DNA from: a virus
Strand: one strand, 5' to 3'
Virus record (IMG/VR): IMGVR_UViG_3300046355_000213
Location: 32,001 to 96,000 of that record
Length of the DNA stretch: 64,000 nt
Shown here: positions 1 to 64,000 of the stretch, piece after piece
Position numbering within the stretch: the first letter of the stretch is position 1
Layout: the number at the start of each line of letters is the position of its first letter
Notes under the pieces: model-generated
Told to the model about the DNA's origin: nothing
The model's input: the letters and a program-made list of their open reading frames with translations, nothing else
Database searches by the model: none
Program-made: the position numbers and the translations under genes

Positions 1-96
1 CGTAAGACACAAGGTGAAATCCAGGCTTACCTGCGGGCAGTAAACTACTGGCCTGCATTAAATGAAGACAAGACAGTTAAGGACGCGGAGCTATAA
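1..96 (+). CDS. 3' end of a truncated hypothetical protein
   Basis: Frame 1 is open from the window edge (RKTQGEIQAYLRAVNYWPALNEDKTVKDAEL) to TAA at 94-96, 21 nt before the next ORF. Confidence 0.45.
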   Translation, partial: RKTQGEIQAYLRAVNYWPALNEDKTVKDAEL

Positions 97-117
97 GCTC
101 CCACTAAAAGCAAAATA

Positions 118-1170
118 ATGATGGACTTATTATCAACCAGAACTCATGAGGATGCCTTAGATGCATTCTACTCCAAGCCGTTCCAGTTTAGCTACAGCAG
201 TTTAAACAAACTATTGTGGAACCCTGCGGCATTTTACCAAATGTATGTACTCGGCTTAAGAGAAGAGATGACAGAATCCTATATTGTTCAGGGTAAGGTC
301 ATCCATACTTTACTTTTAGAGCCGGAGAAGTTTGATGACCAGTACATAGTGTCCCCTTCTAAGTTGCCTTCAGACAATGTAAAAGTTATCATTGACCGGG
401 TGTTCTCTCATCACACAGAGCTGGCTGCTCAAGGTGATAAGCGTGATATGCTGGGACAGTTTGCCCCTGCTATCATAGACATCATGGCCGACATGAACTT
501 CTACCAGAATTTGACAGATGATAAGAAGACCGGTGTTACTGGTGATCAGAAGCGGTTGGAGAAAGTGATCACTGAGGAGTCTATCCTGTACTGGTCCTTT
601 TTAAGAAGCCGCACTGGCAAGACCCTGGTAGCTTATGACCAGGTAGAGTACTGCAGAAATGCCGTAGAGATTATCAAAACCAACCAGGAGGTGTGTGACC
701 TGCTTGGCTACGGCACGACAAGCTTTGACTTAAAAGATATCCACAACGAACAGTATATGGAAATCAAGCGATTACCTAACAGACCTTTTGGTCTAAAGGG
801 TATCCTTGACAATCTGGTAGTTGACCATGAGGCAAAAATCATTTATATTAATGATGTAAAGACTACCTCCAAAGACCTGGTCAACTTCCCGGATAGCATA
901 GACACGTTCAACTACTGGTTACAGGCTGCCATTTATTATACCATGGTGTGCACAGAGTACAAAGGACTGTTGACTGACGGCTACACGGTAGAGTTCAGGT
1001 TTATTGCCATTGACCGGATGTTCCAAACCTATGCCTTCCCTGTCAGTATTGACACTATGACCAAGTGGGTAGAAAAATTATTCCAAGAATTAGACAAGGC
1101 TCACTGGCATTATGAAAACAGAGCTTATGGCTTGCCGTATGCCCTGGACAATAAGCTGGTAGTCTTATAG
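118..1170 (+). CDS. PD-(D/E)XK (RecB/Cas4-like, exonuclease VIII-type) nuclease
   Basis: 350 aa. N-terminal FSYSSL and GKVIHTLLLEP, then E...LKGILDNL...INDVKTT...YWLQAAIY, the motif order of phage PD-(D/E)XK exonucleases. Confidence 0.8.
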   Translation: MMDLLSTRTHEDALDAFYSKPFQFSYSSLNKLLWNPAAFYQMYVLGLREEMTESYIVQGKVIHTLLLEPEKFDDQYIVSPSKLPSDNVKVIIDRVFSHHTELAAQGDKRDMLGQFAPAIIDIMADMNFYQNLTDDKKTGVTGDQKRLEKVITEESILYWSFLRSRTGKTLVAYDQVEYCRNAVEIIKTNQEVCDLLGYGTTSFDLKDIHNEQYMEIKRLPNRPFGLKGILDNLVVDHEAKIIYINDVKTTSKDLVNFPDSIDTFNYWLQAAIYYTMVCTEYKGLLTDGYTVEFRFIAIDRMFQTYAFPVSIDTMTKWVEKLFQELDKAHWHYENRAYGLPYALDNKLVVL

Positions 1171-1181
1171 ACACACAGCAG

Positions 1182-1745
1182 ATGATAACAGCAATATATG
1201 CTAAATACTTTCAGAAGTCCAAGACTTTTCTATACCCTTTCCTAAGTATCCCTAAGAATGCTCCATACGCTCCTGCCGGGGTGTATGTGAGCTGGGAAGG
1301 TGTGTTCACTGCCCAGGACAAAAAGCTCATAGTCGTATTCAAGCACCCGGATGACCTGGAGTTCCAGGACTTCCTCATCACTTACCTGTACAACAATCCC
1401 CTGTTTTTAGAGGAAAGGTCTACAAGTAATGAAGAGCGTGTGTTTGTATTTAACCTGGCGGCTTATGGCCCGGACCATGAACATTTCCTACAGGGAAGGT
1501 ACTCACAATTCAGTAACAAGAGTAAGAAGATCATACGCAACTACTTTGGTGAAACCTCCCAAGAATACAGGTTTATAGACACTTATCTGTACCCTGACCG
1601 GTACTTTGAGCTGTATGCAAAGCTGTTGAATGTGGATATGGTTTTACTGGAAGTGGTGGGCGAGCTATGTGATAAGTACAATCCTGTAGAAGAAGAGTTA
1701 AAAATTATTGTAGAAGATTTGGAGGTCTCCAAAAAAGCTCTTTAA
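1182..1745 (+). CDS. hypothetical phage protein
   Basis: 187-aa ORF tightly packed in the + strand operon; aromatic-rich; no motif recognised. Confidence 0.7.
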   Translation: MITAIYAKYFQKSKTFLYPFLSIPKNAPYAPAGVYVSWEGVFTAQDKKLIVVFKHPDDLEFQDFLITYLYNNPLFLEERSTSNEERVFVFNLAAYGPDHEHFLQGRYSQFSNKSKKIIRNYFGETSQEYRFIDTYLYPDRYFELYAKLLNVDMVLLEVVGELCDKYNPVEEELKIIVEDLEVSKKAL

Positions 1746-1750
1746 TTTGT
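1718..1750 (+). promoter_or_regulatory. putative Bacteroidota-type promoter (-33 TTTG / -7 TAnnTTTG-like)
   Basis: TTTG (1718-1721), 20 nt, then TTAATTTG (one mismatch to TAnnTTTG). A near-copy lies at 7903-7934. Confidence 0.4.
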
Positions 1751-1779
1751 AGAAGTTTCACTAAACCAAAACCGTCCCT

Positions 1780-2178
1780 ATGACAAAGTCCATGTTGTTG
1801 ATTACCTCCAAGTGGGGAGACAATCAAACATTCAAAATGATACCGGTTACACCAGAAGCACCTTTCAATGAGGTGATCTTTGACCCGGAGCAGAAAGTAT
1901 TAGCCATTGTAGGCAAAGAGAAGAAGCAGACTTTCCACATGCTGCCAAAGTTAGATGACACTGGCCGCTTGATGCCTTTAAAAAACAAGCGTGTTGACGG
2001 TAAGGACTATGCAGAAGAGAGAAGATTGGTTGAGACCTATTATGAGTACTTCATTGAAGACCAGCAAGAGATCACAGACTTCATCAAACACTTCGCACTA
2101 AACGCCGGTTCATTTGACTTTGGTCAGTATGTAACTGAAGCATTTACTGCCCCTATCGAAAGCCCAGTAACAATGTAA
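1780..2178 (+). CDS. hypothetical phage protein
   Basis: 132-aa ORF with an A/C-rich leader, followed by a terminator hairpin. Confidence 0.7.
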   Translation: MTKSMLLITSKWGDNQTFKMIPVTPEAPFNEVIFDPEQKVLAIVGKEKKQTFHMLPKLDDTGRLMPLKNKRVDGKDYAEERRLVETYYEYFIEDQQEITDFIKHFALNAGSFDFGQYVTEAFTAPIESPVTM

Positions 2179-2195
2179 TTAAGCATTGTACAATT

Positions 2196-2225
2196 AAAGG
2201 GGAGTTTAATAGCTCCCTTTTTTTT
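2196..2225 (+). terminator. intrinsic terminator
   Basis: AAAGGGGAGT-TTAATA-GCTCCC followed by T8. Confidence 0.7.
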
Positions 2226-2268
2226 GTACTCATACTACGACAATCAAGACAATTTTAAACCAAAGGAC

Positions 2269-4242
2269 ATGTTCAAGGTATACACAACCAACACTGATCT
2301 TGCTCCCAGCAAGTTGTATACTTCCTGCTCAAAAGATGAACTCCTAAACTTCCTGCAGACTGCAGACACCTTGTGCATTGACACAGAGACTACCGGCTTT
2401 GATCCCCACCAGGAAAAAATGCTGTGTATCCAGCTGGGCAATAAGAACGAGCAGTATGTTATAGACACCAGAGGTCTGAACGTACTCTTTCTAAAGCCTT
2501 ACCTGGAAAATGCGCTGTTGATAGGCCAGAACCTAAAGTTTGACCTGAAGTTTTTGTATAAGCAAGGCATACACCCACGTAAGATCTATGACACTTTCGT
2601 AGCAGAAAAGGTCCTTAACTGTGGAGATAACCTTGTACGGGCAGGTTTAGATGCACTAGCGGAAAGATACTGTGGTGTTACCCTGGATAAGACAATAAGA
2701 ACCAACATTAAAAAGGAGGGACTGTCTGAGCGGGTGCTTCAGTATGCCGCAGATGACATCAAATACTTAGAAGACATCCGGGAAAAACAATTATTATCTC
2801 TCAGAGACAAGGACTTAATTGGTGCCCTCAATATTGAGAACAAGTTTACCCCTGCTCTGGCTTACATAGAGTACTGTGGGTTTAAACTGGACCGCAACAA
2901 ATGGCGGCTCAAAATGGAAAAGGACCAACAAAGACTGGAAGACTGCCTGGCTAAGCTCAATGATTGGGTCATGAGTAATGAACTTACTGATTTCATAGAC
3001 GCTCAGCTAGATATGTTTCAGGCGGTGGGATGCAGTGTCAACTGGTCCAGCTCCATGCAAGTGATTAACCTCTTTGAGTCATTGGGTATTGACTGCACAG
3101 TGGTAGAAAAAGGGGTGACTAAGAAGTCTGTGGAGGCATCTGTGATAGGTAAACACAGCCATGAACTGGTAAAGCTTTACCTGGCCTATAAGAAGGCTGA
3201 GAAAGTAACCAGCACCTATGGCAAGAACTTCCTGGCACAGATCAACCCTGCAACTCAAAGGCTGCACACCAACTTCAGACAGATCCTGGACACAGGTAGA
3301 ATATCCTCCGGAGGTAAAGACAAAAATACCGGGGAGGCTTATATCAATTTCCAGAACATTCCCTCTGATGCAGAGACCCGCAGCTGCTTTGTAGCAGAAC
3401 CAGGCAACACCCTTATTATCTCTGACTACTCTGGTCAGGAACAAATTGTACTGGCTAACAGAGCCCAAGATGATAATCTATTAGCTTTTTATGACAATGG
3501 CCTGGCAGATATGCACAGCTTTGTAGCTTCCAAGATGTACCCTGAACTAGAGGGACTCACTTTGGATGAAGTCAAAGACAAGCATAAGTCTAAAAGACAG
3601 GCAGCTAAGTCTGCGGGTTTTGCCATTAACTACGGCGGTCAAGGTATCACCATTGCAGACAACCTGGGTATTACCCTGGAAGAAGGCAACAAGATCTATG
3701 ACGCGTACTTCCAGGCATTTCCTGGACTGAGAAGATACTTTGACACAGTTAAGCAAAGTGGCCTTGAGTCAGGTTATATCCTTATCAATGATGTGACCCG
3801 CAGAAAGAGCTTTCTTCCATTTTTTCCTGAGTACAAAAGACTCGAGCAGGAGATGGACAGGAACTTCTGGACACGCTACAGGGAAGCTAAGACTAAACAG
3901 AGTTATGATTATCCTGAACTAAAGGATAAGGTATCCAAGTACTTCATGTACAAAGGAGACATAGAGCGCAAATCCCTGAACTTCCCCATCCAAGGCACCT
4001 CAGCTGAGATCACCAAGATCAGCTGCGTGTACATCTTTAACTACATCATTGAGCATAACCTCTTTGGCGCAGTGAAGTTTGTCAACACCGTGCATGATGA
4101 GAACGTACTGGAGTGTCCGCTCGAAATGAAAGACGAGATAGCAAAGATGGTTGAAGACGCCATGTGCAAAGCAGGTGAGATCTTCTGTAAAAGGGTCCCA
4201 CTAAAAGCGGAGCCTGAGCTATCAACTTATTGGAAAAAGTAA
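2269..4242 (+). CDS. polA: family A DNA polymerase (3'-5' exonuclease + polymerase, no 5'-3' exonuclease domain)
   Basis: Exo motifs IDTETTG, GQNLKFD and YAADD; polymerase motif A DYSGQE, motif B RQAAKSAGFAINYG (Phe at the E. coli 762-equivalent), motif C VHDE. ATG 2269 is preferred over TTG 2224, which lies inside the terminator. Confidence 0.95.
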   Translation: MFKVYTTNTDLAPSKLYTSCSKDELLNFLQTADTLCIDTETTGFDPHQEKMLCIQLGNKNEQYVIDTRGLNVLFLKPYLENALLIGQNLKFDLKFLYKQGIHPRKIYDTFVAEKVLNCGDNLVRAGLDALAERYCGVTLDKTIRTNIKKEGLSERVLQYAADDIKYLEDIREKQLLSLRDKDLIGALNIENKFTPALAYIEYCGFKLDRNKWRLKMEKDQQRLEDCLAKLNDWVMSNELTDFIDAQLDMFQAVGCSVNWSSSMQVINLFESLGIDCTVVEKGVTKKSVEASVIGKHSHELVKLYLAYKKAEKVTSTYGKNFLAQINPATQRLHTNFRQILDTGRISSGGKDKNTGEAYINFQNIPSDAETRSCFVAEPGNTLIISDYSGQEQIVLANRAQDDNLLAFYDNGLADMHSFVASKMYPELEGLTLDEVKDKHKSKRQAAKSAGFAINYGGQGITIADNLGITLEEGNKIYDAYFQAFPGLRRYFDTVKQSGLESGYILINDVTRRKSFLPFFPEYKRLEQEMDRNFWTRYREAKTKQSYDYPELKDKVSKYFMYKGDIERKSLNFPIQGTSAEITKISCVYIFNYIIEHNLFGAVKFVNTVHDENVLECPLEMKDEIAKMVEDAMCKAGEIFCKRVPLKAEPELSTYWKK

Positions 4243-4255
4243 AAACCAAATACAC

Positions 4256-5059
4256 ATGCCAGCAAAAACAAGATATGCGAGCAAAGGAGAGGTAGCCAGT
4301 GCAAGGCTACCACAATATGACAAGACTTATACGGTAATCCCTCACAGCTCTGTAATAGACCAAACCTATGCAGAGTTACAAAAGAGTGGGTTCCGTATCA
4401 AGAATGAAAAGTACAAGGAAGCAAGAGGCTGTAATATCGTACAAGGCATCTATCACCTGGAACATGGTGATGATCCGGATATGGGCCTCATGTTTGCCTG
4501 GACAAACTCTTATGATAAGTCCATGCGTTTTAAGTGTGCCGTAGGTGCACACGTATACGTATGTGACAATGGTGTGATGTCGGGTGACATGTCCACTTGG
4601 GCACGTAAACACACCGGTACAGCGGATCAGGAAATGAATGAGACGGTGTCTCACCAGATCCGCAATGCTACCTCATACTACAGTAAACTCATTCAACAGA
4701 AGAATGAGATTAAGAACATTGGACTGACAAAGTCTGAGCAGGGAGAAATCATTGGCAAGCTCTTTATTGAGCATGAGGTGCTTACCCTGACGCAGCTTGG
4801 CATCGTACAAAGAGAGTTGGGTAAACCTTCTCATAACTACGGTGTAGGTCAGGACAGTGCATGGGCCCTGTATAACCACGTGACCATTGCACTGAAAGAG
4901 TCTCACCCGTTGAGCTTTATATCAGACCACGAGACTGTACACAAAGTATTTGTTGATACACTGTTGCATACCCTGGTAAAACCGGCTGTATTGCAACAGG
5001 TCTATGAGCATATAGAAGAACCTGTGTACAGTGCGGATCCATCTGTTGTTTATTTATAA
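4256..5059 (+). CDS. DUF932/DUF945-like phage protein
   Basis: YTVIPH...NSYDKSMRF...G..VYVCDNG...RKHTG...AWALYNHVT matches the DUF932 pattern. Confidence 0.7.
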   Translation: MPAKTRYASKGEVASARLPQYDKTYTVIPHSSVIDQTYAELQKSGFRIKNEKYKEARGCNIVQGIYHLEHGDDPDMGLMFAWTNSYDKSMRFKCAVGAHVYVCDNGVMSGDMSTWARKHTGTADQEMNETVSHQIRNATSYYSKLIQQKNEIKNIGLTKSEQGEIIGKLFIEHEVLTLTQLGIVQRELGKPSHNYGVGQDSAWALYNHVTIALKESHPLSFISDHETVHKVFVDTLLHTLVKPAVLQQVYEHIEEPVYSADPSVVYL

Positions 5060-5062
5060 ACT

Positions 5063-5488
5063 ATGACACAATACGTATCCTTTGATTTTGATGGTACGCT
5101 AGCTTTGCCCCATGTCCAGGAGTTTGCAAAAGAGCTCCTGGACCAAGGCATTCAAGTGCGCGTGACCACCACCCGCTATGATGAAATGCACTGCCACAAG
5201 TATGGCTACCGCTGGCCCCCAGTGTTAGATGACTTGTGGGAAGTTGTAGACCGGTTGGGTATCCCCAAACACCATGTACACTTTACCAATATGCAATGGA
5301 AGAGTAAGTACTTGCTAGGGACCAACTTCATATTCCACCTTGATGATAATGAGGAGGAGTTTCACCATGCCCGTTATGACTCTGTCAAGGTACCCATGAT
5401 ACAGGTCAATGGTGGAGGCTGGAAAGCCAAATGTTTAAAGCTAATCTATAATCACGTTAACAATATCCCCAATGAAAGTACTATTTAA
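5063..5488 (+). CDS. HAD-superfamily hydrolase (capless)
   Basis: Motif I DFDGTL, motif II VTTTR, Lys in QWKS, motif IV FHLDDN. Confidence 0.75.
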   Translation: MTQYVSFDFDGTLALPHVQEFAKELLDQGIQVRVTTTRYDEMHCHKYGYRWPPVLDDLWEVVDRLGIPKHHVHFTNMQWKSKYLLGTNFIFHLDDNEEEFHHARYDSVKVPMIQVNGGGWKAKCLKLIYNHVNNIPNESTI

Positions 5489-5903
5489 AAAACTAGTAAG
5501 TGAGGCTGTGATGCCTAAGTTTAGCAAACCAGGTGATGCCGGAGCAGATCTTGTAGCTACATCAGTTGACGCATCTAGTAGAGAAGGCCAAATAGTATAT
5601 GGTACAGGATTAGCTGTAGAGATACCAGAGGGGATGGTAGGTCTTGTGTTTCCTCGTTCTTCTATTCGTAACTATGATTTAGTCATGAGCAACTCTGTTG
5701 GTGTAATTGACAGTGGATATCGTGGAGAAATTATGGCTACATTTAACTTAAAGAATCCATGGTCGCCTGATGATGTTTACAAAGTGGGTGATCGTATTGC
5801 TCAGTTGATTATCATGCCTGTACCATTGATACAGTATAAGGAAGTGGATGAGTTATCAGAAACTCAAAGAGGTACAGGCGGGCACGGATCCTCAGGAGTT
5901 TAA
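5472..5903 (+). CDS. dut: trimeric dUTPase
   Basis: All five motifs present: AGADL, PRSS, GVIDSGYRGE, RIAQL, RGTGGHGSSG. Confidence 0.97.
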   Translation: MKVLFKKLVSEAVMPKFSKPGDAGADLVATSVDASSREGQIVYGTGLAVEIPEGMVGLVFPRSSIRNYDLVMSNSVGVIDSGYRGEIMATFNLKNPWSPDDVYKVGDRIAQLIIMPVPLIQYKEVDELSETQRGTGGHGSSGV

Positions 5904-5904
5904 A

Positions 5905-6059
5905 GACCCTAAATGTGGTTGTGAACAATTAGAACCTACCTGGCTTTAAACACATCAGGAGAGACGTTTTACCAGGCGCTTAAGATTCATTTGCCAAACA
6001 GCCTACACTGATGGGTGATCTTGAATGTATAATGTCTTAAGTATGCTTAAACGAGGGTT
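5905..6059 (+). ncRNA. candidate structured non-coding RNA
   Basis: Lies in a 261-nt intergenic gap. GACCCT/AGGGTT closes three hairpins, with a possible CATCAG/CTGATG loop-loop pairing; a strong hairpin follows. Confidence 0.35.
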
Positions 6060-6103
6060 CACAGGAAAGTCATTTCCTCTTATGGTAAATCAAGTGTTTT
6101 GCA

Positions 6104-6148
6104 GAGGGGAGAAGTTACGGTATCTCACTACCGTAACTTTTTTCTCTC
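6104..6148 (+). terminator. strong hairpin / intrinsic terminator
   Basis: Perfect 11-bp stem AAGTTACGGTA-TCTCAC-TACCGTAACTT running into a T tract, extendable by G-U pairs. Confidence 0.7.
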
Positions 6149-6164
6149 ATTAATTTAATAATCC

Positions 6165-6587
6165 ATGAATCCAGTAATAAACAATATTGATAACCCAGAG
6201 CCTCAGTTTATGCTTCATAATGAACTGATATACTGGTTGGAAAAAAACATGCAAGTCAACTTTAACCTCACCAGAGAAACACCTCCATATATTGTCTTAA
6301 AAGATGGAAGTGGTATAGACTCAGGTGCTGAGATGCTCACCGTATCTGCCTCTATCACAATCAATCAACAAGACGTAAACAATGGAGCTTGGCCTAAAAC
6401 CATCTGTTCATCTTCCCATAAGTTCCTGGCAGTTAAAAATGATAGGGTAATGTATGGAGGATCAACTGATAGAGAGGTGAAAATCTACAGTGACCTAAAT
6501 AGAATGGCTCAGTTGATAAACAAACAACAAGAAGAAATCCAACAATTAAGAGGCTTGATTCAAAGCAAGCAATATCCTATAACATGA
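6165..6587 (+). CDS. hypothetical protein with C-terminal coiled coil
   Basis: 140 aa; ATGA overlap with the next gene; heptad-like LNRMAQLINKQQEEIQQLRGL. Confidence 0.7.
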   Translation: MNPVINNIDNPEPQFMLHNELIYWLEKNMQVNFNLTRETPPYIVLKDGSGIDSGAEMLTVSASITINQQDVNNGAWPKTICSSSHKFLAVKNDRVMYGGSTDREVKIYSDLNRMAQLINKQQEEIQQLRGLIQSKQYPIT

Positions 6588-7057
6588 ATAACTCAGAAGA
6601 AACCCAATTACGTAAAGCACTCTACCTTGATGACGTGCGGACTCCTACTGATACCCTACCTGGTTATGAACCGTGGGTAGTAGTGCGTACGCATGAGCAG
6701 TTCACCGCATACATCAAAGAGCATGGCGTACCTGATTTTATCAGCTTTGACCATGACCTTGCACATGAACACATGCAAGACTACTATGACCAGGTGAAAA
6801 GCTACGGCTTCCAGACACCTTCTTACCACAACTTTAAAGAGCAGACAGGTCTTAGCTCTGCCATGTGGTTAATTGAACACTGTATAGAAAATGAAGTAGC
6901 CCCCAAACAGTGTGCTGTACACAGCCACAACCCGGTAGGTGCAAAGAACATACAGGAATGTATTAATAATTACAAAAAACACTTGGGCCTCCCACAGGAT
7001 TGTTACCTGGGTAGAGTGCCCTTTAAAATTGAGGAAATTAAACTTGAGAAAAAATGA
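6584..7057 (+). CDS. cyclic-phosphate processing receiver-domain-like protein
   Basis: LYLDDVR, DFISFDHDL and VHSHNPVG match this divergent REC family; ATGA-coupled on both sides. Confidence 0.7.
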   Translation: MNNSEETQLRKALYLDDVRTPTDTLPGYEPWVVVRTHEQFTAYIKEHGVPDFISFDHDLAHEHMQDYYDQVKSYGFQTPSYHNFKEQTGLSSAMWLIEHCIENEVAPKQCAVHSHNPVGAKNIQECINNYKKHLGLPQDCYLGRVPFKIEEIKLEKK

Positions 7058-7863
7058 TAATTGCTATTTCAGGTTACGCAGGATCCGGAAAAGACTTAGT
7101 AGGTCAAATGATCCAGTATCATACCAGTGAGTGCAGCAAGCCTAAGATGAGTAACTCCCGCTACAGGACCTTTGATGAGTTTGTTAAAGCAGGCGGAGGC
7201 TCAGACCTTAGAGACTTTGACCACCACTACTATACAGAATGGGAGATTAAGAAGTTTGCCGGTAAGCTCAAAGAGATTGCCAGTATACTCTTAGGTGTCC
7301 CTAAACACAAATTTGAAGACCAGGAGTTTAAGAAGCAGTTCTTAGGCTCACAGTGGGAAACTTATGGCATCGTCCGCGATGGTGGTACCAGACAGATTGC
7401 TGTCAAGACTACGCCTCACGATCCTAACGGCATGTGGTTACAGCAAAGCGGTAACACAGAGATGCATAACCGCATGACGGGTAGAGAGTTTCTGCAGAAG
7501 CTGGGTACAGACGCACTTAGAGATAAGCTGCATCCTAACGTATGGATCAACGCGCTCTTTGCTGACTACACTACAGATATGAGTGGTTACAGTGATCGTA
7601 TGAGTGGAGCAGATATTGAAGACCTCTACCCTAACTGGATCATCACTGACTGCCGGTTCTCCAATGAAGCTCTGGCAGTGAAAGACCATGGTGGAATTAT
7701 TGTGCGTATCAACCGTCCTGGCATTGATGCGGTCAACGCGCATCCATCAGAAACCGGTTTAGACACCTGGGCTTTTGATCATGTGATCACCAATGAAGGC
7801 AGCAAAGAAGAATTACTGGCTAAAGTAGCCACTATGCTGGATTCTGTGTTGGTTACCCATTAG
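7054..7863 (+). CDS. deoxynucleoside monophosphate kinase (T4 gp1-like)
   Basis: P-loop ISGYAGSGKD, FAGKLK, REFLQKLGTD, ITDCRFSNE, HPSETGL. Confidence 0.88.
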   Translation: MIIAISGYAGSGKDLVGQMIQYHTSECSKPKMSNSRYRTFDEFVKAGGGSDLRDFDHHYYTEWEIKKFAGKLKEIASILLGVPKHKFEDQEFKKQFLGSQWETYGIVRDGGTRQIAVKTTPHDPNGMWLQQSGNTEMHNRMTGREFLQKLGTDALRDKLHPNVWINALFADYTTDMSGYSDRMSGADIEDLYPNWIITDCRFSNEALAVKDHGGIIVRINRPGIDAVNAHPSETGLDTWAFDHVITNEGSKEELLAKVATMLDSVLVTH

Positions 7864-7902
7864 TAACCTGGTCACATCAGAAAACAATACTTGTAGACCT
7901 TA

Positions 7903-7934
7903 CTTGTAGAACTCCAAACAGCTCTCTAATTTAG
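7903..7934 (+). promoter_or_regulatory. putative promoter, related to 1718-1750
   Basis: CTTG...CTCCAAACAGCTCTCTAATTTAG versus TTTG...CTCCAAAAAAGCTCTTTAATTTG; immediately upstream of ATG 7939. Confidence 0.4.
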
Positions 7935-7938
7935 CCGT

Positions 7939-8079
7939 ATGAAAATAATACATACCCTAAAGAAGCTTAACTGGAGTTCTATAGTAGGTTGGATAGTCAT
8001 CCTCACCACTACTTTCTTTTTGTGGTGGGGCTTATTTAAAATGTTCAACGGGTTTTTTGTATGGCTGGCCAGACAATAA
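7939..8079 (+). CDS. small single-pass membrane protein (46 aa, absent from the ORF track)
   Basis: MKIIHTLKKLNWSSIVGWIVILTTTFFLWWGLFKMFNGFFVWLARQ*; basic N-terminus plus hydrophobic helix; fills the intergenic gap. Confidence 0.6.
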   Translation: MKIIHTLKKLNWSSIVGWIVILTTTFFLWWGLFKMFNGFFVWLARQ

Positions 8080-8097
8080 TCCACTACTTAAAACTAC

Positions 8098-8286
8098 ATG
8101 GAATTTGCCTTTATGATTGAGTTATTGCCTGAACACAGAAGTATGTTAGGCATCGAGTTTAAACACCAGCAGGTAAGAATAGAGCTGGAAGAACTACATG
8201 GAGAGCAGGAGCGTACAGCCTACACATTTACACTGGGGCTGGGCCTGGCTCATATACAGTTCACTGTATTCAGGAAGAACAGTTAG
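8098..8286 (+). CDS. small hypothetical protein
   Basis: 62 aa with an A-rich leader (TTAAAACTACATG); ends just before the terminator. Confidence 0.6.
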   Translation: MEFAFMIELLPEHRSMLGIEFKHQQVRIELEELHGEQERTAYTFTLGLGLAHIQFTVFRKNS

Positions 8287-8300
8287 TTTAAGGGGGTTAA

Positions 8301-8336
8301 AAGAAAAGGGAGGCTATTGGTGCCTCCCTTTTTCTT
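8301..8336. terminator. bidirectional intrinsic terminator between the convergent blocks
   Basis: AAGAAAAGGGAGGC-TATTGGT-GCCTCCCTTTTTCTT, with A and T tracts flanking the stem at the strand switch. Confidence 0.9.
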
Positions 8337-11300
8337 ATTGTATCCGTATTCCCCACTCTTTACGGAAGTCATCATCAAAGATGGCTGTCATCTGTACAAC
8401 CTCTTTGGTTATAGGCATAAGCCTAAATAAATATTTCAAAGGTCTGGCTTCATCTGTTGTCTCAGAGTCGCCTGTAGCTACTCCCCAACCTTGCTTTAAC
8501 GTAGCTCCCAAGAATCTCTGGGTGTCCTCTGCCAAACTAATAATAGGCAAAGGAGACTTGATCAGGTTGGTAAACTCAATAGGGTTGTAGTAGAAGGCAA
8601 ACTCGTTGTAGTACTTAGACAAAGCCCTGGCTGTGTACTTGCGGATACCCGTGTACTCATCCATCTCATCATCATCTCCTGGTTTAACAGCCATGAGCAT
8701 CATGTAAAAAGCAATAAGAATCATGACCTCTCTGATGGCACTCTTTAAGTTACCAATGTGCATGTCAATGAATTCCGCTTCTGTGATGTTAAACTCCTCC
8801 CCATTTGCATAAGCATCTGCTTTCATGATGTGGTATCTGGCTTTAGCAGCCGCAATAGCACCATCCGAACCAAAACCTAATACAATACCTTTAAGCAACT
8901 GCCCGGCTCTTACGCTGAATAGCTCACCCATTAAACTGTTGAGCTTACCATATTGGTAAACATCCAGGTCACCGTCCTTGTAGAGGTTACCAAATCTTTC
9001 CTTAGCCATAGCCGGGATCCAGCTACGGAACTGCATCAGGGCCATGCCCCAGCTGTTGGTACGGATCAAATTGATGTCATCACTGGTAGAGTTACCAATG
9101 ATAGTCTTAGCTGCTTTTTTAACAGCGGCCCGGAACTTCTCTGAGTTCTCACTGCCCATGTCTACGCCAGGAATGGTCAGCTCATCATTTTCAATCTTGG
9201 CAGTGGCAAATAAACTCTTCTCTTGCTTGAGCTTGGCAATTTGTTCCTCCAACTTAGCTTTGAACTCTTTACGCTCAGCAGCCGGTAAGTTATAAAACGT
9301 ACTGTAGTTCATCTGGTCTTTCACATAGTTAGTGATGTTGACCAAATTACCACTTTCATCTACCATAAAGTTCTGCATCATGGCAATGGCCAGCGGGTTC
9401 TGTACGGCTTTGTCTGCAATACGCTGGAACACATACATGTTATCCAAACTAAAACTAGCTACTGCTTTAGATACAGAGAGCTTATTACCCTTGTTACGCT
9501 TACCGTCTTCCAGTAGCATATCAAAGTAGTCCAGCATAGCAATAGCTTTACTGTCTCTTTTGGTATACAGGTACATGGACTTAACCCAGTCGTCATTATT
9601 CATAACTACTTTCTTGGTACCCAATAAGAACGCGTTACCCGTACCACCTACAAACTGGGCAGAACCTGATAAAGGGTTTAGGGCTAAAGTCTTTAAGCTA
9701 AAGAAGCCCAGGATAAACTGTAGAGACTTCTGTGCAGAGAACGTCTTGCCAAACATCTTGACCTTTACGTCAAACTGTTCACCTGTACGTCTGTTGTACA
9801 AATAGAAATTAGTAAAGTCCTGCAGGATCTTGGCATTACGCTCATTACCCGGCTTGGTGTCAAGCTCTCCGTTAGGAAGTCGCTTACCTTCATTAAACAA
9901 GTTGGTGACAATACTCTCTTTGTTACGCTCCGCTGTGTTTAAGACAAACACGTCATCCTCCAAAGAGCTCATGCCCTCGTAGTTGTACATGTGACCACCC
10001 CAGATAGAGAATACTTTAAACAAGTCCTTGCTCTTTCTGTCGTAGTTTGGAGTAAGACCTCCATCATCTACACCGATGTCACGGGTAAAGTATACCGGCA
10101 CGCGGTTAAGTACCTCTCCTGTAACAGGGTCCTGGTCTGGAAAATACTGTGAGCCAGAGTCAATAGCCAGCTGCTCAAAGAAGTCACCACCGGCAAACAT
10201 TCCTTTGTTCATACCTCCAAAGACTAACTGATCCAATTTACCCTTGAACATAGATGGTATGAACTCCGGAGAGTACTCATCTATCATACCCAGGCGTTCT
10301 GCATGTCTGATCGTAGACTGGAAATACTTGTATGCCTCCATAGCAGGCTCGTTGCCTTTAGCACTAAGCTCTTTCCAACCGGCACTATGCCACTTGGCAC
10401 TAGGCTTTAAGAAATTATTCTTAGGGTTCAGGTATCCGTCCTGGTTAGGCTTACCCTCTTCATCTAAAATATTATGAGTATCTACCCATTTGTAGAAAGC
10501 TTTAGACACTGCTTCGGCATTAGCCTTCTCATCTGTCATAAACTTAGCCTCCTTGTAATACTCTAGTTTACGGGCTCTCTCCTTCTCATAGCGCTCACCG
10601 TCAAACTCCGTGTTCTCTGCAATCCACTTCCAGTCTCCTGTACGGATGGCCTGGTCACGCTGCCTGTAGAATTCACTGTCGTATTTTTTCAGGAAGTTAC
10701 CTGTCCACTTGCCGAGTTTAAAGTCCAGCATGATGTCAAATAACTTATCTCCCGTAATGCCTTTCTTTTTACCCCACTGCTCCAAAGCGTCTTTGTGCTT
10801 GTGAAGTTCTGTCATCATTTTGTTGAAGTCAGCATCGCGCTTGTTCTGCACGTTTCTAAGCATCTTGTAGAAAGTCTGTATGGCTTTAGTATCCAGCTGA
10901 GACAAAGAGTTAAATGTACCGGCTAAAAAGCTTACACCCTTCTCTGACTTCTCAAAGTTCTCTATACCCATACGCTGTGCAATAGAGCTGGCAATCTCTG
11001 TCAGGTTCTCTTCTACCTCCTCAAGGGTAGCTGCAGCATCGGCAGTCATTTGCTTATATACATCTGAGAGTTCTTTGAGGGCTTCAATGTCCTGCGTATT
11101 ACCAGAAGCAATGATATCGCGGTTGTAATCTGCAATGATCTTATTGATGATACCACTGGTAGAACTGAACACAGATAAAGTATCCAGGGCTGTGCGGATA
11201 TCCCTAGGAGTTAGGGCGTCATTGAGCATTAGCTCCCTGATACGGGCAACCTCAGTGTTACCCAGCTCAATAAACTTGTCAATAGATCCTCTTAGCTCAA

Positions 11301-14121
11301 GGTCACGGATAGCATCACGGTAGCGCTTAAGTTCTTCTTTTTGCTTGAACTTCTCTGCTGCCTTGAACTTCTTTTGCTCAATACGCTTATAGATACCGTC
11401 CAGCTTCTTGATCAACTTGTCCAGGTTCTTGTCTCCTGTAGTTTCATCTACAGATACTGGTAACAGGTAGTTTTGGTCATCCGGTATCATAGCCGGGTTG
11501 AAGTCACCAATCTCAATATTTTTCAGCTCCAGGTTGTCTATCTCATTCTTGGCATTCTTTAGGTACACATACTGGGTACGGATAGGAATAGCTCTTACTT
11601 TACCAAACTTGTTGAAGCCGTAGTGCTCCCTTAAGATACGCTTGTATTCTCCCAGCTGTATGCGGTAAGCCTGAGGCTTAAAGTCCTTGATCTCTGTCTG
11701 GAACTTGGCAATCTCCTGGCTCTTCCAGTCATAGATCTCTACTACTCCGCTTGTGGGAATCACGAGCAAGTCAATAGAACCTGCCATGTCAGCCTTAGGA
11801 TCGTAGATCTTTACCTCCTTCATGAACATGGTACCTACAGGATATGAACCAATCAGCTGCTCAAAGTAGCCATCTAACTTTTTCATGATCTCTGTACCTG
11901 CTGCTGCATGAACAACGGGTTGCTTGGCGTCACGCACAAGACCGGTAGCCGGATCAATATACGCCTCATAGATACTCTCCATCATTAAGTGGATAGCATC
12001 ACCGAACTCTGCCTTTAGAAGGTCAAGTTCCTTCTGGCGCTCATCTCTGCGGTCATTAGGGAATATCTTCTTGTAATACGCGTCTACCTTAGCCGTAGTC
12101 ACAGAGGTCTTCACCGGCCTGCCATCATGTTTATAGATGTGGCGCTTTTGCTTAGTCACCGGATCAATAGAGTTATCCAGGATAAGTCTGTTCTGCTCTT
12201 GCTTAAGTAAGTCTATACTACTTGCCAAAGAGAAGTAAATACCTTCCTCGGCATTGATTGATCCAAGATTACTTGTATCTGCAGAGCCGATCTGCTGTGC
12301 TGCTGCAGCAAAAGGATTGTCCTCAGCTTTTCTAAAAGTGTCTGTGATAATCTTCCATACTTTCTCCCACCAGGAAGCAAGCTTGGTGATTTTCTCCTGA
12401 GTCTCATTAGCAGTGTTGCCCTTGATGATATGCTCACTGATCACCTGGCCAATAGCTTCTTTCTTTAACTTAGTAAAGTTTACAGACCCATCCGGGTTTC
12501 TGTACTCTGGCAGGTTCTTGTATAGCTCTACTATTTCACGGTACAGTTGATAAGACGTGATGTCATTCATCATCTGCTTCATCAGCGGGTGATTATCTCC
12601 CAGCATGTTCACAAAGAAGTGAGCTGCCTCCTCTCCTAGTGTCCTGGCGTCCATAGAGCCCTCTGTGACCTGGATAATGCGGTTAAGCATGTCAGCCTTC
12701 GCATTGGCACTGATCGGCTGTCCTGAGGCATCTGTGATGCTGTCAACCGTTTCCACGCTTACCCCTATCTGGGATAAAAAATTTAGTACTTGTTGCTGGA
12801 GTTCCTGCTCTGAAGCCTGAGGGCTTGCAAAGAATTCATCCGGCAGGTTATCTTGCTGAGAGTCTTGTTGAGCCTGGAAGAGTTGGTACTGCTCTTCATC
12901 CTGCATAAGCTGCTCGGTAGTCTTACGGAAGTCTTCTAATATATTAGTAGCCACCGCATACGCCTGACCATAAAGGGCATTAGACTCAGTAATACCAAAA
13001 AGTCCCAGGATATAATCAAACAACTGGTCAAAGATATTGGCGTATTCTTTCTCTCCGGGTTTAGCTGGGATCTCCAGCAGCTGCTTTACAAACTTACCGT
13101 CTGTGAATATACCTACTATGAATTCATCCAGGTCTCTTAGGGCATAGTTGCCTTCACCGGTCTCATCATTATAACCTCCCAGCTTTTCTTTGGCGTAGTC
13201 AAACAAGTTCGTCAAAGCAGTAACTGCCTCGCCATTACTCTTAAGCTCATGGTAAGTCAGACTGTGCAGGATCTCATGGATAATAGTAGGCTCAGAGCCT
13301 GCTCCACGGAATTTAGAGTCCTGGTTAATAAAGATCTCATTAGTGCCTGGGTAGAATATACCTGCAGCGGTCATACCCCTGGCTTGTAAAGCAGGATGAC
13401 TGCCTGGTACCAGGGTAATCTTTACGTCATTAAGCTTAGCATAAGACATTAACTGTCCTGCCAGTTTATTTAAGGGATGGCCGCTGTCTGCAATCTTTTG
13501 CAAGACCTCAGTAGAACGTGTCTCTGTGCTTTCTGTAAAATACTTACGTCCCACGTTAGCATCCTGGGTATTCTTAGCCAGGGCTTTATTAAACACAAAG
13601 ATCTTGTATCCTGAAGGCGTCTGTCTTACCATAAACTTATAGTAAGGACTGCGGTTCAGGCTTGCTATCCGGTCATTGGTCTGCTTGATCTGCTCAGGCG
13701 TGCTGTACTTGACAAAACTGATCTGGCCATACTGGTTGATAAGGTTGAACTTCTTGTACAGGGCCTCATTGCCTTTTAAAGGCATTGGCATCTCAGCTGC
13801 ATTTTGATCCATGAAAGACTTCATAGCAGCATAACTAGGCTCACCATTGGTGTCCATGCCTTCTGTTAATTGTCCTTGGATAGAAGCTAAAGTCACTTCA
13901 TCAATGCCAGAGTCATTAAGCTGTGCTTTGATGGGACGTTCCCAGTCACCAAACCAGGACTTAAAATCATCTGTATAGGCAACTGCCCAGGCGTCTAAAG
14001 CTTCATCCTTATCAGGCATTACCTGGTTAAGGTCAGCAAAGAGCTGGGACTCGTTACCATTTGGTGCCGTCACTTTACTGACAGCACCGGTATTATCTCT
14101 AAATATGTGACATGAAGCCAT
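8335..14121 (-). CDS. large polyvalent virion/injected protein (zincin-like metallopeptidase + degenerate zincin + PD-(D/E)XK nuclease)
   Basis: 1928 aa. N-terminal FKSWFGDW...NGEP segment typical of polyvalent proteins; HEILH (13264-13278) with downstream DEF; EEAAH (12619-12633); GDAIH...E...AGSIDLL...IYDWKS...QLGEY nuclease motifs; adjacent to the RNAP gene. Confidence 0.75.
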   Translation of the reverse strand: MASCHIFRDNTGAVSKVTAPNGNESQLFADLNQVMPDKDEALDAWAVAYTDDFKSWFGDWERPIKAQLNDSGIDEVTLASIQGQLTEGMDTNGEPSYAAMKSFMDQNAAEMPMPLKGNEALYKKFNLINQYGQISFVKYSTPEQIKQTNDRIASLNRSPYYKFMVRQTPSGYKIFVFNKALAKNTQDANVGRKYFTESTETRSTEVLQKIADSGHPLNKLAGQLMSYAKLNDVKITLVPGSHPALQARGMTAAGIFYPGTNEIFINQDSKFRGAGSEPTIIHEILHSLTYHELKSNGEAVTALTNLFDYAKEKLGGYNDETGEGNYALRDLDEFIVGIFTDGKFVKQLLEIPAKPGEKEYANIFDQLFDYILGLFGITESNALYGQAYAVATNILEDFRKTTEQLMQDEEQYQLFQAQQDSQQDNLPDEFFASPQASEQELQQQVLNFLSQIGVSVETVDSITDASGQPISANAKADMLNRIIQVTEGSMDARTLGEEAAHFFVNMLGDNHPLMKQMMNDITSYQLYREIVELYKNLPEYRNPDGSVNFTKLKKEAIGQVISEHIIKGNTANETQEKITKLASWWEKVWKIITDTFRKAEDNPFAAAAQQIGSADTSNLGSINAEEGIYFSLASSIDLLKQEQNRLILDNSIDPVTKQKRHIYKHDGRPVKTSVTTAKVDAYYKKIFPNDRRDERQKELDLLKAEFGDAIHLMMESIYEAYIDPATGLVRDAKQPVVHAAAGTEIMKKLDGYFEQLIGSYPVGTMFMKEVKIYDPKADMAGSIDLLVIPTSGVVEIYDWKSQEIAKFQTEIKDFKPQAYRIQLGEYKRILREHYGFNKFGKVRAIPIRTQYVYLKNAKNEIDNLELKNIEIGDFNPAMIPDDQNYLLPVSVDETTGDKNLDKLIKKLDGIYKRIEQKKFKAAEKFKQKEELKRYRDAIRDLELRGSIDKFIELGNTEVARIRELMLNDALTPRDIRTALDTLSVFSSTSGIINKIIADYNRDIIASGNTQDIEALKELSDVYKQMTADAAATLEEVEENLTEIASSIAQRMGIENFEKSEKGVSFLAGTFNSLSQLDTKAIQTFYKMLRNVQNKRDADFNKMMTELHKHKDALEQWGKKKGITGDKLFDIMLDFKLGKWTGNFLKKYDSEFYRQRDQAIRTGDWKWIAENTEFDGERYEKERARKLEYYKEAKFMTDEKANAEAVSKAFYKWVDTHNILDEEGKPNQDGYLNPKNNFLKPSAKWHSAGWKELSAKGNEPAMEAYKYFQSTIRHAERLGMIDEYSPEFIPSMFKGKLDQLVFGGMNKGMFAGGDFFEQLAIDSGSQYFPDQDPVTGEVLNRVPVYFTRDIGVDDGGLTPNYDRKSKDLFKVFSIWGGHMYNYEGMSSLEDDVFVLNTAERNKESIVTNLFNEGKRLPNGELDTKPGNERNAKILQDFTNFYLYNRRTGEQFDVKVKMFGKTFSAQKSLQFILGFFSLKTLALNPLSGSAQFVGGTGNAFLLGTKKVVMNNDDWVKSMYLYTKRDSKAIAMLDYFDMLLEDGKRNKGNKLSVSKAVASFSLDNMYVFQRIADKAVQNPLAIAMMQNFMVDESGNLVNITNYVKDQMNYSTFYNLPAAERKEFKAKLEEQIAKLKQEKSLFATAKIENDELTIPGVDMGSENSEKFRAAVKKAAKTIIGNSTSDDINLIRTNSWGMALMQFRSWIPAMAKERFGNLYKDGDLDVYQYGKLNSLMGELFSVRAGQLLKGIVLGFGSDGAIAAAKARYHIMKADAYANGEEFNITEAEFIDMHIGNLKSAIREVMILIAFYMMLMAVKPGDDDEMDEYTGIRKYTARALSKYYNEFAFYYNPIEFTNLIKSPLPIISLAEDTQRFLGATLKQGWGVATGDSETTDEARPLKYLFRLMPITKEVVQMTAIFDDDFRKEWGIRIQ

Positions 14122-14139
14122 AGGGGTATTGTGGGGGGA

Positions 14140-17100
14140 TTAATTGCAACCTTTGTCTTTATCTTCTTTTACTTGGTCAATCTGAGCGCTTCTCACAAAC
14201 TTGCGTACACCTTCTGCATTGCGCAGTACCTCGGTAGCGCCTGTGCTTGCTACAGCAGCATTGAATATCACCAGCTTCTTGCGCGGACGTGACACGGCTG
14301 TGTACATCATGCGGTTCTGCTGTTCTGTTCCACCAGGGAATGACATGATATCATTCTCCAGTACATACGTTGAGTCATACGTACTACCCTGGACTTTATG
14401 AGAAGTGATGGCATATCCGTAGCCAATATCTACGATAGAACCTTTCAGGTCATAAAACTTTCTCCAGGCTGCCTTAGACTCAGACGTACCTCTTGTGTAT
14501 TTTTTAGCTGCAGCAGCTTCCTGTGCCAGGATAGTTTTCCACTTAGCCTTCTCCGTTGGGTTGATGGTCAGCATGGTTGACTTTCTTACGTTAGCCTCAC
14601 CGTTGATATCTACCACAGGAGTGTTAACCGTGATCTCATAGATAGGGAAGCCATACTTTGCAGAAACATCATTGCTGGTTTCTCTTACAGCAGATACTTT
14701 TCCTTTGAAGCCATTCTCAAAAGCAAGCTCTTTACCTACATAGTGAGGCGTGTTTACCCGTACAAAATCTCCTGGTAAATACGGCTGCTCCATAGCATCT
14801 TCAAACAAGGCTGTTCTTACCTGGCGGTTAAAGTTGTCTACTACTTCGTTACGTGCTCCTACAATTACTGATCCTTTTGTAAAGGCCGGATTATTATAAT
14901 CTGCTACGTACTCTGTAACCACAGCTTTAACGTCATTCATGAACTGTACACCCTCGCCGTTCTCCATCTTGTCAGCACGCTCCACTAAAGGATTCTTAAC
15001 CACACCTGGCTGGTCTTTTTGGATACGCTCAATGTTTACAGCAAATACATCTGTAACAGGGATGATAGGACTCTCTGAAGCCTGTCGCATACGCTCTGTA
15101 AGCTCCGCATAGTTAGTGCCCTGCATCAGGTTCCATACAGGTGAGTCTGTGTTATCAGCCACATCAATTGGCGGGATCTGAGCATTGTCTCCCATGAAGA
15201 TGATCTTTGCACCAGGAAGCTTTCTTTCCAGAAGTCTGCCATAGATAAAGTCTCCAATCATGGAAGCCTCATCCACAATGATCAGCCTAGCTGTCTCAAT
15301 AGGATCTGCCTTACCTGCAGCACGGAAGTCTGCTTCTTCATCAGCATTACGCTCTCTGAAATACATAGCGCCAAACTTATCATAGTCCGGTATAAGTCCC
15401 AGCATAGAAGCAATAGTGGCTGTCTTGTAGCCTTTCATAGACTCTTGCAGTACGTTCTTTGCCTCATAAGAAACTGTTGTACCTACAATAGAGTTCTTGC
15501 TTACTCCTGAAGTGGCAATAGCCTTCTGGATAATAGTGGTCTTACCTGTACCTCCACGGCCTTTTAGTAAGAACTGTTGAGCATCTCCTTTTAAGAATCC
15601 TTCTATCTTGTCAATAGCATCACGCTGTCCTTCATTGGCATAGACTCCTTCAAAGAGTTCATACTTCTTATCCAGCTTATCACCTTTAGGTTGCTCAACC
15701 GAAGCTTCAGTAGGAACAACAGACAAGCTATTACTCTCTGCAAAAGGATCTCCATCCCAAGGCACTAAGTTTTCCTCATTAAATAAGTTACCTGCCTGCT
15801 CATCTTGCTGTACTAAAGCGTCTGCTTTGTTGGCAATGTCAATAGCTTCTTGAAGTGTAGGAACATAGTCAGCTATGACACCATCCGGACCCTGGATATC
15901 GTAAGTACCGTCACTTCCTTTTAAGATAGTGAATGCACCAATTTCCAAGGTGTTTGGTGCCTCTGTATTCTCAGCTGCCGGTTGCTCATTAGCCACTTCA
16001 TTAGTCTCACTTTCAGGCATGATCACCTCTGGCTTAGCTACCAGTGCAGCATTGTCAGGATACATCTCCTCACGGGTTGTATTGTTATCAGCCAGCATAG
16101 ATGTAAAGCCTACGTTATTCACTTCAGTGTACATTTTATTGCTTCCTTTTTTGTTGACAGGTCTGAAGATCATATTACCTTTGCCGTCCTCTTTGTATCT
16201 CTCATAAAGTGTATGTACATACATCTTATCATACTGACGGTTTCTTCTCAGCTCTTCTATCTGGTCCTTAGAGTATGCTTTATTAAGTTTTACCACTTTG
16301 ACATAGGGACGCTTGGCAGTATCCATGTCTACGCTTACAGATAAGAAACCACCCATGTTCTTATAGAACTTGGCATTAGGAACAATACTGTCATCCATGA
16401 CGTTATTCTGGTGGAACTGCTTCCAGATACTGGCTGTGTTCAGCTCCATCTCCGGGCTGTTCTTAAACGCATCCAGGATTAACTTAGAAGTGTTTGAAAA
16501 GATCTCCACCGGCAACACGCGTACAAAGTTGAACGCTGTCTCCTGGTTGCCGCCCTGGATCATAGTTAAATAAGCCAGGTCTTTTAAGAACCCTTCAAGC
16601 TCAGTGTTACCTGAGTTGATAGCATACTGATACAGGTCTTTAGCAGAGTCTAGTGTCAGGTTAGTGCGGTAGCTGTCTGTTACACGTCTTAGCATCTTGA
16701 TGACATCAGGCTTGCCTTCTTCACTAGCAATCACCTGCATCAATTCTTTTAAGAACATGTTGTTCTGGATATTCTTATCTGTGCTTTCCTTGATTACTTT
16801 CAGTCTGCGGGCCATGCTGTTGTTACCCATCAACAATCTTTCTGCATGTGCTGCAATGTTGGTCTGGTTACCAGACTCATCCATGAAAGGTGTAGTCTGC
16901 ATGATGTAGTTAATCAGGAAGTCGTTGTACTTCATGATCAGCTCCTCTTGCATATCACGGGTTAAGAAAGCACCTGAGTCTAGTAAGTCTAGTGCAGGCT
17001 GGAACGCTTTTCTGGTACGCTGGTCAAGGGACACAAAGAATGGTGTGAAGAGTTCAAAGATGTCTTCTTTTTGCTTCTTCAACTCACCCATAAATGTGTT

Positions 17101-20100
17101 GTCCATGATACCCTCAGGGTTGGCAATAAAGCCCTTGCTGGATACTTTTCTCCAACGGCCTATCTGCATCACGTTTTCAGTGATACTCTTAGTCTTCACG
17201 TTGTCATAGCCAATACCGGAGATAAACTCAGTCATGTTAGAAGATTGTTCCTGGTACTCAAGGAAGTCAGCCAGTACGGCTATCTGCATCTGAGCATCGG
17301 CAGCAGTCATTACGTAATCCTTAGCATTCATACGCTGAATAGAATCCCGTAGTCCGGCCTCTGTCATTGTACCTACCTGCTTGCGGTTTACGTCTACCAC
17401 TTCTTTAAACATCTTCTTAACCAACTTGAGCTCCTTAAAGTTCCCGTCCTCAGTAGCTTGTACATATCTCTTGTATAAGCTTGTCTGCTCATTAGGGTAT
17501 AGAGCTTTGTAGTACGGTGTGATCATCTTCAAAGCAATTAAGAAGTCATTGATCTTATCACCAGACAACTTCTTGAACAAACTCTTGTTCTTAGCACGCT
17601 CCTTGAATAATCTGTCCAGTACCGGTTGGTTGAACATGTATGCTAACTCTGTAATAGGAACACCTAACTTCTGTAAGTAAAACCAGGTACCAGCTGTATC
17701 AATAGTGATATTCAGAGAGAACACAAACGGGTCTTTAGCAGCATCCACAAAGCCTGATAGGGCTTCATTGATTAAGTCAGAGATCATCATACCGTCTTGG
17801 GTAGTCAAGCTATCCAGGAACAACTGATTCTCCTCGTCTAAATTGTGGCTCAAGTTGATCTTCACATCACGCATACGCGGATTGTCCCCTAAGTTTTTCA
17901 CTACGTTGTTTACCAGGTAGTACAGTTTACCTGCATCATACTTACCCGTTAGTTTAGTTTCACCCAGCTGGGTCATCACTTGAGAAGTGATCTGCAGGGC
18001 AGCAATACCTACTAGTTTTTTACCACTTAAGAAACGGTGACGGATATCCGCTGAGTCAATTAAGCTTCTGTATATTGCATACTTAGAAGATGCTGTAAGA
18101 TCTTCCACACCTTTGAGTCTGTTGATCTCATCCGCCATGTTCTTCAGAGTATCTGTAGAGTTAGGCGTAATCAACTGACGCATGTTCTCAGGAAGTGTTA
18201 CCAGGTCCTGCATGATCTCACGATAGCGGTTCTGGATAGACTTCTTCACAGCTGCATCTAAAAATGCTTTCTTGCGTGACTGTACATCTTTCATCTCTTC
18301 TAAGAAGTCCTTAGTCAAAGACTCTGAGTCAAAGAATTTACTGAACACCTCACGGATCTTCTTGCCTTCTAAAATACTGATGCTCTCTGTTGCATTATAG
18401 TACAACTGCTCAGCAAGGAATGTATCCAGTAAAGCTTGCTCCTCAGGGGTGATAAACTCCCCTTTGTTGTAAAGCTTCTCGTAGTGCTCACGCGTAGCCT
18501 CCTGGGTACCTTTCCATTCGTAGTAAGAAGCTTTACCGTTCTTAGCTACATAGAAGTTAGCCAGGTACATCTGTAACTTGTCAATGTCAAAGTCAGATCC
18601 TGCTTTACCAGTGATCTCTGAAGGCACAACTACCATGTCACCCATCTCTCTTGGCAAGAAGCCTTTGATAGTGATACTCTCAATAGAGTTCATACCTTGT
18701 GTAGGGATACGGAAACCAAGGGCTTTTAAGATACGTGGGTCAATGTCTTTTACATTGATCACTCCGTTTACAGCGCCCGGCAGATTAACACCTTCTAAGA
18801 AGTTAGGAAGATAGACCTCCATGTTGGCAATCTTGCCGTTCTCCATACGGTAGAACTTCAAGTCATTGCTTACCATGCGTACAGAAGCTTGCTCCTCTAC
18901 ACTTAAGTCTTCCAGCTTCATACCTTTGGTAGAAGTCCAGACACCGTCTTTTAAGTATACAAAGCTTCTGCTCTTACTCTCAAATAATGTGCTGGCCACC
19001 TGTACTGCAGGCTTACCGTTCATCTTCTCTGAGATCACACGGCTGTCTACAATAGAGTTCAGGATATTGTCAATCTTCTTGCGGTTAGGCAGCGCATCTA
19101 ATGGGTAGCGGAAGTCAGTCTTGCCGTACTCATTTTCAATAGTGTCAATAGCATCAATGATGTTATCAGGCAGGTCACGGCTCTTAGCTTCTTTTCTTAA
19201 AAGAGAGACCATCTTGGACACGTCCTTCACAGAATACTTACCTGCGGCGTTACGGGTAACACCCAGTTCTTTGAGTAACTTTTCTTTACCCAGCATCACC
19301 ATTTGAGCCAGGATATTATTGTACTCTGTTACTAACTTCTCAGCCTCAGGGGAAGTATACTTACCTCTGAACTTGAAGTTAGACATGATGAGTTTAGTCG
19401 GCTGTGTACCACGAACTACCGCACTCTTAAATGCGTTAGGCATCTCTTGCTGAATACCCAAGTAACGGCTTAGTAAATTTTGTACAGGAATATCAGGCAG
19501 GTTAACTGCACCTTCTTCTTCTACGATGTTTACTTTACCTTCGCTATTGTAGATAGCAGCAAACTCACCTTTCTGGTTGAGCATGTTACCAACCTTCTGA
19601 CCAGACTCAAAACCAATAATGTCTATCTGTCTGTCTAAAGCACTTAAGTATAAGTTTTCAAAAGCAGTATTTTCTACCTGGCGGTAGAACTTAGGCTGCG
19701 TAGAGTTCTTTAAGAACACGGTGTGCATCAAAGGACTCTGTGGATTGTATCCAAAGTACTGAGGCTTCAATACCTGTAGAACAGTGCCTGGATTTCCCTT
19801 AGCTAATGTTGCTCTTGCAGCATCTAGTTGAGCCTCTGAGTATGATCGGTAAGCTACATGGTCTTCAGGCTTAGAGCTGCGGGCAATCATTTCATAAGCA
19901 ATTTCATAATCCCACTGAGCTTGTTGCTCGTGCGTCATGCGAGAGCTTAAGTACAACAGGTCACGGAACATGTCTGGCATGATCCAAGCCTGGGCATCAG
20001 CTTCGTTGATGTCTAAATACTTAGCTGCATCTCCGTAGTTCTTGCCCTTGCTATCTACTTTTAGTTTTACAAACTTTCCGTCTGCTGTAAACTCTGCACC

Positions 20101-23100
20101 AATACGCTCCTCAACTGCAGCTTTATCTTTCTGTAATTCTACCATGGATTTGTACATAGTCTCTACGTACTCAATCATCATGGCTGCTACAACAGTGTTG
20201 TCCTTGAAAGATATGTTGTTAAACGTAGCCAGTTGCTCACCAGAGCGTCTCTTACCATCATGGCGGGACATATTGTCATCCATCCATTGTCTGATCTCCA
20301 GGTTGTCAATAAAGGCAATCTTGGTAGAGTTGGCACCGTTAGAACGCTTAGCCAGGTCTTTGTATAAAGCAGGGTGGCCATAGATCAACTTGTGTTGTTC
20401 TGCTACTGCTACTTCTTTGTTGATTACAAGGAAAGCAATCAGGTTGTTCAACTCATTTTCTGTGATAGCATTCTTATCCTGGATACCGTAACCGGCCAGT
20501 AACTCTGCGTTGATAGAGTTAGTGGCGTAGATCACTTCACCTGCTTCATTGTCACCTACATCAAAGAACATATCCATGTCTTCCAGTGCAGCCTTAGTAC
20601 GCTCAATCTCATTGTTGATGTACTCCATGATACGGCTAGATACTTCAGTAGACGAAATCAAACTGCTCTTGGTAGTTTTTCCTTCTACCACAGACTTGAT
20701 CCGTGCACTGAACTCAGGTCCCAGGATATCCCGGAAGTGAGCCAGCTTCTTCACCTCAGCACCGTAGTACTGGATGTTGCTTGGGTTCTTGTGCTCAGCA
20801 ATGGCCGCATCAAGCTCATCACTTAGTTGGTCTAAGTATATCGTGAGAACTTTACCACCGGATACGAATATGTTAGCATCATCAAAACTTACCAGGGACT
20901 CATTAAAGCCAAGACCAAACTCTGTACTCTTGTCTGAGTTAATGATGGTATAGTGTACGTTTCCTAACAAGTGGTTGATCTCCTGCATTACGCGGTCCGG
21001 GTAAGTCAACACATCAGTGTTCTTTCCTGTACCGGTTGCTTCTGTCACACCACTAATCAGGTGATAGTTCAAGTCAGCACCTTTACGCTTCTTGCCATTT
21101 CTGTCAAAGAAGAGCCCTCCTTTTTTCAGCAACATAGAGTTGGTCTGATACGGGTGTAATACGACTGTACCCTGGCTGTCTACGGTTCCAAACTGTGGAT
21201 TGCTCGTTACAAAGTCAGCTAAAGTCTTAGCCACCTTGAATGAGTTCAACAGGTAAGAAATAGTAGAAGGCTGTGTAATCGTATACTGGTTCTCTCCTTC
21301 TGCATTCTTATGTACCAGAACATTCTCCTCTGGCGTAGTAGCTACTTCAATGTTAAGTAATGTTTGGATTGGACCATTGACAATGCTTCTTCCAAAGAGC
21401 TGGTCAATCGTGTTGATAGACTCGTCTGTGATCTTACTGCGGATAGCACTGTAGGCATCCATGATCTCTGCCTCAAACGATTGTAAGGCTTTATTGCTGG
21501 CAGTAAACTTGATACCCATGATATCCAAAGCGTCCAGTACAGAAGCAAAGTCCGTAGCGCCCATAGCCTGAGCATACTCGCCAGAAGTTCTGTCTAGTAT
21601 AATGCTGCCATTGTCATTGATAGTAAGTAACGTCTCGCCGTTACGCTGGTTATAAGGAACCGCAGTATCTTTGATAGCATTGCTCCACTCAGCACGCTTG
21701 TTATTCTGAGACGCTGTGTCCAGGGAGGCATCATTATAGATAAGTCCGTCACCACCAAACACCATCTTGATAGGGTCATTCTGCATGTTGGTCAAGCTCT
21801 GCTCAAACGCAATACGTAGTCTGACATCATCCGGGGTCAGGTTAGCAACTTCAATCTTAGCACCTGTCTGTGGGTTCAGGTACTTCAAGCGTACCTTCAT
21901 ACGATAGATCCACTCAAAGCCTTCTTTGTACACGCCGTTCTTCTTCTGGAAGCGCTTGTCTAAGGTGTCAAACATCGCGTCAATACCAGGAACAAACTCA
22001 CCACCCTCAATGCGCGACATAGAGCCGTTCAGTTCATTAAGCAGGATAGCATAGATACGGTCATAGTTGCTTAGCTTAGGAAGACCCAAAGCGTTTTTCT
22101 TAAACTCATAACGCTTAGTCTTGTCATTGTACACGTCATCTGTCAAGCTGCCCATAAGTAACTTGAAGTTGGTTGCACCAAATCTGCGTGGGTCAATCTT
22201 TACAGCGTCTGTAATACCCAGGCCATCTGAGTTTAACTCATCCGGAATAGCCTCCAGGTCTTCAGAGATATCAGAAAATGATACACCAAAGCGGCCTATG
22301 CTTCCCTTGAACAACTCATAAAGCTCCATAGGTTGTTGCTTTATAGTTTCCATCTGTGTGTACAGACGGTTGCCAGGGATGAAGTAGTTATCTTTTAGCT
22401 CACGCTTCTCAGCTTCTGTAGCTTTACGGCTTACTTGTTTCTCATACTGCTTGACATAGTTTTGAAACACCGCGTCAAAGTGTGCTGTAATAGCCGTATC
22501 CATGTCTTGCAAAGCTGCATTGAACAGACGCACCAACTCTTTGTTGTTGTTGGCATCCGTCTTGATCAGGGCATCCATGTTCTTACCTTCTTTATAAAGG
22601 TTCATGAAGAAGTAAGACGTTAGTCCTTCTACTGCATAAGTAGTTACCTCTTGTGTGGTTCCAGGTATAGAACGGTAAACAGCTTGCAGGTTGTTCAGGT
22701 CACGCACCGGTACCGCATTGGCAAAACCACCCTGGTTGATTTTCACAAACAGGTTATTGACCACGTTGTCCATTTCAGCACGGTCTTCTTTGCTAAGGCC
22801 CAGGATCTTCTTGATGAAGTCCATCACTTTGGTAAAGAAGCTCTTTGCCTTTGGAGCACCTACCGGGAAATTACCTGTTAAGATATAAGTACGGAACTCC
22901 TCAGCCAGCATCTCACGTACATCGTACATGTTGGCATCCTTGTATTCTTTGGTCTCACCGGTGAACGGGTTGGTAAATGTACCTTTTCTGCTGCTAAATT
23001 CCTTAGCAAGGATAGCCTGCTCAGGAGCGGTCAGGTATGCGTTCCACACAGCCTCAAAAGCTTCGTGGAATGCGGTGCCTTCTTCTGCATTCTCATACAA

Positions 23101-26100
23101 GAAGATAGCTCCTCTCATAAACGCACCATAGGCCTTATTGTGAATTAACGTGCTTACTACATGTAAGGGTACGCCTGGTAAGACGCGGGTCAAAAATGCC
23201 TGCACCTTTGCCAGGTCTTCACGTTTCACATCCGGGTTACCTAAGGATAGTCTATAGAACTCATCCTGGAATGGTACTTCACCATCTTCCAGGTTGGCTA
23301 TGTCATTGCCCAGTAACACACTCATAGCCGTAGGGTCCAGTCCTTTTGTAGCAGGGCCAGCCGCTGGTGCCGGAGGTGTTGCAGCCGTTGAGCTGCCTGC
23401 AGTGGTTACCTGGTCTGCAGGTACTACTACCGCCGCTGGTTTTGCACCACCCATTCTAAGGGAACTCTTGCCTGTTGCAGGTGTATCTTCTTTCTTAGTA
23501 GGGCTCTTTGTACCTGCTACCGTAGTTGGCGCAGGAGTAGCCGTTGTAGCAGCAGGTTGAACTGCTGTGGTAGGCATAGTCTTGTTCCACTTTAGTCCGC
23601 CTGTTGCTGCAGGAGGTGTTGACACTAATGTATCTTTTTCACCAGGTGCCGGGATCTTAGAACTTACCGGCTCATCAGAGGTGTTGAATACTAAGTATCT
23701 ACCTTCTATCTGATAATCAGCACTGTTTACATTAGGGTTGTAAGGTTGGGAGTTGGTATACAGAATAGGTCTTCTGCCACCAGTGTTGTCCATCAGAAAA
23801 GCGTTGTAGCTTGGGAAGGTCTCCCGCTCTGCTACACCACCGTTCATCTTCACTGCCTGGAATGCTCCTTTCTTGTTCAGTAAACTATTGTTCACCGAGT
23901 AGTACAGGTTTTCCAGGATTGCCTCAAAGTTTCCATCTATAGAAACTTCTGTAAATGCCCAGGACTGTGTGCCACGGAATAACTTACCCTTGTTGACATA
24001 GAACTGGTTAGGTCCTGCTGCCTTACCTTTATCAGGAGAAGACCAGAATACAGTACCGCTTAGGTAGTTTAAAATATCTTTCTTTTGACGGGCCTGATCA
24101 GCAGTTAAGTTTTTCTTACCCATCAGTTTTGTCAGTGCCTTTAGTGCATCCTTTAAGTTCACAAGCTCTTCTTCTGAGAACTTGCGGCTCTTAATTCTAA
24201 ACACGTTACCTGTCTTTTTACCACGGGCAACCATACGGCCTTTGTCTACACCACCCATGTTAAGGGCTTTGTCTACTGTGCCAATAGCCAGTTCAATAAC
24301 TTCACCATTAGGATGCTCTAGGTTAAGGAAATCATCTGAGTCAGATTTGATCACACTGCCTTGTAAAGCAATCTCCTGAGGCATACCTGTATTGATATCC
24401 TTTGGGGCCAGTCTTACTGTACCTTTGCTTCTTCCTACTACAGGGAAAGCAACTACTTCACCTGCAATATTACTAGCCTTGATGGCGTCGCGCTCTGTCT
24501 TGAAGTTTTCAATGGCACCAAGTATCTGGTCATCTGTTAAATCTTTAGTGGCAAAGTTTTTCTTAACCAGTTCAACGGCTTTAGCCTTGTCTTCACCAAA
24601 GAGTACCTCACTGCCATTCATGGAAGTGTAGACAATAGTGTCCTTGGTAGGATTCTGTAACTCGTTACCCTCCTGGTCCACATACACAAAGCTGTCTCCT
24701 ACTTTCTTTACGACTACCAGCTTGATATCATCCTGGTACTTGTCTTCGCGTCTGATGCCAAAAGTATCATTGGCCGCTGTAACAGGAATTAAAAAGTAAG
24801 TGTCTGGCTCAAACATCATGCGCTCCGTAAAGCGGAAGAAGCGGTTAGAACCGTTCTCTGTATTTAATGTGCCATCCCAGTTAAAGTGCTGGCCGGTTGT
24901 CTTAAAGAAAAATGTAGAGCCAAACACAGGCTTTGAACTTCTCACCTGTCCTTCTTCATCTACCTCGTCCTCTTCAATGCCGTCATTGTCCGTATCTACT
25001 ACCGGTGTATTATCCGGCTTATTAGTAGGGTCTAAATCTTCCGGTCTGGGCAAGTCATCTGTTACTTCAACACTAGTGTCTTCTGCAGTAGTAGCAGTTT
25101 GCTCTGCACGCTTCTTAGCAAAGGCCCGGAATGCTTTGTAGTTTCTGTCTAAGTAGTTGGCAAAGAAGTCAGGGTCTGCTAATAAGTTGATGTGCTCCAG
25201 TACTGATCCCTGGTCTTCCTGTAATTGGAAGTAGTCTGTCAGGTTACCAAAAGCATCATTGGCTACAGCAGTCTGTACCGGACGTTGTCCGTTTTTCTCC
25301 AGCTCCGCGTTTACATATTCTGTAAAGAATTGACTGCCCTGCTTTTTGAATTGCTCCAAAGCTGCAGCTGTTTGCTCCGCACTCTGATCTGCTGACAAGC
25401 CCTTGTTGCCTTTAATAGCATCTACCTTGTCTAAGTATTTGGTCAGGGCTTTTTGATAGCGCTCCAATTTCTTGAGCTTGGCTTTCTTCTCAGCACCTAA
25501 CTTAGGATCTGTGTTGACTTCAATTTCCTGCTGCAACATGTTCACCTCTTTTTCCAGTTCTAACTGAGAGGTTAAAGTAAACACGGTGGAGAAAGGCAGG
25601 TTCTCAAAACCTTGCTTAGTCTTGATGCCATCCAGTACCTGTTGTTGTCTGGTAATTGTAGCTTGGTAAGTATCCTGCATAAAAGTCATCTGGTTCACAG
25701 CTTCTTTAAATGCCATGTACCGGTATGCCTCATCAATAAACTCAGGGGTACCAATTTTGTGTTGTCCCGGATTGAACGGGTTGACAAACTCTGTCTGCAG
25801 TTTGTTGTGGATCTTAGCCACTTGTTCTGCACGAGTCTGGAACTTAGTCACCTGCTGCACCATGCTCTCATGGTTCTCTTTAGAGAACTCCACACCAAAA
25901 GCCTGGGTAAATTCCTCAGGGCTCAGGTTCTTCACATAGTCTTGCATTCTACCTGTAAGTACATCCAGTGTACCGGTAGTGATACCTGTCATGATAAAGT
26001 GACGCATAGCATCATCCTGGATATCATGAAAAGTCTTCTTGTCTTTATCAACTGCCGCGTCCTTCATTAGGGAAGCAAAGTTGGCCTGCATGGTTACTCC

Positions 26101-27822
26101 TTCCTTTGGATTGAAAGAGTAAGCCAGTGGGTTCTCATAAATGGCATTAAGGTTATTCTTTAACGCGCCCAGACGAGTCACCTCATCAGCTCTGCGCTTG
26201 TCGTAACCTTCTCTGTCTTTTACGTACTCTACAATGTTACCTGCATTTTCAAATAACTTAGAGCCAGCTCCCAGGATAGAACCTGTTAAGAAACCGGAGA
26301 TAAATGTCTTGGCACCTTGTACAGAAAACTGTTCAGCTGCTGCCATACGCATAGAATCAAAAGCAGCATCTACTTCATGGGATTTCTCCTTAGTAAGATA
26401 CCAGTTCTGCACCGCCGCGTTAGACATGTCCTGTGCATTCTCCTGTAAAGCTTCTGCCAGGTTAGCCTGTACATATTTTACAGGGTTCTTTAATAGTGTA
26501 CGCTTGAACGCCAACCAGCGGTTGTCAGCTGCTTCAATAAAGCGCTTGCCCATCTTGGCAGCATCTTTATTACCCAGCATGATAAGGCCTTTAGCCACAT
26601 CATCATCAAGCATGTAGCGTAGTGACCCAAAGCCTTTCAAGATATTACCAAAGGCAATCTTGTTACTAAGCAGGATCATGTAGGTATTGATAGCACCATT
26701 GGCCTGTGCCGCTTGTAAAGCTTCATCAGACATAGCCTGCTTCTCCAGTTCATCCGGCTCACGGCCCTTCTCTGTTAGAAACTGTGCTGCTCTCTTCTCT
26801 TGTAGTTCAGTGAATGTACCTGCTGCTTCTGCCTTAGCTTCTGCAATGGCCATGTTCAGTTCACGTATATCACGGTAGAAAGAACCAAAGCCACGGGCTG
26901 TAGTTCTTGCCAGGGCTTTAGAGCCTCCAAAAGCAATGTCATCTACGCGGCTTAGTTTTTTAAAGTCATCAACAAAGTCAATAGTATTGCCTAAAGGCAT
27001 TAAGTTTTTCCCTACAAATTCTGCAGAGCGTGATACGCCACTCCAGATCTTTCTTAACGTACTGGCTTTTTGTGTAGCATTGACTAAGTCTTCTGTACGT
27101 CTGGCAACCTTACCAATATTAGCAGCAAGCTTTGCAGTACGCACTGCCTGGATCTCACTGGCACCACCAAATGTAAGTGCGGTTAAAGCAGACAAAGCTG
27201 CCTCTTCAGCAGCAATCTCAGCAATGGCACCAATGGCATAGCCAGACTGCTGTACAGTGGTAGCAATGGTGTTGAAGTTAAATACGGAATTACGGTCAGC
27301 CTCTGTCTCAAAGATGGGATTGTTGTTGAACATGGCTTGTTGCTTCATGTTGATCTCCTCCATCTCAGCCTGCTCAAAGGCAGCCTTTAATGAGAAGTTA
27401 CCACCAGCCATGTCACCCATTACTTCAAATGTGTCACCCCAACTGCCTGCCTGTTCTTTTACTTGTTCCCAAGCCAGAGAGCCCATGCCTGAAAAAGCAT
27501 TGGACAACTTGTTCATATTGGTCTGACGCTGTCCATACAATTCTTCATTGTTACGGAACGGGTCAAAGCCCAGTTCAGCAAAGTAATCTGAGTTTTGGTA
27601 CCTGTCTCTGCTGGATGCAACCGGATCATAAGCAATTGGCTGCAACATCTTATCCATAGACGGCTGGCTCATCTGTGCATCAAACGCACTGAATGCCTTG
27701 TCTACATAACTACCACCAGGGTTATAGTTAGCAAAAGGGTTGTTTACGGGAGTTAGTACTGGATCTGGCTGAATGACTTGTCTTTCAACGGAGTCATTTA
27801 ACAGCAACTCATTTTCTTCCAT
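14140..27822 (-). CDS. giant virion-associated crAss-like DNA-dependent RNA polymerase fused to a C-terminal SF1 (Dda/RecD-like) helicase
   Basis: 4560 aa. FRIPTQ and GSDFDIDKL (DFDID at 18580-18594), as in phi14:2 gp66-type RNAPs; zincin-like FHEAFE...EMLAEEF; C-terminal GRGGTGKT, DEASM, GDNAQIPP, RMRQ, HKVQGSTY, YTAVSR. Confidence 0.9.
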   Translation of the reverse strand: MEENELLLNDSVERQVIQPDPVLTPVNNPFANYNPGGSYVDKAFSAFDAQMSQPSMDKMLQPIAYDPVASSRDRYQNSDYFAELGFDPFRNNEELYGQRQTNMNKLSNAFSGMGSLAWEQVKEQAGSWGDTFEVMGDMAGGNFSLKAAFEQAEMEEINMKQQAMFNNNPIFETEADRNSVFNFNTIATTVQQSGYAIGAIAEIAAEEAALSALTALTFGGASEIQAVRTAKLAANIGKVARRTEDLVNATQKASTLRKIWSGVSRSAEFVGKNLMPLGNTIDFVDDFKKLSRVDDIAFGGSKALARTTARGFGSFYRDIRELNMAIAEAKAEAAGTFTELQEKRAAQFLTEKGREPDELEKQAMSDEALQAAQANGAINTYMILLSNKIAFGNILKGFGSLRYMLDDDVAKGLIMLGNKDAAKMGKRFIEAADNRWLAFKRTLLKNPVKYVQANLAEALQENAQDMSNAAVQNWYLTKEKSHEVDAAFDSMRMAAAEQFSVQGAKTFISGFLTGSILGAGSKLFENAGNIVEYVKDREGYDKRRADEVTRLGALKNNLNAIYENPLAYSFNPKEGVTMQANFASLMKDAAVDKDKKTFHDIQDDAMRHFIMTGITTGTLDVLTGRMQDYVKNLSPEEFTQAFGVEFSKENHESMVQQVTKFQTRAEQVAKIHNKLQTEFVNPFNPGQHKIGTPEFIDEAYRYMAFKEAVNQMTFMQDTYQATITRQQQVLDGIKTKQGFENLPFSTVFTLTSQLELEKEVNMLQQEIEVNTDPKLGAEKKAKLKKLERYQKALTKYLDKVDAIKGNKGLSADQSAEQTAAALEQFKKQGSQFFTEYVNAELEKNGQRPVQTAVANDAFGNLTDYFQLQEDQGSVLEHINLLADPDFFANYLDRNYKAFRAFAKKRAEQTATTAEDTSVEVTDDLPRPEDLDPTNKPDNTPVVDTDNDGIEEDEVDEEGQVRSSKPVFGSTFFFKTTGQHFNWDGTLNTENGSNRFFRFTERMMFEPDTYFLIPVTAANDTFGIRREDKYQDDIKLVVVKKVGDSFVYVDQEGNELQNPTKDTIVYTSMNGSEVLFGEDKAKAVELVKKNFATKDLTDDQILGAIENFKTERDAIKASNIAGEVVAFPVVGRSKGTVRLAPKDINTGMPQEIALQGSVIKSDSDDFLNLEHPNGEVIELAIGTVDKALNMGGVDKGRMVARGKKTGNVFRIKSRKFSEEELVNLKDALKALTKLMGKKNLTADQARQKKDILNYLSGTVFWSSPDKGKAAGPNQFYVNKGKLFRGTQSWAFTEVSIDGNFEAILENLYYSVNNSLLNKKGAFQAVKMNGGVAERETFPSYNAFLMDNTGGRRPILYTNSQPYNPNVNSADYQIEGRYLVFNTSDEPVSSKIPAPGEKDTLVSTPPAATGGLKWNKTMPTTAVQPAATTATPAPTTVAGTKSPTKKEDTPATGKSSLRMGGAKPAAVVVPADQVTTAGSSTAATPPAPAAGPATKGLDPTAMSVLLGNDIANLEDGEVPFQDEFYRLSLGNPDVKREDLAKVQAFLTRVLPGVPLHVVSTLIHNKAYGAFMRGAIFLYENAEEGTAFHEAFEAVWNAYLTAPEQAILAKEFSSRKGTFTNPFTGETKEYKDANMYDVREMLAEEFRTYILTGNFPVGAPKAKSFFTKVMDFIKKILGLSKEDRAEMDNVVNNLFVKINQGGFANAVPVRDLNNLQAVYRSIPGTTQEVTTYAVEGLTSYFFMNLYKEGKNMDALIKTDANNNKELVRLFNAALQDMDTAITAHFDAVFQNYVKQYEKQVSRKATEAEKRELKDNYFIPGNRLYTQMETIKQQPMELYELFKGSIGRFGVSFSDISEDLEAIPDELNSDGLGITDAVKIDPRRFGATNFKLLMGSLTDDVYNDKTKRYEFKKNALGLPKLSNYDRIYAILLNELNGSMSRIEGGEFVPGIDAMFDTLDKRFQKKNGVYKEGFEWIYRMKVRLKYLNPQTGAKIEVANLTPDDVRLRIAFEQSLTNMQNDPIKMVFGGDGLIYNDASLDTASQNNKRAEWSNAIKDTAVPYNQRNGETLLTINDNGSIILDRTSGEYAQAMGATDFASVLDALDIMGIKFTASNKALQSFEAEIMDAYSAIRSKITDESINTIDQLFGRSIVNGPIQTLLNIEVATTPEENVLVHKNAEGENQYTITQPSTISYLLNSFKVAKTLADFVTSNPQFGTVDSQGTVVLHPYQTNSMLLKKGGLFFDRNGKKRKGADLNYHLISGVTEATGTGKNTDVLTYPDRVMQEINHLLGNVHYTIINSDKSTEFGLGFNESLVSFDDANIFVSGGKVLTIYLDQLSDELDAAIAEHKNPSNIQYYGAEVKKLAHFRDILGPEFSARIKSVVEGKTTKSSLISSTEVSSRIMEYINNEIERTKAALEDMDMFFDVGDNEAGEVIYATNSINAELLAGYGIQDKNAITENELNNLIAFLVINKEVAVAEQHKLIYGHPALYKDLAKRSNGANSTKIAFIDNLEIRQWMDDNMSRHDGKRRSGEQLATFNNISFKDNTVVAAMMIEYVETMYKSMVELQKDKAAVEERIGAEFTADGKFVKLKVDSKGKNYGDAAKYLDINEADAQAWIMPDMFRDLLYLSSRMTHEQQAQWDYEIAYEMIARSSKPEDHVAYRSYSEAQLDAARATLAKGNPGTVLQVLKPQYFGYNPQSPLMHTVFLKNSTQPKFYRQVENTAFENLYLSALDRQIDIIGFESGQKVGNMLNQKGEFAAIYNSEGKVNIVEEEGAVNLPDIPVQNLLSRYLGIQQEMPNAFKSAVVRGTQPTKLIMSNFKFRGKYTSPEAEKLVTEYNNILAQMVMLGKEKLLKELGVTRNAAGKYSVKDVSKMVSLLRKEAKSRDLPDNIIDAIDTIENEYGKTDFRYPLDALPNRKKIDNILNSIVDSRVISEKMNGKPAVQVASTLFESKSRSFVYLKDGVWTSTKGMKLEDLSVEEQASVRMVSNDLKFYRMENGKIANMEVYLPNFLEGVNLPGAVNGVINVKDIDPRILKALGFRIPTQGMNSIESITIKGFLPREMGDMVVVPSEITGKAGSDFDIDKLQMYLANFYVAKNGKASYYEWKGTQEATREHYEKLYNKGEFITPEEQALLDTFLAEQLYYNATESISILEGKKIREVFSKFFDSESLTKDFLEEMKDVQSRKKAFLDAAVKKSIQNRYREIMQDLVTLPENMRQLITPNSTDTLKNMADEINRLKGVEDLTASSKYAIYRSLIDSADIRHRFLSGKKLVGIAALQITSQVMTQLGETKLTGKYDAGKLYYLVNNVVKNLGDNPRMRDVKINLSHNLDEENQLFLDSLTTQDGMMISDLINEALSGFVDAAKDPFVFSLNITIDTAGTWFYLQKLGVPITELAYMFNQPVLDRLFKERAKNKSLFKKLSGDKINDFLIALKMITPYYKALYPNEQTSLYKRYVQATEDGNFKELKLVKKMFKEVVDVNRKQVGTMTEAGLRDSIQRMNAKDYVMTAADAQMQIAVLADFLEYQEQSSNMTEFISGIGYDNVKTKSITENVMQIGRWRKVSSKGFIANPEGIMDNTFMGELKKQKEDIFELFTPFFVSLDQRTRKAFQPALDLLDSGAFLTRDMQEELIMKYNDFLINYIMQTTPFMDESGNQTNIAAHAERLLMGNNSMARRLKVIKESTDKNIQNNMFLKELMQVIASEEGKPDVIKMLRRVTDSYRTNLTLDSAKDLYQYAINSGNTELEGFLKDLAYLTMIQGGNQETAFNFVRVLPVEIFSNTSKLILDAFKNSPEMELNTASIWKQFHQNNVMDDSIVPNAKFYKNMGGFLSVSVDMDTAKRPYVKVVKLNKAYSKDQIEELRRNRQYDKMYVHTLYERYKEDGKGNMIFRPVNKKGSNKMYTEVNNVGFTSMLADNNTTREEMYPDNAALVAKPEVIMPESETNEVANEQPAAENTEAPNTLEIGAFTILKGSDGTYDIQGPDGVIADYVPTLQEAIDIANKADALVQQDEQAGNLFNEENLVPWDGDPFAESNSLSVVPTEASVEQPKGDKLDKKYELFEGVYANEGQRDAIDKIEGFLKGDAQQFLLKGRGGTGKTTIIQKAIATSGVSKNSIVGTTVSYEAKNVLQESMKGYKTATIASMLGLIPDYDKFGAMYFRERNADEEADFRAAGKADPIETARLIIVDEASMIGDFIYGRLLERKLPGAKIIFMGDNAQIPPIDVADNTDSPVWNLMQGTNYAELTERMRQASESPIIPVTDVFAVNIERIQKDQPGVVKNPLVERADKMENGEGVQFMNDVKAVVTEYVADYNNPAFTKGSVIVGARNEVVDNFNRQVRTALFEDAMEQPYLPGDFVRVNTPHYVGKELAFENGFKGKVSAVRETSNDVSAKYGFPIYEITVNTPVVDINGEANVRKSTMLTINPTEKAKWKTILAQEAAAAKKYTRGTSESKAAWRKFYDLKGSIVDIGYGYAITSHKVQGSTYDSTYVLENDIMSFPGGTEQQNRMMYTAVSRPRKKLVIFNAAVASTGATEVLRNAEGVRKFVRSAQIDQVKEDKDKGCN

Positions 27823-27873
27823 AAAGAAACGGACTTATAAAGTGTGGGGAGGGAATATCGTACTTGGGAACTA

Positions 27874-30732
27874 CTACTGAATTAAACTTTCATAACTCGC
27901 AGTAGGACTAATAAAATTACCAGAAGCACCTGGCTTTTGCAATGACTGTTGATTACCTGTGTAAATCTGGTACATCATCTGCTCCAGTTGTCTTTGTACA
28001 GAAGTGATGGAGTTATTAAGGGCAGGGTATAAAGTCTTTTGCTTTGGAATGCCTTTCTCCATGTAATTGAAAGTGACAATGTATTGCTGGGCTGCGGGAT
28101 CTTTAAGTACCGTGTAGTCAAAGCCAAACTTCTTCACAGCTGCAGGAGCTTTGAGCATCTGGTTTTTATCAAAGCCTAGATCACTCATGCCTGGCAAGTC
28201 AAAGTCCTGGTTGAAGCCTTCTATCTGTGCCTGGTCAACCGCCATCTCAAGACCGTTGTTAAGGGTACGTATGGTTTTTGACCAATCATCACTGGCAAAT
28301 CTCTTCTCACCCAATAGCTTTTTCACTTCGTCCATGTTGTAGATAAGCTTTACAGACGGCTTGCCATTGACACCTACTTTAGTAAGTCTTACTTTATCAA
28401 TGAAGTTGTCAATGTTGCCACGGGTAAGGTCCATTAATTCTTTGATCTTCTCACGGTCAGCTCCCAACTCTTCCAGTTGCTTGATGTTGATAGGGTAACC
28501 TACCCCATCTTTATCTACAATCTGGTTAGGCATGTTAGACGAACTCATAGCTTGTACGGCAATGTTCTGCGCCTGCTCACGGTCTTCCTTACGGTCAGTG
28601 ATCAACTCTATCTCCTGTCCCATGATAGCTCCTTCTACATTCATGTAGCGTTGCATCAAAGTAGCAGTCTTGCCTTTAGCCAGGTCATACGCTTTGTTGT
28701 ATGTCTCTTGCAGGGCATCCCAGCGGTCTTCTGCACGACTGACTGCTTCTCTGGAAGCCATACCAAAAGAAGATGCTCCAGGTATACCTTGTGCAGGCAC
28801 ATTTACCATGTTCTTGATAAAGTTCTTTACAAAAGATTCTTTGCTGGTAAATCCTAAATTAGCCTTCATGTAGTCATTGAGTGTCATCATCTGACCACCT
28901 TTCATCAAAGGTTTGAAAGCCGGGTCTTGCCCTACTTTCTTTTCTACCTCAGCATGAATCTGGGAGAGGTTCGTAAACTGTCCGGCAAGGGCAGCATGAC
29001 GCTGGATACGGTTGAACACATTGGCGTTCACTGATCCTGCTTTGGCACCGGCAGCAAGTATTTCTGTTGCCCGGTCATACATCATGTTATATAACTGGTT
29101 AGGACTGTCTCCTAACTTATAGCTCTTAGGAATAACACCTACATCCTGCAAGCGTTTGTGTTCTTTCTCCAGCTCAGGGTTTGTTAAAAACTTACCCGTT
29201 TTAATCACGCCAGATAGGTACTGCATGTAAGCAGGGGATACCATCTTATCAGGACTTTGCATACCTGCTTCTGAAATGATACTGGCCCCTGTGCTTAAAT
29301 ATTCATCAGCCGTGCGGTTGAACTGCTCAGTCATTCGCTGGTGAGCGGCAACAGGATCTGTGCCCATGATACTTTTACCTACATAGATAGGTGTATCATT
29401 AGGATTACCTGCGTCCTTCTTATTGCCGGATGAACTGGAGCCTGAACCAGAGCCCGAAGCTCCACTGCCGTAGCGTGTCTGAAACTGTGAGTCATCCTGC
29501 AACATCTTGGCCATAGTCTTTTCCATCTCAAGGTTAGCCTTGAATACCGGATCTATGTCAATCTTGTACTTGTTATTGATAGCCTGGTTGCGGGCAAAGT
29601 TTTGGATCAGTGCATTCTTGTTGGCCCTGCGGAAGAAATCTTCACCACCATTAAGCATGCTGTTATATTCATCCTGATATTCTTTAGCATCAGGCTTAGA
29701 GTACTTGTCAATATTCTCCTGTAAGGAAGAAGAAGAATTCTTGTAGCTTTCTAATTGAAGGGCTATGTTTTTACGCTCTGTCAATTCCTCAACAGTAAGT
29801 TCACCTTTAGCTTGTTTAGCCTTGAACTCTACGTCCATGGCATCAAGCTTCTTGGTCATCTCTGTAACCTGCTCATCTAGGTCTGACTTTCTTTCTGTGT
29901 AGTATCCTCTTTGCTTAGTCATGTAGCCATCAGCTACCATCTTCTTAGCAGTAGGTTCGTCATACCCTAAACCCTGGTATTGCTGTACCTGGCTGCGGTA
30001 ATCTACCACACCCTGTACACGGAACATATCATCAGCCTGGGGCATACTGGCCAGTTCATTAGCCGCCCATTCTTTAAACAAAGGCACAGCACCGTCACCA
30101 TTTGTGCGGGTGATCTTATACGCATTGTTGGGTCCTCCCTGGCTTTCTGTTTCAATCATCAGGCCCTGGTCTTTGGCACGCTTTTTCAACTCAGCCATTG
30201 TATCAAAGTAAGGAACATACTTGTTCACCTTGACTTTAGATATAGAGCCGTCACCACGCTTTGCCATAGAAAGCTCATTGGCTGACAGGGCCACATAGTT
30301 AGCACCGGTCTGCCAGTATTGTTCTCTGACCTTGGGATCATTGGATTGTGCCATAGAATCAGCACGGGTACGCTCTGCGTTGATAGCAGAGGTCTTGGAG
30401 TAGTCCATCAAAAGGTCCTGGTCTTGCCAGAATGGAGCATACACTTGTTGGGCAGCATCCACATTTTGCATCTGTGAAAAGTCAACCCCTTGTAATTTCT
30501 TTAGTTGGTCCTCGGCCTGTTTGATATAGTTGTCTCTGACCACTTGATTGTCTGACACTGACAGTGCAGCATTACGGATCAAGCTGTCTGAGGATTTAAC
30601 CTGGCTCAGTCCTTGCTCAAACATGGAAGATCTACGCTGAAGCATAGAGTTCATCATACCAAAGTCCGGTGTGTATAACGGAAGCGGTGCTATAATGTCT
30701 GAGCCTGAAGGATACGGATTAATAGATGCCAT
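27874..30732 (-). CDS. putative internal virion (cargo/ejection) protein
   Basis: 952 aa, helical and coiled-coil, Q/M/K-rich, no Cys; directly upstream of the RNAP gene as in crAss-like cargo clusters. Confidence 0.6.
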   Translation of the reverse strand: MASINPYPSGSDIIAPLPLYTPDFGMMNSMLQRRSSMFEQGLSQVKSSDSLIRNAALSVSDNQVVRDNYIKQAEDQLKKLQGVDFSQMQNVDAAQQVYAPFWQDQDLLMDYSKTSAINAERTRADSMAQSNDPKVREQYWQTGANYVALSANELSMAKRGDGSISKVKVNKYVPYFDTMAELKKRAKDQGLMIETESQGGPNNAYKITRTNGDGAVPLFKEWAANELASMPQADDMFRVQGVVDYRSQVQQYQGLGYDEPTAKKMVADGYMTKQRGYYTERKSDLDEQVTEMTKKLDAMDVEFKAKQAKGELTVEELTERKNIALQLESYKNSSSSLQENIDKYSKPDAKEYQDEYNSMLNGGEDFFRRANKNALIQNFARNQAINNKYKIDIDPVFKANLEMEKTMAKMLQDDSQFQTRYGSGASGSGSGSSSSGNKKDAGNPNDTPIYVGKSIMGTDPVAAHQRMTEQFNRTADEYLSTGASIISEAGMQSPDKMVSPAYMQYLSGVIKTGKFLTNPELEKEHKRLQDVGVIPKSYKLGDSPNQLYNMMYDRATEILAAGAKAGSVNANVFNRIQRHAALAGQFTNLSQIHAEVEKKVGQDPAFKPLMKGGQMMTLNDYMKANLGFTSKESFVKNFIKNMVNVPAQGIPGASSFGMASREAVSRAEDRWDALQETYNKAYDLAKGKTATLMQRYMNVEGAIMGQEIELITDRKEDREQAQNIAVQAMSSSNMPNQIVDKDGVGYPINIKQLEELGADREKIKELMDLTRGNIDNFIDKVRLTKVGVNGKPSVKLIYNMDEVKKLLGEKRFASDDWSKTIRTLNNGLEMAVDQAQIEGFNQDFDLPGMSDLGFDKNQMLKAPAAVKKFGFDYTVLKDPAAQQYIVTFNYMEKGIPKQKTLYPALNNSITSVQRQLEQMMYQIYTGNQQSLQKPGASGNFISPTASYESLIQ

Positions 30733-30734
30733 AG

Positions 30735-30750
30735 TACATTAATAATATAC
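30735..30750 (-). promoter_or_regulatory. putative phage late promoter (variant)
   Basis: GTATATTATTAATGTA on the - strand, 2 nt before ATG 30732. Confidence 0.6.
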
Positions 30751-30786
30751 AAAAAAAATCTGATAAGTTTAGTAAACCTGGGAAGT

Positions 30787-32757
30787 TTACTGTGTCATTC
30801 TCATGGCTGGAAACTGTCTGTTTTGCATACCGGCCATCATCTGCATGAATGGGTTCATCACAGAAGTAAAATCAGGGTAGCCATCATTGTCCTTATCAGT
30901 GGTAGTAGTACGGCCTTTTTGTTTCATCTGCTCGTCAGCCCATGCAGTTGCTTTGTCCATGGGCATTTTTAAGGTCTCCGTAGCATACTTGATCATCTCA
31001 GGATAAGTAGTTGCTGCTGCACCTGTACCTCTTGCACCACGGATCATGCTGTTGATGTCACGATTAGGATCTTTCTGTTTGGCAAATCCTGTACGGGAGT
31101 CAATCATGAAGTAAGGGTTGGTAGCATTGATGCCATCCACCATTGCACGGTTGTTCCAGGCATTGTTGTATGCTGCCAGCAATTGACTGTCAGCAGCACT
31201 TTGGTTACGGAAGTTTTCTTTCAGTGCATTGTTTGCCATCTCGTTGTACATCGTACTTGCCTGGGCACGGTTAGCCAGATACTGGTTATCCATCTGTGCA
31301 CCTTGTGTCTCATACTGATTGGCAATCATTACGTTTTGCTTATTTACCGCTCCTGCGTTGGCTTCATTGGCTGCCAGGTTTCTTCCTGCCACCTGTGATG
31401 CGCCTGCTAAGAATTGCTGTGGTCTTCCAAAGGTTCTCATACCCTGCATCTGCATGTTAGCCATCTCAGCATTCGCTGCATAGTCGCGGGTAGGGTCCAT
31501 GAATACGGCCTTTGGTTTTACATAACCAGGTGTAGCTACAAAGGGCTTGATCGTAGGAATGGTTGCTCTGGTAGCCAGGGCCTGCATACCTGCCAGCTTA
31601 TCTGGTAATAAGTAATCAGCATTAGGCATTTTATATGGAGCACCTGCTGTCCCTGGTTGTGGACCTGAAAGCATTTCCTCTTCAGACGTAGAACTAGTGT
31701 AAGGAGGGTAGCTGTTAGGTACAGGAGCCAAAGTAGGCAACTTCATCTGTACTGGGATAGGCATAGGAGCTCTTTGGATAGGGTCTACTTTTTCCATCAA
31801 ACGCGGTGCACGGAAATCATAATAACCGTCATTGAACTGTTGCTTTAACTGCTCATCGGTTAACTGATTCACTGCTTTACCAGGATACATCTTCTTGCCC
31901 TTGTTAGTTAAAGGGACATTCTTTAGATAATTCACAAACTGGTTGTTGAACTCAGGATCTTTTTGAGCACTCTGGATCATCCACTTCTGCCACTGGTCCA
32001 CATTGTTTGGACTGCCCGTATAGCCACGGTTTCCATAATAACTTGCCACGTCATTAAAACTGTCAAAAGAGTTCTCACGCATATCTTTCATGCCTGGTGT
32101 TCTCTTTCTGTAGTCCTCTGTTACCTGACCCTTAGTCTGGTACTGAGTTAAGCCGCCAAAAGCAGCTTGTGGCATAGCAGACTGTGCGATGTCTGGAATG
32201 CCTTGCGGGAAACCTTTCATGCTCTCCTGTAATAGGGCAAGCTGACCCAGCTTTTTTTGATTGTTGTCCATCATCATTTGAGCAGTCTGCTTTTTAAGCG
32301 GGTCTGCCAATGGATCATCAAGTACGCTCTTGTACTTGTTCAGGTCATATTGCTTTGCCAGTTGAGCTGGAGTGTATTTTTTCTTAGAATCTGCACTTTT
32401 ACCAAACATCTCCAGAGCGGCACCTCCAACCTTCATCTTCTTTGTGTCAGAGAATATAAAGCTGCCAGGGTTCAGGTTAAGCGGCGTACCACCTTGAGAG
32501 TGACGCTTACCGCCAATCTTCATGTGTTCCTGCATGCCGTCACCATCCAGGTCACCTACAACAGTCTCTCCTTTTTCTGCTTCCAGGTTAGCTTCTTCTC
32601 TTGGAACGGGCTGTAAGGTATCAGATACGGACTGGTAAGGACTATCCTCACGCATTTGGTTGTCTAACACCGGTTGACCTAAGTCAAGGTTGTAACCTCG
32701 CTGGCCACCATAAGCCATGTTAGGCATGTCCTTAATACGTACTCTGTATGTTTTCAT
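30787..32757 (-). CDS. putative virion cargo protein
   Basis: 656 aa. ANLEAEKGET...IGGKRHSQGGTP motif as in crAss-like cargo proteins; Q/N/A/M-rich C-terminal half; MAYGG and AAFGG motifs. Confidence 0.6.
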   Translation of the reverse strand: MKTYRVRIKDMPNMAYGGQRGYNLDLGQPVLDNQMREDSPYQSVSDTLQPVPREEANLEAEKGETVVGDLDGDGMQEHMKIGGKRHSQGGTPLNLNPGSFIFSDTKKMKVGGAALEMFGKSADSKKKYTPAQLAKQYDLNKYKSVLDDPLADPLKKQTAQMMMDNNQKKLGQLALLQESMKGFPQGIPDIAQSAMPQAAFGGLTQYQTKGQVTEDYRKRTPGMKDMRENSFDSFNDVASYYGNRGYTGSPNNVDQWQKWMIQSAQKDPEFNNQFVNYLKNVPLTNKGKKMYPGKAVNQLTDEQLKQQFNDGYYDFRAPRLMEKVDPIQRAPMPIPVQMKLPTLAPVPNSYPPYTSSTSEEEMLSGPQPGTAGAPYKMPNADYLLPDKLAGMQALATRATIPTIKPFVATPGYVKPKAVFMDPTRDYAANAEMANMQMQGMRTFGRPQQFLAGASQVAGRNLAANEANAGAVNKQNVMIANQYETQGAQMDNQYLANRAQASTMYNEMANNALKENFRNQSAADSQLLAAYNNAWNNRAMVDGINATNPYFMIDSRTGFAKQKDPNRDINSMIRGARGTGAAATTYPEMIKYATETLKMPMDKATAWADEQMKQKGRTTTTDKDNDGYPDFTSVMNPFMQMMAGMQNRQFPAMRMTQ

Positions 32758-32768
32758 AGGAATATAGT

Positions 32769-32785
32769 CTACTCTTTAATATAAC
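32769..32785 (-). promoter_or_regulatory. putative phage late promoter (degenerate)
   Basis: GTTATATTAAAGAGTAG on the - strand in the 65-nt gap before ATG 32757. Confidence 0.45.
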
Positions 32786-32822
32786 AAAATTTCTGGAGTT
32801 TAACAAGCTAAACCTAAAAGGT

Positions 32823-34268
32823 TTAAATGAACTCCACATCACCGCCCATAGCTTTGATCTGCATGATCTGGTCTGCTGTAAGCTCATACTCTCCACCTTG
32901 CTGCATCATTTCTACGTGCAGGTGATCTCCTTCATCAATGATGTCTTCAATGCCGTAGCGCTGGCGGATCTGTGGGCTCTGGCTTAAAAGGCCTTTCAGT
33001 TGATTGTAAGCCCTTCTATCAGAAGAGTTGGCACCAATGTCAATAGCTTTGTTCTGGTAATGCTTGGAGCCACTCATGTGCTTGCTGTCATTGCCGGAAG
33101 AAATCTTCAGGCCAGGAAACTGTGCACTCATGTCTGTAGCAAAAGCACTAAGACCTGCATCCAGGTTATTGATGTTTACTCCTGGCTTAGTATCCAGGCC
33201 GGTATAGTTTGCATTGGTTGTACCAAAAGCATCGCGGGTTATCTTACCCTTACCAAAGTAATCCATAGCTCCCTTAGGCCCTGCAAAATGAATCATCATT
33301 TTTATCTGGTCTACAGACTGCTTGGGATTGTACTGCTGTTTAATCTTCTGGGCATACGGCGTCAGGGTATTAGCATTCCAATAGTCAAAGTATTTTTCCT
33401 GGGCATCCGGAGTATCTAAGAAAGCTTGCTTGCTGTCTACTCCTGTTACCGTGCGGATAGTGTCTTTGTGTTGGTTCCATAAGAACTGATACTTACCCGC
33501 TGCAGAACTTGCCAGGGAACCGTCTTTCTTTTTAGGAAGGGCCCGGTAGTCGCCGCCACTCTCACGGGTAGCAATCTGCTCTTTTAATGATATAGAGGCA
33601 GATTTAAAGTTTGTCTCTGCAGGTTGAGCAGGCATACTAGGCATCTCCGGCATAGTCTGTGGCATATAGTCCATAGGGTTCACCAGGGCCGTATTACTAA
33701 ACGCATCAATAGAAGGCACCATGTACTGTTCTGTCTCAGCGTTAACTCCTCCTACCTGAAAGAACCGTCCACCATTGTACTGTCCTTCCGGAGACTTGAC
33801 ACCCATTTGATCTGGTCTGAATAAACCATAGTCAGAAGGCCCTACACCGTAGTTACCTCTATCCATGGAGTTTTCTCCTTGTTGGTTAAACTGGGCATTA
33901 CGGTTACGTAATAAGGTATCACGCTCTCTTTCAGCATCACCCTTGTTGAAAGCTGCATTGTAAAGATTAGCAGCATTATATCCTGCATTCATCACATCCA
34001 TGAAATTAACTGTCCTTTTAGGTAGGTCAATTTCAGGATTCTCCTTAGCAATACGTTGCTTTAGGTCATTGGCAAATACAGCATCTGCAGCAGCACCTGT
34101 AGGAGCCTGAGTAGGAAAAGCCTGATTTGTCATTTGAAAATCATTGCTGGCCTGATCAATCATTTCCTGGTCAGATAATTGAAACTGAAACTTGTTAGGA
34201 GTTATCTGAGGAAAAGTGTTCTGCCCTGCCAGCTGAAATTTCTTAAGCCCTGTTATACGGATCTTCAT
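32823..34268 (-). CDS. virion peptidoglycan hydrolase: lysozyme-like + peptidase M15-like domains
   Basis: IATRESGGDY...AAGKYQF (lysozyme/SLT fold) and SKHYQNKAIDI...DHLHVE (H-x6-D / HxH, LAS family). Start set at ATG 34268 (MKIRIT), just after the upstream stop. Confidence 0.75.
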   Translation of the reverse strand: MKIRITGLKKFQLAGQNTFPQITPNKFQFQLSDQEMIDQASNDFQMTNQAFPTQAPTGAAADAVFANDLKQRIAKENPEIDLPKRTVNFMDVMNAGYNAANLYNAAFNKGDAERERDTLLRNRNAQFNQQGENSMDRGNYGVGPSDYGLFRPDQMGVKSPEGQYNGGRFFQVGGVNAETEQYMVPSIDAFSNTALVNPMDYMPQTMPEMPSMPAQPAETNFKSASISLKEQIATRESGGDYRALPKKKDGSLASSAAGKYQFLWNQHKDTIRTVTGVDSKQAFLDTPDAQEKYFDYWNANTLTPYAQKIKQQYNPKQSVDQIKMMIHFAGPKGAMDYFGKGKITRDAFGTTNANYTGLDTKPGVNINNLDAGLSAFATDMSAQFPGLKISSGNDSKHMSGSKHYQNKAIDIGANSSDRRAYNQLKGLLSQSPQIRQRYGIEDIIDEGDHLHVEMMQQGGEYELTADQIMQIKAMGGDVEFI

Positions 34269-34269
34269 G

Positions 34270-37182
34270 TTATAGTACTTCAAAAGTGTAACCAAGCCTT
34301 TTTAACTCTGCCATCTGTGCAGGAGTCACTTCCATTTCATCACCTACTGAATGCTGTCCTCCATTTTTCATAGAGCCTCCGCATTCAAAGCATGGCATAC
34401 CGCCTGCTTCATAAAAGGCATTACCTGAGAATGTAGAGCCGCCGTCTTTCCATGTCTTTCTGGCAAATGCCCTGAAAAATGGATTGTTGTCTAAGTTCTT
34501 TTTATGTCTGGCATAGAAAGCTGCTTTTCTCTCTGGGTCTTTAGGATGCTGACCTAAGTTAGAATCCCCAAAATATTTGACAGTGCCATCAGGACCTGTT
34601 ACTTTATGGGTCTTTCCTTTTCTGTCATTGCTTCTGCTTACAGTGTACCCACCATTAGCCATCTGCTCCATCTGTTCCTCAGTCATCTCCTGGTTCTCCG
34701 GAGAGTACATCATGTTGTCATATACAGAACCGGCAAAGTCATCCATAAGAGTGATCTTGCTTGCCTGCCAGGGTTCCAGGTCAGAATCTGGCTTAATGAA
34801 CTTACGAAGCTTATCCAGCTTATCCATCATAGCATTGATCTGAGACAGAGCCATCTCACCATCTGGTTGACCACCATCACCCATGAACGGCATATAACCG
34901 CCGTAAGCATACCCGTAGTCATCCATCTTATCCAGGTTACCGGCAGCTGCAAAACGGGCACGAGCAATTTCTTCTGGCATTTTGCCTCCCTCTGCATATT
35001 GTGCTTTAGGTTTTTTTCCTGCAGCTTTCATTGCCATAGCAATAGCTGCTTGTTGTGCTGAACCGCCATAGGCCATGTTACTCATGATCTTTGCTTGTAC
35101 AAATTCCGGTAAAGCTTTAAAGCCAGGATTATCTGTACCGCCACCATAAGCTTTCTCAGGCGTTACATACAATGAAGTATTAGCCCCCACGTTTTTAAAG
35201 TAAGGATTATCTAAAGTCTTTTTGCGGCAGTTGATACAACCTGCACTCATGCGGTTATCAGATACTTTATTATTGTCAAATAATTTCTCCCTGTCACCTA
35301 ACAAGTGAGTAGGAATACCGTGCATGGCTACACTCACTTTTCTGTTAGGGTTTGCAGGATCCGGAAGCAAACGCTTGTTAGGATCTGTATGCTGGATGTA
35401 AAAGAAGTTATCAGACCCATAGTTTTTACCATAGTCGGTTGCACTTGTGTTACCCTTACCTGCACGGTTCATGGTATATTCACCGGAAGGTGTAGTTCTT
35501 TTCTTATAAAACACCGGTTGTTCATCACCTGCATCTTGGCCCAGCCCAACCTCATCTTGTAAAGCAAGGTTACCATTCTCATCAAAGAAATAACCACGGG
35601 CATTCTGCTTGGATACAATACCAAACTTCTTGCCTTTGTTCTTCTCTGCGTATTGATTGTAGTAGTTGTACACATCCTGAGGAAGGTCAAAAGATTGCTC
35701 TTGTACCTCATCCTCATTCATGCCAAAAGTTCTTTCAAACCAGTTACGGTTATCTACCTTGTTGTTTACACGTTGCATACCTTTAGCGGTTGCTTTAGTT
35801 TGCGTAGTAGGTACGTAGGCAGGCATAGCGGATTGAACCGCAGGAGAAGCATAGTTTATGTTTACTCGGGGTTTCTCCTGGTACTGCAGCATGTTGAGCA
35901 TTTGCTTGTTCTGCTCAGCTGTACCTTTGTAATTATTGGCAAAGTATTTATCAAATACTTTCTTACGGCTGCTAAAGTCTGCATCCATACCACGGGCCGC
36001 CATATAATCATACAAGCTGCCGCCTTTCTGCATCTCTACTTCCATACCGTACTCAGCTTTTTTCCAACCACCACCTTTGCTCTTATACCACTTAGCTGCC
36101 CATCCATTAGCGTAAGCACTTGGATACACATCATACTTTTGTCTGGCCATAGACTTAGCTCTTGACCATAAAGACGGGTTGGTAGGGACATTACCCCCTG
36201 ATTTGAATTCTTCCATGTCGTTGTACATTTCTTCACCCCCAAACTCACGTCTGCGGTGTTGGTAATTTATTTTATCACTTGATGTTTTCTCTCTGGTAAA
36301 CTTTGCCTTCTCTGCAGATGATAACTCAGAAGATGTCTTGGGTGTATCGTCATTAACTCTCTTGCTAGGCCTGCATGCCGGATAACCCTTGCGGGATTCT
36401 CCCTCTTGTCTGCCACAGTCTTTGCCTGTCTTTACATCTACCCACTTCTCTGCAAACCATCTGTCCAGACCACCGTGTTGACCACCTGATGCATTCTTTG
36501 GTAATACACCAGTTCCTTTTTTATAATTTTCACCAAACCAGGTTGCTGCAGCATCATTAGGAAACTGTATATAAGTCTTAGTAGAGTCTGCATAATCAAA
36601 TGCATCTTTGCCTAAATACTTTAAAGTACCGTTAGGCATTTGTACTACAGTTGGATATACACGACTATCACCACTTTGCATATAGTGAGTACTAGGTCCT
36701 TTTACTCCAGGTATCTGCATAGAAGGTGTATTCTTTGGATATAGTCTTTGCACCCAATTAAGATTCTTGTTAGCATTTAGTACAGAATCAACATAAGCTG
36801 TTCCACCACCTTGCATCTTAACAGAACCTCCACACTTATGACATGTCATAGGATCAGATCCACCATCAACTGCTTTCCAAGAATGACCACAACTAGAGCA
36901 AGTAACAGATCGACTTAATAGTCCACCATTCTGCATCATTGGATACTCAGTAACGTTATCTGCATCAGGAAATAGATAGTCTTGATTAGGATACATCATT
37001 TGAGCTTGTCCAATATTAGGGACCCCTAACACAGGATAACTAACACCATCCATCGTAATATTATTAGAAGGTATGTTAGTAATCTCACCAGGATGTTGCC
37101 ACTGGTTACGGGGTACTTTAGGCTTAGAAGGCTTGGACATCTTCTTTTGGATATCGGCAAGTAAACTCTTATTTAGACTCAT
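34270..37182 (-). CDS. mosaic multi-module virion protein segmented by xxxGG motifs, including an L,D-transpeptidase-like domain
   Basis: 970 aa with about 15 xxxGG motifs between unrelated mini-domains; AMHG...MSAGCIN YkuD-like motif; CxxC...CxxC knuckle. Confidence 0.7.
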   Translation of the reverse strand: MSLNKSLLADIQKKMSKPSKPKVPRNQWQHPGEITNIPSNNITMDGVSYPVLGVPNIGQAQMMYPNQDYLFPDADNVTEYPMMQNGGLLSRSVTCSSCGHSWKAVDGGSDPMTCHKCGGSVKMQGGGTAYVDSVLNANKNLNWVQRLYPKNTPSMQIPGVKGPSTHYMQSGDSRVYPTVVQMPNGTLKYLGKDAFDYADSTKTYIQFPNDAAATWFGENYKKGTGVLPKNASGGQHGGLDRWFAEKWVDVKTGKDCGRQEGESRKGYPACRPSKRVNDDTPKTSSELSSAEKAKFTREKTSSDKINYQHRRREFGGEEMYNDMEEFKSGGNVPTNPSLWSRAKSMARQKYDVYPSAYANGWAAKWYKSKGGGWKKAEYGMEVEMQKGGSLYDYMAARGMDADFSSRKKVFDKYFANNYKGTAEQNKQMLNMLQYQEKPRVNINYASPAVQSAMPAYVPTTQTKATAKGMQRVNNKVDNRNWFERTFGMNEDEVQEQSFDLPQDVYNYYNQYAEKNKGKKFGIVSKQNARGYFFDENGNLALQDEVGLGQDAGDEQPVFYKKRTTPSGEYTMNRAGKGNTSATDYGKNYGSDNFFYIQHTDPNKRLLPDPANPNRKVSVAMHGIPTHLLGDREKLFDNNKVSDNRMSAGCINCRKKTLDNPYFKNVGANTSLYVTPEKAYGGGTDNPGFKALPEFVQAKIMSNMAYGGSAQQAAIAMAMKAAGKKPKAQYAEGGKMPEEIARARFAAAGNLDKMDDYGYAYGGYMPFMGDGGQPDGEMALSQINAMMDKLDKLRKFIKPDSDLEPWQASKITLMDDFAGSVYDNMMYSPENQEMTEEQMEQMANGGYTVSRSNDRKGKTHKVTGPDGTVKYFGDSNLGQHPKDPERKAAFYARHKKNLDNNPFFRAFARKTWKDGGSTFSGNAFYEAGGMPCFECGGSMKNGGQHSVGDEMEVTPAQMAELKRLGYTFEVL

Positions 37183-40100
37183 CGTAAACTAGGTTGCAAC
37201 TTGGTGTTAATTAACTTGAACAGGAACTTCACAGGGCCGGATACATTCTTTCTGAGCAGTACCCTGTTTACATAGTGGCGGAACTTCTTACGTTCCATCA
37301 CATTCTTATTGTAATCCACATACCGTGCGTTGATCTTACGGGTGTATCCATTGCTGGACACATTGAACATAGGCTCCATATTAGTAGTAAACTCACCCCT
37401 GTCCTTGGTGATATCCCAGAACTGGTTGAACCGGTACTTGTTCTCTTCTTTTGAGTACAGGATGTCTACTCCATTAGCCTGGACCTTTGGATAGGTTAGC
37501 AGGGCTACCGGGTTGTTCTTTGGCTTGAGGTCAAGCTTTAGGTTACCGGAGATCTGCTCTGAGTTATATACAATGGCATTGTCAAAGTTCTCATCTAAAA
37601 GGTGGAACTTGTCCTGACCGTCATTGAAGTACTTGAACGTCTCCAGCACATACTCTACGTTTCTTACCGTAGCGACCTGCTGGCCTGTAGACACCACAAA
37701 CTCCACTTCAAAAGGATAATCTTTTCCGTAGAAGTTACAGAACTGGTCTGTGCGTACATTGTGTCTCCATACGCCTCTATCCTTAACCGTTAGGAAGCTG
37801 CTTCTGCCCGGAATGATAAAGTTAGGATGCCAGTCATGGAAACTTAAGAAAGCTCCTTTGCCCTCAGCTGCCTTTGGATCATAGGAAATAGTCCAGCTGG
37901 CATCTTCAAAGTGAGAGGGGTCGCCCAAGGCTATCTTGTTCTTAGTTTTCTTGATGGTCTTTGTGCCATCAGTATTGGTAACAACGAACTCTTCTCCGTC
38001 TGTGTAGAAACCATCCACACTGTTCCACTTCATTGCTTCAGTGGTAGGCTTGAAGTCACGCTTGGTGATATAGAGCAACTCATTGGTATTATCATAGGAC
38101 ATGTTACAGCCTACGCCTACCAGTGGGTTATCCCCCAGGTTATAATCAGGAAAGGCACGTAGTAACTGAGAAGGCAAGTGCTTGGCAAACCACCACTTGT
38201 TTCCTCTTCTAGAAACTTCATCCATCTCACCGCCATAGCGGAATATCTTACCCTGTTCCTGGGATACCCAGTACACACCACCTGGAATACCGGCAATGGC
38301 AAATTTGCTTTGGCAAGAGCCATACTGGTACTCATCATCCGTGTTCATGATGTTACGCAACGGTTGGTTAAACAATCCCGCATCACCAATGGTAAGCTTG
38401 ATGCCTCCATCAGTCTGCAGACTGTCTACACCCTGGATCGTAATAGGAGCTTCATTCTCCAGCATGATCAGGGCTCCTGTGCCACCTACTGCCTTTAGAG
38501 CCGTCACACGAGATGACATGTCTAAGTAGTTGTTGGGTAGGAACCTCACCCAGTTATCCTGCTTCTGCTCAGTCTCCTGAGGTAGCGAGTACATAATACG
38601 GTTAGGCGAATAAGCATAGCAGTTCTCAGCAATGCGCGGATCATAGTCGCGGTTTTGCAAAGCTCCCCAGCTTACATAGTTATTGTACAGACGCGCAACA
38701 CTTAAGGAGTAGTCATACTTATAGAAGTTGCTTGTCTTGATATTGTCAGAGCGAAACATGGTCTGCACATCTGTGAACCGGTCCGGATCATAGTGTCTCT
38801 TACTGGCGACATCTTCCCAGTCCCTGAAAGCCAGGTTGACCTCTGATTCTACCCAGAAGTCACGTACCCCGTTACAGGAAATATAGAAGTATCCTTTCTC
38901 CACAAAGAACCCTTTGTCTACGCGGTCATCTAAGTGACGGCCTATGCTCGGGAAATTAGTAATGTCTTTGTTGGGCTTACCATTTTCTATCCAGTAACGC
39001 GGATAGGCCACCGTGATATAATTACGGTAGTCGTAGGCAATGTTATCCGGCTGGTCATAGAGCCACTCACTAAAGAAAGTGAATGGGTTCTTCTCTGTAT
39101 AACGACCAACGTACACATCCCCACCAAACATGATGTCTGTAGAGTAACGCGTAGCTAGGTCTGTACCCACATTGTACATACAAGTGTAGACAGGAACCTG
39201 CTTAATGCTTTCCAGCTGTCCGTATTGGGAAGGAAAGTTGATCTTGAGTGCACCATAATGCGCGGAGATGTCGGTTGTAACATTCTTGTTCAGGTCAACT
39301 TGCAGCTGGCCCTTTGTCTTACGCGAGATATCAACCCGTAACGGATTGGCAATCTCTTTGGTTGTGCTGACAAACACATAACCACTGCGGTCTACGTTAT
39401 TGATCTTGTAGTTATTGTAGTTCTGCAGGTTGTTGTTTACATAGAAACTATCTGCAACACCCCTGCGACTGTTGTCTGAGGAAGCATTAAGACTGAAGTT
39501 GCTGTAGTAACCGTGAGAGTTATACTGTGCTGAGTATTGTTTTTCCGGCAGTAAGGAGACGATGACACTGATGATCTTCTCATTGTACATGTCAGCCATC
39601 AACTTAGCCGTAGAAATCAAAATAACAATGTTGGCTACGTGCTGTGCAAGAACAAGTGCGTACGCCACAGCATTTGCAGCTGCACCTACACCAAAGGCAT
39701 CAGAGCCACCCGGAGGGCCGGGAAATGATGCAGGAGCACCACCCACCTCAAAAGAGAGCGGAAGGTCCTCGCTGGCAGCAAAGGTCAGTTTCTTACTGGC
39801 ACCTGTAGCCAAAGCAGAGATACTGTTCATGGTTGCAAAAACCGACAACAGCTTTCCTACAATACTCAAAGAGTCTGAGATCTGTTTGAACTTAGGGTGT
39901 TTGTACACATGCTCAAAGTTTCCAAGCGCCTGGCCGTAAACTTCTGCATAAAGTTTTACCTCCTGAACACTCAGGTAAGGTTTGGAAAAAGAAGTATCCG
40001 GACTGTGAAAAGAGAACATGTCTTTTCTGTAAGCCGTAAGGGGATTAGATCTCCTGTTGCTCTTGGAACCACTCTCTATGGATTTCTCATCAGAGGTCAG

Positions 40101-41795
40101 GTACAGATCCGGGTTAAGGTCATTGTACGGATAGTTTTGGTACAAGCCCTTGGTCCCGTTACCACCGGGAATATTAAACTCCCGCATGTTGTTAAAGATA
40201 CCCTTAGCTACAATGGTCTTGTTGCCTTCACGGGAACCTCTTAGGATCTCATAGCCTACAATAGAGGTAATGGCTTTACCGTAGTTATCTACCGGTATCT
40301 GGATGTTCTCAAACTTCACGCCCAGTACGCGGATCTTGTCCCCGCCCTGAGAGTGGTGGTAGGTCTCCTCTGATAGTTTATTATCAGGAAACTTATGGTG
40401 ACGGATAGGCTTGCCACACAGGTTCCCCCAGATCTCAAACTTGTTATCCGGATAACGCTCGGTGCTTTCCCAGTAACCCATCTCCCCCTCAGCCAGTACC
40501 ATACCGCCATCGGCAAGTTTAGTGCCTGGTGTGTTGGTGATAGAGGCCGTGTTATTTACCTGCCAAGCCTGTGCTGTCTGATCATTGTCGAGCTCAATAG
40601 CATCTGCTGTAGCCAGGTTGATACGCTCACTGTCTAAAGCTTCCCTGCCAGGAATATGGAAAGAAGCACTCTTGTCCCCTGTGTTATATACCCAGCGGAT
40701 AAAGAACGCGTACTGCTCATCTCTCATGTAGCCGGTGTTGTTTCCCCCGTTGGCATAATAGTTAGCCGGGTACTCTACACTCACCCACTTAGTGCGGATC
40801 TGGTTAGCCAGGTTCTGGTAGTTAAAGTCAAAGCGGTTATAGATACCCGTACGCACTAAATAATTATTCAGGCGGAACATGGCATCACTCTTCTCAATAG
40901 CCGGAGTGTTCAACGGGATCTGCTCCAGCGGAATAGTGATCAGGTCAGGCTCTGCAGAGTCAATAAATAACTTGGTCTGACGGGTAGAGTATATACCCAG
41001 TCTTTTGGCCACTGTGCTTTGATTTACCACTGAGATGAGTACTACTTCCATCTCATCAAAATCAGGGTCTGTATTGGTCACAGAAACGTCCAGGGAACCT
41101 CCCCCACCATCGTGGTCAAAGAGTCCCTGTACCTCAGACACTACTAAGTAATCTGTTACCCGAATAGAGTTGACAGTATAAGCCAGGGCAACCTGGTAAG
41201 AGCCGTTACGAAGGGTACCGGACGCCCGGCCCTTCTCAATACGTACACAAGGGATGGTCAGGATCTGGGCCAGTCTTAACTGCTCCACATCCAGTACACC
41301 TGTTGATTTCTCAATGATGCAGTCTCCCTGCATTTCTTTTGTAGTAAAATACGGCGGGCTGTCCATGGCCATCACCCGGTCAGGGTTGCGGCCATCAGAC
41401 CAGTACACCTTAAAGCCACAGTCCGCGTTGCGTCTGGCAGCTCCTGTGATCAGGTTGGTCCTTCTGAAGTTTAGCTTGGGATCATTGACCACTAAACGAT
41501 AAGTACCCAGGTTGGCATCAAAGACTCCAATCTCACAATTGTTATCATCTGTGGTAAACAAAGCCCAGGTGCCGTCACTGATAGGAATAGCTCCTATAAG
41601 GGTGTACGGAAGGTCAATAGTGTGAAGATTGGCTGGCTCATTTCCCAATACGCCCATCTCACCCGTATGCGTGTTGTTCACCGCATTACGGGCATGTACC
41701 CACTGGCCCTCACCTATAAAGGTTTCATTGAGGTCCTTGAGCATACCCTTGGAAAAGGTATTGATCGCACCAGGATTTTGATTGCTCTGAGCCAT
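37179..41795 (-). CDS. tail muzzle / stabilisation protein (crAss-like)
   Basis: 1538 aa, beta-rich; N-terminal NTFSKGMLKD...ARNAVN; lies between ring proteins and cargo genes as in crAss-like genomes. Confidence 0.65.
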   Translation of the reverse strand: MAQSNQNPGAINTFSKGMLKDLNETFIGEGQWVHARNAVNNTHTGEMGVLGNEPANLHTIDLPYTLIGAIPISDGTWALFTTDDNNCEIGVFDANLGTYRLVVNDPKLNFRRTNLITGAARRNADCGFKVYWSDGRNPDRVMAMDSPPYFTTKEMQGDCIIEKSTGVLDVEQLRLAQILTIPCVRIEKGRASGTLRNGSYQVALAYTVNSIRVTDYLVVSEVQGLFDHDGGGGSLDVSVTNTDPDFDEMEVVLISVVNQSTVAKRLGIYSTRQTKLFIDSAEPDLITIPLEQIPLNTPAIEKSDAMFRLNNYLVRTGIYNRFDFNYQNLANQIRTKWVSVEYPANYYANGGNNTGYMRDEQYAFFIRWVYNTGDKSASFHIPGREALDSERINLATADAIELDNDQTAQAWQVNNTASITNTPGTKLADGGMVLAEGEMGYWESTERYPDNKFEIWGNLCGKPIRHHKFPDNKLSEETYHHSQGGDKIRVLGVKFENIQIPVDNYGKAITSIVGYEILRGSREGNKTIVAKGIFNNMREFNIPGGNGTKGLYQNYPYNDLNPDLYLTSDEKSIESGSKSNRRSNPLTAYRKDMFSFHSPDTSFSKPYLSVQEVKLYAEVYGQALGNFEHVYKHPKFKQISDSLSIVGKLLSVFATMNSISALATGASKKLTFAASEDLPLSFEVGGAPASFPGPPGGSDAFGVGAAANAVAYALVLAQHVANIVILISTAKLMADMYNEKIISVIVSLLPEKQYSAQYNSHGYYSNFSLNASSDNSRRGVADSFYVNNNLQNYNNYKINNVDRSGYVFVSTTKEIANPLRVDISRKTKGQLQVDLNKNVTTDISAHYGALKINFPSQYGQLESIKQVPVYTCMYNVGTDLATRYSTDIMFGGDVYVGRYTEKNPFTFFSEWLYDQPDNIAYDYRNYITVAYPRYWIENGKPNKDITNFPSIGRHLDDRVDKGFFVEKGYFYISCNGVRDFWVESEVNLAFRDWEDVASKRHYDPDRFTDVQTMFRSDNIKTSNFYKYDYSLSVARLYNNYVSWGALQNRDYDPRIAENCYAYSPNRIMYSLPQETEQKQDNWVRFLPNNYLDMSSRVTALKAVGGTGALIMLENEAPITIQGVDSLQTDGGIKLTIGDAGLFNQPLRNIMNTDDEYQYGSCQSKFAIAGIPGGVYWVSQEQGKIFRYGGEMDEVSRRGNKWWFAKHLPSQLLRAFPDYNLGDNPLVGVGCNMSYDNTNELLYITKRDFKPTTEAMKWNSVDGFYTDGEEFVVTNTDGTKTIKKTKNKIALGDPSHFEDASWTISYDPKAAEGKGAFLSFHDWHPNFIIPGRSSFLTVKDRGVWRHNVRTDQFCNFYGKDYPFEVEFVVSTGQQVATVRNVEYVLETFKYFNDGQDKFHLLDENFDNAIVYNSEQISGNLKLDLKPKNNPVALLTYPKVQANGVDILYSKEENKYRFNQFWDITKDRGEFTTNMEPMFNVSSNGYTRKINARYVDYNKNVMERKKFRHYVNRVLLRKNVSGPVKFLFKLINTKLQPSLR

Positions 41796-42694
41796 TATTT
41801 ATAAGTCTTGTAAGTAGCAGATTGGAAAGGAGTATAGTACTTGTGGTACATGGCTTTTCTGTTCATTGCAAAGAGGTCCTGCATTTCTTTGAAGTCAGGG
41901 GTGTTGACTACCGTCAGAGCATTGTTTCTGGCAGCCCTGTATAAAGGTTCTATCAGCTGGATACGCTGGCCCACATCCTCCCCGTTCATATATAAGTTCT
42001 CCAGGATGCGCTTCTTTAGTGCGTATTCATAATACTCATTGATCAACGGGTGATCCAGAACAAGCAGGTTTCCCTCCTCATCCTCTAAAGCTCCTTCATA
42101 GTTCACATACAATTTGCCTGTCTCCAGGTAAGTGTAGATAAACCCATTTTTAATTTCTCCCTGGCTTACATCACCATGTCCGGCAAGTCCCTGCTTTTTG
42201 GCATAGTCGCTCAGGAATTTAGAAGTGGAAAAATGCAGCTTCTCAAAGTGGTCATAGATACGGGTCTGGTTGCGGATCTTCTCCACCACGACCCAGGTAT
42301 CACCACACTCATTGGTTGTAGTGTAAGTATCCGTGCATCCGCAAGCCATAGCCTGTGAGCCACATACGCGGCAAACCTGCGGGTCTACCACAAACTTGAC
42401 ATCTTCTGTCTGCCTGCCTGCAATGACCGGCTCCTGGACCTTGTAAGAGTCCATGAGCAAAGCATAGTTCATCACATAGAAGTCTTCGGGAAGCCTGGCC
42501 TTGCCTTTGATAATTTCCAGTACCCTGTCCTTTGTGCCATGGATGCGCATACCCAAATCATAGCTGACGCGCTGGGCAACTTTGATCAACTGGGCAGGCT
42601 CTATCATACCCTCTGCATTATAGAGGGTGAAGTCTTGATTGACCTCATACATGAGTTCATCAAAGGTCCGGTACTTTATCTCTATCTTACCCAT
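41795..42694 (-). CDS. putative tail ring / tubular protein
   Basis: 299 aa; ARLPEDF...YEGALEDEEGNLLVLDHP...YALKK resembles crAss-like ring proteins; translationally coupled to both neighbours. Confidence 0.55.
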   Translation of the reverse strand: MGKIEIKYRTFDELMYEVNQDFTLYNAEGMIEPAQLIKVAQRVSYDLGMRIHGTKDRVLEIIKGKARLPEDFYVMNYALLMDSYKVQEPVIAGRQTEDVKFVVDPQVCRVCGSQAMACGCTDTYTTTNECGDTWVVVEKIRNQTRIYDHFEKLHFSTSKFLSDYAKKQGLAGHGDVSQGEIKNGFIYTYLETGKLYVNYEGALEDEEGNLLVLDHPLINEYYEYALKKRILENLYMNGEDVGQRIQLIEPLYRAARNNALTVVNTPDFKEMQDLFAMNRKAMYHKYYTPFQSATYKTYK

Positions 42695-43371
42695 TATCTA
42701 AGGATGTTTTGCTTGTCAGGTGCAACGTCAGTTGGGATGGACAAGGTTAATTGGAAGTCTTTGAGCACGTTGCTTTCTATCTCTCCATGGATGTAGTCAG
42801 GAGCATTGAAGGGCTCCAGTTGTCTGAGCATACAGTCATCATTTGGATCACAGTTCCAGCGGCTGATAGAGTCTTCAAAAATGCCTTCTACCCGCACCGC
42901 ATCCCAGTCTAAATTGGGGAAGTACAGGTAGTCATTTAAGAAGTAGTAGTAAAGTGTCTTGTTGTATTTGCTGTTCTTGCTGCGGGCAATGTTCAGGTAG
43001 TTTACAGACGTGGTAGCCTGCAGATCCTGGGACCCGTCTAAGGAAGTGACATGGCGGATCAAAGGCCCAAAGTAGCCTTGCATAAACGTAGGCATTTTGT
43101 GCTTGGACCGTCTGAAAGTGATGCCACTTTTGATTCCGGTACAGTGTGCCTCCACGGCATCCACTTCAATTAACTCCACAAAGTCAAGGGTCTGGAATAC
43201 CGAGTTAAAGCTCATCAGCTTGTTCTTGCTGTCCTCGCGCTTCATGAGCCACTTGGCATGCTTGGATACAAGACTGTATATAAAACGGTCAGTCAGGAAC
43301 GCGTCCTGGCTGACAGCTTTTAACTGGTTACGGATTCTGGAGATAACTTCTCCAATAGTGGTTCTGGCCAT
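42694..43371 (-). CDS. putative tail ring protein
   Basis: 225 aa; DAFLTDRFI...YYFLNDYLYF...VRVEGIFED...IPTD pattern resembles crAss-like ring proteins. Confidence 0.55.
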   Translation of the reverse strand: MARTTIGEVISRIRNQLKAVSQDAFLTDRFIYSLVSKHAKWLMKREDSKNKLMSFNSVFQTLDFVELIEVDAVEAHCTGIKSGITFRRSKHKMPTFMQGYFGPLIRHVTSLDGSQDLQATTSVNYLNIARSKNSKYNKTLYYYFLNDYLYFPNLDWDAVRVEGIFEDSISRWNCDPNDDCMLRQLEPFNAPDYIHGEIESNVLKDFQLTLSIPTDVAPDKQNILR

Positions 43372-43378
43372 AGGGTAA

Positions 43379-43963
43379 TTAGTCTAGGTCAAACTCATCA
43401 TAGTCTAGTAGCTGTTGCTCTGTGTCTGCAGCAATCATGTCCAGCTTATGTACTTTTCTAAGTAGACGGGATATTTTTTGGAAGTTGTCAATGACCGGGT
43501 ACATCTTCCAGTTCTCTGGATAGGTCTTTGCAACTGTACGCTTGAAGTCTCTTACTGCAGAAAAACCCCACATGTGGTGGAACCTAAAGCGGTACTTCAC
43601 CTCATAGTTGGTGTAGAAAATCTTGGCCACATACTGATCAGACTCCCAGTTCTGGTTCTGTATCCGCTTGCCATACATCTTACTCTTGTAGTAATCTACA
43701 TTTTCAGATACTTTCCTGGGGCAGGTGCCTATAAAGACATACCCCAGTTGCTCCGGCAGCTCTACGCCATCGCGGTTATTGATTACCTCTTCCCATATCT
43801 TTCCATTAAACTCAGTGACAATTTGCTTGTACACTGCATAGGGAATATTCTTGTACTTTGGATACCGGGTGATAAACTCCTGGTGAGTTTCCTTGGTAAG
43901 AATATTCAGTTTCCTGGGACGGAAGCGTGGGGCAGATAAGTCAGGCTCTTTAAATTCCTTCAT
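43379..43963 (-). CDS. HU/IHF-like DNA-binding protein (crAss-type)
   Basis: 194 aa, basic; helix IVTEFNGKIWEEVI followed by GVELPEQLGYVFI, resembling the HU/IHF fold; typical location before ring genes. Confidence 0.5.
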   Translation of the reverse strand: MKEFKEPDLSAPRFRPRKLNILTKETHQEFITRYPKYKNIPYAVYKQIVTEFNGKIWEEVINNRDGVELPEQLGYVFIGTCPRKVSENVDYYKSKMYGKRIQNQNWESDQYVAKIFYTNYEVKYRFRFHHMWGFSAVRDFKRTVAKTYPENWKMYPVIDNFQKISRLLRKVHKLDMIAADTEQQLLDYDEFDLD

Positions 43964-43974
43964 GCAAGGTCTGC

Positions 43975-43989
43975 TACATTATAATTTAC
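43975..43989 (-). promoter_or_regulatory. putative phage late promoter
   Basis: GTAAATTATAATGTA (14/15 match to the consensus), 11 nt before ATG 43963. Confidence 0.65.
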
Positions 43990-44018
43990 AAAAAATCAAG
44001 CTCTTTTCCAATCTAAAC

Positions 44019-45353
44019 TTAAAAGGTGTACTTACTCTCAAAGATTTGCTGACTATCACGACACACAACGTCAAAGCATATCCCAGGTTTGTTGGGTCCA
44101 AAGTTGGTACCGATCCACTTACTGCCTCCAAATAGGGAGAGTACGTTACGGTACCTAAAGCCGTAAGTATCCTGAGAGTTAGCCATGTGCAGGTCCCCTT
44201 TTACAATGGAGATGTTTGCATCCTGCGGATTAAACCCATGGTACATCAAATACTTGCGGAAGTAGTTTTCTACCTTGTCATTGAGGTGCAGCGGCAATCC
44301 GTGCTTCATGTCCTCATCATCCTTACCGTGCGTAAATAAGAATATATGCTCACCGTATACTTCATGCTCTATGAACTTAGTCAGCATGCGTGTCTTTACC
44401 CAAGGGTACACGGCGTTCAGGTACATTTCAATAGCGCGGTTAACCATATAATCAAAGTCACCTCCGTGATTGGAGTTACAGTTCTGGTATACGTGATAGT
44501 TAGTTGCCAGGTTATCTTCTATCAGGGTATCAAAGAACCACTTCTCTACAGAGACAGCGGTTTCAAAAGCCTGCTTGTTACTCATGTTCTGTGGCAACCT
44601 GTGACCTCCACGCGTGGTCTGTCCGTTCTGCCCATCCATCTTGTCCCCCAGGTCAATGATATACAGATCTTCAAAAGCACCAAAGGTATTGGTGTGCAGA
44701 TAGATCTGATACAGCACCTCTTCCATTCTGTCTTTATACTCCTGTGCGTTGTACGTATTTTGGTACAAAGCAGTCTCCCCTACGTACGCACCAATATGGC
44801 GGTCAGAGAGATAAACAAATAAAGCTTTGGAGTTGGAGGCAGGGGCCTCAGGTCTGATCCTGGGAGTCAGGTTGACCTGGTTAAATGCTTTGATAATAAT
44901 ATCTTCAGCATCTTGTAAAGTAACTTCTTGTTCTTGCTTGGCAGAACACATGGCTGAGACTTCCCAGCGGTTCTTCTTTTGTTTGTTCCAGTAGGTGGAT
45001 AACTTCCACTTGTTGGTGTCAATCCTTAACCTTAGGATGATCTCTTCAGGACTCATAGGTTCAGAGGTAAGCAAGGCTTTAACCTCTAATTTCTTGTTGT
45101 CAATGAAGTGGTTCATTTCCAGGATCTGGTCCTCCTCTTCTGCGTCCTCCTCCAGCTCCTCTCTTTTCTGCAGCTTGAGCCGCACCATTTCATCAATGTT
45201 TTCACCGGCATGCTCGATCATGTCTTGCTTCATGCCAATGACCTCTTGCTTTAACTCCAGGTATTCTTCTTGGGAGATACCTAGTTTGTCTGCACAGTAT
45301 TCAGCGTTCTTTTTCCACTTCAAACTGTCAAACACTCTGGTCAATAGTGTCAT
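44019..45353 (-). CDS. calcineurin-like metallophosphoesterase with N-terminal HTH-like segment
   Basis: SDRHIG, LGDKMDG, NSNH, FTHG and GDLH motifs; N-terminal AEYCADKLGIS is HTH-like. Confidence 0.8.
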   Translation of the reverse strand: MTLLTRVFDSLKWKKNAEYCADKLGISQEEYLELKQEVIGMKQDMIEHAGENIDEMVRLKLQKREELEEDAEEEDQILEMNHFIDNKKLEVKALLTSEPMSPEEIILRLRIDTNKWKLSTYWNKQKKNRWEVSAMCSAKQEQEVTLQDAEDIIIKAFNQVNLTPRIRPEAPASNSKALFVYLSDRHIGAYVGETALYQNTYNAQEYKDRMEEVLYQIYLHTNTFGAFEDLYIIDLGDKMDGQNGQTTRGGHRLPQNMSNKQAFETAVSVEKWFFDTLIEDNLATNYHVYQNCNSNHGGDFDYMVNRAIEMYLNAVYPWVKTRMLTKFIEHEVYGEHIFLFTHGKDDEDMKHGLPLHLNDKVENYFRKYLMYHGFNPQDANISIVKGDLHMANSQDTYGFRYRNVLSLFGGSKWIGTNFGPNKPGICFDVVCRDSQQIFESKYTF

Positions 45354-45426
45354 AGGATATTAGGTAGCCAAAAGGCCATAGTTATGGAATGTAAATGTAG
45401 GGGATGACTTTGGTTCTATGCCTTAG

Positions 45427-45448
45427 TTGTAAACAGTTTGTAAACAGT
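45427..45448. repeat. tandem 11-bp direct repeat
   Basis: TTGTAAACAGT twice, intergenic. Confidence 0.8.
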
Positions 45449-45453
45449 CTAAC

Positions 45454-45488
45454 AAAAGTGAGCCCCTGCCATTGCTAGCGAGGGGCTC
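45454..45488 (-). terminator. intrinsic terminator
   Basis: GAGCCCCT/AGGGGCTC 8-bp stem followed on the - strand by ACTTTTGTT. Confidence 0.65.
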
Positions 45489-45529
45489 GGTCTGTCAGAA
45501 GAAAACCAACAAAACTTCAGACAATATCT

Positions 45530-46141
45530 TTAACAAGAAATAGTAGCCTGCCAGTTATCTGTCAGTGTAGAACTTCCTGCATGCTCTGCGTTAATTGTAA
45601 AGAAACGGCCATCACCGGCAGTTTTACTGAATGTAAAGGAACCACTGGTAGCGGTGCTTAAAGTAGCTCCCCAAGGCCCTGACGTAGAAGACGAACCTAC
45701 CCAGCCTGTTGTGGCTAAAAGGTTGTCAGCAGAGTCATACACATTGATGCGGTTAGGCACGTCACCTGATACCCAGTTTACGGTAATGGTATTACCGGAA
45801 GCAGCGGCCAGGTCAATGAGTTCTTTTGGGTAGATATAAAATTGAGTAGAAGAGCTGGTTCTGCTCACCGTACTTCCACATACCAAAGCACTTATTTTAG
45901 TGGCAGAAAAATTAGCGGGTGCAGAAAAAGAAGTAGAGGTACATGAACTTTCAATAGTTCCCTCAATATTATCACAGGCAGGAATACCTGTCAGGGTAAT
46001 AGGAGAAGAAGTAAAAGGTCCTGTAGCTGTGGTGTAGTTTGTTGTACCAACAACTCTCCACTTTACACGATATCCGTTACCCGGTGCCGGTGAAGGGGCA
46101 GTAAAGTTAAGGACAAGACTTCTGGTGATTGGACAAGCCAT
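45530..46141 (-). CDS. FN3/Ig-like structural protein
   Basis: 203 aa, S/T-rich; GYRVKWRVVG...IEGTIESSC is FN3-like. Confidence 0.55.
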   Translation of the reverse strand: MACPITRSLVLNFTAPSPAPGNGYRVKWRVVGTTNYTTATGPFTSSPITLTGIPACDNIEGTIESSCTSTSFSAPANFSATKISALVCGSTVSRTSSSTQFYIYPKELIDLAAASGNTITVNWVSGDVPNRINVYDSADNLLATTGWVGSSSTSGPWGATLSTATSGSFTFSKTAGDGRFFTINAEHAGSSTLTDNWQATISC

Positions 46142-46145
46142 GCTG

Positions 46146-46382
46146 TTATGCGGTTATAAATGATTGTGAACTGGTATAGGTAGTGATCCCGTTGGTTACG
46201 CAAACACCTTCTACCATGCCTTCGTATTGTGCTGTTTGATCCACTCCGGTAATGACCAGGCTAGTACCAGTAAGAGAAGCCGTAGCATACGTATACGCCA
46301 CCTCTCCTACCTTGCGGTATCTTACCCTGTAACCTCCTGTAAAGCTGACAGCGTTAGAAAGACTGATGGTCAGTGAACCCAT
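46146..46382 (-). CDS. single FN3-like domain structural protein
   Basis: 78 aa; GYRVRYRKVG...YEGMVEGVC is paralogous to the N-terminus of the 203-aa neighbour. Confidence 0.55.
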   Translation of the reverse strand: MGSLTISLSNAVSFTGGYRVRYRKVGEVAYTYATASLTGTSLVITGVDQTAQYEGMVEGVCVTNGITTYTSSQSFITA

Positions 46383-46384
46383 AA

Positions 46385-46897
46385 TTAAGAAGCTTTAGTA
46401 GTCACTGCAATAGTGACAGAGGTGCAGTTTACGTTGCCCGAAGCTGTGCTGGCTACTTTGAACAAGTATTTAGTACTGGCAGAGAGGCTAAGTACTTCTT
46501 TTGTACTCAGGCCGTTTGATACTACGGATGTCCATGTGCTGGCCGCCTCTGTTTTATACATCAGGGTCAAGCCTGTATTATCCAAAGGAACGTTCCAGGC
46601 TACAGTAATGGAGTTGGCTTTAACCACCGTGCTGCGAAGTGCTGTTACGCACTTGAGTGTAGGGGAGATACAACTTGTACCGCTTACCTGCGCTACAATT
46701 AATTTCTGGATGATGCTGTCTAAACGTTCTCCGCTGACAATGTTTCCCTCTACAATGGTGTCTCCGTTGTATTTTACACAGCCCAGTAAGCTAAGTTCAT
46801 CACAAGGCTCACTATCCACGCAAGGCGTTAGTGCTGCCGGTGCAGGAGGACAATCAAGGCATGGGTTGCAGTTTGCTAAAGGAAGAGGATTTGACAT
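46385..46897 (-). CDS. Cys-rich structural protein with FN3-like domain
   Basis: 170 aa; GCVKYNG...GERLDSIIQKL, then ITVAW...LSASTKYLFKV (FN3-like). Confidence 0.6.
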   Translation of the reverse strand: MSNPLPLANCNPCLDCPPAPAALTPCVDSEPCDELSLLGCVKYNGDTIVEGNIVSGERLDSIIQKLIVAQVSGTSCISPTLKCVTALRSTVVKANSITVAWNVPLDNTGLTLMYKTEAASTWTSVVSNGLSTKEVLSLSASTKYLFKVASTASGNVNCTSVTIAVTTKAS

Positions 46898-46910
46898 GTC
46901 TGATTAGAGG

Positions 46911-48407
46911 TTAGGATAAAGTTGCACTTACAATCGTTGGAGGCAGGCCGCATGCGTTGGTTCCACTGTTAATGGTGGTGTAAGAAGCAAATGGACATTC
47001 CTGAGCCGGTAATGTACCCACTGTAACCACTGTGCGGATCTTGTATACGTTACCTTCCACAAGGTTGATAAAGCTGTCAGATGTAACGCCCTGAGGATTA
47101 GCAAATGTTTTGCTGCCTACCTGTACGCCTGCTGCATTTTGTAACTCAACGCGGTAAGAAACATTGTTATTGATTGGTGGCTCAAAGCTGTATGAAATAA
47201 CAGTTGTGCCAGGGGTAACTACCAGGTTAGGGCAAGCATTGGTTCCTGTACCCGTGTTCTTGGTAACGGTCTTGTTACAAGTTGTACCGCTGTTGGTCAG
47301 TGATGCCTCTAAGGTAAAGTTAAGGGCTGTTGCCAGGTTAAGTGGCGTGCCTTCTAATTGAATGATCAATGGAGCACTGTTGTTGGCTGCACCAATCACG
47401 TCTATATTCACCAGGTGCTTGTTACCCAGGGCATCTGTAATAGTAAGCTTAGATCCTTGTGCCAGTGTATTAGCCCATCCTGAAGGAATAGAGCTGTAGC
47501 CAGAGAAGAATAAGTTAGCTCCTGTACCGTTGTTGATAAGCGCGACAGCAAAGTCAACAGTTACCTGTGAGCAATCTGCTTTGATCAGACCTTTAACAGT
47601 GTTAAACGCATCTCTTAAGTCACACAAAGTAAGCCAAAGGTTAGTAAGTGAATCTGCTGTTGTAGACACAGTAGTCTTCCAGCCTGGAATAGCAGCCATA
47701 GTACCTGCTTTAGATAAGGCAGGAGATGTAGATAGGTTCAAGCACTGATTGGCAGCAGCTTGAGTAAGCGCCGTAGCTGTTCCTGTTGCGTTACGTAAAG
47801 TACACAACTGGCTTTCTACGGTTAAGATAGCATTGGCTAATGTCTGAGGCGTACTTACACCTGAGCAAGTCAAGGTAACAGTGCCTGTGTTTGTAGTCGG
47901 GTTGGCAATAGCAGCTTCTAAGACAGTGATACGGTTACCGTAAGAGGTCAAAGTAGTAGTATGTGCCGTGACAGTCGTATCAATAGCACAGACCTTAAGT
48001 CCGATTACGCCTGTGTAGGCAGTGTGCTGAAGTCTGGTGATAGGATCGCCATAACTGTCTGTAGTTCTGAAGCACTGGGCAATAGTCAATAATGGATCGG
48101 GTACTGTGTCCCCGCCACCTAAGTCATTAACCAGGTCCTGGATGGTACATACTTTAGAAATCAGCAAGCTGATGATGTTCTCAACGGACATGTCAGTCAC
48201 GTTGGAGGTAGTAAGGCAGCTCAAATCAACATCCAGGTCAGCCTGACCGGAGTTCACAATGTATTGAGCCAGCTTGTACACAACATCAGAAACGGAGTCC
48301 CCGGTGCATAAATTGATACTAGGCAGGTTAGGACCTTGCCAAATAACACAATTAGATGAAACTGGAGAACACCCCTTATCTGCGGTATTGCTAAGAGTAG
48401 GTATCAT
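46911..48407 (-). CDS. Cys-rich fibre/decoration-like structural protein
   Basis: 498 aa; NCVIWQG...GDSVSDVVYKL, short coiled coils, C-terminal FN3-like LVEGNVYKIRT. Confidence 0.6.
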   Translation of the reverse strand: MIPTLSNTADKGCSPVSSNCVIWQGPNLPSINLCTGDSVSDVVYKLAQYIVNSGQADLDVDLSCLTTSNVTDMSVENIISLLISKVCTIQDLVNDLGGGDTVPDPLLTIAQCFRTTDSYGDPITRLQHTAYTGVIGLKVCAIDTTVTAHTTTLTSYGNRITVLEAAIANPTTNTGTVTLTCSGVSTPQTLANAILTVESQLCTLRNATGTATALTQAAANQCLNLSTSPALSKAGTMAAIPGWKTTVSTTADSLTNLWLTLCDLRDAFNTVKGLIKADCSQVTVDFAVALINNGTGANLFFSGYSSIPSGWANTLAQGSKLTITDALGNKHLVNIDVIGAANNSAPLIIQLEGTPLNLATALNFTLEASLTNSGTTCNKTVTKNTGTGTNACPNLVVTPGTTVISYSFEPPINNNVSYRVELQNAAGVQVGSKTFANPQGVTSDSFINLVEGNVYKIRTVVTVGTLPAQECPFASYTTINSGTNACGLPPTIVSATLS

Positions 48408-48442
48408 GGGGTAGGATAGTTAGTAACTGGACTATTTCAGTC

Positions 48443-48457
48443 TACATTATAATATAC
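48443..48457 (-). promoter_or_regulatory. putative phage late promoter
   Basis: Exact GTATATTATAATGTA upstream of ATG 48407. Confidence 0.7.
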
Positions 48458-48495
48458 CAAAACTTGGTGGTTTTTACAAATAAATGTTGACTAAC

Positions 48496-48526
48496 AAAGA
48501 AGCCCCCAGTAAAATACCAGGGGCTT
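48496..48526 (-). terminator. intrinsic terminator
   Basis: AAGCCCC/GGGGCTT stem followed on the - strand by CTTTGTT; downstream of the gene ending at 48550. Confidence 0.5.
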
Positions 48527-48549
48527 GCTTATAGGTCACGAGGAATATT

Positions 48550-49059
48550 TTATTGAGCAGGTAGTTCTGAAACTTCCTCTTCCTTGCTTCTCAAGAGTTT
48601 GAAAAACACTGGGTATGACTCGTCAGTGTTAAAGTCAAGGTGTTCAATAGTGAAGGGATAATGTGCAATCTCTTTTTCTTCTACAAGAAGCTTGTTCATC
48701 TCATCGTTAAACTCAATGAAGTTTGGGTTAAGGATTTTTACAGCCTCTCCCTTTTCGTTAAGCTCTGGCTGTCCTTCAGCATCCAGCTTGTCTTTGAATG
48801 TAGGAAGGCTAAAGCCATTGTCACTAGATTCTCCTAGCTTAGTAATAAGCTCATCGCGCATAGTGTCAATACTCTTCTTTTCAGCGCCTACAATCTCCAC
48901 TAAATTGTTTAAGTGGTAACGTACTACCATTGGTAATGGGTGGCCCATGATACCTTTGGATACTTTCTCTCTTGTCTCCGGATTAGTAACTCCGTTGATC
49001 TCACTCTCTAGGGCATAAAGCTCACCTAGAGATAACTTGGTTTTTACTGTTGTTGACAT
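48550..49059 (-). CDS. hypothetical acidic helical protein
   Basis: 169 aa with its own promoter motif and terminator; E/K-rich. Confidence 0.65.
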   Translation of the reverse strand: MSTTVKTKLSLGELYALESEINGVTNPETREKVSKGIMGHPLPMVVRYHLNNLVEIVGAEKKSIDTMRDELITKLGESSDNGFSLPTFKDKLDAEGQPELNEKGEAVKILNPNFIEFNDEMNKLLVEEKEIAHYPFTIEHLDFNTDESYPVFFKLLRSKEEEVSELPAQ

Positions 49060-49082
49060 ACGGTATGGGTTGGTTAGTTGTA

Positions 49083-49097
49083 TACATTATAATATAC
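49083..49097 (-). promoter_or_regulatory. putative phage late promoter
   Basis: Exact GTATATTATAATGTA upstream of ATG 49059. Confidence 0.7.
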
Positions 49098-49142
49098 TGA
49101 ATATTTTCAAATTCTGCAAATTATAATGTGCTAGCTCCTAGC

Positions 49143-49652
49143 CTAGCAGTCTACAACGTTCTCTTCACCAAATAGATCTACAAGCTTAGTCTTCAGGTGA
49201 GTGTAGCCAAATTCAAAAATGTCCACTCCTTCTGCAGTAGAAAGATCCGGTACAGTCTTAGTGATTGTCTCTTCGTACTCTTCTTCCTGCTGCTCGTAAG
49301 TAGTTACATCAACAATAGTTGTTGTTGAGTTTCCGTCTGCATCTGGAGCACTTTGCTGCTCTGTAGGAGTAACTACTGGAACAGCAACCATGCGAGTTCT
49401 TGTAACAGTCTCTTCTACCTGCTTTGTAAGTGGCACATAGAGATGCTCACCAATCTGCTGGTTACGTGCTATACCGGCCATCATGCCAGGCATAGAGTTT
49501 GTACCTGGAGTCGCATCTTCCTCTGATTGAAATAATTCAATACGGAAACTAGCTGAACCATATTTGTTTAATTGGTAATCCGCAATGCGTACATACGCTT
49601 CTGACGTGATACCTTTGTCTGTCCCAATTTGGGATGTAATCTTTAATGCCAT
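49143..49652 (-). CDS. hypothetical protein, probable tail-fibre accessory/chaperone
   Basis: 169 aa, acidic, at the end of the fibre operon. Confidence 0.55.
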   Translation of the reverse strand: MALKITSQIGTDKGITSEAYVRIADYQLNKYGSASFRIELFQSEEDATPGTNSMPGMMAGIARNQQIGEHLYVPLTKQVEETVTRTRMVAVPVVTPTEQQSAPDADGNSTTTIVDVTTYEQQEEEYEETITKTVPDLSTAEGVDIFEFGYTHLKTKLVDLFGEENVVDC

Positions 49653-49694
49653 GTGTTTAGGTTGTTTATAAGGGTAATTAGATTATTTAAAATA

Positions 49695-50045
49695 TTAACA
49701 GGCTCCAAAAGGTCCATACCAGTTATCTCCTTCACTTCCTGGTGGCGGTGTATTTCCATCTCTAACACAAATTGGACCTGATGATTCACCAGGAGATAGT
49801 TGAAAGCTTGCACCGTATCCGTCACATCCAACATATATAAAAGTTTCCATTGGTCCCCAAGGATCTCCAGAGTTTTGAGTTTCCCAATAGTGACAGGTTA
49901 CATTAGAATATCCGTAGAACTCACTCATAGCATCAGGAGTACTCTTACCTGCTGCAGCACTAAGAGCTCGCAGAGAATTTGATGATGAACCAAGCTCTGC
50001 TTTTATTTGGGAGATGCTTATAGCACCAGAAGATTGTAAAGCCAT
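49695..50045 (-). CDS. small fibre-tip / adhesin-like protein
   Basis: N-terminal MALQSSGAISISQIKAELG...MSEFYG is the module commonly encoded right after S74-type fibres; Cys/Gly/Trp-rich C-terminus. Confidence 0.55.
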   Translation of the reverse strand: MALQSSGAISISQIKAELGSSSNSLRALSAAAGKSTPDAMSEFYGYSNVTCHYWETQNSGDPWGPMETFIYVGCDGYGASFQLSPGESSGPICVRDGNTPPPGSEGDNWYGPFGAC

Positions 50046-50046
50046 A

Positions 50047-53000
50047 TTACTTTGCCAACAATTGTTTAACCAGGTCTTTTAGTTCTGCTATCTCTGACTG
50101 CTGAGCTTCAACTTGAACTTGCTGCTCTTTTATAGCCTCAATAAGAAGAGGAACAATCTTTTCATACTTTACAGTTAAGAAGTTCTGCCCTGACTTACTA
50201 TAGTTCTTCCCATCTTTATCATGACCTTGATCAAAAGGAGCTAACTTAACTGCTTCAGGAAGTACGGCTTGGACGTCTTGTGCAAATACCCCTGCCTCTC
50301 TTGCTTCTGTATCTGGAGTCCATCCGTGCTGACTACCTACTTCATTCCATTGATAGGTCATACCTGTTAATGAATTAACTTTTTCTAAAGCATTCTCAAT
50401 AGGTTGTACTTTATGTTTAAGACGTCTATCAGATGCGTATGCAATAATGTCGTAGTATCCTCTAAAGTTTTGATCACCATCATGGAAACTAGCTGTGATT
50501 GTACCCCAGTCAGAGTTGTTGTATATTCTTATACCGCCATAGTTCCAGTAAGCTCCCATCTTAATACCGGTATGGTAACCTATACATAAGTCAGGATAAG
50601 GATAACCCCAGGCACCACCTTGTTGATATATAGCATAACCAGGAGCACTGTTCTGTCCACTATCTCCTCCCACTCCATTAAAATATAAAGTAGTTGTATT
50701 TAAGTTAGAGCCTACAGATACATTTGTAGCTGATAAAGTACCTGAACTTGATTGTATTTGTACCGCATTACAAGAATATAAATGTGATGGATCTCCTGCA
50801 GCCCAAACAACATTGTATGATGCTGAATCTGTTCTTCCTGAATAATGATCAGTATGAGTGGCAACATTTGCCCTTCCGGTAATACTTATTCCCCAACTAC
50901 CACCATTATTCTCAACTAATCTATTACCATTAGCAAAAGCAGACCCGTTGGCAGTAATAGTACCTCTAGCCCAAATATTAGATGAAATAGCGGAATAAGT
51001 TACACCATTCACCATAACCATCATACCATGGTCATTAAGGTATCCTGCCTGCCCCCCTGCATTAGGGTGCCCCCAAGAAATACCATATAAGTTTCCAGGA
51101 GATGTTCCATCAATGGCTAGTTTATAAGCATTACCCATTGAGTAAACTCCTTGAAATCTAGTAGATGAATATACACCAACTATAGAGTTGCCATAATTAT
51201 TATCCATAATTAAGTCACCTCCACTAGTCATTCTCATAATCCAACCTCTAGAGTTATTAAGGAAGCCTATCTCATTACTGCTATTTGCGTATACGTATCC
51301 TCTATTAGTACCATTAGTGTTTAGAACTAATGAAGAAGCCCCATCACTTCCAGAACGAACATACATATCACTAGCATCTTTTGGATAAAAATGCCAGCCG
51401 TTATTAGGCCAATGGAGACCAGTGCTGTTATCCATGTGATAAGCCCAACCTGTATTTCTTGTACCATCAGACCCTGTATAAAGTCTTGTACTACCATTAA
51501 AAGATAATGTGTTTACATATGTTGTATAATTACTACTATTTAAGTAATACACCCATCCACCAAAACTACCTCCAGATATACTTCTTGTAGCTAATCTATT
51601 AGGATTATCTTCCCATCCCCATGCTACTTGTACACCCCATAAATTACTTGCATTTGTATGCCTAAAGTTTTGTTGTATCCACCAAGAACCTCCTGGACCA
51701 TTAACGCTATTAGCTCCTACATCTCCACCATAATTAGCAGTACCAGCAGGAGTAGAACTAAAGTCATTATTCCATGAACCAGTAGAACCCCTTTGATTAA
51801 TATAGTTACCACTGTTTAAATATGTTGCATAACCTGAGACATTTGTCTGATCACCTGTATTTGTACCAGAAGATGATCCGCTAAAGTTTGCTGCATTCCA
51901 GTTACCAGCATCATCTGCCCAAGCTCCCCATGCTCCCGCTTGTGTTAAGAAACCAATTCGATTAGAGTTACAATGTATTTCACGTTGCCCCTCATCACTA
52001 TCAGACATGTAAATAGAACTAGATGAACCAGCTCCTGTTACTGTAAGATATCCACCTACATTTAAACTACCAGGTGTACTTGTGTTACCTGATGCATCTA
52101 ATAATGTAAGAGTTCTAGTAAGAGAACTAAATACACCAGTATACTGTCTTACATAAATAGGTTCTGTACCATCATCAGCTGTAGCTATCTCAGCCCATCC
52201 TGCATTAGATGAACCGCCAACTCTTATTCTAAAGAAGTCATTATCTGCTACAGTTGAGTATACTAAGTTTGCCTCTGAACCACCGGCAACTGTTTGGCTA
52301 ATTGCTGCAGCTGTACCAGATGATGTTATATATCCACTAGGGTTAGTTGAATTATATGGGGTATATCCAAGAGCCGTTGTTACGTTAGCAGATGTAATAC
52401 CGGTGATGTACCCTGAAGGATTTGTATTATTATAAGGCGTGTATCCTAGAGCTGTAGTTACATCAGCAGAACTAAGTGTAATAGCACCAGTACGAGTATT
52501 GAAGCTTGTTACACCTGCAGCAATAGACCAGGATCTATCTGCAGATAAGTCATAGGCTGTGCCGTTGATTGTAATGGTTCTAGCATTAGTAACTGGCGTA
52601 TATCCCAAAGCAGTTGTTACCTGACTAGATGTAATACCTGTTAGATAAGTATTGCCATCAACAGATCCGTCAGCCTTTAGGAACTGAGCTGCCGTACCAC
52701 CACTCTTTATGAAGGATGCTGCTGTTAGGTTATTAGTAAACTCAGCATTACCTGTAGTATAAATCTTAAATCTTCCTACAGAGTTAGTGACGTCATATAC
52801 TGTAAAGGTACCATCCGTGTTACTGATGAAGTAATCCGGGTTGTTGTCCGTATCTGTAAAGTAAAGACGCGGGTTGATGCCAGATAAAGTCAGATCTCCT
52901 GTTAGTGTGCCCCCTGTTAAAGCAAGCTTTCCTCCTATAGAGGTAGCAATAGTCGTAGCAAAGTTAGGATCATCTCCCAGGGCTGCTGCCAGTTCATTAA

Positions 53001-53247
53001 GGGTATCTAACGTACTCGGAGCTGCATCTACCAGGGCCGCTATAGCTGACGTTACAGAAGCAGAAGTAGCATAGGATAGTGATCCTACATAAGTACGAAT
53101 CCACGCTGTTGTAGCCGCCTTAGCAGAGTTATCTGAGGATGCCGGTTCTGTACCCAAAGTCAATGAGCCAGGTATCACAATGTGACCATCATCATCGTAG
53201 GTGACAATGTTGTATAGGTGGGAGGTTTTCCTACTCTTGTTCATCAT
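50047..53247 (-). CDS. tail fibre with C-terminal intramolecular chaperone (peptidase S74)
   Basis: 1066 aa; APSTLDTLNELAAALGDDPNF fibre motif; VTTALGYTP repeats; SDRRLK...IENALEKV...GVFAQDV...PEAV...YEKIVPLLIEAIKE. Confidence 0.9.
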   Translation of the reverse strand: MMNKSRKTSHLYNIVTYDDDGHIVIPGSLTLGTEPASSDNSAKAATTAWIRTYVGSLSYATSASVTSAIAALVDAAPSTLDTLNELAAALGDDPNFATTIATSIGGKLALTGGTLTGDLTLSGINPRLYFTDTDNNPDYFISNTDGTFTVYDVTNSVGRFKIYTTGNAEFTNNLTAASFIKSGGTAAQFLKADGSVDGNTYLTGITSSQVTTALGYTPVTNARTITINGTAYDLSADRSWSIAAGVTSFNTRTGAITLSSADVTTALGYTPYNNTNPSGYITGITSANVTTALGYTPYNSTNPSGYITSSGTAAAISQTVAGGSEANLVYSTVADNDFFRIRVGGSSNAGWAEIATADDGTEPIYVRQYTGVFSSLTRTLTLLDASGNTSTPGSLNVGGYLTVTGAGSSSSIYMSDSDEGQREIHCNSNRIGFLTQAGAWGAWADDAGNWNAANFSGSSSGTNTGDQTNVSGYATYLNSGNYINQRGSTGSWNNDFSSTPAGTANYGGDVGANSVNGPGGSWWIQQNFRHTNASNLWGVQVAWGWEDNPNRLATRSISGGSFGGWVYYLNSSNYTTYVNTLSFNGSTRLYTGSDGTRNTGWAYHMDNSTGLHWPNNGWHFYPKDASDMYVRSGSDGASSLVLNTNGTNRGYVYANSSNEIGFLNNSRGWIMRMTSGGDLIMDNNYGNSIVGVYSSTRFQGVYSMGNAYKLAIDGTSPGNLYGISWGHPNAGGQAGYLNDHGMMVMVNGVTYSAISSNIWARGTITANGSAFANGNRLVENNGGSWGISITGRANVATHTDHYSGRTDSASYNVVWAAGDPSHLYSCNAVQIQSSSGTLSATNVSVGSNLNTTTLYFNGVGGDSGQNSAPGYAIYQQGGAWGYPYPDLCIGYHTGIKMGAYWNYGGIRIYNNSDWGTITASFHDGDQNFRGYYDIIAYASDRRLKHKVQPIENALEKVNSLTGMTYQWNEVGSQHGWTPDTEAREAGVFAQDVQAVLPEAVKLAPFDQGHDKDGKNYSKSGQNFLTVKYEKIVPLLIEAIKEQQVQVEAQQSEIAELKDLVKQLLAK

Positions 53248-53265
53248 AACTAATTCAGTATAGGG

Positions 53266-53280
53266 TACATTATAATATAC
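53266..53280 (-). promoter_or_regulatory. putative phage late promoter
   Basis: Exact GTATATTATAATGTA upstream of ATG 53247. Confidence 0.7.
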
Positions 53281-53304
53281 CTAAAAATGTTGTACTTATC
53301 GTTA

Positions 53305-55173
53305 TTACTCTAATCTTAAGAAATAAATGGTTCCGTATGCTGTATTACCACCGCTGTAATATGAGGTACATCTTACTAATAAAGAATAAGTACCGTTAGC
53401 ACTGCTAGTAGTAAACTCAAAACCACCAGTGTTCCATCCGTTATCTTGATAACTAACTACTCCAAAATTGGATACACCATAACCAGGAGAAGTCATAGCC
53501 ATCATATAGTTGGCTGTATCTTTAGAAGCTGCATCTCCAAGTGTTACCCAGAAATAGCCTTTAACATCATTGATGTTTGATAATATAGTTCGCCAGTTAT
53601 TATCGCATGGAGATGTTATATTAATACTACTATAACCTAAAGGAATACCGCCTGCAGATGGAGAACCTGCAGACACACTTGCCCATCCTTCAGGCTTTAA
53701 GTTTCTTCCAAATACAGTATCTGTAGAATAAATATTTCCCGATACTTGGAGTCTATGAGAGGGAGATGCTGTTCCTATACCTACGTTAGCTACACCATTT
53801 ACAACTAATGCAGTAGCATTTACCTGCCCTCCACCTGGACTATAAACCTGTAAAGCTAAATAATCACTTCCGCTAGAAGTGCTTCCAGTATGCTGGAACT
53901 GATAAGCAAATCTACTAGAATCATATATTAATCCAGTTGCAACTTTTCTGTTCCAAGCAAGTGAGGCGCTACCTATTGATACTTTTTCTGTTTGGGGTCC
54001 AAATACAACCTCGCCAGCTACATCTAATTTGTCTGTTGGTGAAATTGTTCCAATACCAATATTACCACCTACTGGGTTTAAAAGTAGATTATAAGAAGTT
54101 GCTGCATCGTTACGCATTTGTTGAATCCAACCTGTTCCACTATTACCATCTAAGCCAAAATACATTCCCCACAACGTGTTTGCAGATGATAAAAGTAAAT
54201 TCGAGCTTGTATTATTACTACCTAGTATTGGATATCCACCATTTATAGCAGACTGTAATAATGTTTTTGGTGAGCTTGTTCCTATACCAACTTTACCGTC
54301 ACTATGAATACGCATATGCTCAGAGCCATCAATTCCTAGTTTTATAGGTTGTCCGTATGAAGTAATTAACATAGGTCTTCCACCACTACTTTCAATTCGG
54401 TTATGAACCGTGTCCCATTGACCAAACTGCAGGTTACCTCCGGTAGAACTCTGGATTCTAAAAGCAGTCTCTGAAGTATATAGATGAAGTAACCCTGTTG
54501 GACTACTTGTTCCTATGCCTACATTGCCACCAAAAGGGTTAATAGCCGTAGTAACGTTACCAAGAGAGTTAATCCCCATGTAATTACCGCTTCTACCCCA
54601 CCAGATGTCACCTTTGATGGTAGTATTATCATAGAGTCTTACAAAAGGATCTCCGCTAGTAATTGTAGAAACTCCAATACCTCTGCTACCTGTACCGCTA
54701 ATCATTAACTGTTCGTTAGTTAACGACCCTAAATAAAGATTAGTAGCAGTGACTGAACTAGAAAACGTGGCTGCACGATTAGCTGCTATAGTAAGAGCAG
54801 CACTTCCTCCATTTTCAATATGGAGATCAGAGCCGTTTGAGTAAATTGTAGCATACGTAGTAGACCCATTATTAGACTGAAAACGTAATGCAGAATAATT
54901 ATCTCCACTTCTACCTCTTAAAGCTATTGCTGTAGAAGAAGAAGGAGCAATAACTGATAATGTGTCAGTAAACGTAGCACTTGTACCAGATAAAGAACCA
55001 GTTAACGTACCACCTGATAAAGGAAGCTTAGTAGCTACCTGAGTACCTACATAAGACTGTGTAGCATAGGTTGCACCACCCGGACCTATAAGAGATCCGG
55101 TTAACACAATGTTACCGCTACCATCTACTGAGAGGTAATTAATAAGAGAGGCAAGGTTTGTATTCTTTGACAT
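53305..55173 (-). CDS. tail fibre protein
   Basis: 622 aa; four GNVGIGTxSP-type repeats; LPLSGGTLTG. Confidence 0.8.
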   Translation of the reverse strand: MSKNTNLASLINYLSVDGSGNIVLTGSLIGPGGATYATQSYVGTQVATKLPLSGGTLTGSLSGTSATFTDTLSVIAPSSSTAIALRGRSGDNYSALRFQSNNGSTTYATIYSNGSDLHIENGGSAALTIAANRAATFSSSVTATNLYLGSLTNEQLMISGTGSRGIGVSTITSGDPFVRLYDNTTIKGDIWWGRSGNYMGINSLGNVTTAINPFGGNVGIGTSSPTGLLHLYTSETAFRIQSSTGGNLQFGQWDTVHNRIESSGGRPMLITSYGQPIKLGIDGSEHMRIHSDGKVGIGTSSPKTLLQSAINGGYPILGSNNTSSNLLLSSANTLWGMYFGLDGNSGTGWIQQMRNDAATSYNLLLNPVGGNIGIGTISPTDKLDVAGEVVFGPQTEKVSIGSASLAWNRKVATGLIYDSSRFAYQFQHTGSTSSGSDYLALQVYSPGGGQVNATALVVNGVANVGIGTASPSHRLQVSGNIYSTDTVFGRNLKPEGWASVSAGSPSAGGIPLGYSSINITSPCDNNWRTILSNINDVKGYFWVTLGDAASKDTANYMMAMTSPGYGVSNFGVVSYQDNGWNTGGFEFTTSSANGTYSLLVRCTSYYSGGNTAYGTIYFLRLE

Positions 55174-55188
55174 GTGTTATTTAGCTAA

Positions 55189-56820
55189 TTATAAAAACTG
55201 TACAATGATATCATCAGGATTAATCTGATAACCGTTACCACATGAAATATCCACAGTTACTGATGGGTGTATCATATATACTCCTGAAAAAGTCCATGTT
55301 GCTCCTTGCGTTCCTCCATCTGGCGAAGCTGCAGTTAAAGACATAGATGGGCCATTACCAGCATTTATAGAATTAACATGACTACTAAACCCAGGGTTAG
55401 AATAATAAGCTCCTGCGGTATGATATGATCCACCTGCAGATGCTAACTTAATATCATAAGTAACAGAGCCCCAGTCACGTTTATTAAAGATTACTTTAAC
55501 TTGATTAAAACCTCCTGCTTGTCCATGGACAGTCATTACTTTTCTCCAAGTCTGGGAATAATTAGAAATAGCAACAGGTCCTACAACATGAAGTCTGGCA
55601 GCAGGGCTTGTAATACCTACACCTACGTTGCCTCCATTAGTAATCCGCATACGTTCGCCATTAGTAAAATTTGCTGCATTGGTAACAAAAAGAATATCAG
55701 CAGCTTGAGCTGAAGCTAAAGCAATAGCATTGTTAGAAGTGCTTATTCCATCTGTTCCCAACCAGTTAGCTTGACCTAGGTAAAGTCTAACACCTCCACT
55801 ATTTGATATATTAATTCCACCACCACCCGTTCTTCCACTGTCAAAACGAGCAATAGAGCCTCCTGAAGTATAAATATCTAGGGGGAATCCTGGTGTAGTA
55901 GTTCCAATACCTACATTACCTTGACCGTTTACCGTAAAGTAAGTAACATTATTAGCTTGGTTATTTACTCTGAAAGCTACATCATTTAAGTTAGTGCCCC
56001 CTCTAACAATCATACCAAAGGAACCACTAGCAGTACTATGGGCGGTAGCAGAAATTGCCCAGTTGTTAGCAATACCTTGAACCTCCAATCTATTGCTTGC
56101 GTCTGTTGTTGTACCTAGTAATAAATTACCTAGCCCATTAATTCTAAACCTTTCAGCAGTTGTGCCGCCTCCGTCACTTACCAGGAATCTGATATTATTG
56201 TTAACTGAACTACCATCTGAGTGAGTGTGAGCAATTTGATGCTTTCTTACTGTAGCATAGCCAGCCTCGGTAAATGTCATATCTCCAGTAATATGAAGCT
56301 GACTTTGTGGATTAATTAGACCTATACCAACATTATTAGCGTTAGTAATAACCATCCCAATACTGCCTGCTACATAGTTATAAAACTGTAAATACCCTGT
56401 TGAGGTGTTGTACGCTATATTAAATTTGTTTACATCAGACTGCTGAAAAACTAAAGAAGACTGACTGGCTGAGTTAAGCCAAATCTCATTTTGAAATTTA
56501 GCTGCTCCGTTAACATCAAGCTTATATCCAGGAGAAGTTTGTCCTATACCTACATTTCCGGTGGTTCCATTAATGACAATACCTAAAGCAAGACCTCTTA
56601 GATGCAGATCATGATAGGTACCTCCTGTCTGTTTATAGGATACTATTTGAGCAATGTTATCAGAGTCCTGTATAACCACCCCCGCTGTAGTCATGTCAAA
56701 GGCTCCTTGACCTACTGTATGTAAGGCTCTTTGTGGGGCAGTAGTACCTATACCAATCCTACCTGATGAATCTACATTCAGGAAGTTAGTCAGGCTATAT
56801 AGGTTAGATATCTTTGTCAT
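55189..56820 (-). CDS. tail fibre protein
   Basis: 543 aa; about six GNVGIG-type repeats. Confidence 0.8.
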   Translation of the reverse strand: MTKISNLYSLTNFLNVDSSGRIGIGTTAPQRALHTVGQGAFDMTTAGVVIQDSDNIAQIVSYKQTGGTYHDLHLRGLALGIVINGTTGNVGIGQTSPGYKLDVNGAAKFQNEIWLNSASQSSLVFQQSDVNKFNIAYNTSTGYLQFYNYVAGSIGMVITNANNVGIGLINPQSQLHITGDMTFTEAGYATVRKHQIAHTHSDGSSVNNNIRFLVSDGGGTTAERFRINGLGNLLLGTTTDASNRLEVQGIANNWAISATAHSTASGSFGMIVRGGTNLNDVAFRVNNQANNVTYFTVNGQGNVGIGTTTPGFPLDIYTSGGSIARFDSGRTGGGGINISNSGGVRLYLGQANWLGTDGISTSNNAIALASAQAADILFVTNAANFTNGERMRITNGGNVGVGITSPAARLHVVGPVAISNYSQTWRKVMTVHGQAGGFNQVKVIFNKRDWGSVTYDIKLASAGGSYHTAGAYYSNPGFSSHVNSINAGNGPSMSLTAASPDGGTQGATWTFSGVYMIHPSVTVDISCGNGYQINPDDIIVQFL

Positions 56821-56823
56821 GGG

Positions 56824-57183
56824 TTATTTAGTAAATGTTTGTGCTATCCAGGATAAAGTAGCTTCATCCCAAGTGTAAGAATTATCAACATCATCAGGAC
56901 AAGGTGTTGGTGGATTCCACATACATGTTTCATCATTCAGTATCCAAGACGGATAAGGTTGAGGAGGAATAAAAGCATCTAAAGCCTCATCATAAGAATA
57001 ACCTACAGCTGCGTAATTTTTTCTTAACGGAGTTCCTCCCAAAACATGTATACCTTCTCTTGTATTATAAGATGTCTGAATCCACATAGTTGTGTCTCCA
57101 ACCGCTCCTGAGTCAATAAATTCTTGATCAGCCACAATGACTTGCGTAACTATTCCATTTTCTATTTTTGCAAAGTGTGCCAT
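56824..57183 (-). CDS. tail-fibre assembly/chaperone-like protein
   Basis: MAHFAKIENG...WIQTSYN...RKNYA.VGYSYD..LDAFIPPQPYPSW family typically follows glycine-rich fibres; start at ATG 57183, just after the upstream stop. Confidence 0.65.
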   Translation of the reverse strand: MAHFAKIENGIVTQVIVADQEFIDSGAVGDTTMWIQTSYNTREGIHVLGGTPLRKNYAAVGYSYDEALDAFIPPQPYPSWILNDETCMWNPPTPCPDDVDNSYTWDEATLSWIAQTFTK

Positions 57184-57184
57184 A

Positions 57185-60100
57185 TTATGCTGTAAATGTT
57201 CCTGATGATGTAAACGTGTGATAAGTAAATCCTCCACTAGATGTTACAGTTCCACCTGTTCCTCTTTGTGCTCCAGCGTAGCGAATAATAACTATACCTG
57301 AGCCACCATTTTGACCTCCTTGTAAATATCCAGCTCCTGCAGCACCACCACCTGTTCCTGTGTTAGGATTTCCAGCAGTAGCGTTTTCTCCACCTTCTCC
57401 AGTAGTACCGCCACCACCTGTTGATCTTGATCCACGACCTCCGTTAACACTATTATTTCCTCCAGCAGCATTGTCTACAACACCAGCACCTCCACCGCCT
57501 CCGCCACCACAGGCGTAGACAACTCCGTTGAACCAGGATAAACCGTTTCCACCTAGACCTCCACGAGAACCAGGTACAGCTGTACCACCTGTAGTATTAG
57601 CACCTCCACCTCCGCCTCCTGAACGTGTTGATCCATTTGATCCACCGTTGTTTCCTTGGCCTGGAGTTGCTACACCAACTGGATAACTTCCGCTGTCTCC
57701 TCCTTTACCTCCACCTGAGCCTCCATTGCTTGCACCAGTTGTGTTAGATTCTTCACCTTGTCCTTGTCCTCCACCTATTGATACTAAACCAAAAGCTGAA
57801 CTGAATGCACCATTAGATCCTGGGAGACCTCCTCCATCAGCAGCTAATCTACTTATACCACCTGCGCCACCGGCACCGATAACAACACTGTATGTAGATC
57901 CTGATGTAACTGCAGAAGCACCGGCTAAATAACCACCAGCTCCTCCTCCTGCACCACCGCCACCATAACCATTAGACATCTCGGCTCCGCCTCCTCCTCC
58001 GCCTCCTCCAACGATAAGCATATCAATTGCGTAAAACGTATTTGGTGCATACGTTGTGCTGTCAACAGAACCATCTGCTTTTAAGAACTGTGAAGAGGTG
58101 CCGCCAGTTCTGATTATAGAGGTTGCTGTTACAGAAGATGAAAATACCCCAGCACCACTTTGAGTTATACGAAACCGCTCCACTAAACTTGCAGAAGATC
58201 CTGCTGTTCCACTGACTGCAGTTAAAAACTTAATCTCTCCTAGTGCAGAATCCAGATGTATACGAGCAGCATACTGAGATACAATATAGTTACCAGAAGA
58301 TGTTCTGTTACAATCAATGTATCCACTATTTATGTCGTGCATGAAACCAAATACTCTACCTAACTGTAAAGTGGTGTCTGGAGAAGTAGTAGCAATTCCT
58401 ATTCTACCTGATGAATCAATACGCATCCGTTCAGTAGGAGTTGTTGGACCAGCACCTGTTCCTTTTGTCCAGAATGTTAATGCTGTCTGATAGTCAACTG
58501 ATGAGTTAGTTCTATAAGAACGAATAGCAGACGTTGCTTTGTCAGTTCCTGATTCAAAGTTTATACCTACATAGTAATTACCATCATTTAGGTTTCTTAC
58601 AGTTAGTGGAGTGTAATCAATTGGTCCTGCTAAGTTTGCAGCACCAGCTTTGATAGCACCATTTAATTGTAATAATGTTACACCATCATCTACAGGAAGG
58701 AAGCTCGGTCCACCAGGACCCATTAATATTTGTCCGTTGGATGTTATCTTAATCCCATCTCCTTGATATCCTCCAAGGGCAAGGTCTGTGTTAGCACCTA
58801 TGGTGACGTTTTCATATCCATACAAAACTGTTCCATAAGCTACGCTATGATAGAATTGCATCTTATTGACACCAGCATTTTGTAATGTAATTACTGAATT
58901 ATTTGTACCATTGATTGTAATACCTCCTCCATTTGCTCCAGCATTAACTGATGTAGTATTAAATCCATAGAATCCTGTCCCGCTGTCATAAAGTCCACTA
59001 TTGGCAACAGTGCCGCTTGCAGTAAACTTAGGTACATAATTAGCTGTACCGGATCCAGATACTCCTGTAACAGAAGCATTGTACCGGATAGCTTGCACCT
59101 GGTCTCCTACTGCTGAAGCAAAGGTTAGTACAAAAGTAGTTCCGTTGGTAGCTGTAAATTCTGAGCTGGTTAGTTTAGCACCGTTGACAAAGACATCGAG
59201 TAACCCAACTGTGTAGCCTCCAGATACCGTAAAGATTGTCTGTCCGGCTGTAGCTGTATAGTCAAGTACATCTCTGGATGTAGGCAGTGCAGCAACCGTA
59301 GCTGTATAGTTAAGAATGCTTACTATGTCTCCTGCAACACAGGCTACACCAAGGACTACTGTAGTACCATTTGTAGCTGTAAAATCTGAAGGCGGATACT
59401 TAACACCGTTTACGAATACATCTACCAGTCCTACTACATATCCACCGGTTATAGTAAACGTAGTCTGACTAGCAGTAGCTGTGAATGTCTGTTCAACACG
59501 TGCAGCAGAAGATGGAGCAATCGTCCAGGACCGGTTAGCTGATAAATCAAAGGCAGTACCATTAATAGTAAGCGTCCGGGATGTTGGTACATACGAAGAC
59601 AAATCACTTGCCAGAGCCAAAGTACCAGAGGCGTCAGGCAAAGAATATTCCCTGTATGTTGTTAATAAGTTATTCTTAAGAATAATACCTTTTGTAAATC
59701 CACCAAAGAAGAATCCGATTCCATTTGTTCCGTAAGCATTTACGCTAGTATATCCTGCTGAAGCTGCGTTAATGCTAGTCGCGTGCTCAAAATATAATCC
59801 TCCACCTATACTTCCTGTTTTAGCAAGATAAACATAACCACCAAACACACCATAAGAACCTAGTTGAATTCCACTGGTTGCTCCGTTATAAGGAACATAC
59901 GCAGTGTTGTCATAAGATATAGTCGTACCTGATATCTTAACAAAACCAGTTCCTGATAAAGATGCCTGTTTAGCATTAAGTGCTGTCTGTAAATCAGTCT
60001 GGTTAGACAGGGTCCCTGTAATAGCCCCCCAGGTACCGCCTACTGTAGGAGAAACCTCAATGTAGGCAGATCCGCTCCAACGGTAAATTTTATTTTCTGT

Positions 60101-61021
60101 TAAGTCTACATAGATCTTACCAGCCTCTCCCGTACCAGGAAAACCTGCCAGGTTTGTGTACTCCAGGATATCATCTACATAAGAGGGTAGCTGAGATGCA
60201 GGTATTTTACCACCTGAGTCCAGGGAAGCATAACCATTATTAACGCCTTTGTTAGCTGCGTTCTCAGGCGTAAACTCAAGTGCATTAGTAACATCTGTTG
60301 ATGTAAGGGAGATCGCGCCTGTACGGGTGTTAAAACTAGTTACATCGGCAGCAATAGACCATGACCGGTCTGCTGATAAATCATAAGTTACTCCATTAAT
60401 TGTGAGAGTACGAGCATTTGTAACTGGAGTATAAGTTAATGCAGTAGTAACATCTGAAGAACTCAGTGTTATAGCCCCTGTGCGGGTATTAAAAGAAGTA
60501 ACACCTCCTTGATACTGGGGAATGTTTAAGACCCCTGTAGTGGAGTTATAGGTAGCTGCTCCGGATGTTCCTGTAGTAGTCAGTGAGATAGCCTCACGAG
60601 CGCGCGCGTCCGTGTAATATTTATTGATTGCACCTTCTCCAATTTGATCACTGGTTACTACAAAACCCTGGCTTAGAGAAGAATAGATAATGACATCCAG
60701 AATGTCCCCTAAAGAAGCGGCATCTGTTAGAACAACAGTTGTGCCGTTAGAAGCAGTATAAGAATCTGAGTTGAGGTAGGATCCATTGACAAAGACATCA
60801 ATTAGCCCCACACCATAACCGCCTGAGACAATAAATGTAGTCTGTCCGGCAGTAGCAGTAAATGACTGAGATGACTTAAGACTTCCGTTAGCAGTAGCTC
60901 CAACAAATGTTCTTACCCAAGAGGTTGAAGCCATCTTAGCTGAATTGTCAGATCCTGACTCAGTAACACCTGTAATAGAACCGGACACCAGGAGGCCGTT
61001 CTTTATCTTAAATTCATTCAT
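57185..61021 (-). CDS. tail fibre/adaptor with three docking-like repeats and a C-terminal glycine-rich domain
   Basis: 1278 aa; three FTATAGQTxF...DVFVNG...TNGTT repeats; C-terminal LIVGGGGGGG...GGSGIVIIRY...HTFTSSGTF. Confidence 0.8.
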   Translation of the reverse strand: MNEFKIKNGLLVSGSITGVTESGSDNSAKMASTSWVRTFVGATANGSLKSSQSFTATAGQTTFIVSGGYGVGLIDVFVNGSYLNSDSYTASNGTTVVLTDAASLGDILDVIIYSSLSQGFVVTSDQIGEGAINKYYTDARAREAISLTTTGTSGAATYNSTTGVLNIPQYQGGVTSFNTRTGAITLSSSDVTTALTYTPVTNARTLTINGVTYDLSADRSWSIAADVTSFNTRTGAISLTSTDVTNALEFTPENAANKGVNNGYASLDSGGKIPASQLPSYVDDILEYTNLAGFPGTGEAGKIYVDLTENKIYRWSGSAYIEVSPTVGGTWGAITGTLSNQTDLQTALNAKQASLSGTGFVKISGTTISYDNTAYVPYNGATSGIQLGSYGVFGGYVYLAKTGSIGGGLYFEHATSINAASAGYTSVNAYGTNGIGFFFGGFTKGIILKNNLLTTYREYSLPDASGTLALASDLSSYVPTSRTLTINGTAFDLSANRSWTIAPSSAARVEQTFTATASQTTFTITGGYVVGLVDVFVNGVKYPPSDFTATNGTTVVLGVACVAGDIVSILNYTATVAALPTSRDVLDYTATAGQTIFTVSGGYTVGLLDVFVNGAKLTSSEFTATNGTTFVLTFASAVGDQVQAIRYNASVTGVSGSGTANYVPKFTASGTVANSGLYDSGTGFYGFNTTSVNAGANGGGITINGTNNSVITLQNAGVNKMQFYHSVAYGTVLYGYENVTIGANTDLALGGYQGDGIKITSNGQILMGPGGPSFLPVDDGVTLLQLNGAIKAGAANLAGPIDYTPLTVRNLNDGNYYVGINFESGTDKATSAIRSYRTNSSVDYQTALTFWTKGTGAGPTTPTERMRIDSSGRIGIATTSPDTTLQLGRVFGFMHDINSGYIDCNRTSSGNYIVSQYAARIHLDSALGEIKFLTAVSGTAGSSASLVERFRITQSGAGVFSSSVTATSIIRTGGTSSQFLKADGSVDSTTYAPNTFYAIDMLIVGGGGGGGGAEMSNGYGGGGAGGGAGGYLAGASAVTSGSTYSVVIGAGGAGGISRLAADGGGLPGSNGAFSSAFGLVSIGGGQGQGEESNTTGASNGGSGGGKGGDSGSYPVGVATPGQGNNGGSNGSTRSGGGGGGANTTGGTAVPGSRGGLGGNGLSWFNGVVYACGGGGGGGAGVVDNAAGGNNSVNGGRGSRSTGGGGTTGEGGENATAGNPNTGTGGGAAGAGYLQGGQNGGSGIVIIRYAGAQRGTGGTVTSSGGFTYHTFTSSGTFTA

Positions 61022-61061
61022 TAGTTATCTGTTTTCACTGTCCAACAGAAAAGTTTTAATG

Positions 61062-62075
61062 TTATATAGCCCTTGTAGAGACTATGACGGTAAAGCCCGT
61101 AGAAGCTGCTACCGCATTTAAACTGATGTTACCACTTGAAAGGGTAACGGTAAAAGTCAGGTCTGTAGTAGACCCAATATCATTAGAGAGTGTCTCGTAA
61201 GACTCTACATCTGTACCGTTTGTAATGGCTACCACTGAGCCCACACGGACATTGGTGCCTTTTTTTACCACGTAGTCAAAGAAGACTCCTGTGTAAGTTG
61301 TAGCCGATACTGCCTTGACAGACGTTGTACCTACAGCCAGTGAGGCCGTACTGTTCTTATCTGCATCTACAGCTCCTTGTAAAGACCCTGTAGGAATAGC
61401 CTGAACACCCAGGATACCGTTACTGTCTGCAACCATCATTCTGGTTCCTGTACCACTAAGGTTTCCAATCTTTACCAGACCTGTAACCAGGTTCATTGCA
61501 TAATGCGTAAGTCCTGTTGAAGAGGTAACTGTAGGATTATAGTAAAACCCGGTAAAAGTGGACGTACTTAATGTATAGTTTAACGTAGGCATCATGTTGA
61601 TACCGTATTGATTCATACCTACTGTTGGCACCGCGTTTTGTCCAAAAGCATCAGTGGTAAATAACTTCATCAGTGACATTTCGCCACCGTAGACCGTACC
61701 ATTGTTACTGTACGCACCATTAAATGCAAACACCGCTTTTATAGCAGCTGATGAGGCAAATCTTAAATCCCCAACAAAAGTAAGAGCATGTGCTCCTGCT
61801 GCATTATAGGTGTTTTGTTTGGTCCATCCGTCAGCTGTATGGGATATGTACATCTGATCACGGAAGGCATGTGCACCTGTGCGTATCTCTATACCCGAAA
61901 ATATACCCTGAACACGGACAGTTCCATTAACATCCAGCTTAAACCCAAAGTCTGTAGGCTGGTTTATACCAATGTTACCATTGTTCCTTACCTCAAGTAA
62001 ATTAGTCGGAGTAACAGCGTTATTCTGAACAGTTAACCCACCACGAAATAAAGCACTTGAAAGAAACTTCAACAT
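61062..62075 (-). CDS. tail fibre-related structural protein
   Basis: 337 aa; GNIGINQP..KLDVNG repeat; GTGTRMMVAD; beta-rich C-terminus. Confidence 0.65.
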   Translation of the reverse strand: MLKFLSSALFRGGLTVQNNAVTPTNLLEVRNNGNIGINQPTDFGFKLDVNGTVRVQGIFSGIEIRTGAHAFRDQMYISHTADGWTKQNTYNAAGAHALTFVGDLRFASSAAIKAVFAFNGAYSNNGTVYGGEMSLMKLFTTDAFGQNAVPTVGMNQYGINMMPTLNYTLSTSTFTGFYYNPTVTSSTGLTHYAMNLVTGLVKIGNLSGTGTRMMVADSNGILGVQAIPTGSLQGAVDADKNSTASLAVGTTSVKAVSATTYTGVFFDYVVKKGTNVRVGSVVAITNGTDVESYETLSNDIGSTTDLTFTVTLSSGNISLNAVAASTGFTVIVSTRAI

Positions 62076-62097
62076 TTACATACACGGACAAATGAAC

Positions 62098-63303
62098 TTA
62101 TTTCTTAATTACCACGCGGTACTGGTCTGAAGTAGGAGCTACTGCAAAACCTACGGTTACAACGTTCACAGATGTTCTTACCACGTCCGTGTATACAGTT
62201 TCTCCAGTTGCATTCTCATATACCTCCACTACTACATCTTTGGTGTTCAAATTATGAGTAATGGTATAAGAGGTAGAAGAACCTGTAAGGTCTACTGCGT
62301 ATCCACCTGTACGGTTATCTAGTAATGTCTTTAACTTAAGCGGGGTAACAATGCGCGTATCGTCAATACCGTTGTTTACCTCACCCTGGTCAGCGATCTC
62401 TGCCAGACCAACTCTTGATTCAGTAGCTGTTCTGCCTGCTAATTTAGCTGGAGTAACTGCAGCTGTATCGTTTGTACCATCATTAGTCTCTGTCTGTGTG
62501 GCAATCTCTACCAGACCAAGTACAGTTTCTGTAGCCTGAGTACGATTTACTTCTAACTGAATCCAGTCAGATGCAAGTGTTTCAGAAGCATTGTCAATCT
62601 TGGCAATGATAACATCACCTACGTTAAAGGCTACACCACCCGTAGTACCTGCAACCGTTACATACCAGTAATCTCCTTTCTTTGTACCAGCAACAGGATC
62701 TGTGCCTACTGGAAAGTATCCGCTTGATGCAGCCCAGGCTCCTTCAAGGTTACCAAGACCACCAATAACACTATCAACATAAGTCTTGACAGCTGAAGAT
62801 GTAGCAAGCGTTGTTGATGAAGAACTTGCCAAGTCTGTAATTACAGTTACCTCAGCAACGTCAGCTGTAGATCCGGAAAGGTTACCTAGTACTTTAAGAC
62901 CGGCAATCTGTTGGATCTTACCTAGTGTTACTGCATTAGCATTGATCTTTACAGTTGTTACTGCTCCATCATTAAGCTTAGATGTAGTTACACCAAAGTC
63001 TTTAATACGGACCGCGTCCCCAAAGATCTCCAGCGTAACGTTGTCAACGTTAACATCCAAGGTGATCACGTCACCAGAGGCAGAAGTGGAAGCGATAAGG
63101 GCTGCTCCACCTATTACGTCCTGAAGATCACCAGACATGTCTACCCAGGCACTCCCGTTGTAGAAATACATACGGGAATCTGTAGTGTCATAATACACTT
63201 GTCCTGTTACAGGAGAAGAAGGAGCCGAAGCCAAGTTCTGAATAGCTACATTGAGTATCTGATTCTTGGTGAGGTCAATACTGGTTAAAAATTTCTTTGC
63301 CAT
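62098..63303 (-). CDS. tail fibre/collar structural protein
   Basis: 401 aa; two ATET.LGL.EIA...AVTP.KL fibre repeats; AVTTxKI repeats; C-terminal ITHNLNTKDV domain. Confidence 0.7.
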   Translation of the reverse strand: MAKKFLTSIDLTKNQILNVAIQNLASAPSSPVTGQVYYDTTDSRMYFYNGSAWVDMSGDLQDVIGGAALIASTSASGDVITLDVNVDNVTLEIFGDAVRIKDFGVTTSKLNDGAVTTVKINANAVTLGKIQQIAGLKVLGNLSGSTADVAEVTVITDLASSSSTTLATSSAVKTYVDSVIGGLGNLEGAWAASSGYFPVGTDPVAGTKKGDYWYVTVAGTTGGVAFNVGDVIIAKIDNASETLASDWIQLEVNRTQATETVLGLVEIATQTETNDGTNDTAAVTPAKLAGRTATESRVGLAEIADQGEVNNGIDDTRIVTPLKLKTLLDNRTGGYAVDLTGSSTSYTITHNLNTKDVVVEVYENATGETVYTDVVRTSVNVVTVGFAVAPTSDQYRVVIKK

Positions 63304-63318
63304 GTTAGGTCGAGGTTA

Positions 63319-63846
63319 CTAGTTTAAGTATGCTTTACCGCTGAAAGCACTTGAGAAAGTTACTGTCAGGGTGTTAGTGTTAGTATATTGTATATCTCCA
63401 ACAACTTCTGTATTAGCAGAATCTACCACTGTCACAGAAGGATATTTGTTAAGGCTGTGGTTAATTGTCCAAAGTGTAGCAGGAACTCCCTGGTTATAGA
63501 TATAAGCATGTTCCCAAGTAGCGGAAAGTGTTGTGCCATCTTCCCTGGTAAGGGTGATTACTTTTTGAGTTTCATTAGTAGTAACTGATAAAGCTCTTAT
63601 AATCTGGTTATAAGCCTCAGTCCAATCTGCATAATCAGTGTTATTAACGCCTATAAATTTCCAGTCATTACCATCCCAGGCATAAAGGTTAGCCTCTGTT
63701 GTGTCAAAGCAAATAATACCCTTGTCATTAATGTTGTAGGAGGACACAAGTGCTACCCGCTGTGATGTCGTAAGAGGAAATATCTTAGCATCCAGCAGAC
63801 TGTTTTTGACCAGGTCTACATCATGGTAATACTTAACTGATGGCAT
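63319..63846 (-). CDS. tail structural protein
   Basis: 175 aa; C-terminal WTINHSLNKYPSVTVVD...FSSAFSGKAYLN domain. Confidence 0.65.
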   Translation of the reverse strand: MPSVKYYHDVDLVKNSLLDAKIFPLTTSQRVALVSSYNINDKGIICFDTTEANLYAWDGNDWKFIGVNNTDYADWTEAYNQIIRALSVTTNETQKVITLTREDGTTLSATWEHAYIYNQGVPATLWTINHSLNKYPSVTVVDSANTEVVGDIQYTNTNTLTVTFSSAFSGKAYLN

Positions 63847-64000
63847 TAGGATAGGTATGCTTTACCGGCAACAGCCGAGCTGAATAATATGCGCAGGTTG
63901 TTACTGTCTATAACCTCAATTACGCCACTGATATCATTGCCAGCCGTATCTTCTGCAAATACAGCAGGTACACGGCCCATGTTGTGGTTAATAACCCACA
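63846..64000 (-). CDS. 3' end of a truncated tail structural protein
   Basis: ...WVINHNMGRVPAVFAEDTAGNDISGVIEVIDSNNLRILFSSAVAGKAYLS*, paralogous to the neighbour's C-terminus; TAATG overlap with the next start. Confidence 0.7.
   Translation of the reverse strand, partial: WVINHNMGRVPAVFAEDTAGNDISGVIEVIDSNNLRILFSSAVAGKAYLS

What the first reader, a model, noticed from the sequence alone, without database searches (positions are those of the whole stretch)
34270..37182. Polyprotein-like virion cargo: unrelated mini-domains separated by a repeated [M/F/Y]-x-x-G-G motif
Seen: the 970-aa ORF is punctuated by MQNGG, MQGGG, NASGG, REFGG, FKSGG, MQKGG, KAYGG, MAYGG, YAEGG, YAYGG, MGDGG, MANGG, WKDGG, YEAGG and MKNGG. 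The motifs fall at the borders of dissimilar modules of roughly 25-200 aa. These include a CxxC/CxxC knuckle, GLDRWFAEKWVD...YPACRP, LWSRAK...YPSAYANGW...KGGGW, SLYDYM...YKGTAEQN, an L,D-transpeptidase-like domain, DLEPWQASKIT and KTHKV...KYFGD...FYARH. From recall (unverified), several resemble stand-alone small basic proteins of other aquatic phages, for example DUF5872-like halves in swapped order. The motif recurs in the next two genes (FQVGG, MQQGG; MAYGG, AAFGG). Inference: a plug-in cargo platform in which a di-glycine motif is either a maturation-protease site releasing many small proteins in the capsid or host, or a repeated capsid-binding tag, and which also marks exchangeable cassette borders.
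Basis: partly seen in the sequence, partly recalled or inferred. Interest (0 to 1): 0.82.

Follow-up and report, generated by a model that had tools for sequence, protein, structure and literature searches.

The report
Mosaic phage cargo protein, Gly-Gly junctions
This gene of a marine crAss-like phage encodes a virion cargo protein assembled from many small interchangeable modules, each joined to the next by a conserved five-residue motif ending in two glycines whose role (hinge, cutting site or docking tag) is still open.

Summary
It has 13 [M/F/Y/W]xxGG motifs against 0.84 expected from the rest of the 125-kb phage genome, and none of 20,000 shuffles reached that count.

The gene lies directly after the ring and muzzle genes of a crAss-like phage, in the position of PhicrAss001 cargo protein gp45.

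It belongs to a very large metagenomic family, with 1026 hits among the 7998 candidates scored. Members average about 11 motifs per 1000 aa. Of 126 complete members, 102 have different module orders.

Similarity breakpoints, AlphaFold low-confidence stretches and gene fission points all fall at the GG motifs. The motif is a junction element. It follows a module only when another module comes next, it is absent when the same modules are joined in non-crAss phage proteins, and it is selected at the protein level.

No protease was found, so cleavage is unproven. My best reading is an uncleaved beads-on-a-string ejection protein with conserved hinge connectors. Processing sites or a multivalent docking motif remain live rivals.

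A conserved C-terminal tail that follows a GG is shared by neighbouring cargo genes.

Verdict: new variant of a known kind, interest 0.62.

The parts
34270..37182 (-). 970-aa cargo-position ORF. Its start overlaps the muzzle gene's stop by 4 bases.
36922..37110 (-). Residues 25-87: N-terminal beta-rich module (family module 8), ending in MQNGG.
   Evidence: pLDDT 93-96 with six strands; 74 copies among 240 family proteins
36802..36921 (-). Residues 88-127: CxxC...CxxC knuckle, ending in MQGGG.
   Evidence: module 11
36481..36801 (-). Residues 128-234: module 10, function unknown, ending in NASGG.
36235..36480 (-). Residues 235-316: C-terminal half of DUF5872 (module 6), ending in REFGG.
   Evidence: Pfam 8e-18; 68% identical to an 87-aa Prochlorococcus phage protein that lacks the GG
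36193..36234 (-). Residues 317-330: acidic spacer ending in FKSGG. This is where related phages split the gene in two.
36019..36192 (-). Residues 331-388: N-terminal half of DUF5872 (module 4) plus a short spacer, ending in MQKGG.
35137..36018 (-). Residues 389-682: endolysin-type wall-binding-like module (389-453) followed by a YkuD L,D-transpeptidase-fold domain (522-655), ending in KAYGGG.
   Evidence: DUF3597 is precomputed on homologues
34438..35136 (-). Residues 683-915: conserved backbone of the family (modules 0, 21, 5, 1, 2). Each module ends in a motif: MAYGG, YAEGG, YAYGG, MGDGG, MANGG, WKDGG.
   Evidence: about 100 of 119 homologues cover this stretch
34357..34437 (-). Residues 916-942: array of motifs with 1-8 residue spacers (YEAGG, FECGG, MKNGG).
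34273..34356 (-). Residues 943-970: conserved C-terminal tail that follows a GG.
37179..41795 (-). Muzzle protein gene, directly upstream.
   Evidence: Pfam crAss_MUZ 1.2e-40
41795..43371 (-). Tail ring protein 1 and ring protein 2 genes.
   Evidence: Pfam CrAss_Ring_1 7.5e-10 and CrAss_Ring_2 1.7e-20
32823..34268 (-). 481-aa downstream cargo gene. It carries FQVGG and MQQGG, a Hedgehog/LAS-type zinc-peptidase-like domain, and the same kind of C-terminal tail.
30787..32757 (-). 656-aa cargo gene with MAYGG at residue 14, plus MKIGG and MKVGG. It is conserved in all 26 syntenic loci.

Best explanation
Identity, which I hold at about 0.85. This is a virion-packaged cargo or ejection protein of a marine crAss-like phage. 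It is encoded at the position that cargo protein C1 (gp45) holds in PhicrAss001, and it belongs to a very large, hyper-mosaic family.

The protein is a string of small, independently folding modules on a conserved backbone. The modules include:
- a beta-rich N-terminal domain,
- a zinc knuckle,
- two DUF5872 halves,
- an endolysin-type wall-binding-like module,
- a YkuD-fold domain,
- a helical hairpin,
- a DUF5754-like domain,
- a C-terminal tail.

Each module that is followed by another one ends in a junction motif: M, Y, F, W or K, then two variable residues, then Gly-Gly.

Mechanism, which is inferred. The motif is an uncleaved connector. The Gly-Gly gives a flexible break and the residue three positions before it belongs to the module's end. 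This keeps neighbouring modules structurally independent.

Such a chain could be stored extended in capsid and tail, threaded through portal and tail, and unfold and refold one module at a time during ejection. The wall-active modules would then act in the host envelope.

Because every junction is a neutral, self-contained break, junctions are also where cassettes are inserted, lost or moved, and where the gene splits or fuses.
For: Shown:
- Ring 2, ring 1 and muzzle genes lie directly upstream. The genome also has a Crass_capsid major capsid protein and a portal.
- The same gene order occurs in 26 related loci.
- In PhicrAss001, passages of PMC10172136 place gp45 after the muzzle gene. They describe it as present in about 12 copies, with one part in the tail barrel and another on the portal, expected to be ejected with partial unfolding.
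- Both AlphaFold models are strings of separate modules (pTM 0.32 and 0.34), and confidence dips at 17 of 20 GG sites.
- Similarity breakpoints sit at the motifs.
- Segments cut at GG alone cluster with at least 70% mutual coverage into 275 module families.
- There are 102 architectures in 126 complete proteins.
- The residue at -3 is specific to each module: W in 158 of 159 copies of module 2, Y in 100 of 101 of module 5, M in 155 of 163 of module 0.
- The GG columns are at least 90% conserved in the 72-sequence core alignment.
- The 16 motifs use 9 different codon pairs for GG, so selection acts on the protein.
- The motif is junction-specific.
- Fission points match junctions in 14 split loci. 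Seven downstream genes start exactly at module 4.
- Motif density falls from 6.99 per 1000 aa in genes between muzzle and the 656-aa homologue, to 1.44 in other cargo genes, 0.91 in muzzle and 0.35 in other genes.
Against: - A plain flexible linker does not need a conserved hydrophobic residue at -3, nor near-invariant GG.
- The same two DUF5872 modules are joined without the motif in non-crAss phage proteins, so folding alone does not require it.
- Homology to gp45 is not detectable: BLASTP E 0.34, hhalign probability 5.5%.
- No transmembrane-like stretch is present, unlike gp45 (maximum 19-residue hydropathy 0.6).
- No virion proteomics exists for this phage, so both packaging and the uncleaved state are inferred.
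Confidence: 0.45

Rival explanations
1. Polyprotein processing. The motif is the recognition site of a protease, from the phage, co-packaged, or from the host. The protease cuts at or after Gly-Gly during maturation or after ejection and releases a set of small proteins.
For: - The motif occurs only at internal junctions.
- It is strongly conserved, with information at -3 to -1 and little on the downstream side.
- The same modules work either as separate gene products or fused.
- A GG immediately precedes the conserved C-terminal tail in 127 of 129 tail-bearing proteins, as expected for a removable targeting peptide.
- A LAS-type zinc-peptidase-like domain is encoded in the next gene.
Against: - Six-frame family searches of the whole genome found no C39, C5, C48 or S78 peptidase.
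- No peptidase family appeared in the 26 of 137 ORFs scanned with Pfam or in the 16 scanned with PHROGs.
- Motifs often stand 3-10 residues apart: 702 of 3484 segments are shorter than 10 aa. Cutting there would yield tiny peptides.
- The hydrophobic residue sits one position further from the GG than I recall for adenovirus-type or ubiquitin-like sites.
- The PhicrAss001 paper's main text has no occurrence of 'cleav', 'proteol' or 'protease', and it models gp45 as one chain spanning tail and capsid.
Confidence: 0.25
2. Multivalent short linear motif. The repeated motif, and the tail, bind a repeated site in the particle such as the capsid inner face, portal, ring proteins or DNA. Alternatively the motifs stick to each other. 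Either way they would load and hold the cargo, much as encapsulin cargo-loading peptides do (that comparison is recalled).
For: - The motif is conserved despite lying in predicted disordered stretches.
- It forms tandem arrays with short spacers.
- Density is highest in the genes at the C1 position.
- The tail is shared by two adjacent cargo genes and by 792 cluster representatives. In about 138 of the 150 listed, the match lies at the very C-terminus.
Against: - When module 6 ends a protein it carries no motif (0 of 8), so the motif is not a tag that each module needs.
- No partner has been identified.
- No structural match was found.
Confidence: 0.2
3. Compositional chance or annotation artefact: a glycine-rich ORF that happens to hold many GG dipeptides.
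For: Glycine makes up 10% of the residues.
Against: - None of 20,000 shuffles reached the observed counts.
- More glycine-rich genes of the same genome have far fewer motifs: 5 in 1278 aa at 17.8% Gly.
- The motif is kept in hundreds of homologues.
Confidence: 0.01

Closest known systems
PhicrAss001 cargo protein C1 (gp45) and the crassvirus cargo/ejection set (PMC10172136, passages read)
   Same: - It is the gene directly after the muzzle gene and is followed by further cargo genes and giant proteins.
- gp45 is also glycine-rich, with 21 GG in 842 aa and three [MFYW]xxGG.
- gp45 is described as an extended chain ejected with partial unfolding.
   Different: - No detectable homology: BLASTP E 0.34, hhalign probability 5.5%. 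The only signal is a weak match of gp45 residues 318-419 to a family member, covering a module the window protein lacks (E 0.019).
- No transmembrane-like stretch.
- Far higher motif density and cassette turnover.
- Wall-active modules are present.
Ejection proteins of other podophages that carry cell-wall enzymes, such as the T7 internal core protein with a transglycosylase domain (recalled)
   Same: Packaged proteins that leave before the DNA and carry peptidoglycan-directed domains.
   Different: Those are large, mostly helical proteins of fixed architecture. No repeated junction motif or cassette shuffling is known to me for them.
Viral polyproteins cut at Gly-Gly (adenovirus, African swine fever virus) and double-glycine leader peptides cut by C39 peptidases (recalled)
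   Same: A hydrophobic residue a few positions before a Gly-Gly at borders between functional units.
   Different: - No cognate peptidase was found here.
- The position of the hydrophobic residue differs by one.
- There are up to 16 sites per protein, often only 3-10 residues apart.
Pfam DUF5872, DUF5754 and DUF3597 small viral or endolysin modules
   Same: Modules 6 and 4, module 2 and residues 389-453 belong to or resemble these families.
   Different: In this protein they are strung together with junction motifs. In other phages the same modules occur alone or are joined without the motif.

Membership tests
Crassvirus cargo protein C1 (gp45-like) | Gene directly downstream of the muzzle gene in the ring-muzzle-cargo block | tested here: met
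   the same order in 26 related loci
Crassvirus cargo protein C1 (gp45-like) | Sequence or profile homology to gp45 | tested here: not met
   BLASTP E 0.34; hhalign probability 5.5%; no PDB sequence or fold match
Crassvirus cargo protein C1 (gp45-like) | Predicted transmembrane helix in the N-terminal part | tested here: not met
   Maximum Kyte-Doolittle 19-residue mean is 0.6
Crassvirus cargo protein C1 (gp45-like) | Present in virions, bound to portal and ring proteins | not testable with these tools
   Needs proteomics or cryo-EM. The complex prediction was not run.
Gly-Gly-processed viral polyprotein | Repeated GG sites at borders of functional units | tested here: met
Gly-Gly-processed viral polyprotein | Cognate protease encoded by the virus | tested here: inconclusive
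   No C39, C5, C48 or S78 match in the whole genome. Only 26 of 137 ORFs were scanned with all of Pfam. Divergent or host proteases are not excluded.
Gly-Gly-processed viral polyprotein | Cleavage products | not testable with these tools
   Needs virion terminomics.
Pfam DUF5872 | Score over the curated cut-off | tested here: met
   65.5 bits against 27.5, with the halves in swapped order
Pfam YkuD (L,D-transpeptidase catalytic domain) | Score over the curated cut-off | tested here: met
   32.2 bits against 23.4, residues 522-655. A Ser-x-Gly-Cys stretch is visible at 646-649. Its match to the catalytic motif is judged from recall only. AlphaFold confidence there is low.
Pfam DUF7210 (C-terminal tail) | Score over the curated cut-off | tested here: not met
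   18.8 bits against 27 on the isolated tail

The most novel reading that the evidence does not exclude
The pentapeptide is a code read by a partner, not a passive linker. In the boldest form, these phages package a cassette-built polyprotein. A still unidentified peptidase cuts it at Gly-Gly, either in the capsid or after ejection. Candidates are the LAS-type zinc-peptidase-like cargo protein encoded next door, or a host enzyme. Cutting would release a changeable cocktail of ten or more small wall-binding, DNA-binding or host-directed proteins. The conserved tail after the last GG would be the removable packaging signal.
Probability: 0.2. Interest if true: 0.85.

Novelty: new variant of a known kind. 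Interest (0 to 1): 0.62.

Why it matters
Crassviruses and their marine relatives are very abundant. How they load several megadaltons of protein into the particle and push it through the tail is an open question.

This family offers a natural experiment. Hundreds of variants of one cargo protein swap modules at a single conserved five-residue junction and share one C-terminal tail.

If the junction is a hinge, it shows a design rule for proteins that must pass a narrow channel. If it is a cutting or docking site, it would be the first such signal known for crass-like cargo loading. In that case it could also serve as a handle for packaging foreign proteins into phage particles.

It also shows where several widespread viral domains of unknown function (DUF5872, DUF5754) are used.

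Tried and rejected
- Fold search of the core model against the PDB gave no match with E at or below 0.001.
- PDB sequence searches with the protein and with the core profile found nothing below E 0.1.
- Homology of the 970-aa protein and of the 656-aa neighbour to gp45 is not significant.
- DNA-level microhomology as the cause of shuffling is rejected. The GG codons vary and position -3 uses four different amino acids.
- No transmembrane segment was found.
- Peptidase families C39, C5, C48 and S78 gave no match in the genome.
- The two motif instances in the major capsid protein lie mid-protein and look like chance.
- The Atlas search gave only leads, with DUF5754-like small viral proteins matching residues 843-929.
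- Literature. Searches for DUF5872, for DUF5754/DUF3597/DUF7210, for crAss-like + marine + muzzle, for Lbo-JY46, and for bacteriophage + ejection proteins + polyprotein + glycine found no description of this motif or family. I saw listings only, except PMC10172136, where I read passages. Supplements were not seen. The virion mass-spectrometry tables of that paper could bear on processing of gp45.
- Complex prediction was not used. I make no binding claim, and the partner of the motif or tail is unknown.
Full report
**1. The observation**

The 970-aa ORF at 34270-37182 on the minus strand is real.

It has 23 overlapping GG dipeptides, in 20 G-runs, and 13 instances of [M/F/Y/W]xxGG. I laid the whole 125,034-bp contig in the script box (the window is bases 32001-96000) and made a simple non-overlapping ORF set of 137 proteins.

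- The other 38,330 aa hold 242 GG, 33 [MFYW]xxGG and 11 MxxGG.
- That predicts 6.1, 0.84 and 0.28 for 970 aa, against 23, 13 and 7 observed (Poisson P 1e-7, 7e-12 and 2e-8).
- None of 20,000 shuffles of the protein reached the observed counts.
- Given a GG, the residue at -3 is M, F, Y or W in 13 of 23 cases here and in 33 of 242 elsewhere (Fisher P 8e-6).
- More glycine-rich genes of the same phage have few motifs, for example 5 in 1278 aa at 17.8% Gly.

**2. Where the gene sits**

Pfam identifies the three genes upstream:
- tail ring protein 2 (1.7e-20),
- ring protein 1 (7.5e-10),
- the crassvirus muzzle protein (1.2e-40).

Further along the genome lie a Crass_capsid major capsid protein (2e-32), a portal (PHROG 7e-94) and a large terminase. 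CheckV rates the contig 100% complete.

This is therefore a crAss-like phage. Its nearest cultured relatives by muzzle protein are only 25-28% identical: Leptolyngbya phage Lbo-JY46, a gut csAss phage, and Cellulophaga phages phi17:2 and phi4:1.

In PhicrAss001 the gene after the muzzle gene is cargo protein C1, gp45. Passages of PMC10172136 describe it as follows:
- It was detected in virions by mass spectrometry.
- Up to about 12 copies are present.
- Residues 214-245 line the tail barrel and residues 425-552 sit on the portal.
- It is expected to be ejected N-terminus first, with partial unfolding.

The main text of that paper holds no occurrence of 'cleav', 'proteol' or 'protease'. I could not see its supplements.

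Downstream of the 970-aa gene come ORFs of 481, 656, 952, 4560 and 1928 aa, which matches the cargo block of crassviruses in position.

**3. What the modules are**

- Pfam finds DUF5872 (65.5 bits) and YkuD (32.2 bits, residues 522-655) above their cut-offs.
- The DUF5872 halves are swapped relative to the model. Residues 215-304 match profile positions 28-114, and residues 333-382 match positions 1-49.
- Residues 384-453 match a PHROG of L-alanyl-D-glutamate peptidases and the C-terminal part of Bacillus phage endolysins. Homologues carry precomputed DUF3597, a domain listed among endolysin domains in the papers found (listing only).
- Residues 846-915 match DUF5754 only weakly (E 0.05). The Atlas lists small viral DUF5754 proteins as structural neighbours (a lead only).

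Modules also occur elsewhere:
- an 87-aa Prochlorococcus phage protein, 68% identical to residues 238-313;
- the C-terminus of a 202-aa Synechococcus phage protein, 78% identical to residues 324-359;
- two adjacent small ORFs of Roseobacter phage CRP-207, in the opposite order.

**4. The family**

A word-indexed search gave 1026 proteins with E at or below 0.001 among the 7998 candidates scored, all between 533 and 1698 aa. A further 909 hits were shorter.

Coverage of the query is mostly partial (6-76%) at high local identity, which is what a mosaic predicts.

- In the 120 proteins of at least 300 aa (query included) there are 1305 [MFYW]xxGG in 118,133 aa, or 11 per 1000. That is 59% of all 2214 GG.
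- A logo of 1433 distinct GG contexts carries information only at three positions besides the GG: -3 (M 0.32, Y 0.16, K 0.12, F 0.08, W 0.05), -2 (A, Q, K, E) and -1.

**5. The motifs are module borders: four lines of evidence**

(a) BLAST endpoints. Of 847 internal BLAST endpoints on the query, 65% lie within 3 residues of a GG against 14% expected. Collapsed to 199 distinct positions the figure is 34%. A shared motif can itself pull an HSP end towards it, and the hits are related to each other, so this statistic is an overestimate.

(b) Segment clustering. Cutting 240 family proteins at GG alone gives 3484 segments with a median of 26 aa. Segments of at least 20 aa cluster, at 70% or more mutual coverage, into 275 module families. 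This would not happen if the GG positions were arbitrary.

(c) AlphaFold. I ran the full protein with 70 sequences (pLDDT 59.5, pTM 0.32) and the core with 72 sequences (pLDDT 61.5, pTM 0.34). Both give separate small folded units. 17 of 20 GG sites fall in stretches with pLDDT below 50, which make up 39% of the chain (P 4e-5). The three exceptions include the GG inside DUF5872 module 4.

(d) Architectures. 126 proteins with a Met start and the tail show 102 different module strings. There is a common backbone: (6)-4-0-5-(9)-1-2 or 14-15-16, then a variable part, then (7)-3.
   - Modules are inserted, lost or replaced.
   - Some change place. The wall-binding plus YkuD cassette stands after module 4 here, but after module 16, module 1 or module 27 in others.
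   - Module 2 can stand near the N-terminus.

**6. The motif is a junction element**

- The residue at -3 goes with the upstream module: W in 158 of 159 copies of module 2, Y in 100 of 101 of module 5, K in 140 of 140 of module 4, M in 155 of 163 of module 0.
- The motif is present only when something follows. In 20 copies of module 6 in related loci, 0 of 8 that end a protein carry a GG, and 8 of 12 internal ones are followed at once by xxGG. Two of the four exceptions are one duplicated locus.
- In the segment clusters, 32 of 92 copies of module 6 end the protein without a GG.
- The Prochlorococcus phage homologue likewise lacks it.
- In non-crAss phage proteins the same two DUF5872 modules are joined by a stretch with no such motif.
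- The GG columns are at least 90% conserved in the core alignment.
- The 16 motifs of this gene use 9 different Gly-Gly codon pairs, so selection acts on the protein.

**7. Gene fission and fusion**

Of the 80 IMG/VR loci fetched with the family alignment, 26 show the order muzzle, then family gene(s), then the 656-aa homologue.

- Between those two anchors lie one gene in 8 loci, two in 11 and three in 7.
- In three loci (L016, L018, L029) modules of the 481-aa peptidase gene are fused to family modules.
- In 14 split loci, seven downstream genes start exactly at the first residue of module 4, and two start at a module 4 variant. Six of the 14 upstream genes end with module 6 and no GG.
- The window's gene is therefore a fusion of what many relatives encode as a variable N-terminal protein plus a motif-dense core protein of about 400-500 aa. 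Those core proteins carry 9-13 motifs each.
- Across these loci, motif density is 6.99 per 1000 aa between the muzzle gene and the 656-aa homologue, 1.44 in the other cargo genes, 0.91 in muzzle and 0.35 in the remaining genes.
- In the window's own genome, MxxGG occurs 15 times in the cargo block and 3 times elsewhere.

**8. The tail**

The last ~28 residues follow a GG and resemble the end of the 481-aa neighbour. They also resemble the ends of one or two adjacent cargo genes in many loci and the end of a 674-aa cargo gene of Leptolyngbya phage Lbo-JY46.

- A 26-sequence profile of the tail finds 792 cluster representatives at E at or below 0.001.
- In about 138 of the 150 listed, by my count, the best match ends within 3-4 residues of the C-terminus.
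- Protein lengths range from 42 to 1846 aa.
- Of 129 newly returned proteins, 127 have a GG 18-45 residues from the end, and their motif density is 9.0 per 1000 aa.
- On the isolated tail Pfam DUF7210 scores 18.8 bits, below its cut-off of 27.

**9. Mechanism**

Shown:
- position in the cargo block;
- mosaic build;
- junction-specific, conserved motif;
- predicted strings of independent modules;
- wall-directed modules.

Inferred: that the protein is packaged and ejected, and what the motif does.

I commit to an uncleaved connector at 0.45.
- The Gly-Gly breaks structure between modules.
- This lets the chain be stored extended and pass the portal and tail module by module.
- It fits what is described for gp45, and it explains why junctions tolerate insertion, loss, fission and fusion.
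- Its weakness is that a passive linker needs neither the conserved residue at -3 nor near-invariant GG.

The processing reading stands at 0.25.
- It explains that conservation, and it explains why split and fused forms are equivalent.
- No C39, C5, C48 or S78 peptidase is found in six-frame searches of the genome.
- No peptidase appears in the 26 ORFs scanned with Pfam or in the 16 scanned with PHROGs.
- 702 of 3484 inter-GG segments are shorter than 10 aa.
- The only peptidase-like fold nearby is the Hedgehog/LAS-type domain of the 481-aa neighbour (best PDB hit E 0.005). That domain is most simply a wall peptidase.

The docking-motif reading stands at 0.2.
- It fits the tandem arrays and the shared tail.
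- It does not fit the absence of the motif from terminal modules.

**10. Comparison with the known**

Functionally and by position this is a crassvirus cargo protein of the C1 kind.

By sequence it is not a detectable gp45 homologue. The only trace is a weak match of gp45 residues 318-419 to a family member, P0136, over a module that the window protein lacks (E 0.019 for that single pair). gp45 is itself GG-rich, with 21 GG and three motifs.

The literature searches found no description of the motif, the family or the tail.

I rate it a new variant of a known kind. It is a known class of virion cargo protein with an undescribed cassette architecture, junction motif and C-terminal tail.

Noticed in passing
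window 34273-34356 and 32826-32945 (minus strand): A conserved C-terminal tail of about 25-28 residues follows a GG. It ends both the 970-aa and the 481-aa cargo proteins and one or two adjacent cargo genes in many related phages. A profile of it finds 792 cluster representatives, almost always at the very C-terminus. It is a candidate packaging or docking signal.
   Followed up: partly
window 32823-34268 (minus strand): The 481-aa cargo gene has a C-terminal Hedgehog/LAS-type zinc-peptidase-like stretch (best PDB hit E 0.005, residues 372-427). By eye it also has a lysozyme or transglycosylase-like stretch upstream. In three related loci (L016, L018, L029) its modules are fused to modules of the 970-aa family.
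   Followed up: partly
window 14140-27822 and 8335-14121 (minus strand): The giant cargo-block ORFs are 4560 aa, with a C-terminal SF1 helicase (AAA_30 4e-20, UvrD_C_2), and 1928 aa, with a PD-(D/E)XK nuclease domain (1.4e-6). No RNA polymerase family was reported by Pfam.
   Followed up: no
L030:9785-11204 and L036:5092-7724: In some related contigs the region after the muzzle gene holds small genes of 100-216 aa. They consist of one module plus motifs, or almost only of motif arrays, for example six motifs in 206 aa.
   Followed up: no
L090:16988-19516 (PhicrAss001 gp45): gp45 has 21 GG in 842 aa. Residues 318-419 weakly resemble the family member P0136 over the module that precedes the tail in many members (BLASTP E 0.019). 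This is a possible remnant of common origin.
   Followed up: partly
window 30787-32757 (minus strand): The 656-aa cargo protein has MAYGG at residues 14-18, right after a short basic N-terminus, and a methionine-rich C-terminal end. Its first ~200 residues are the part conserved in all 26 syntenic loci.
   Followed up: no
G000:C1:107410-108144 (L004:11410-12144): A PhoH-like ATPase gene (1.5e-63) lies between the large terminase and portal genes.
   Followed up: no
window 44019-45353 (minus strand): A 444-aa gene inside the tail module matches a PHROG of unknown function (1.6e-42) and, more weakly, an exonuclease PHROG (2e-10).
   Followed up: no
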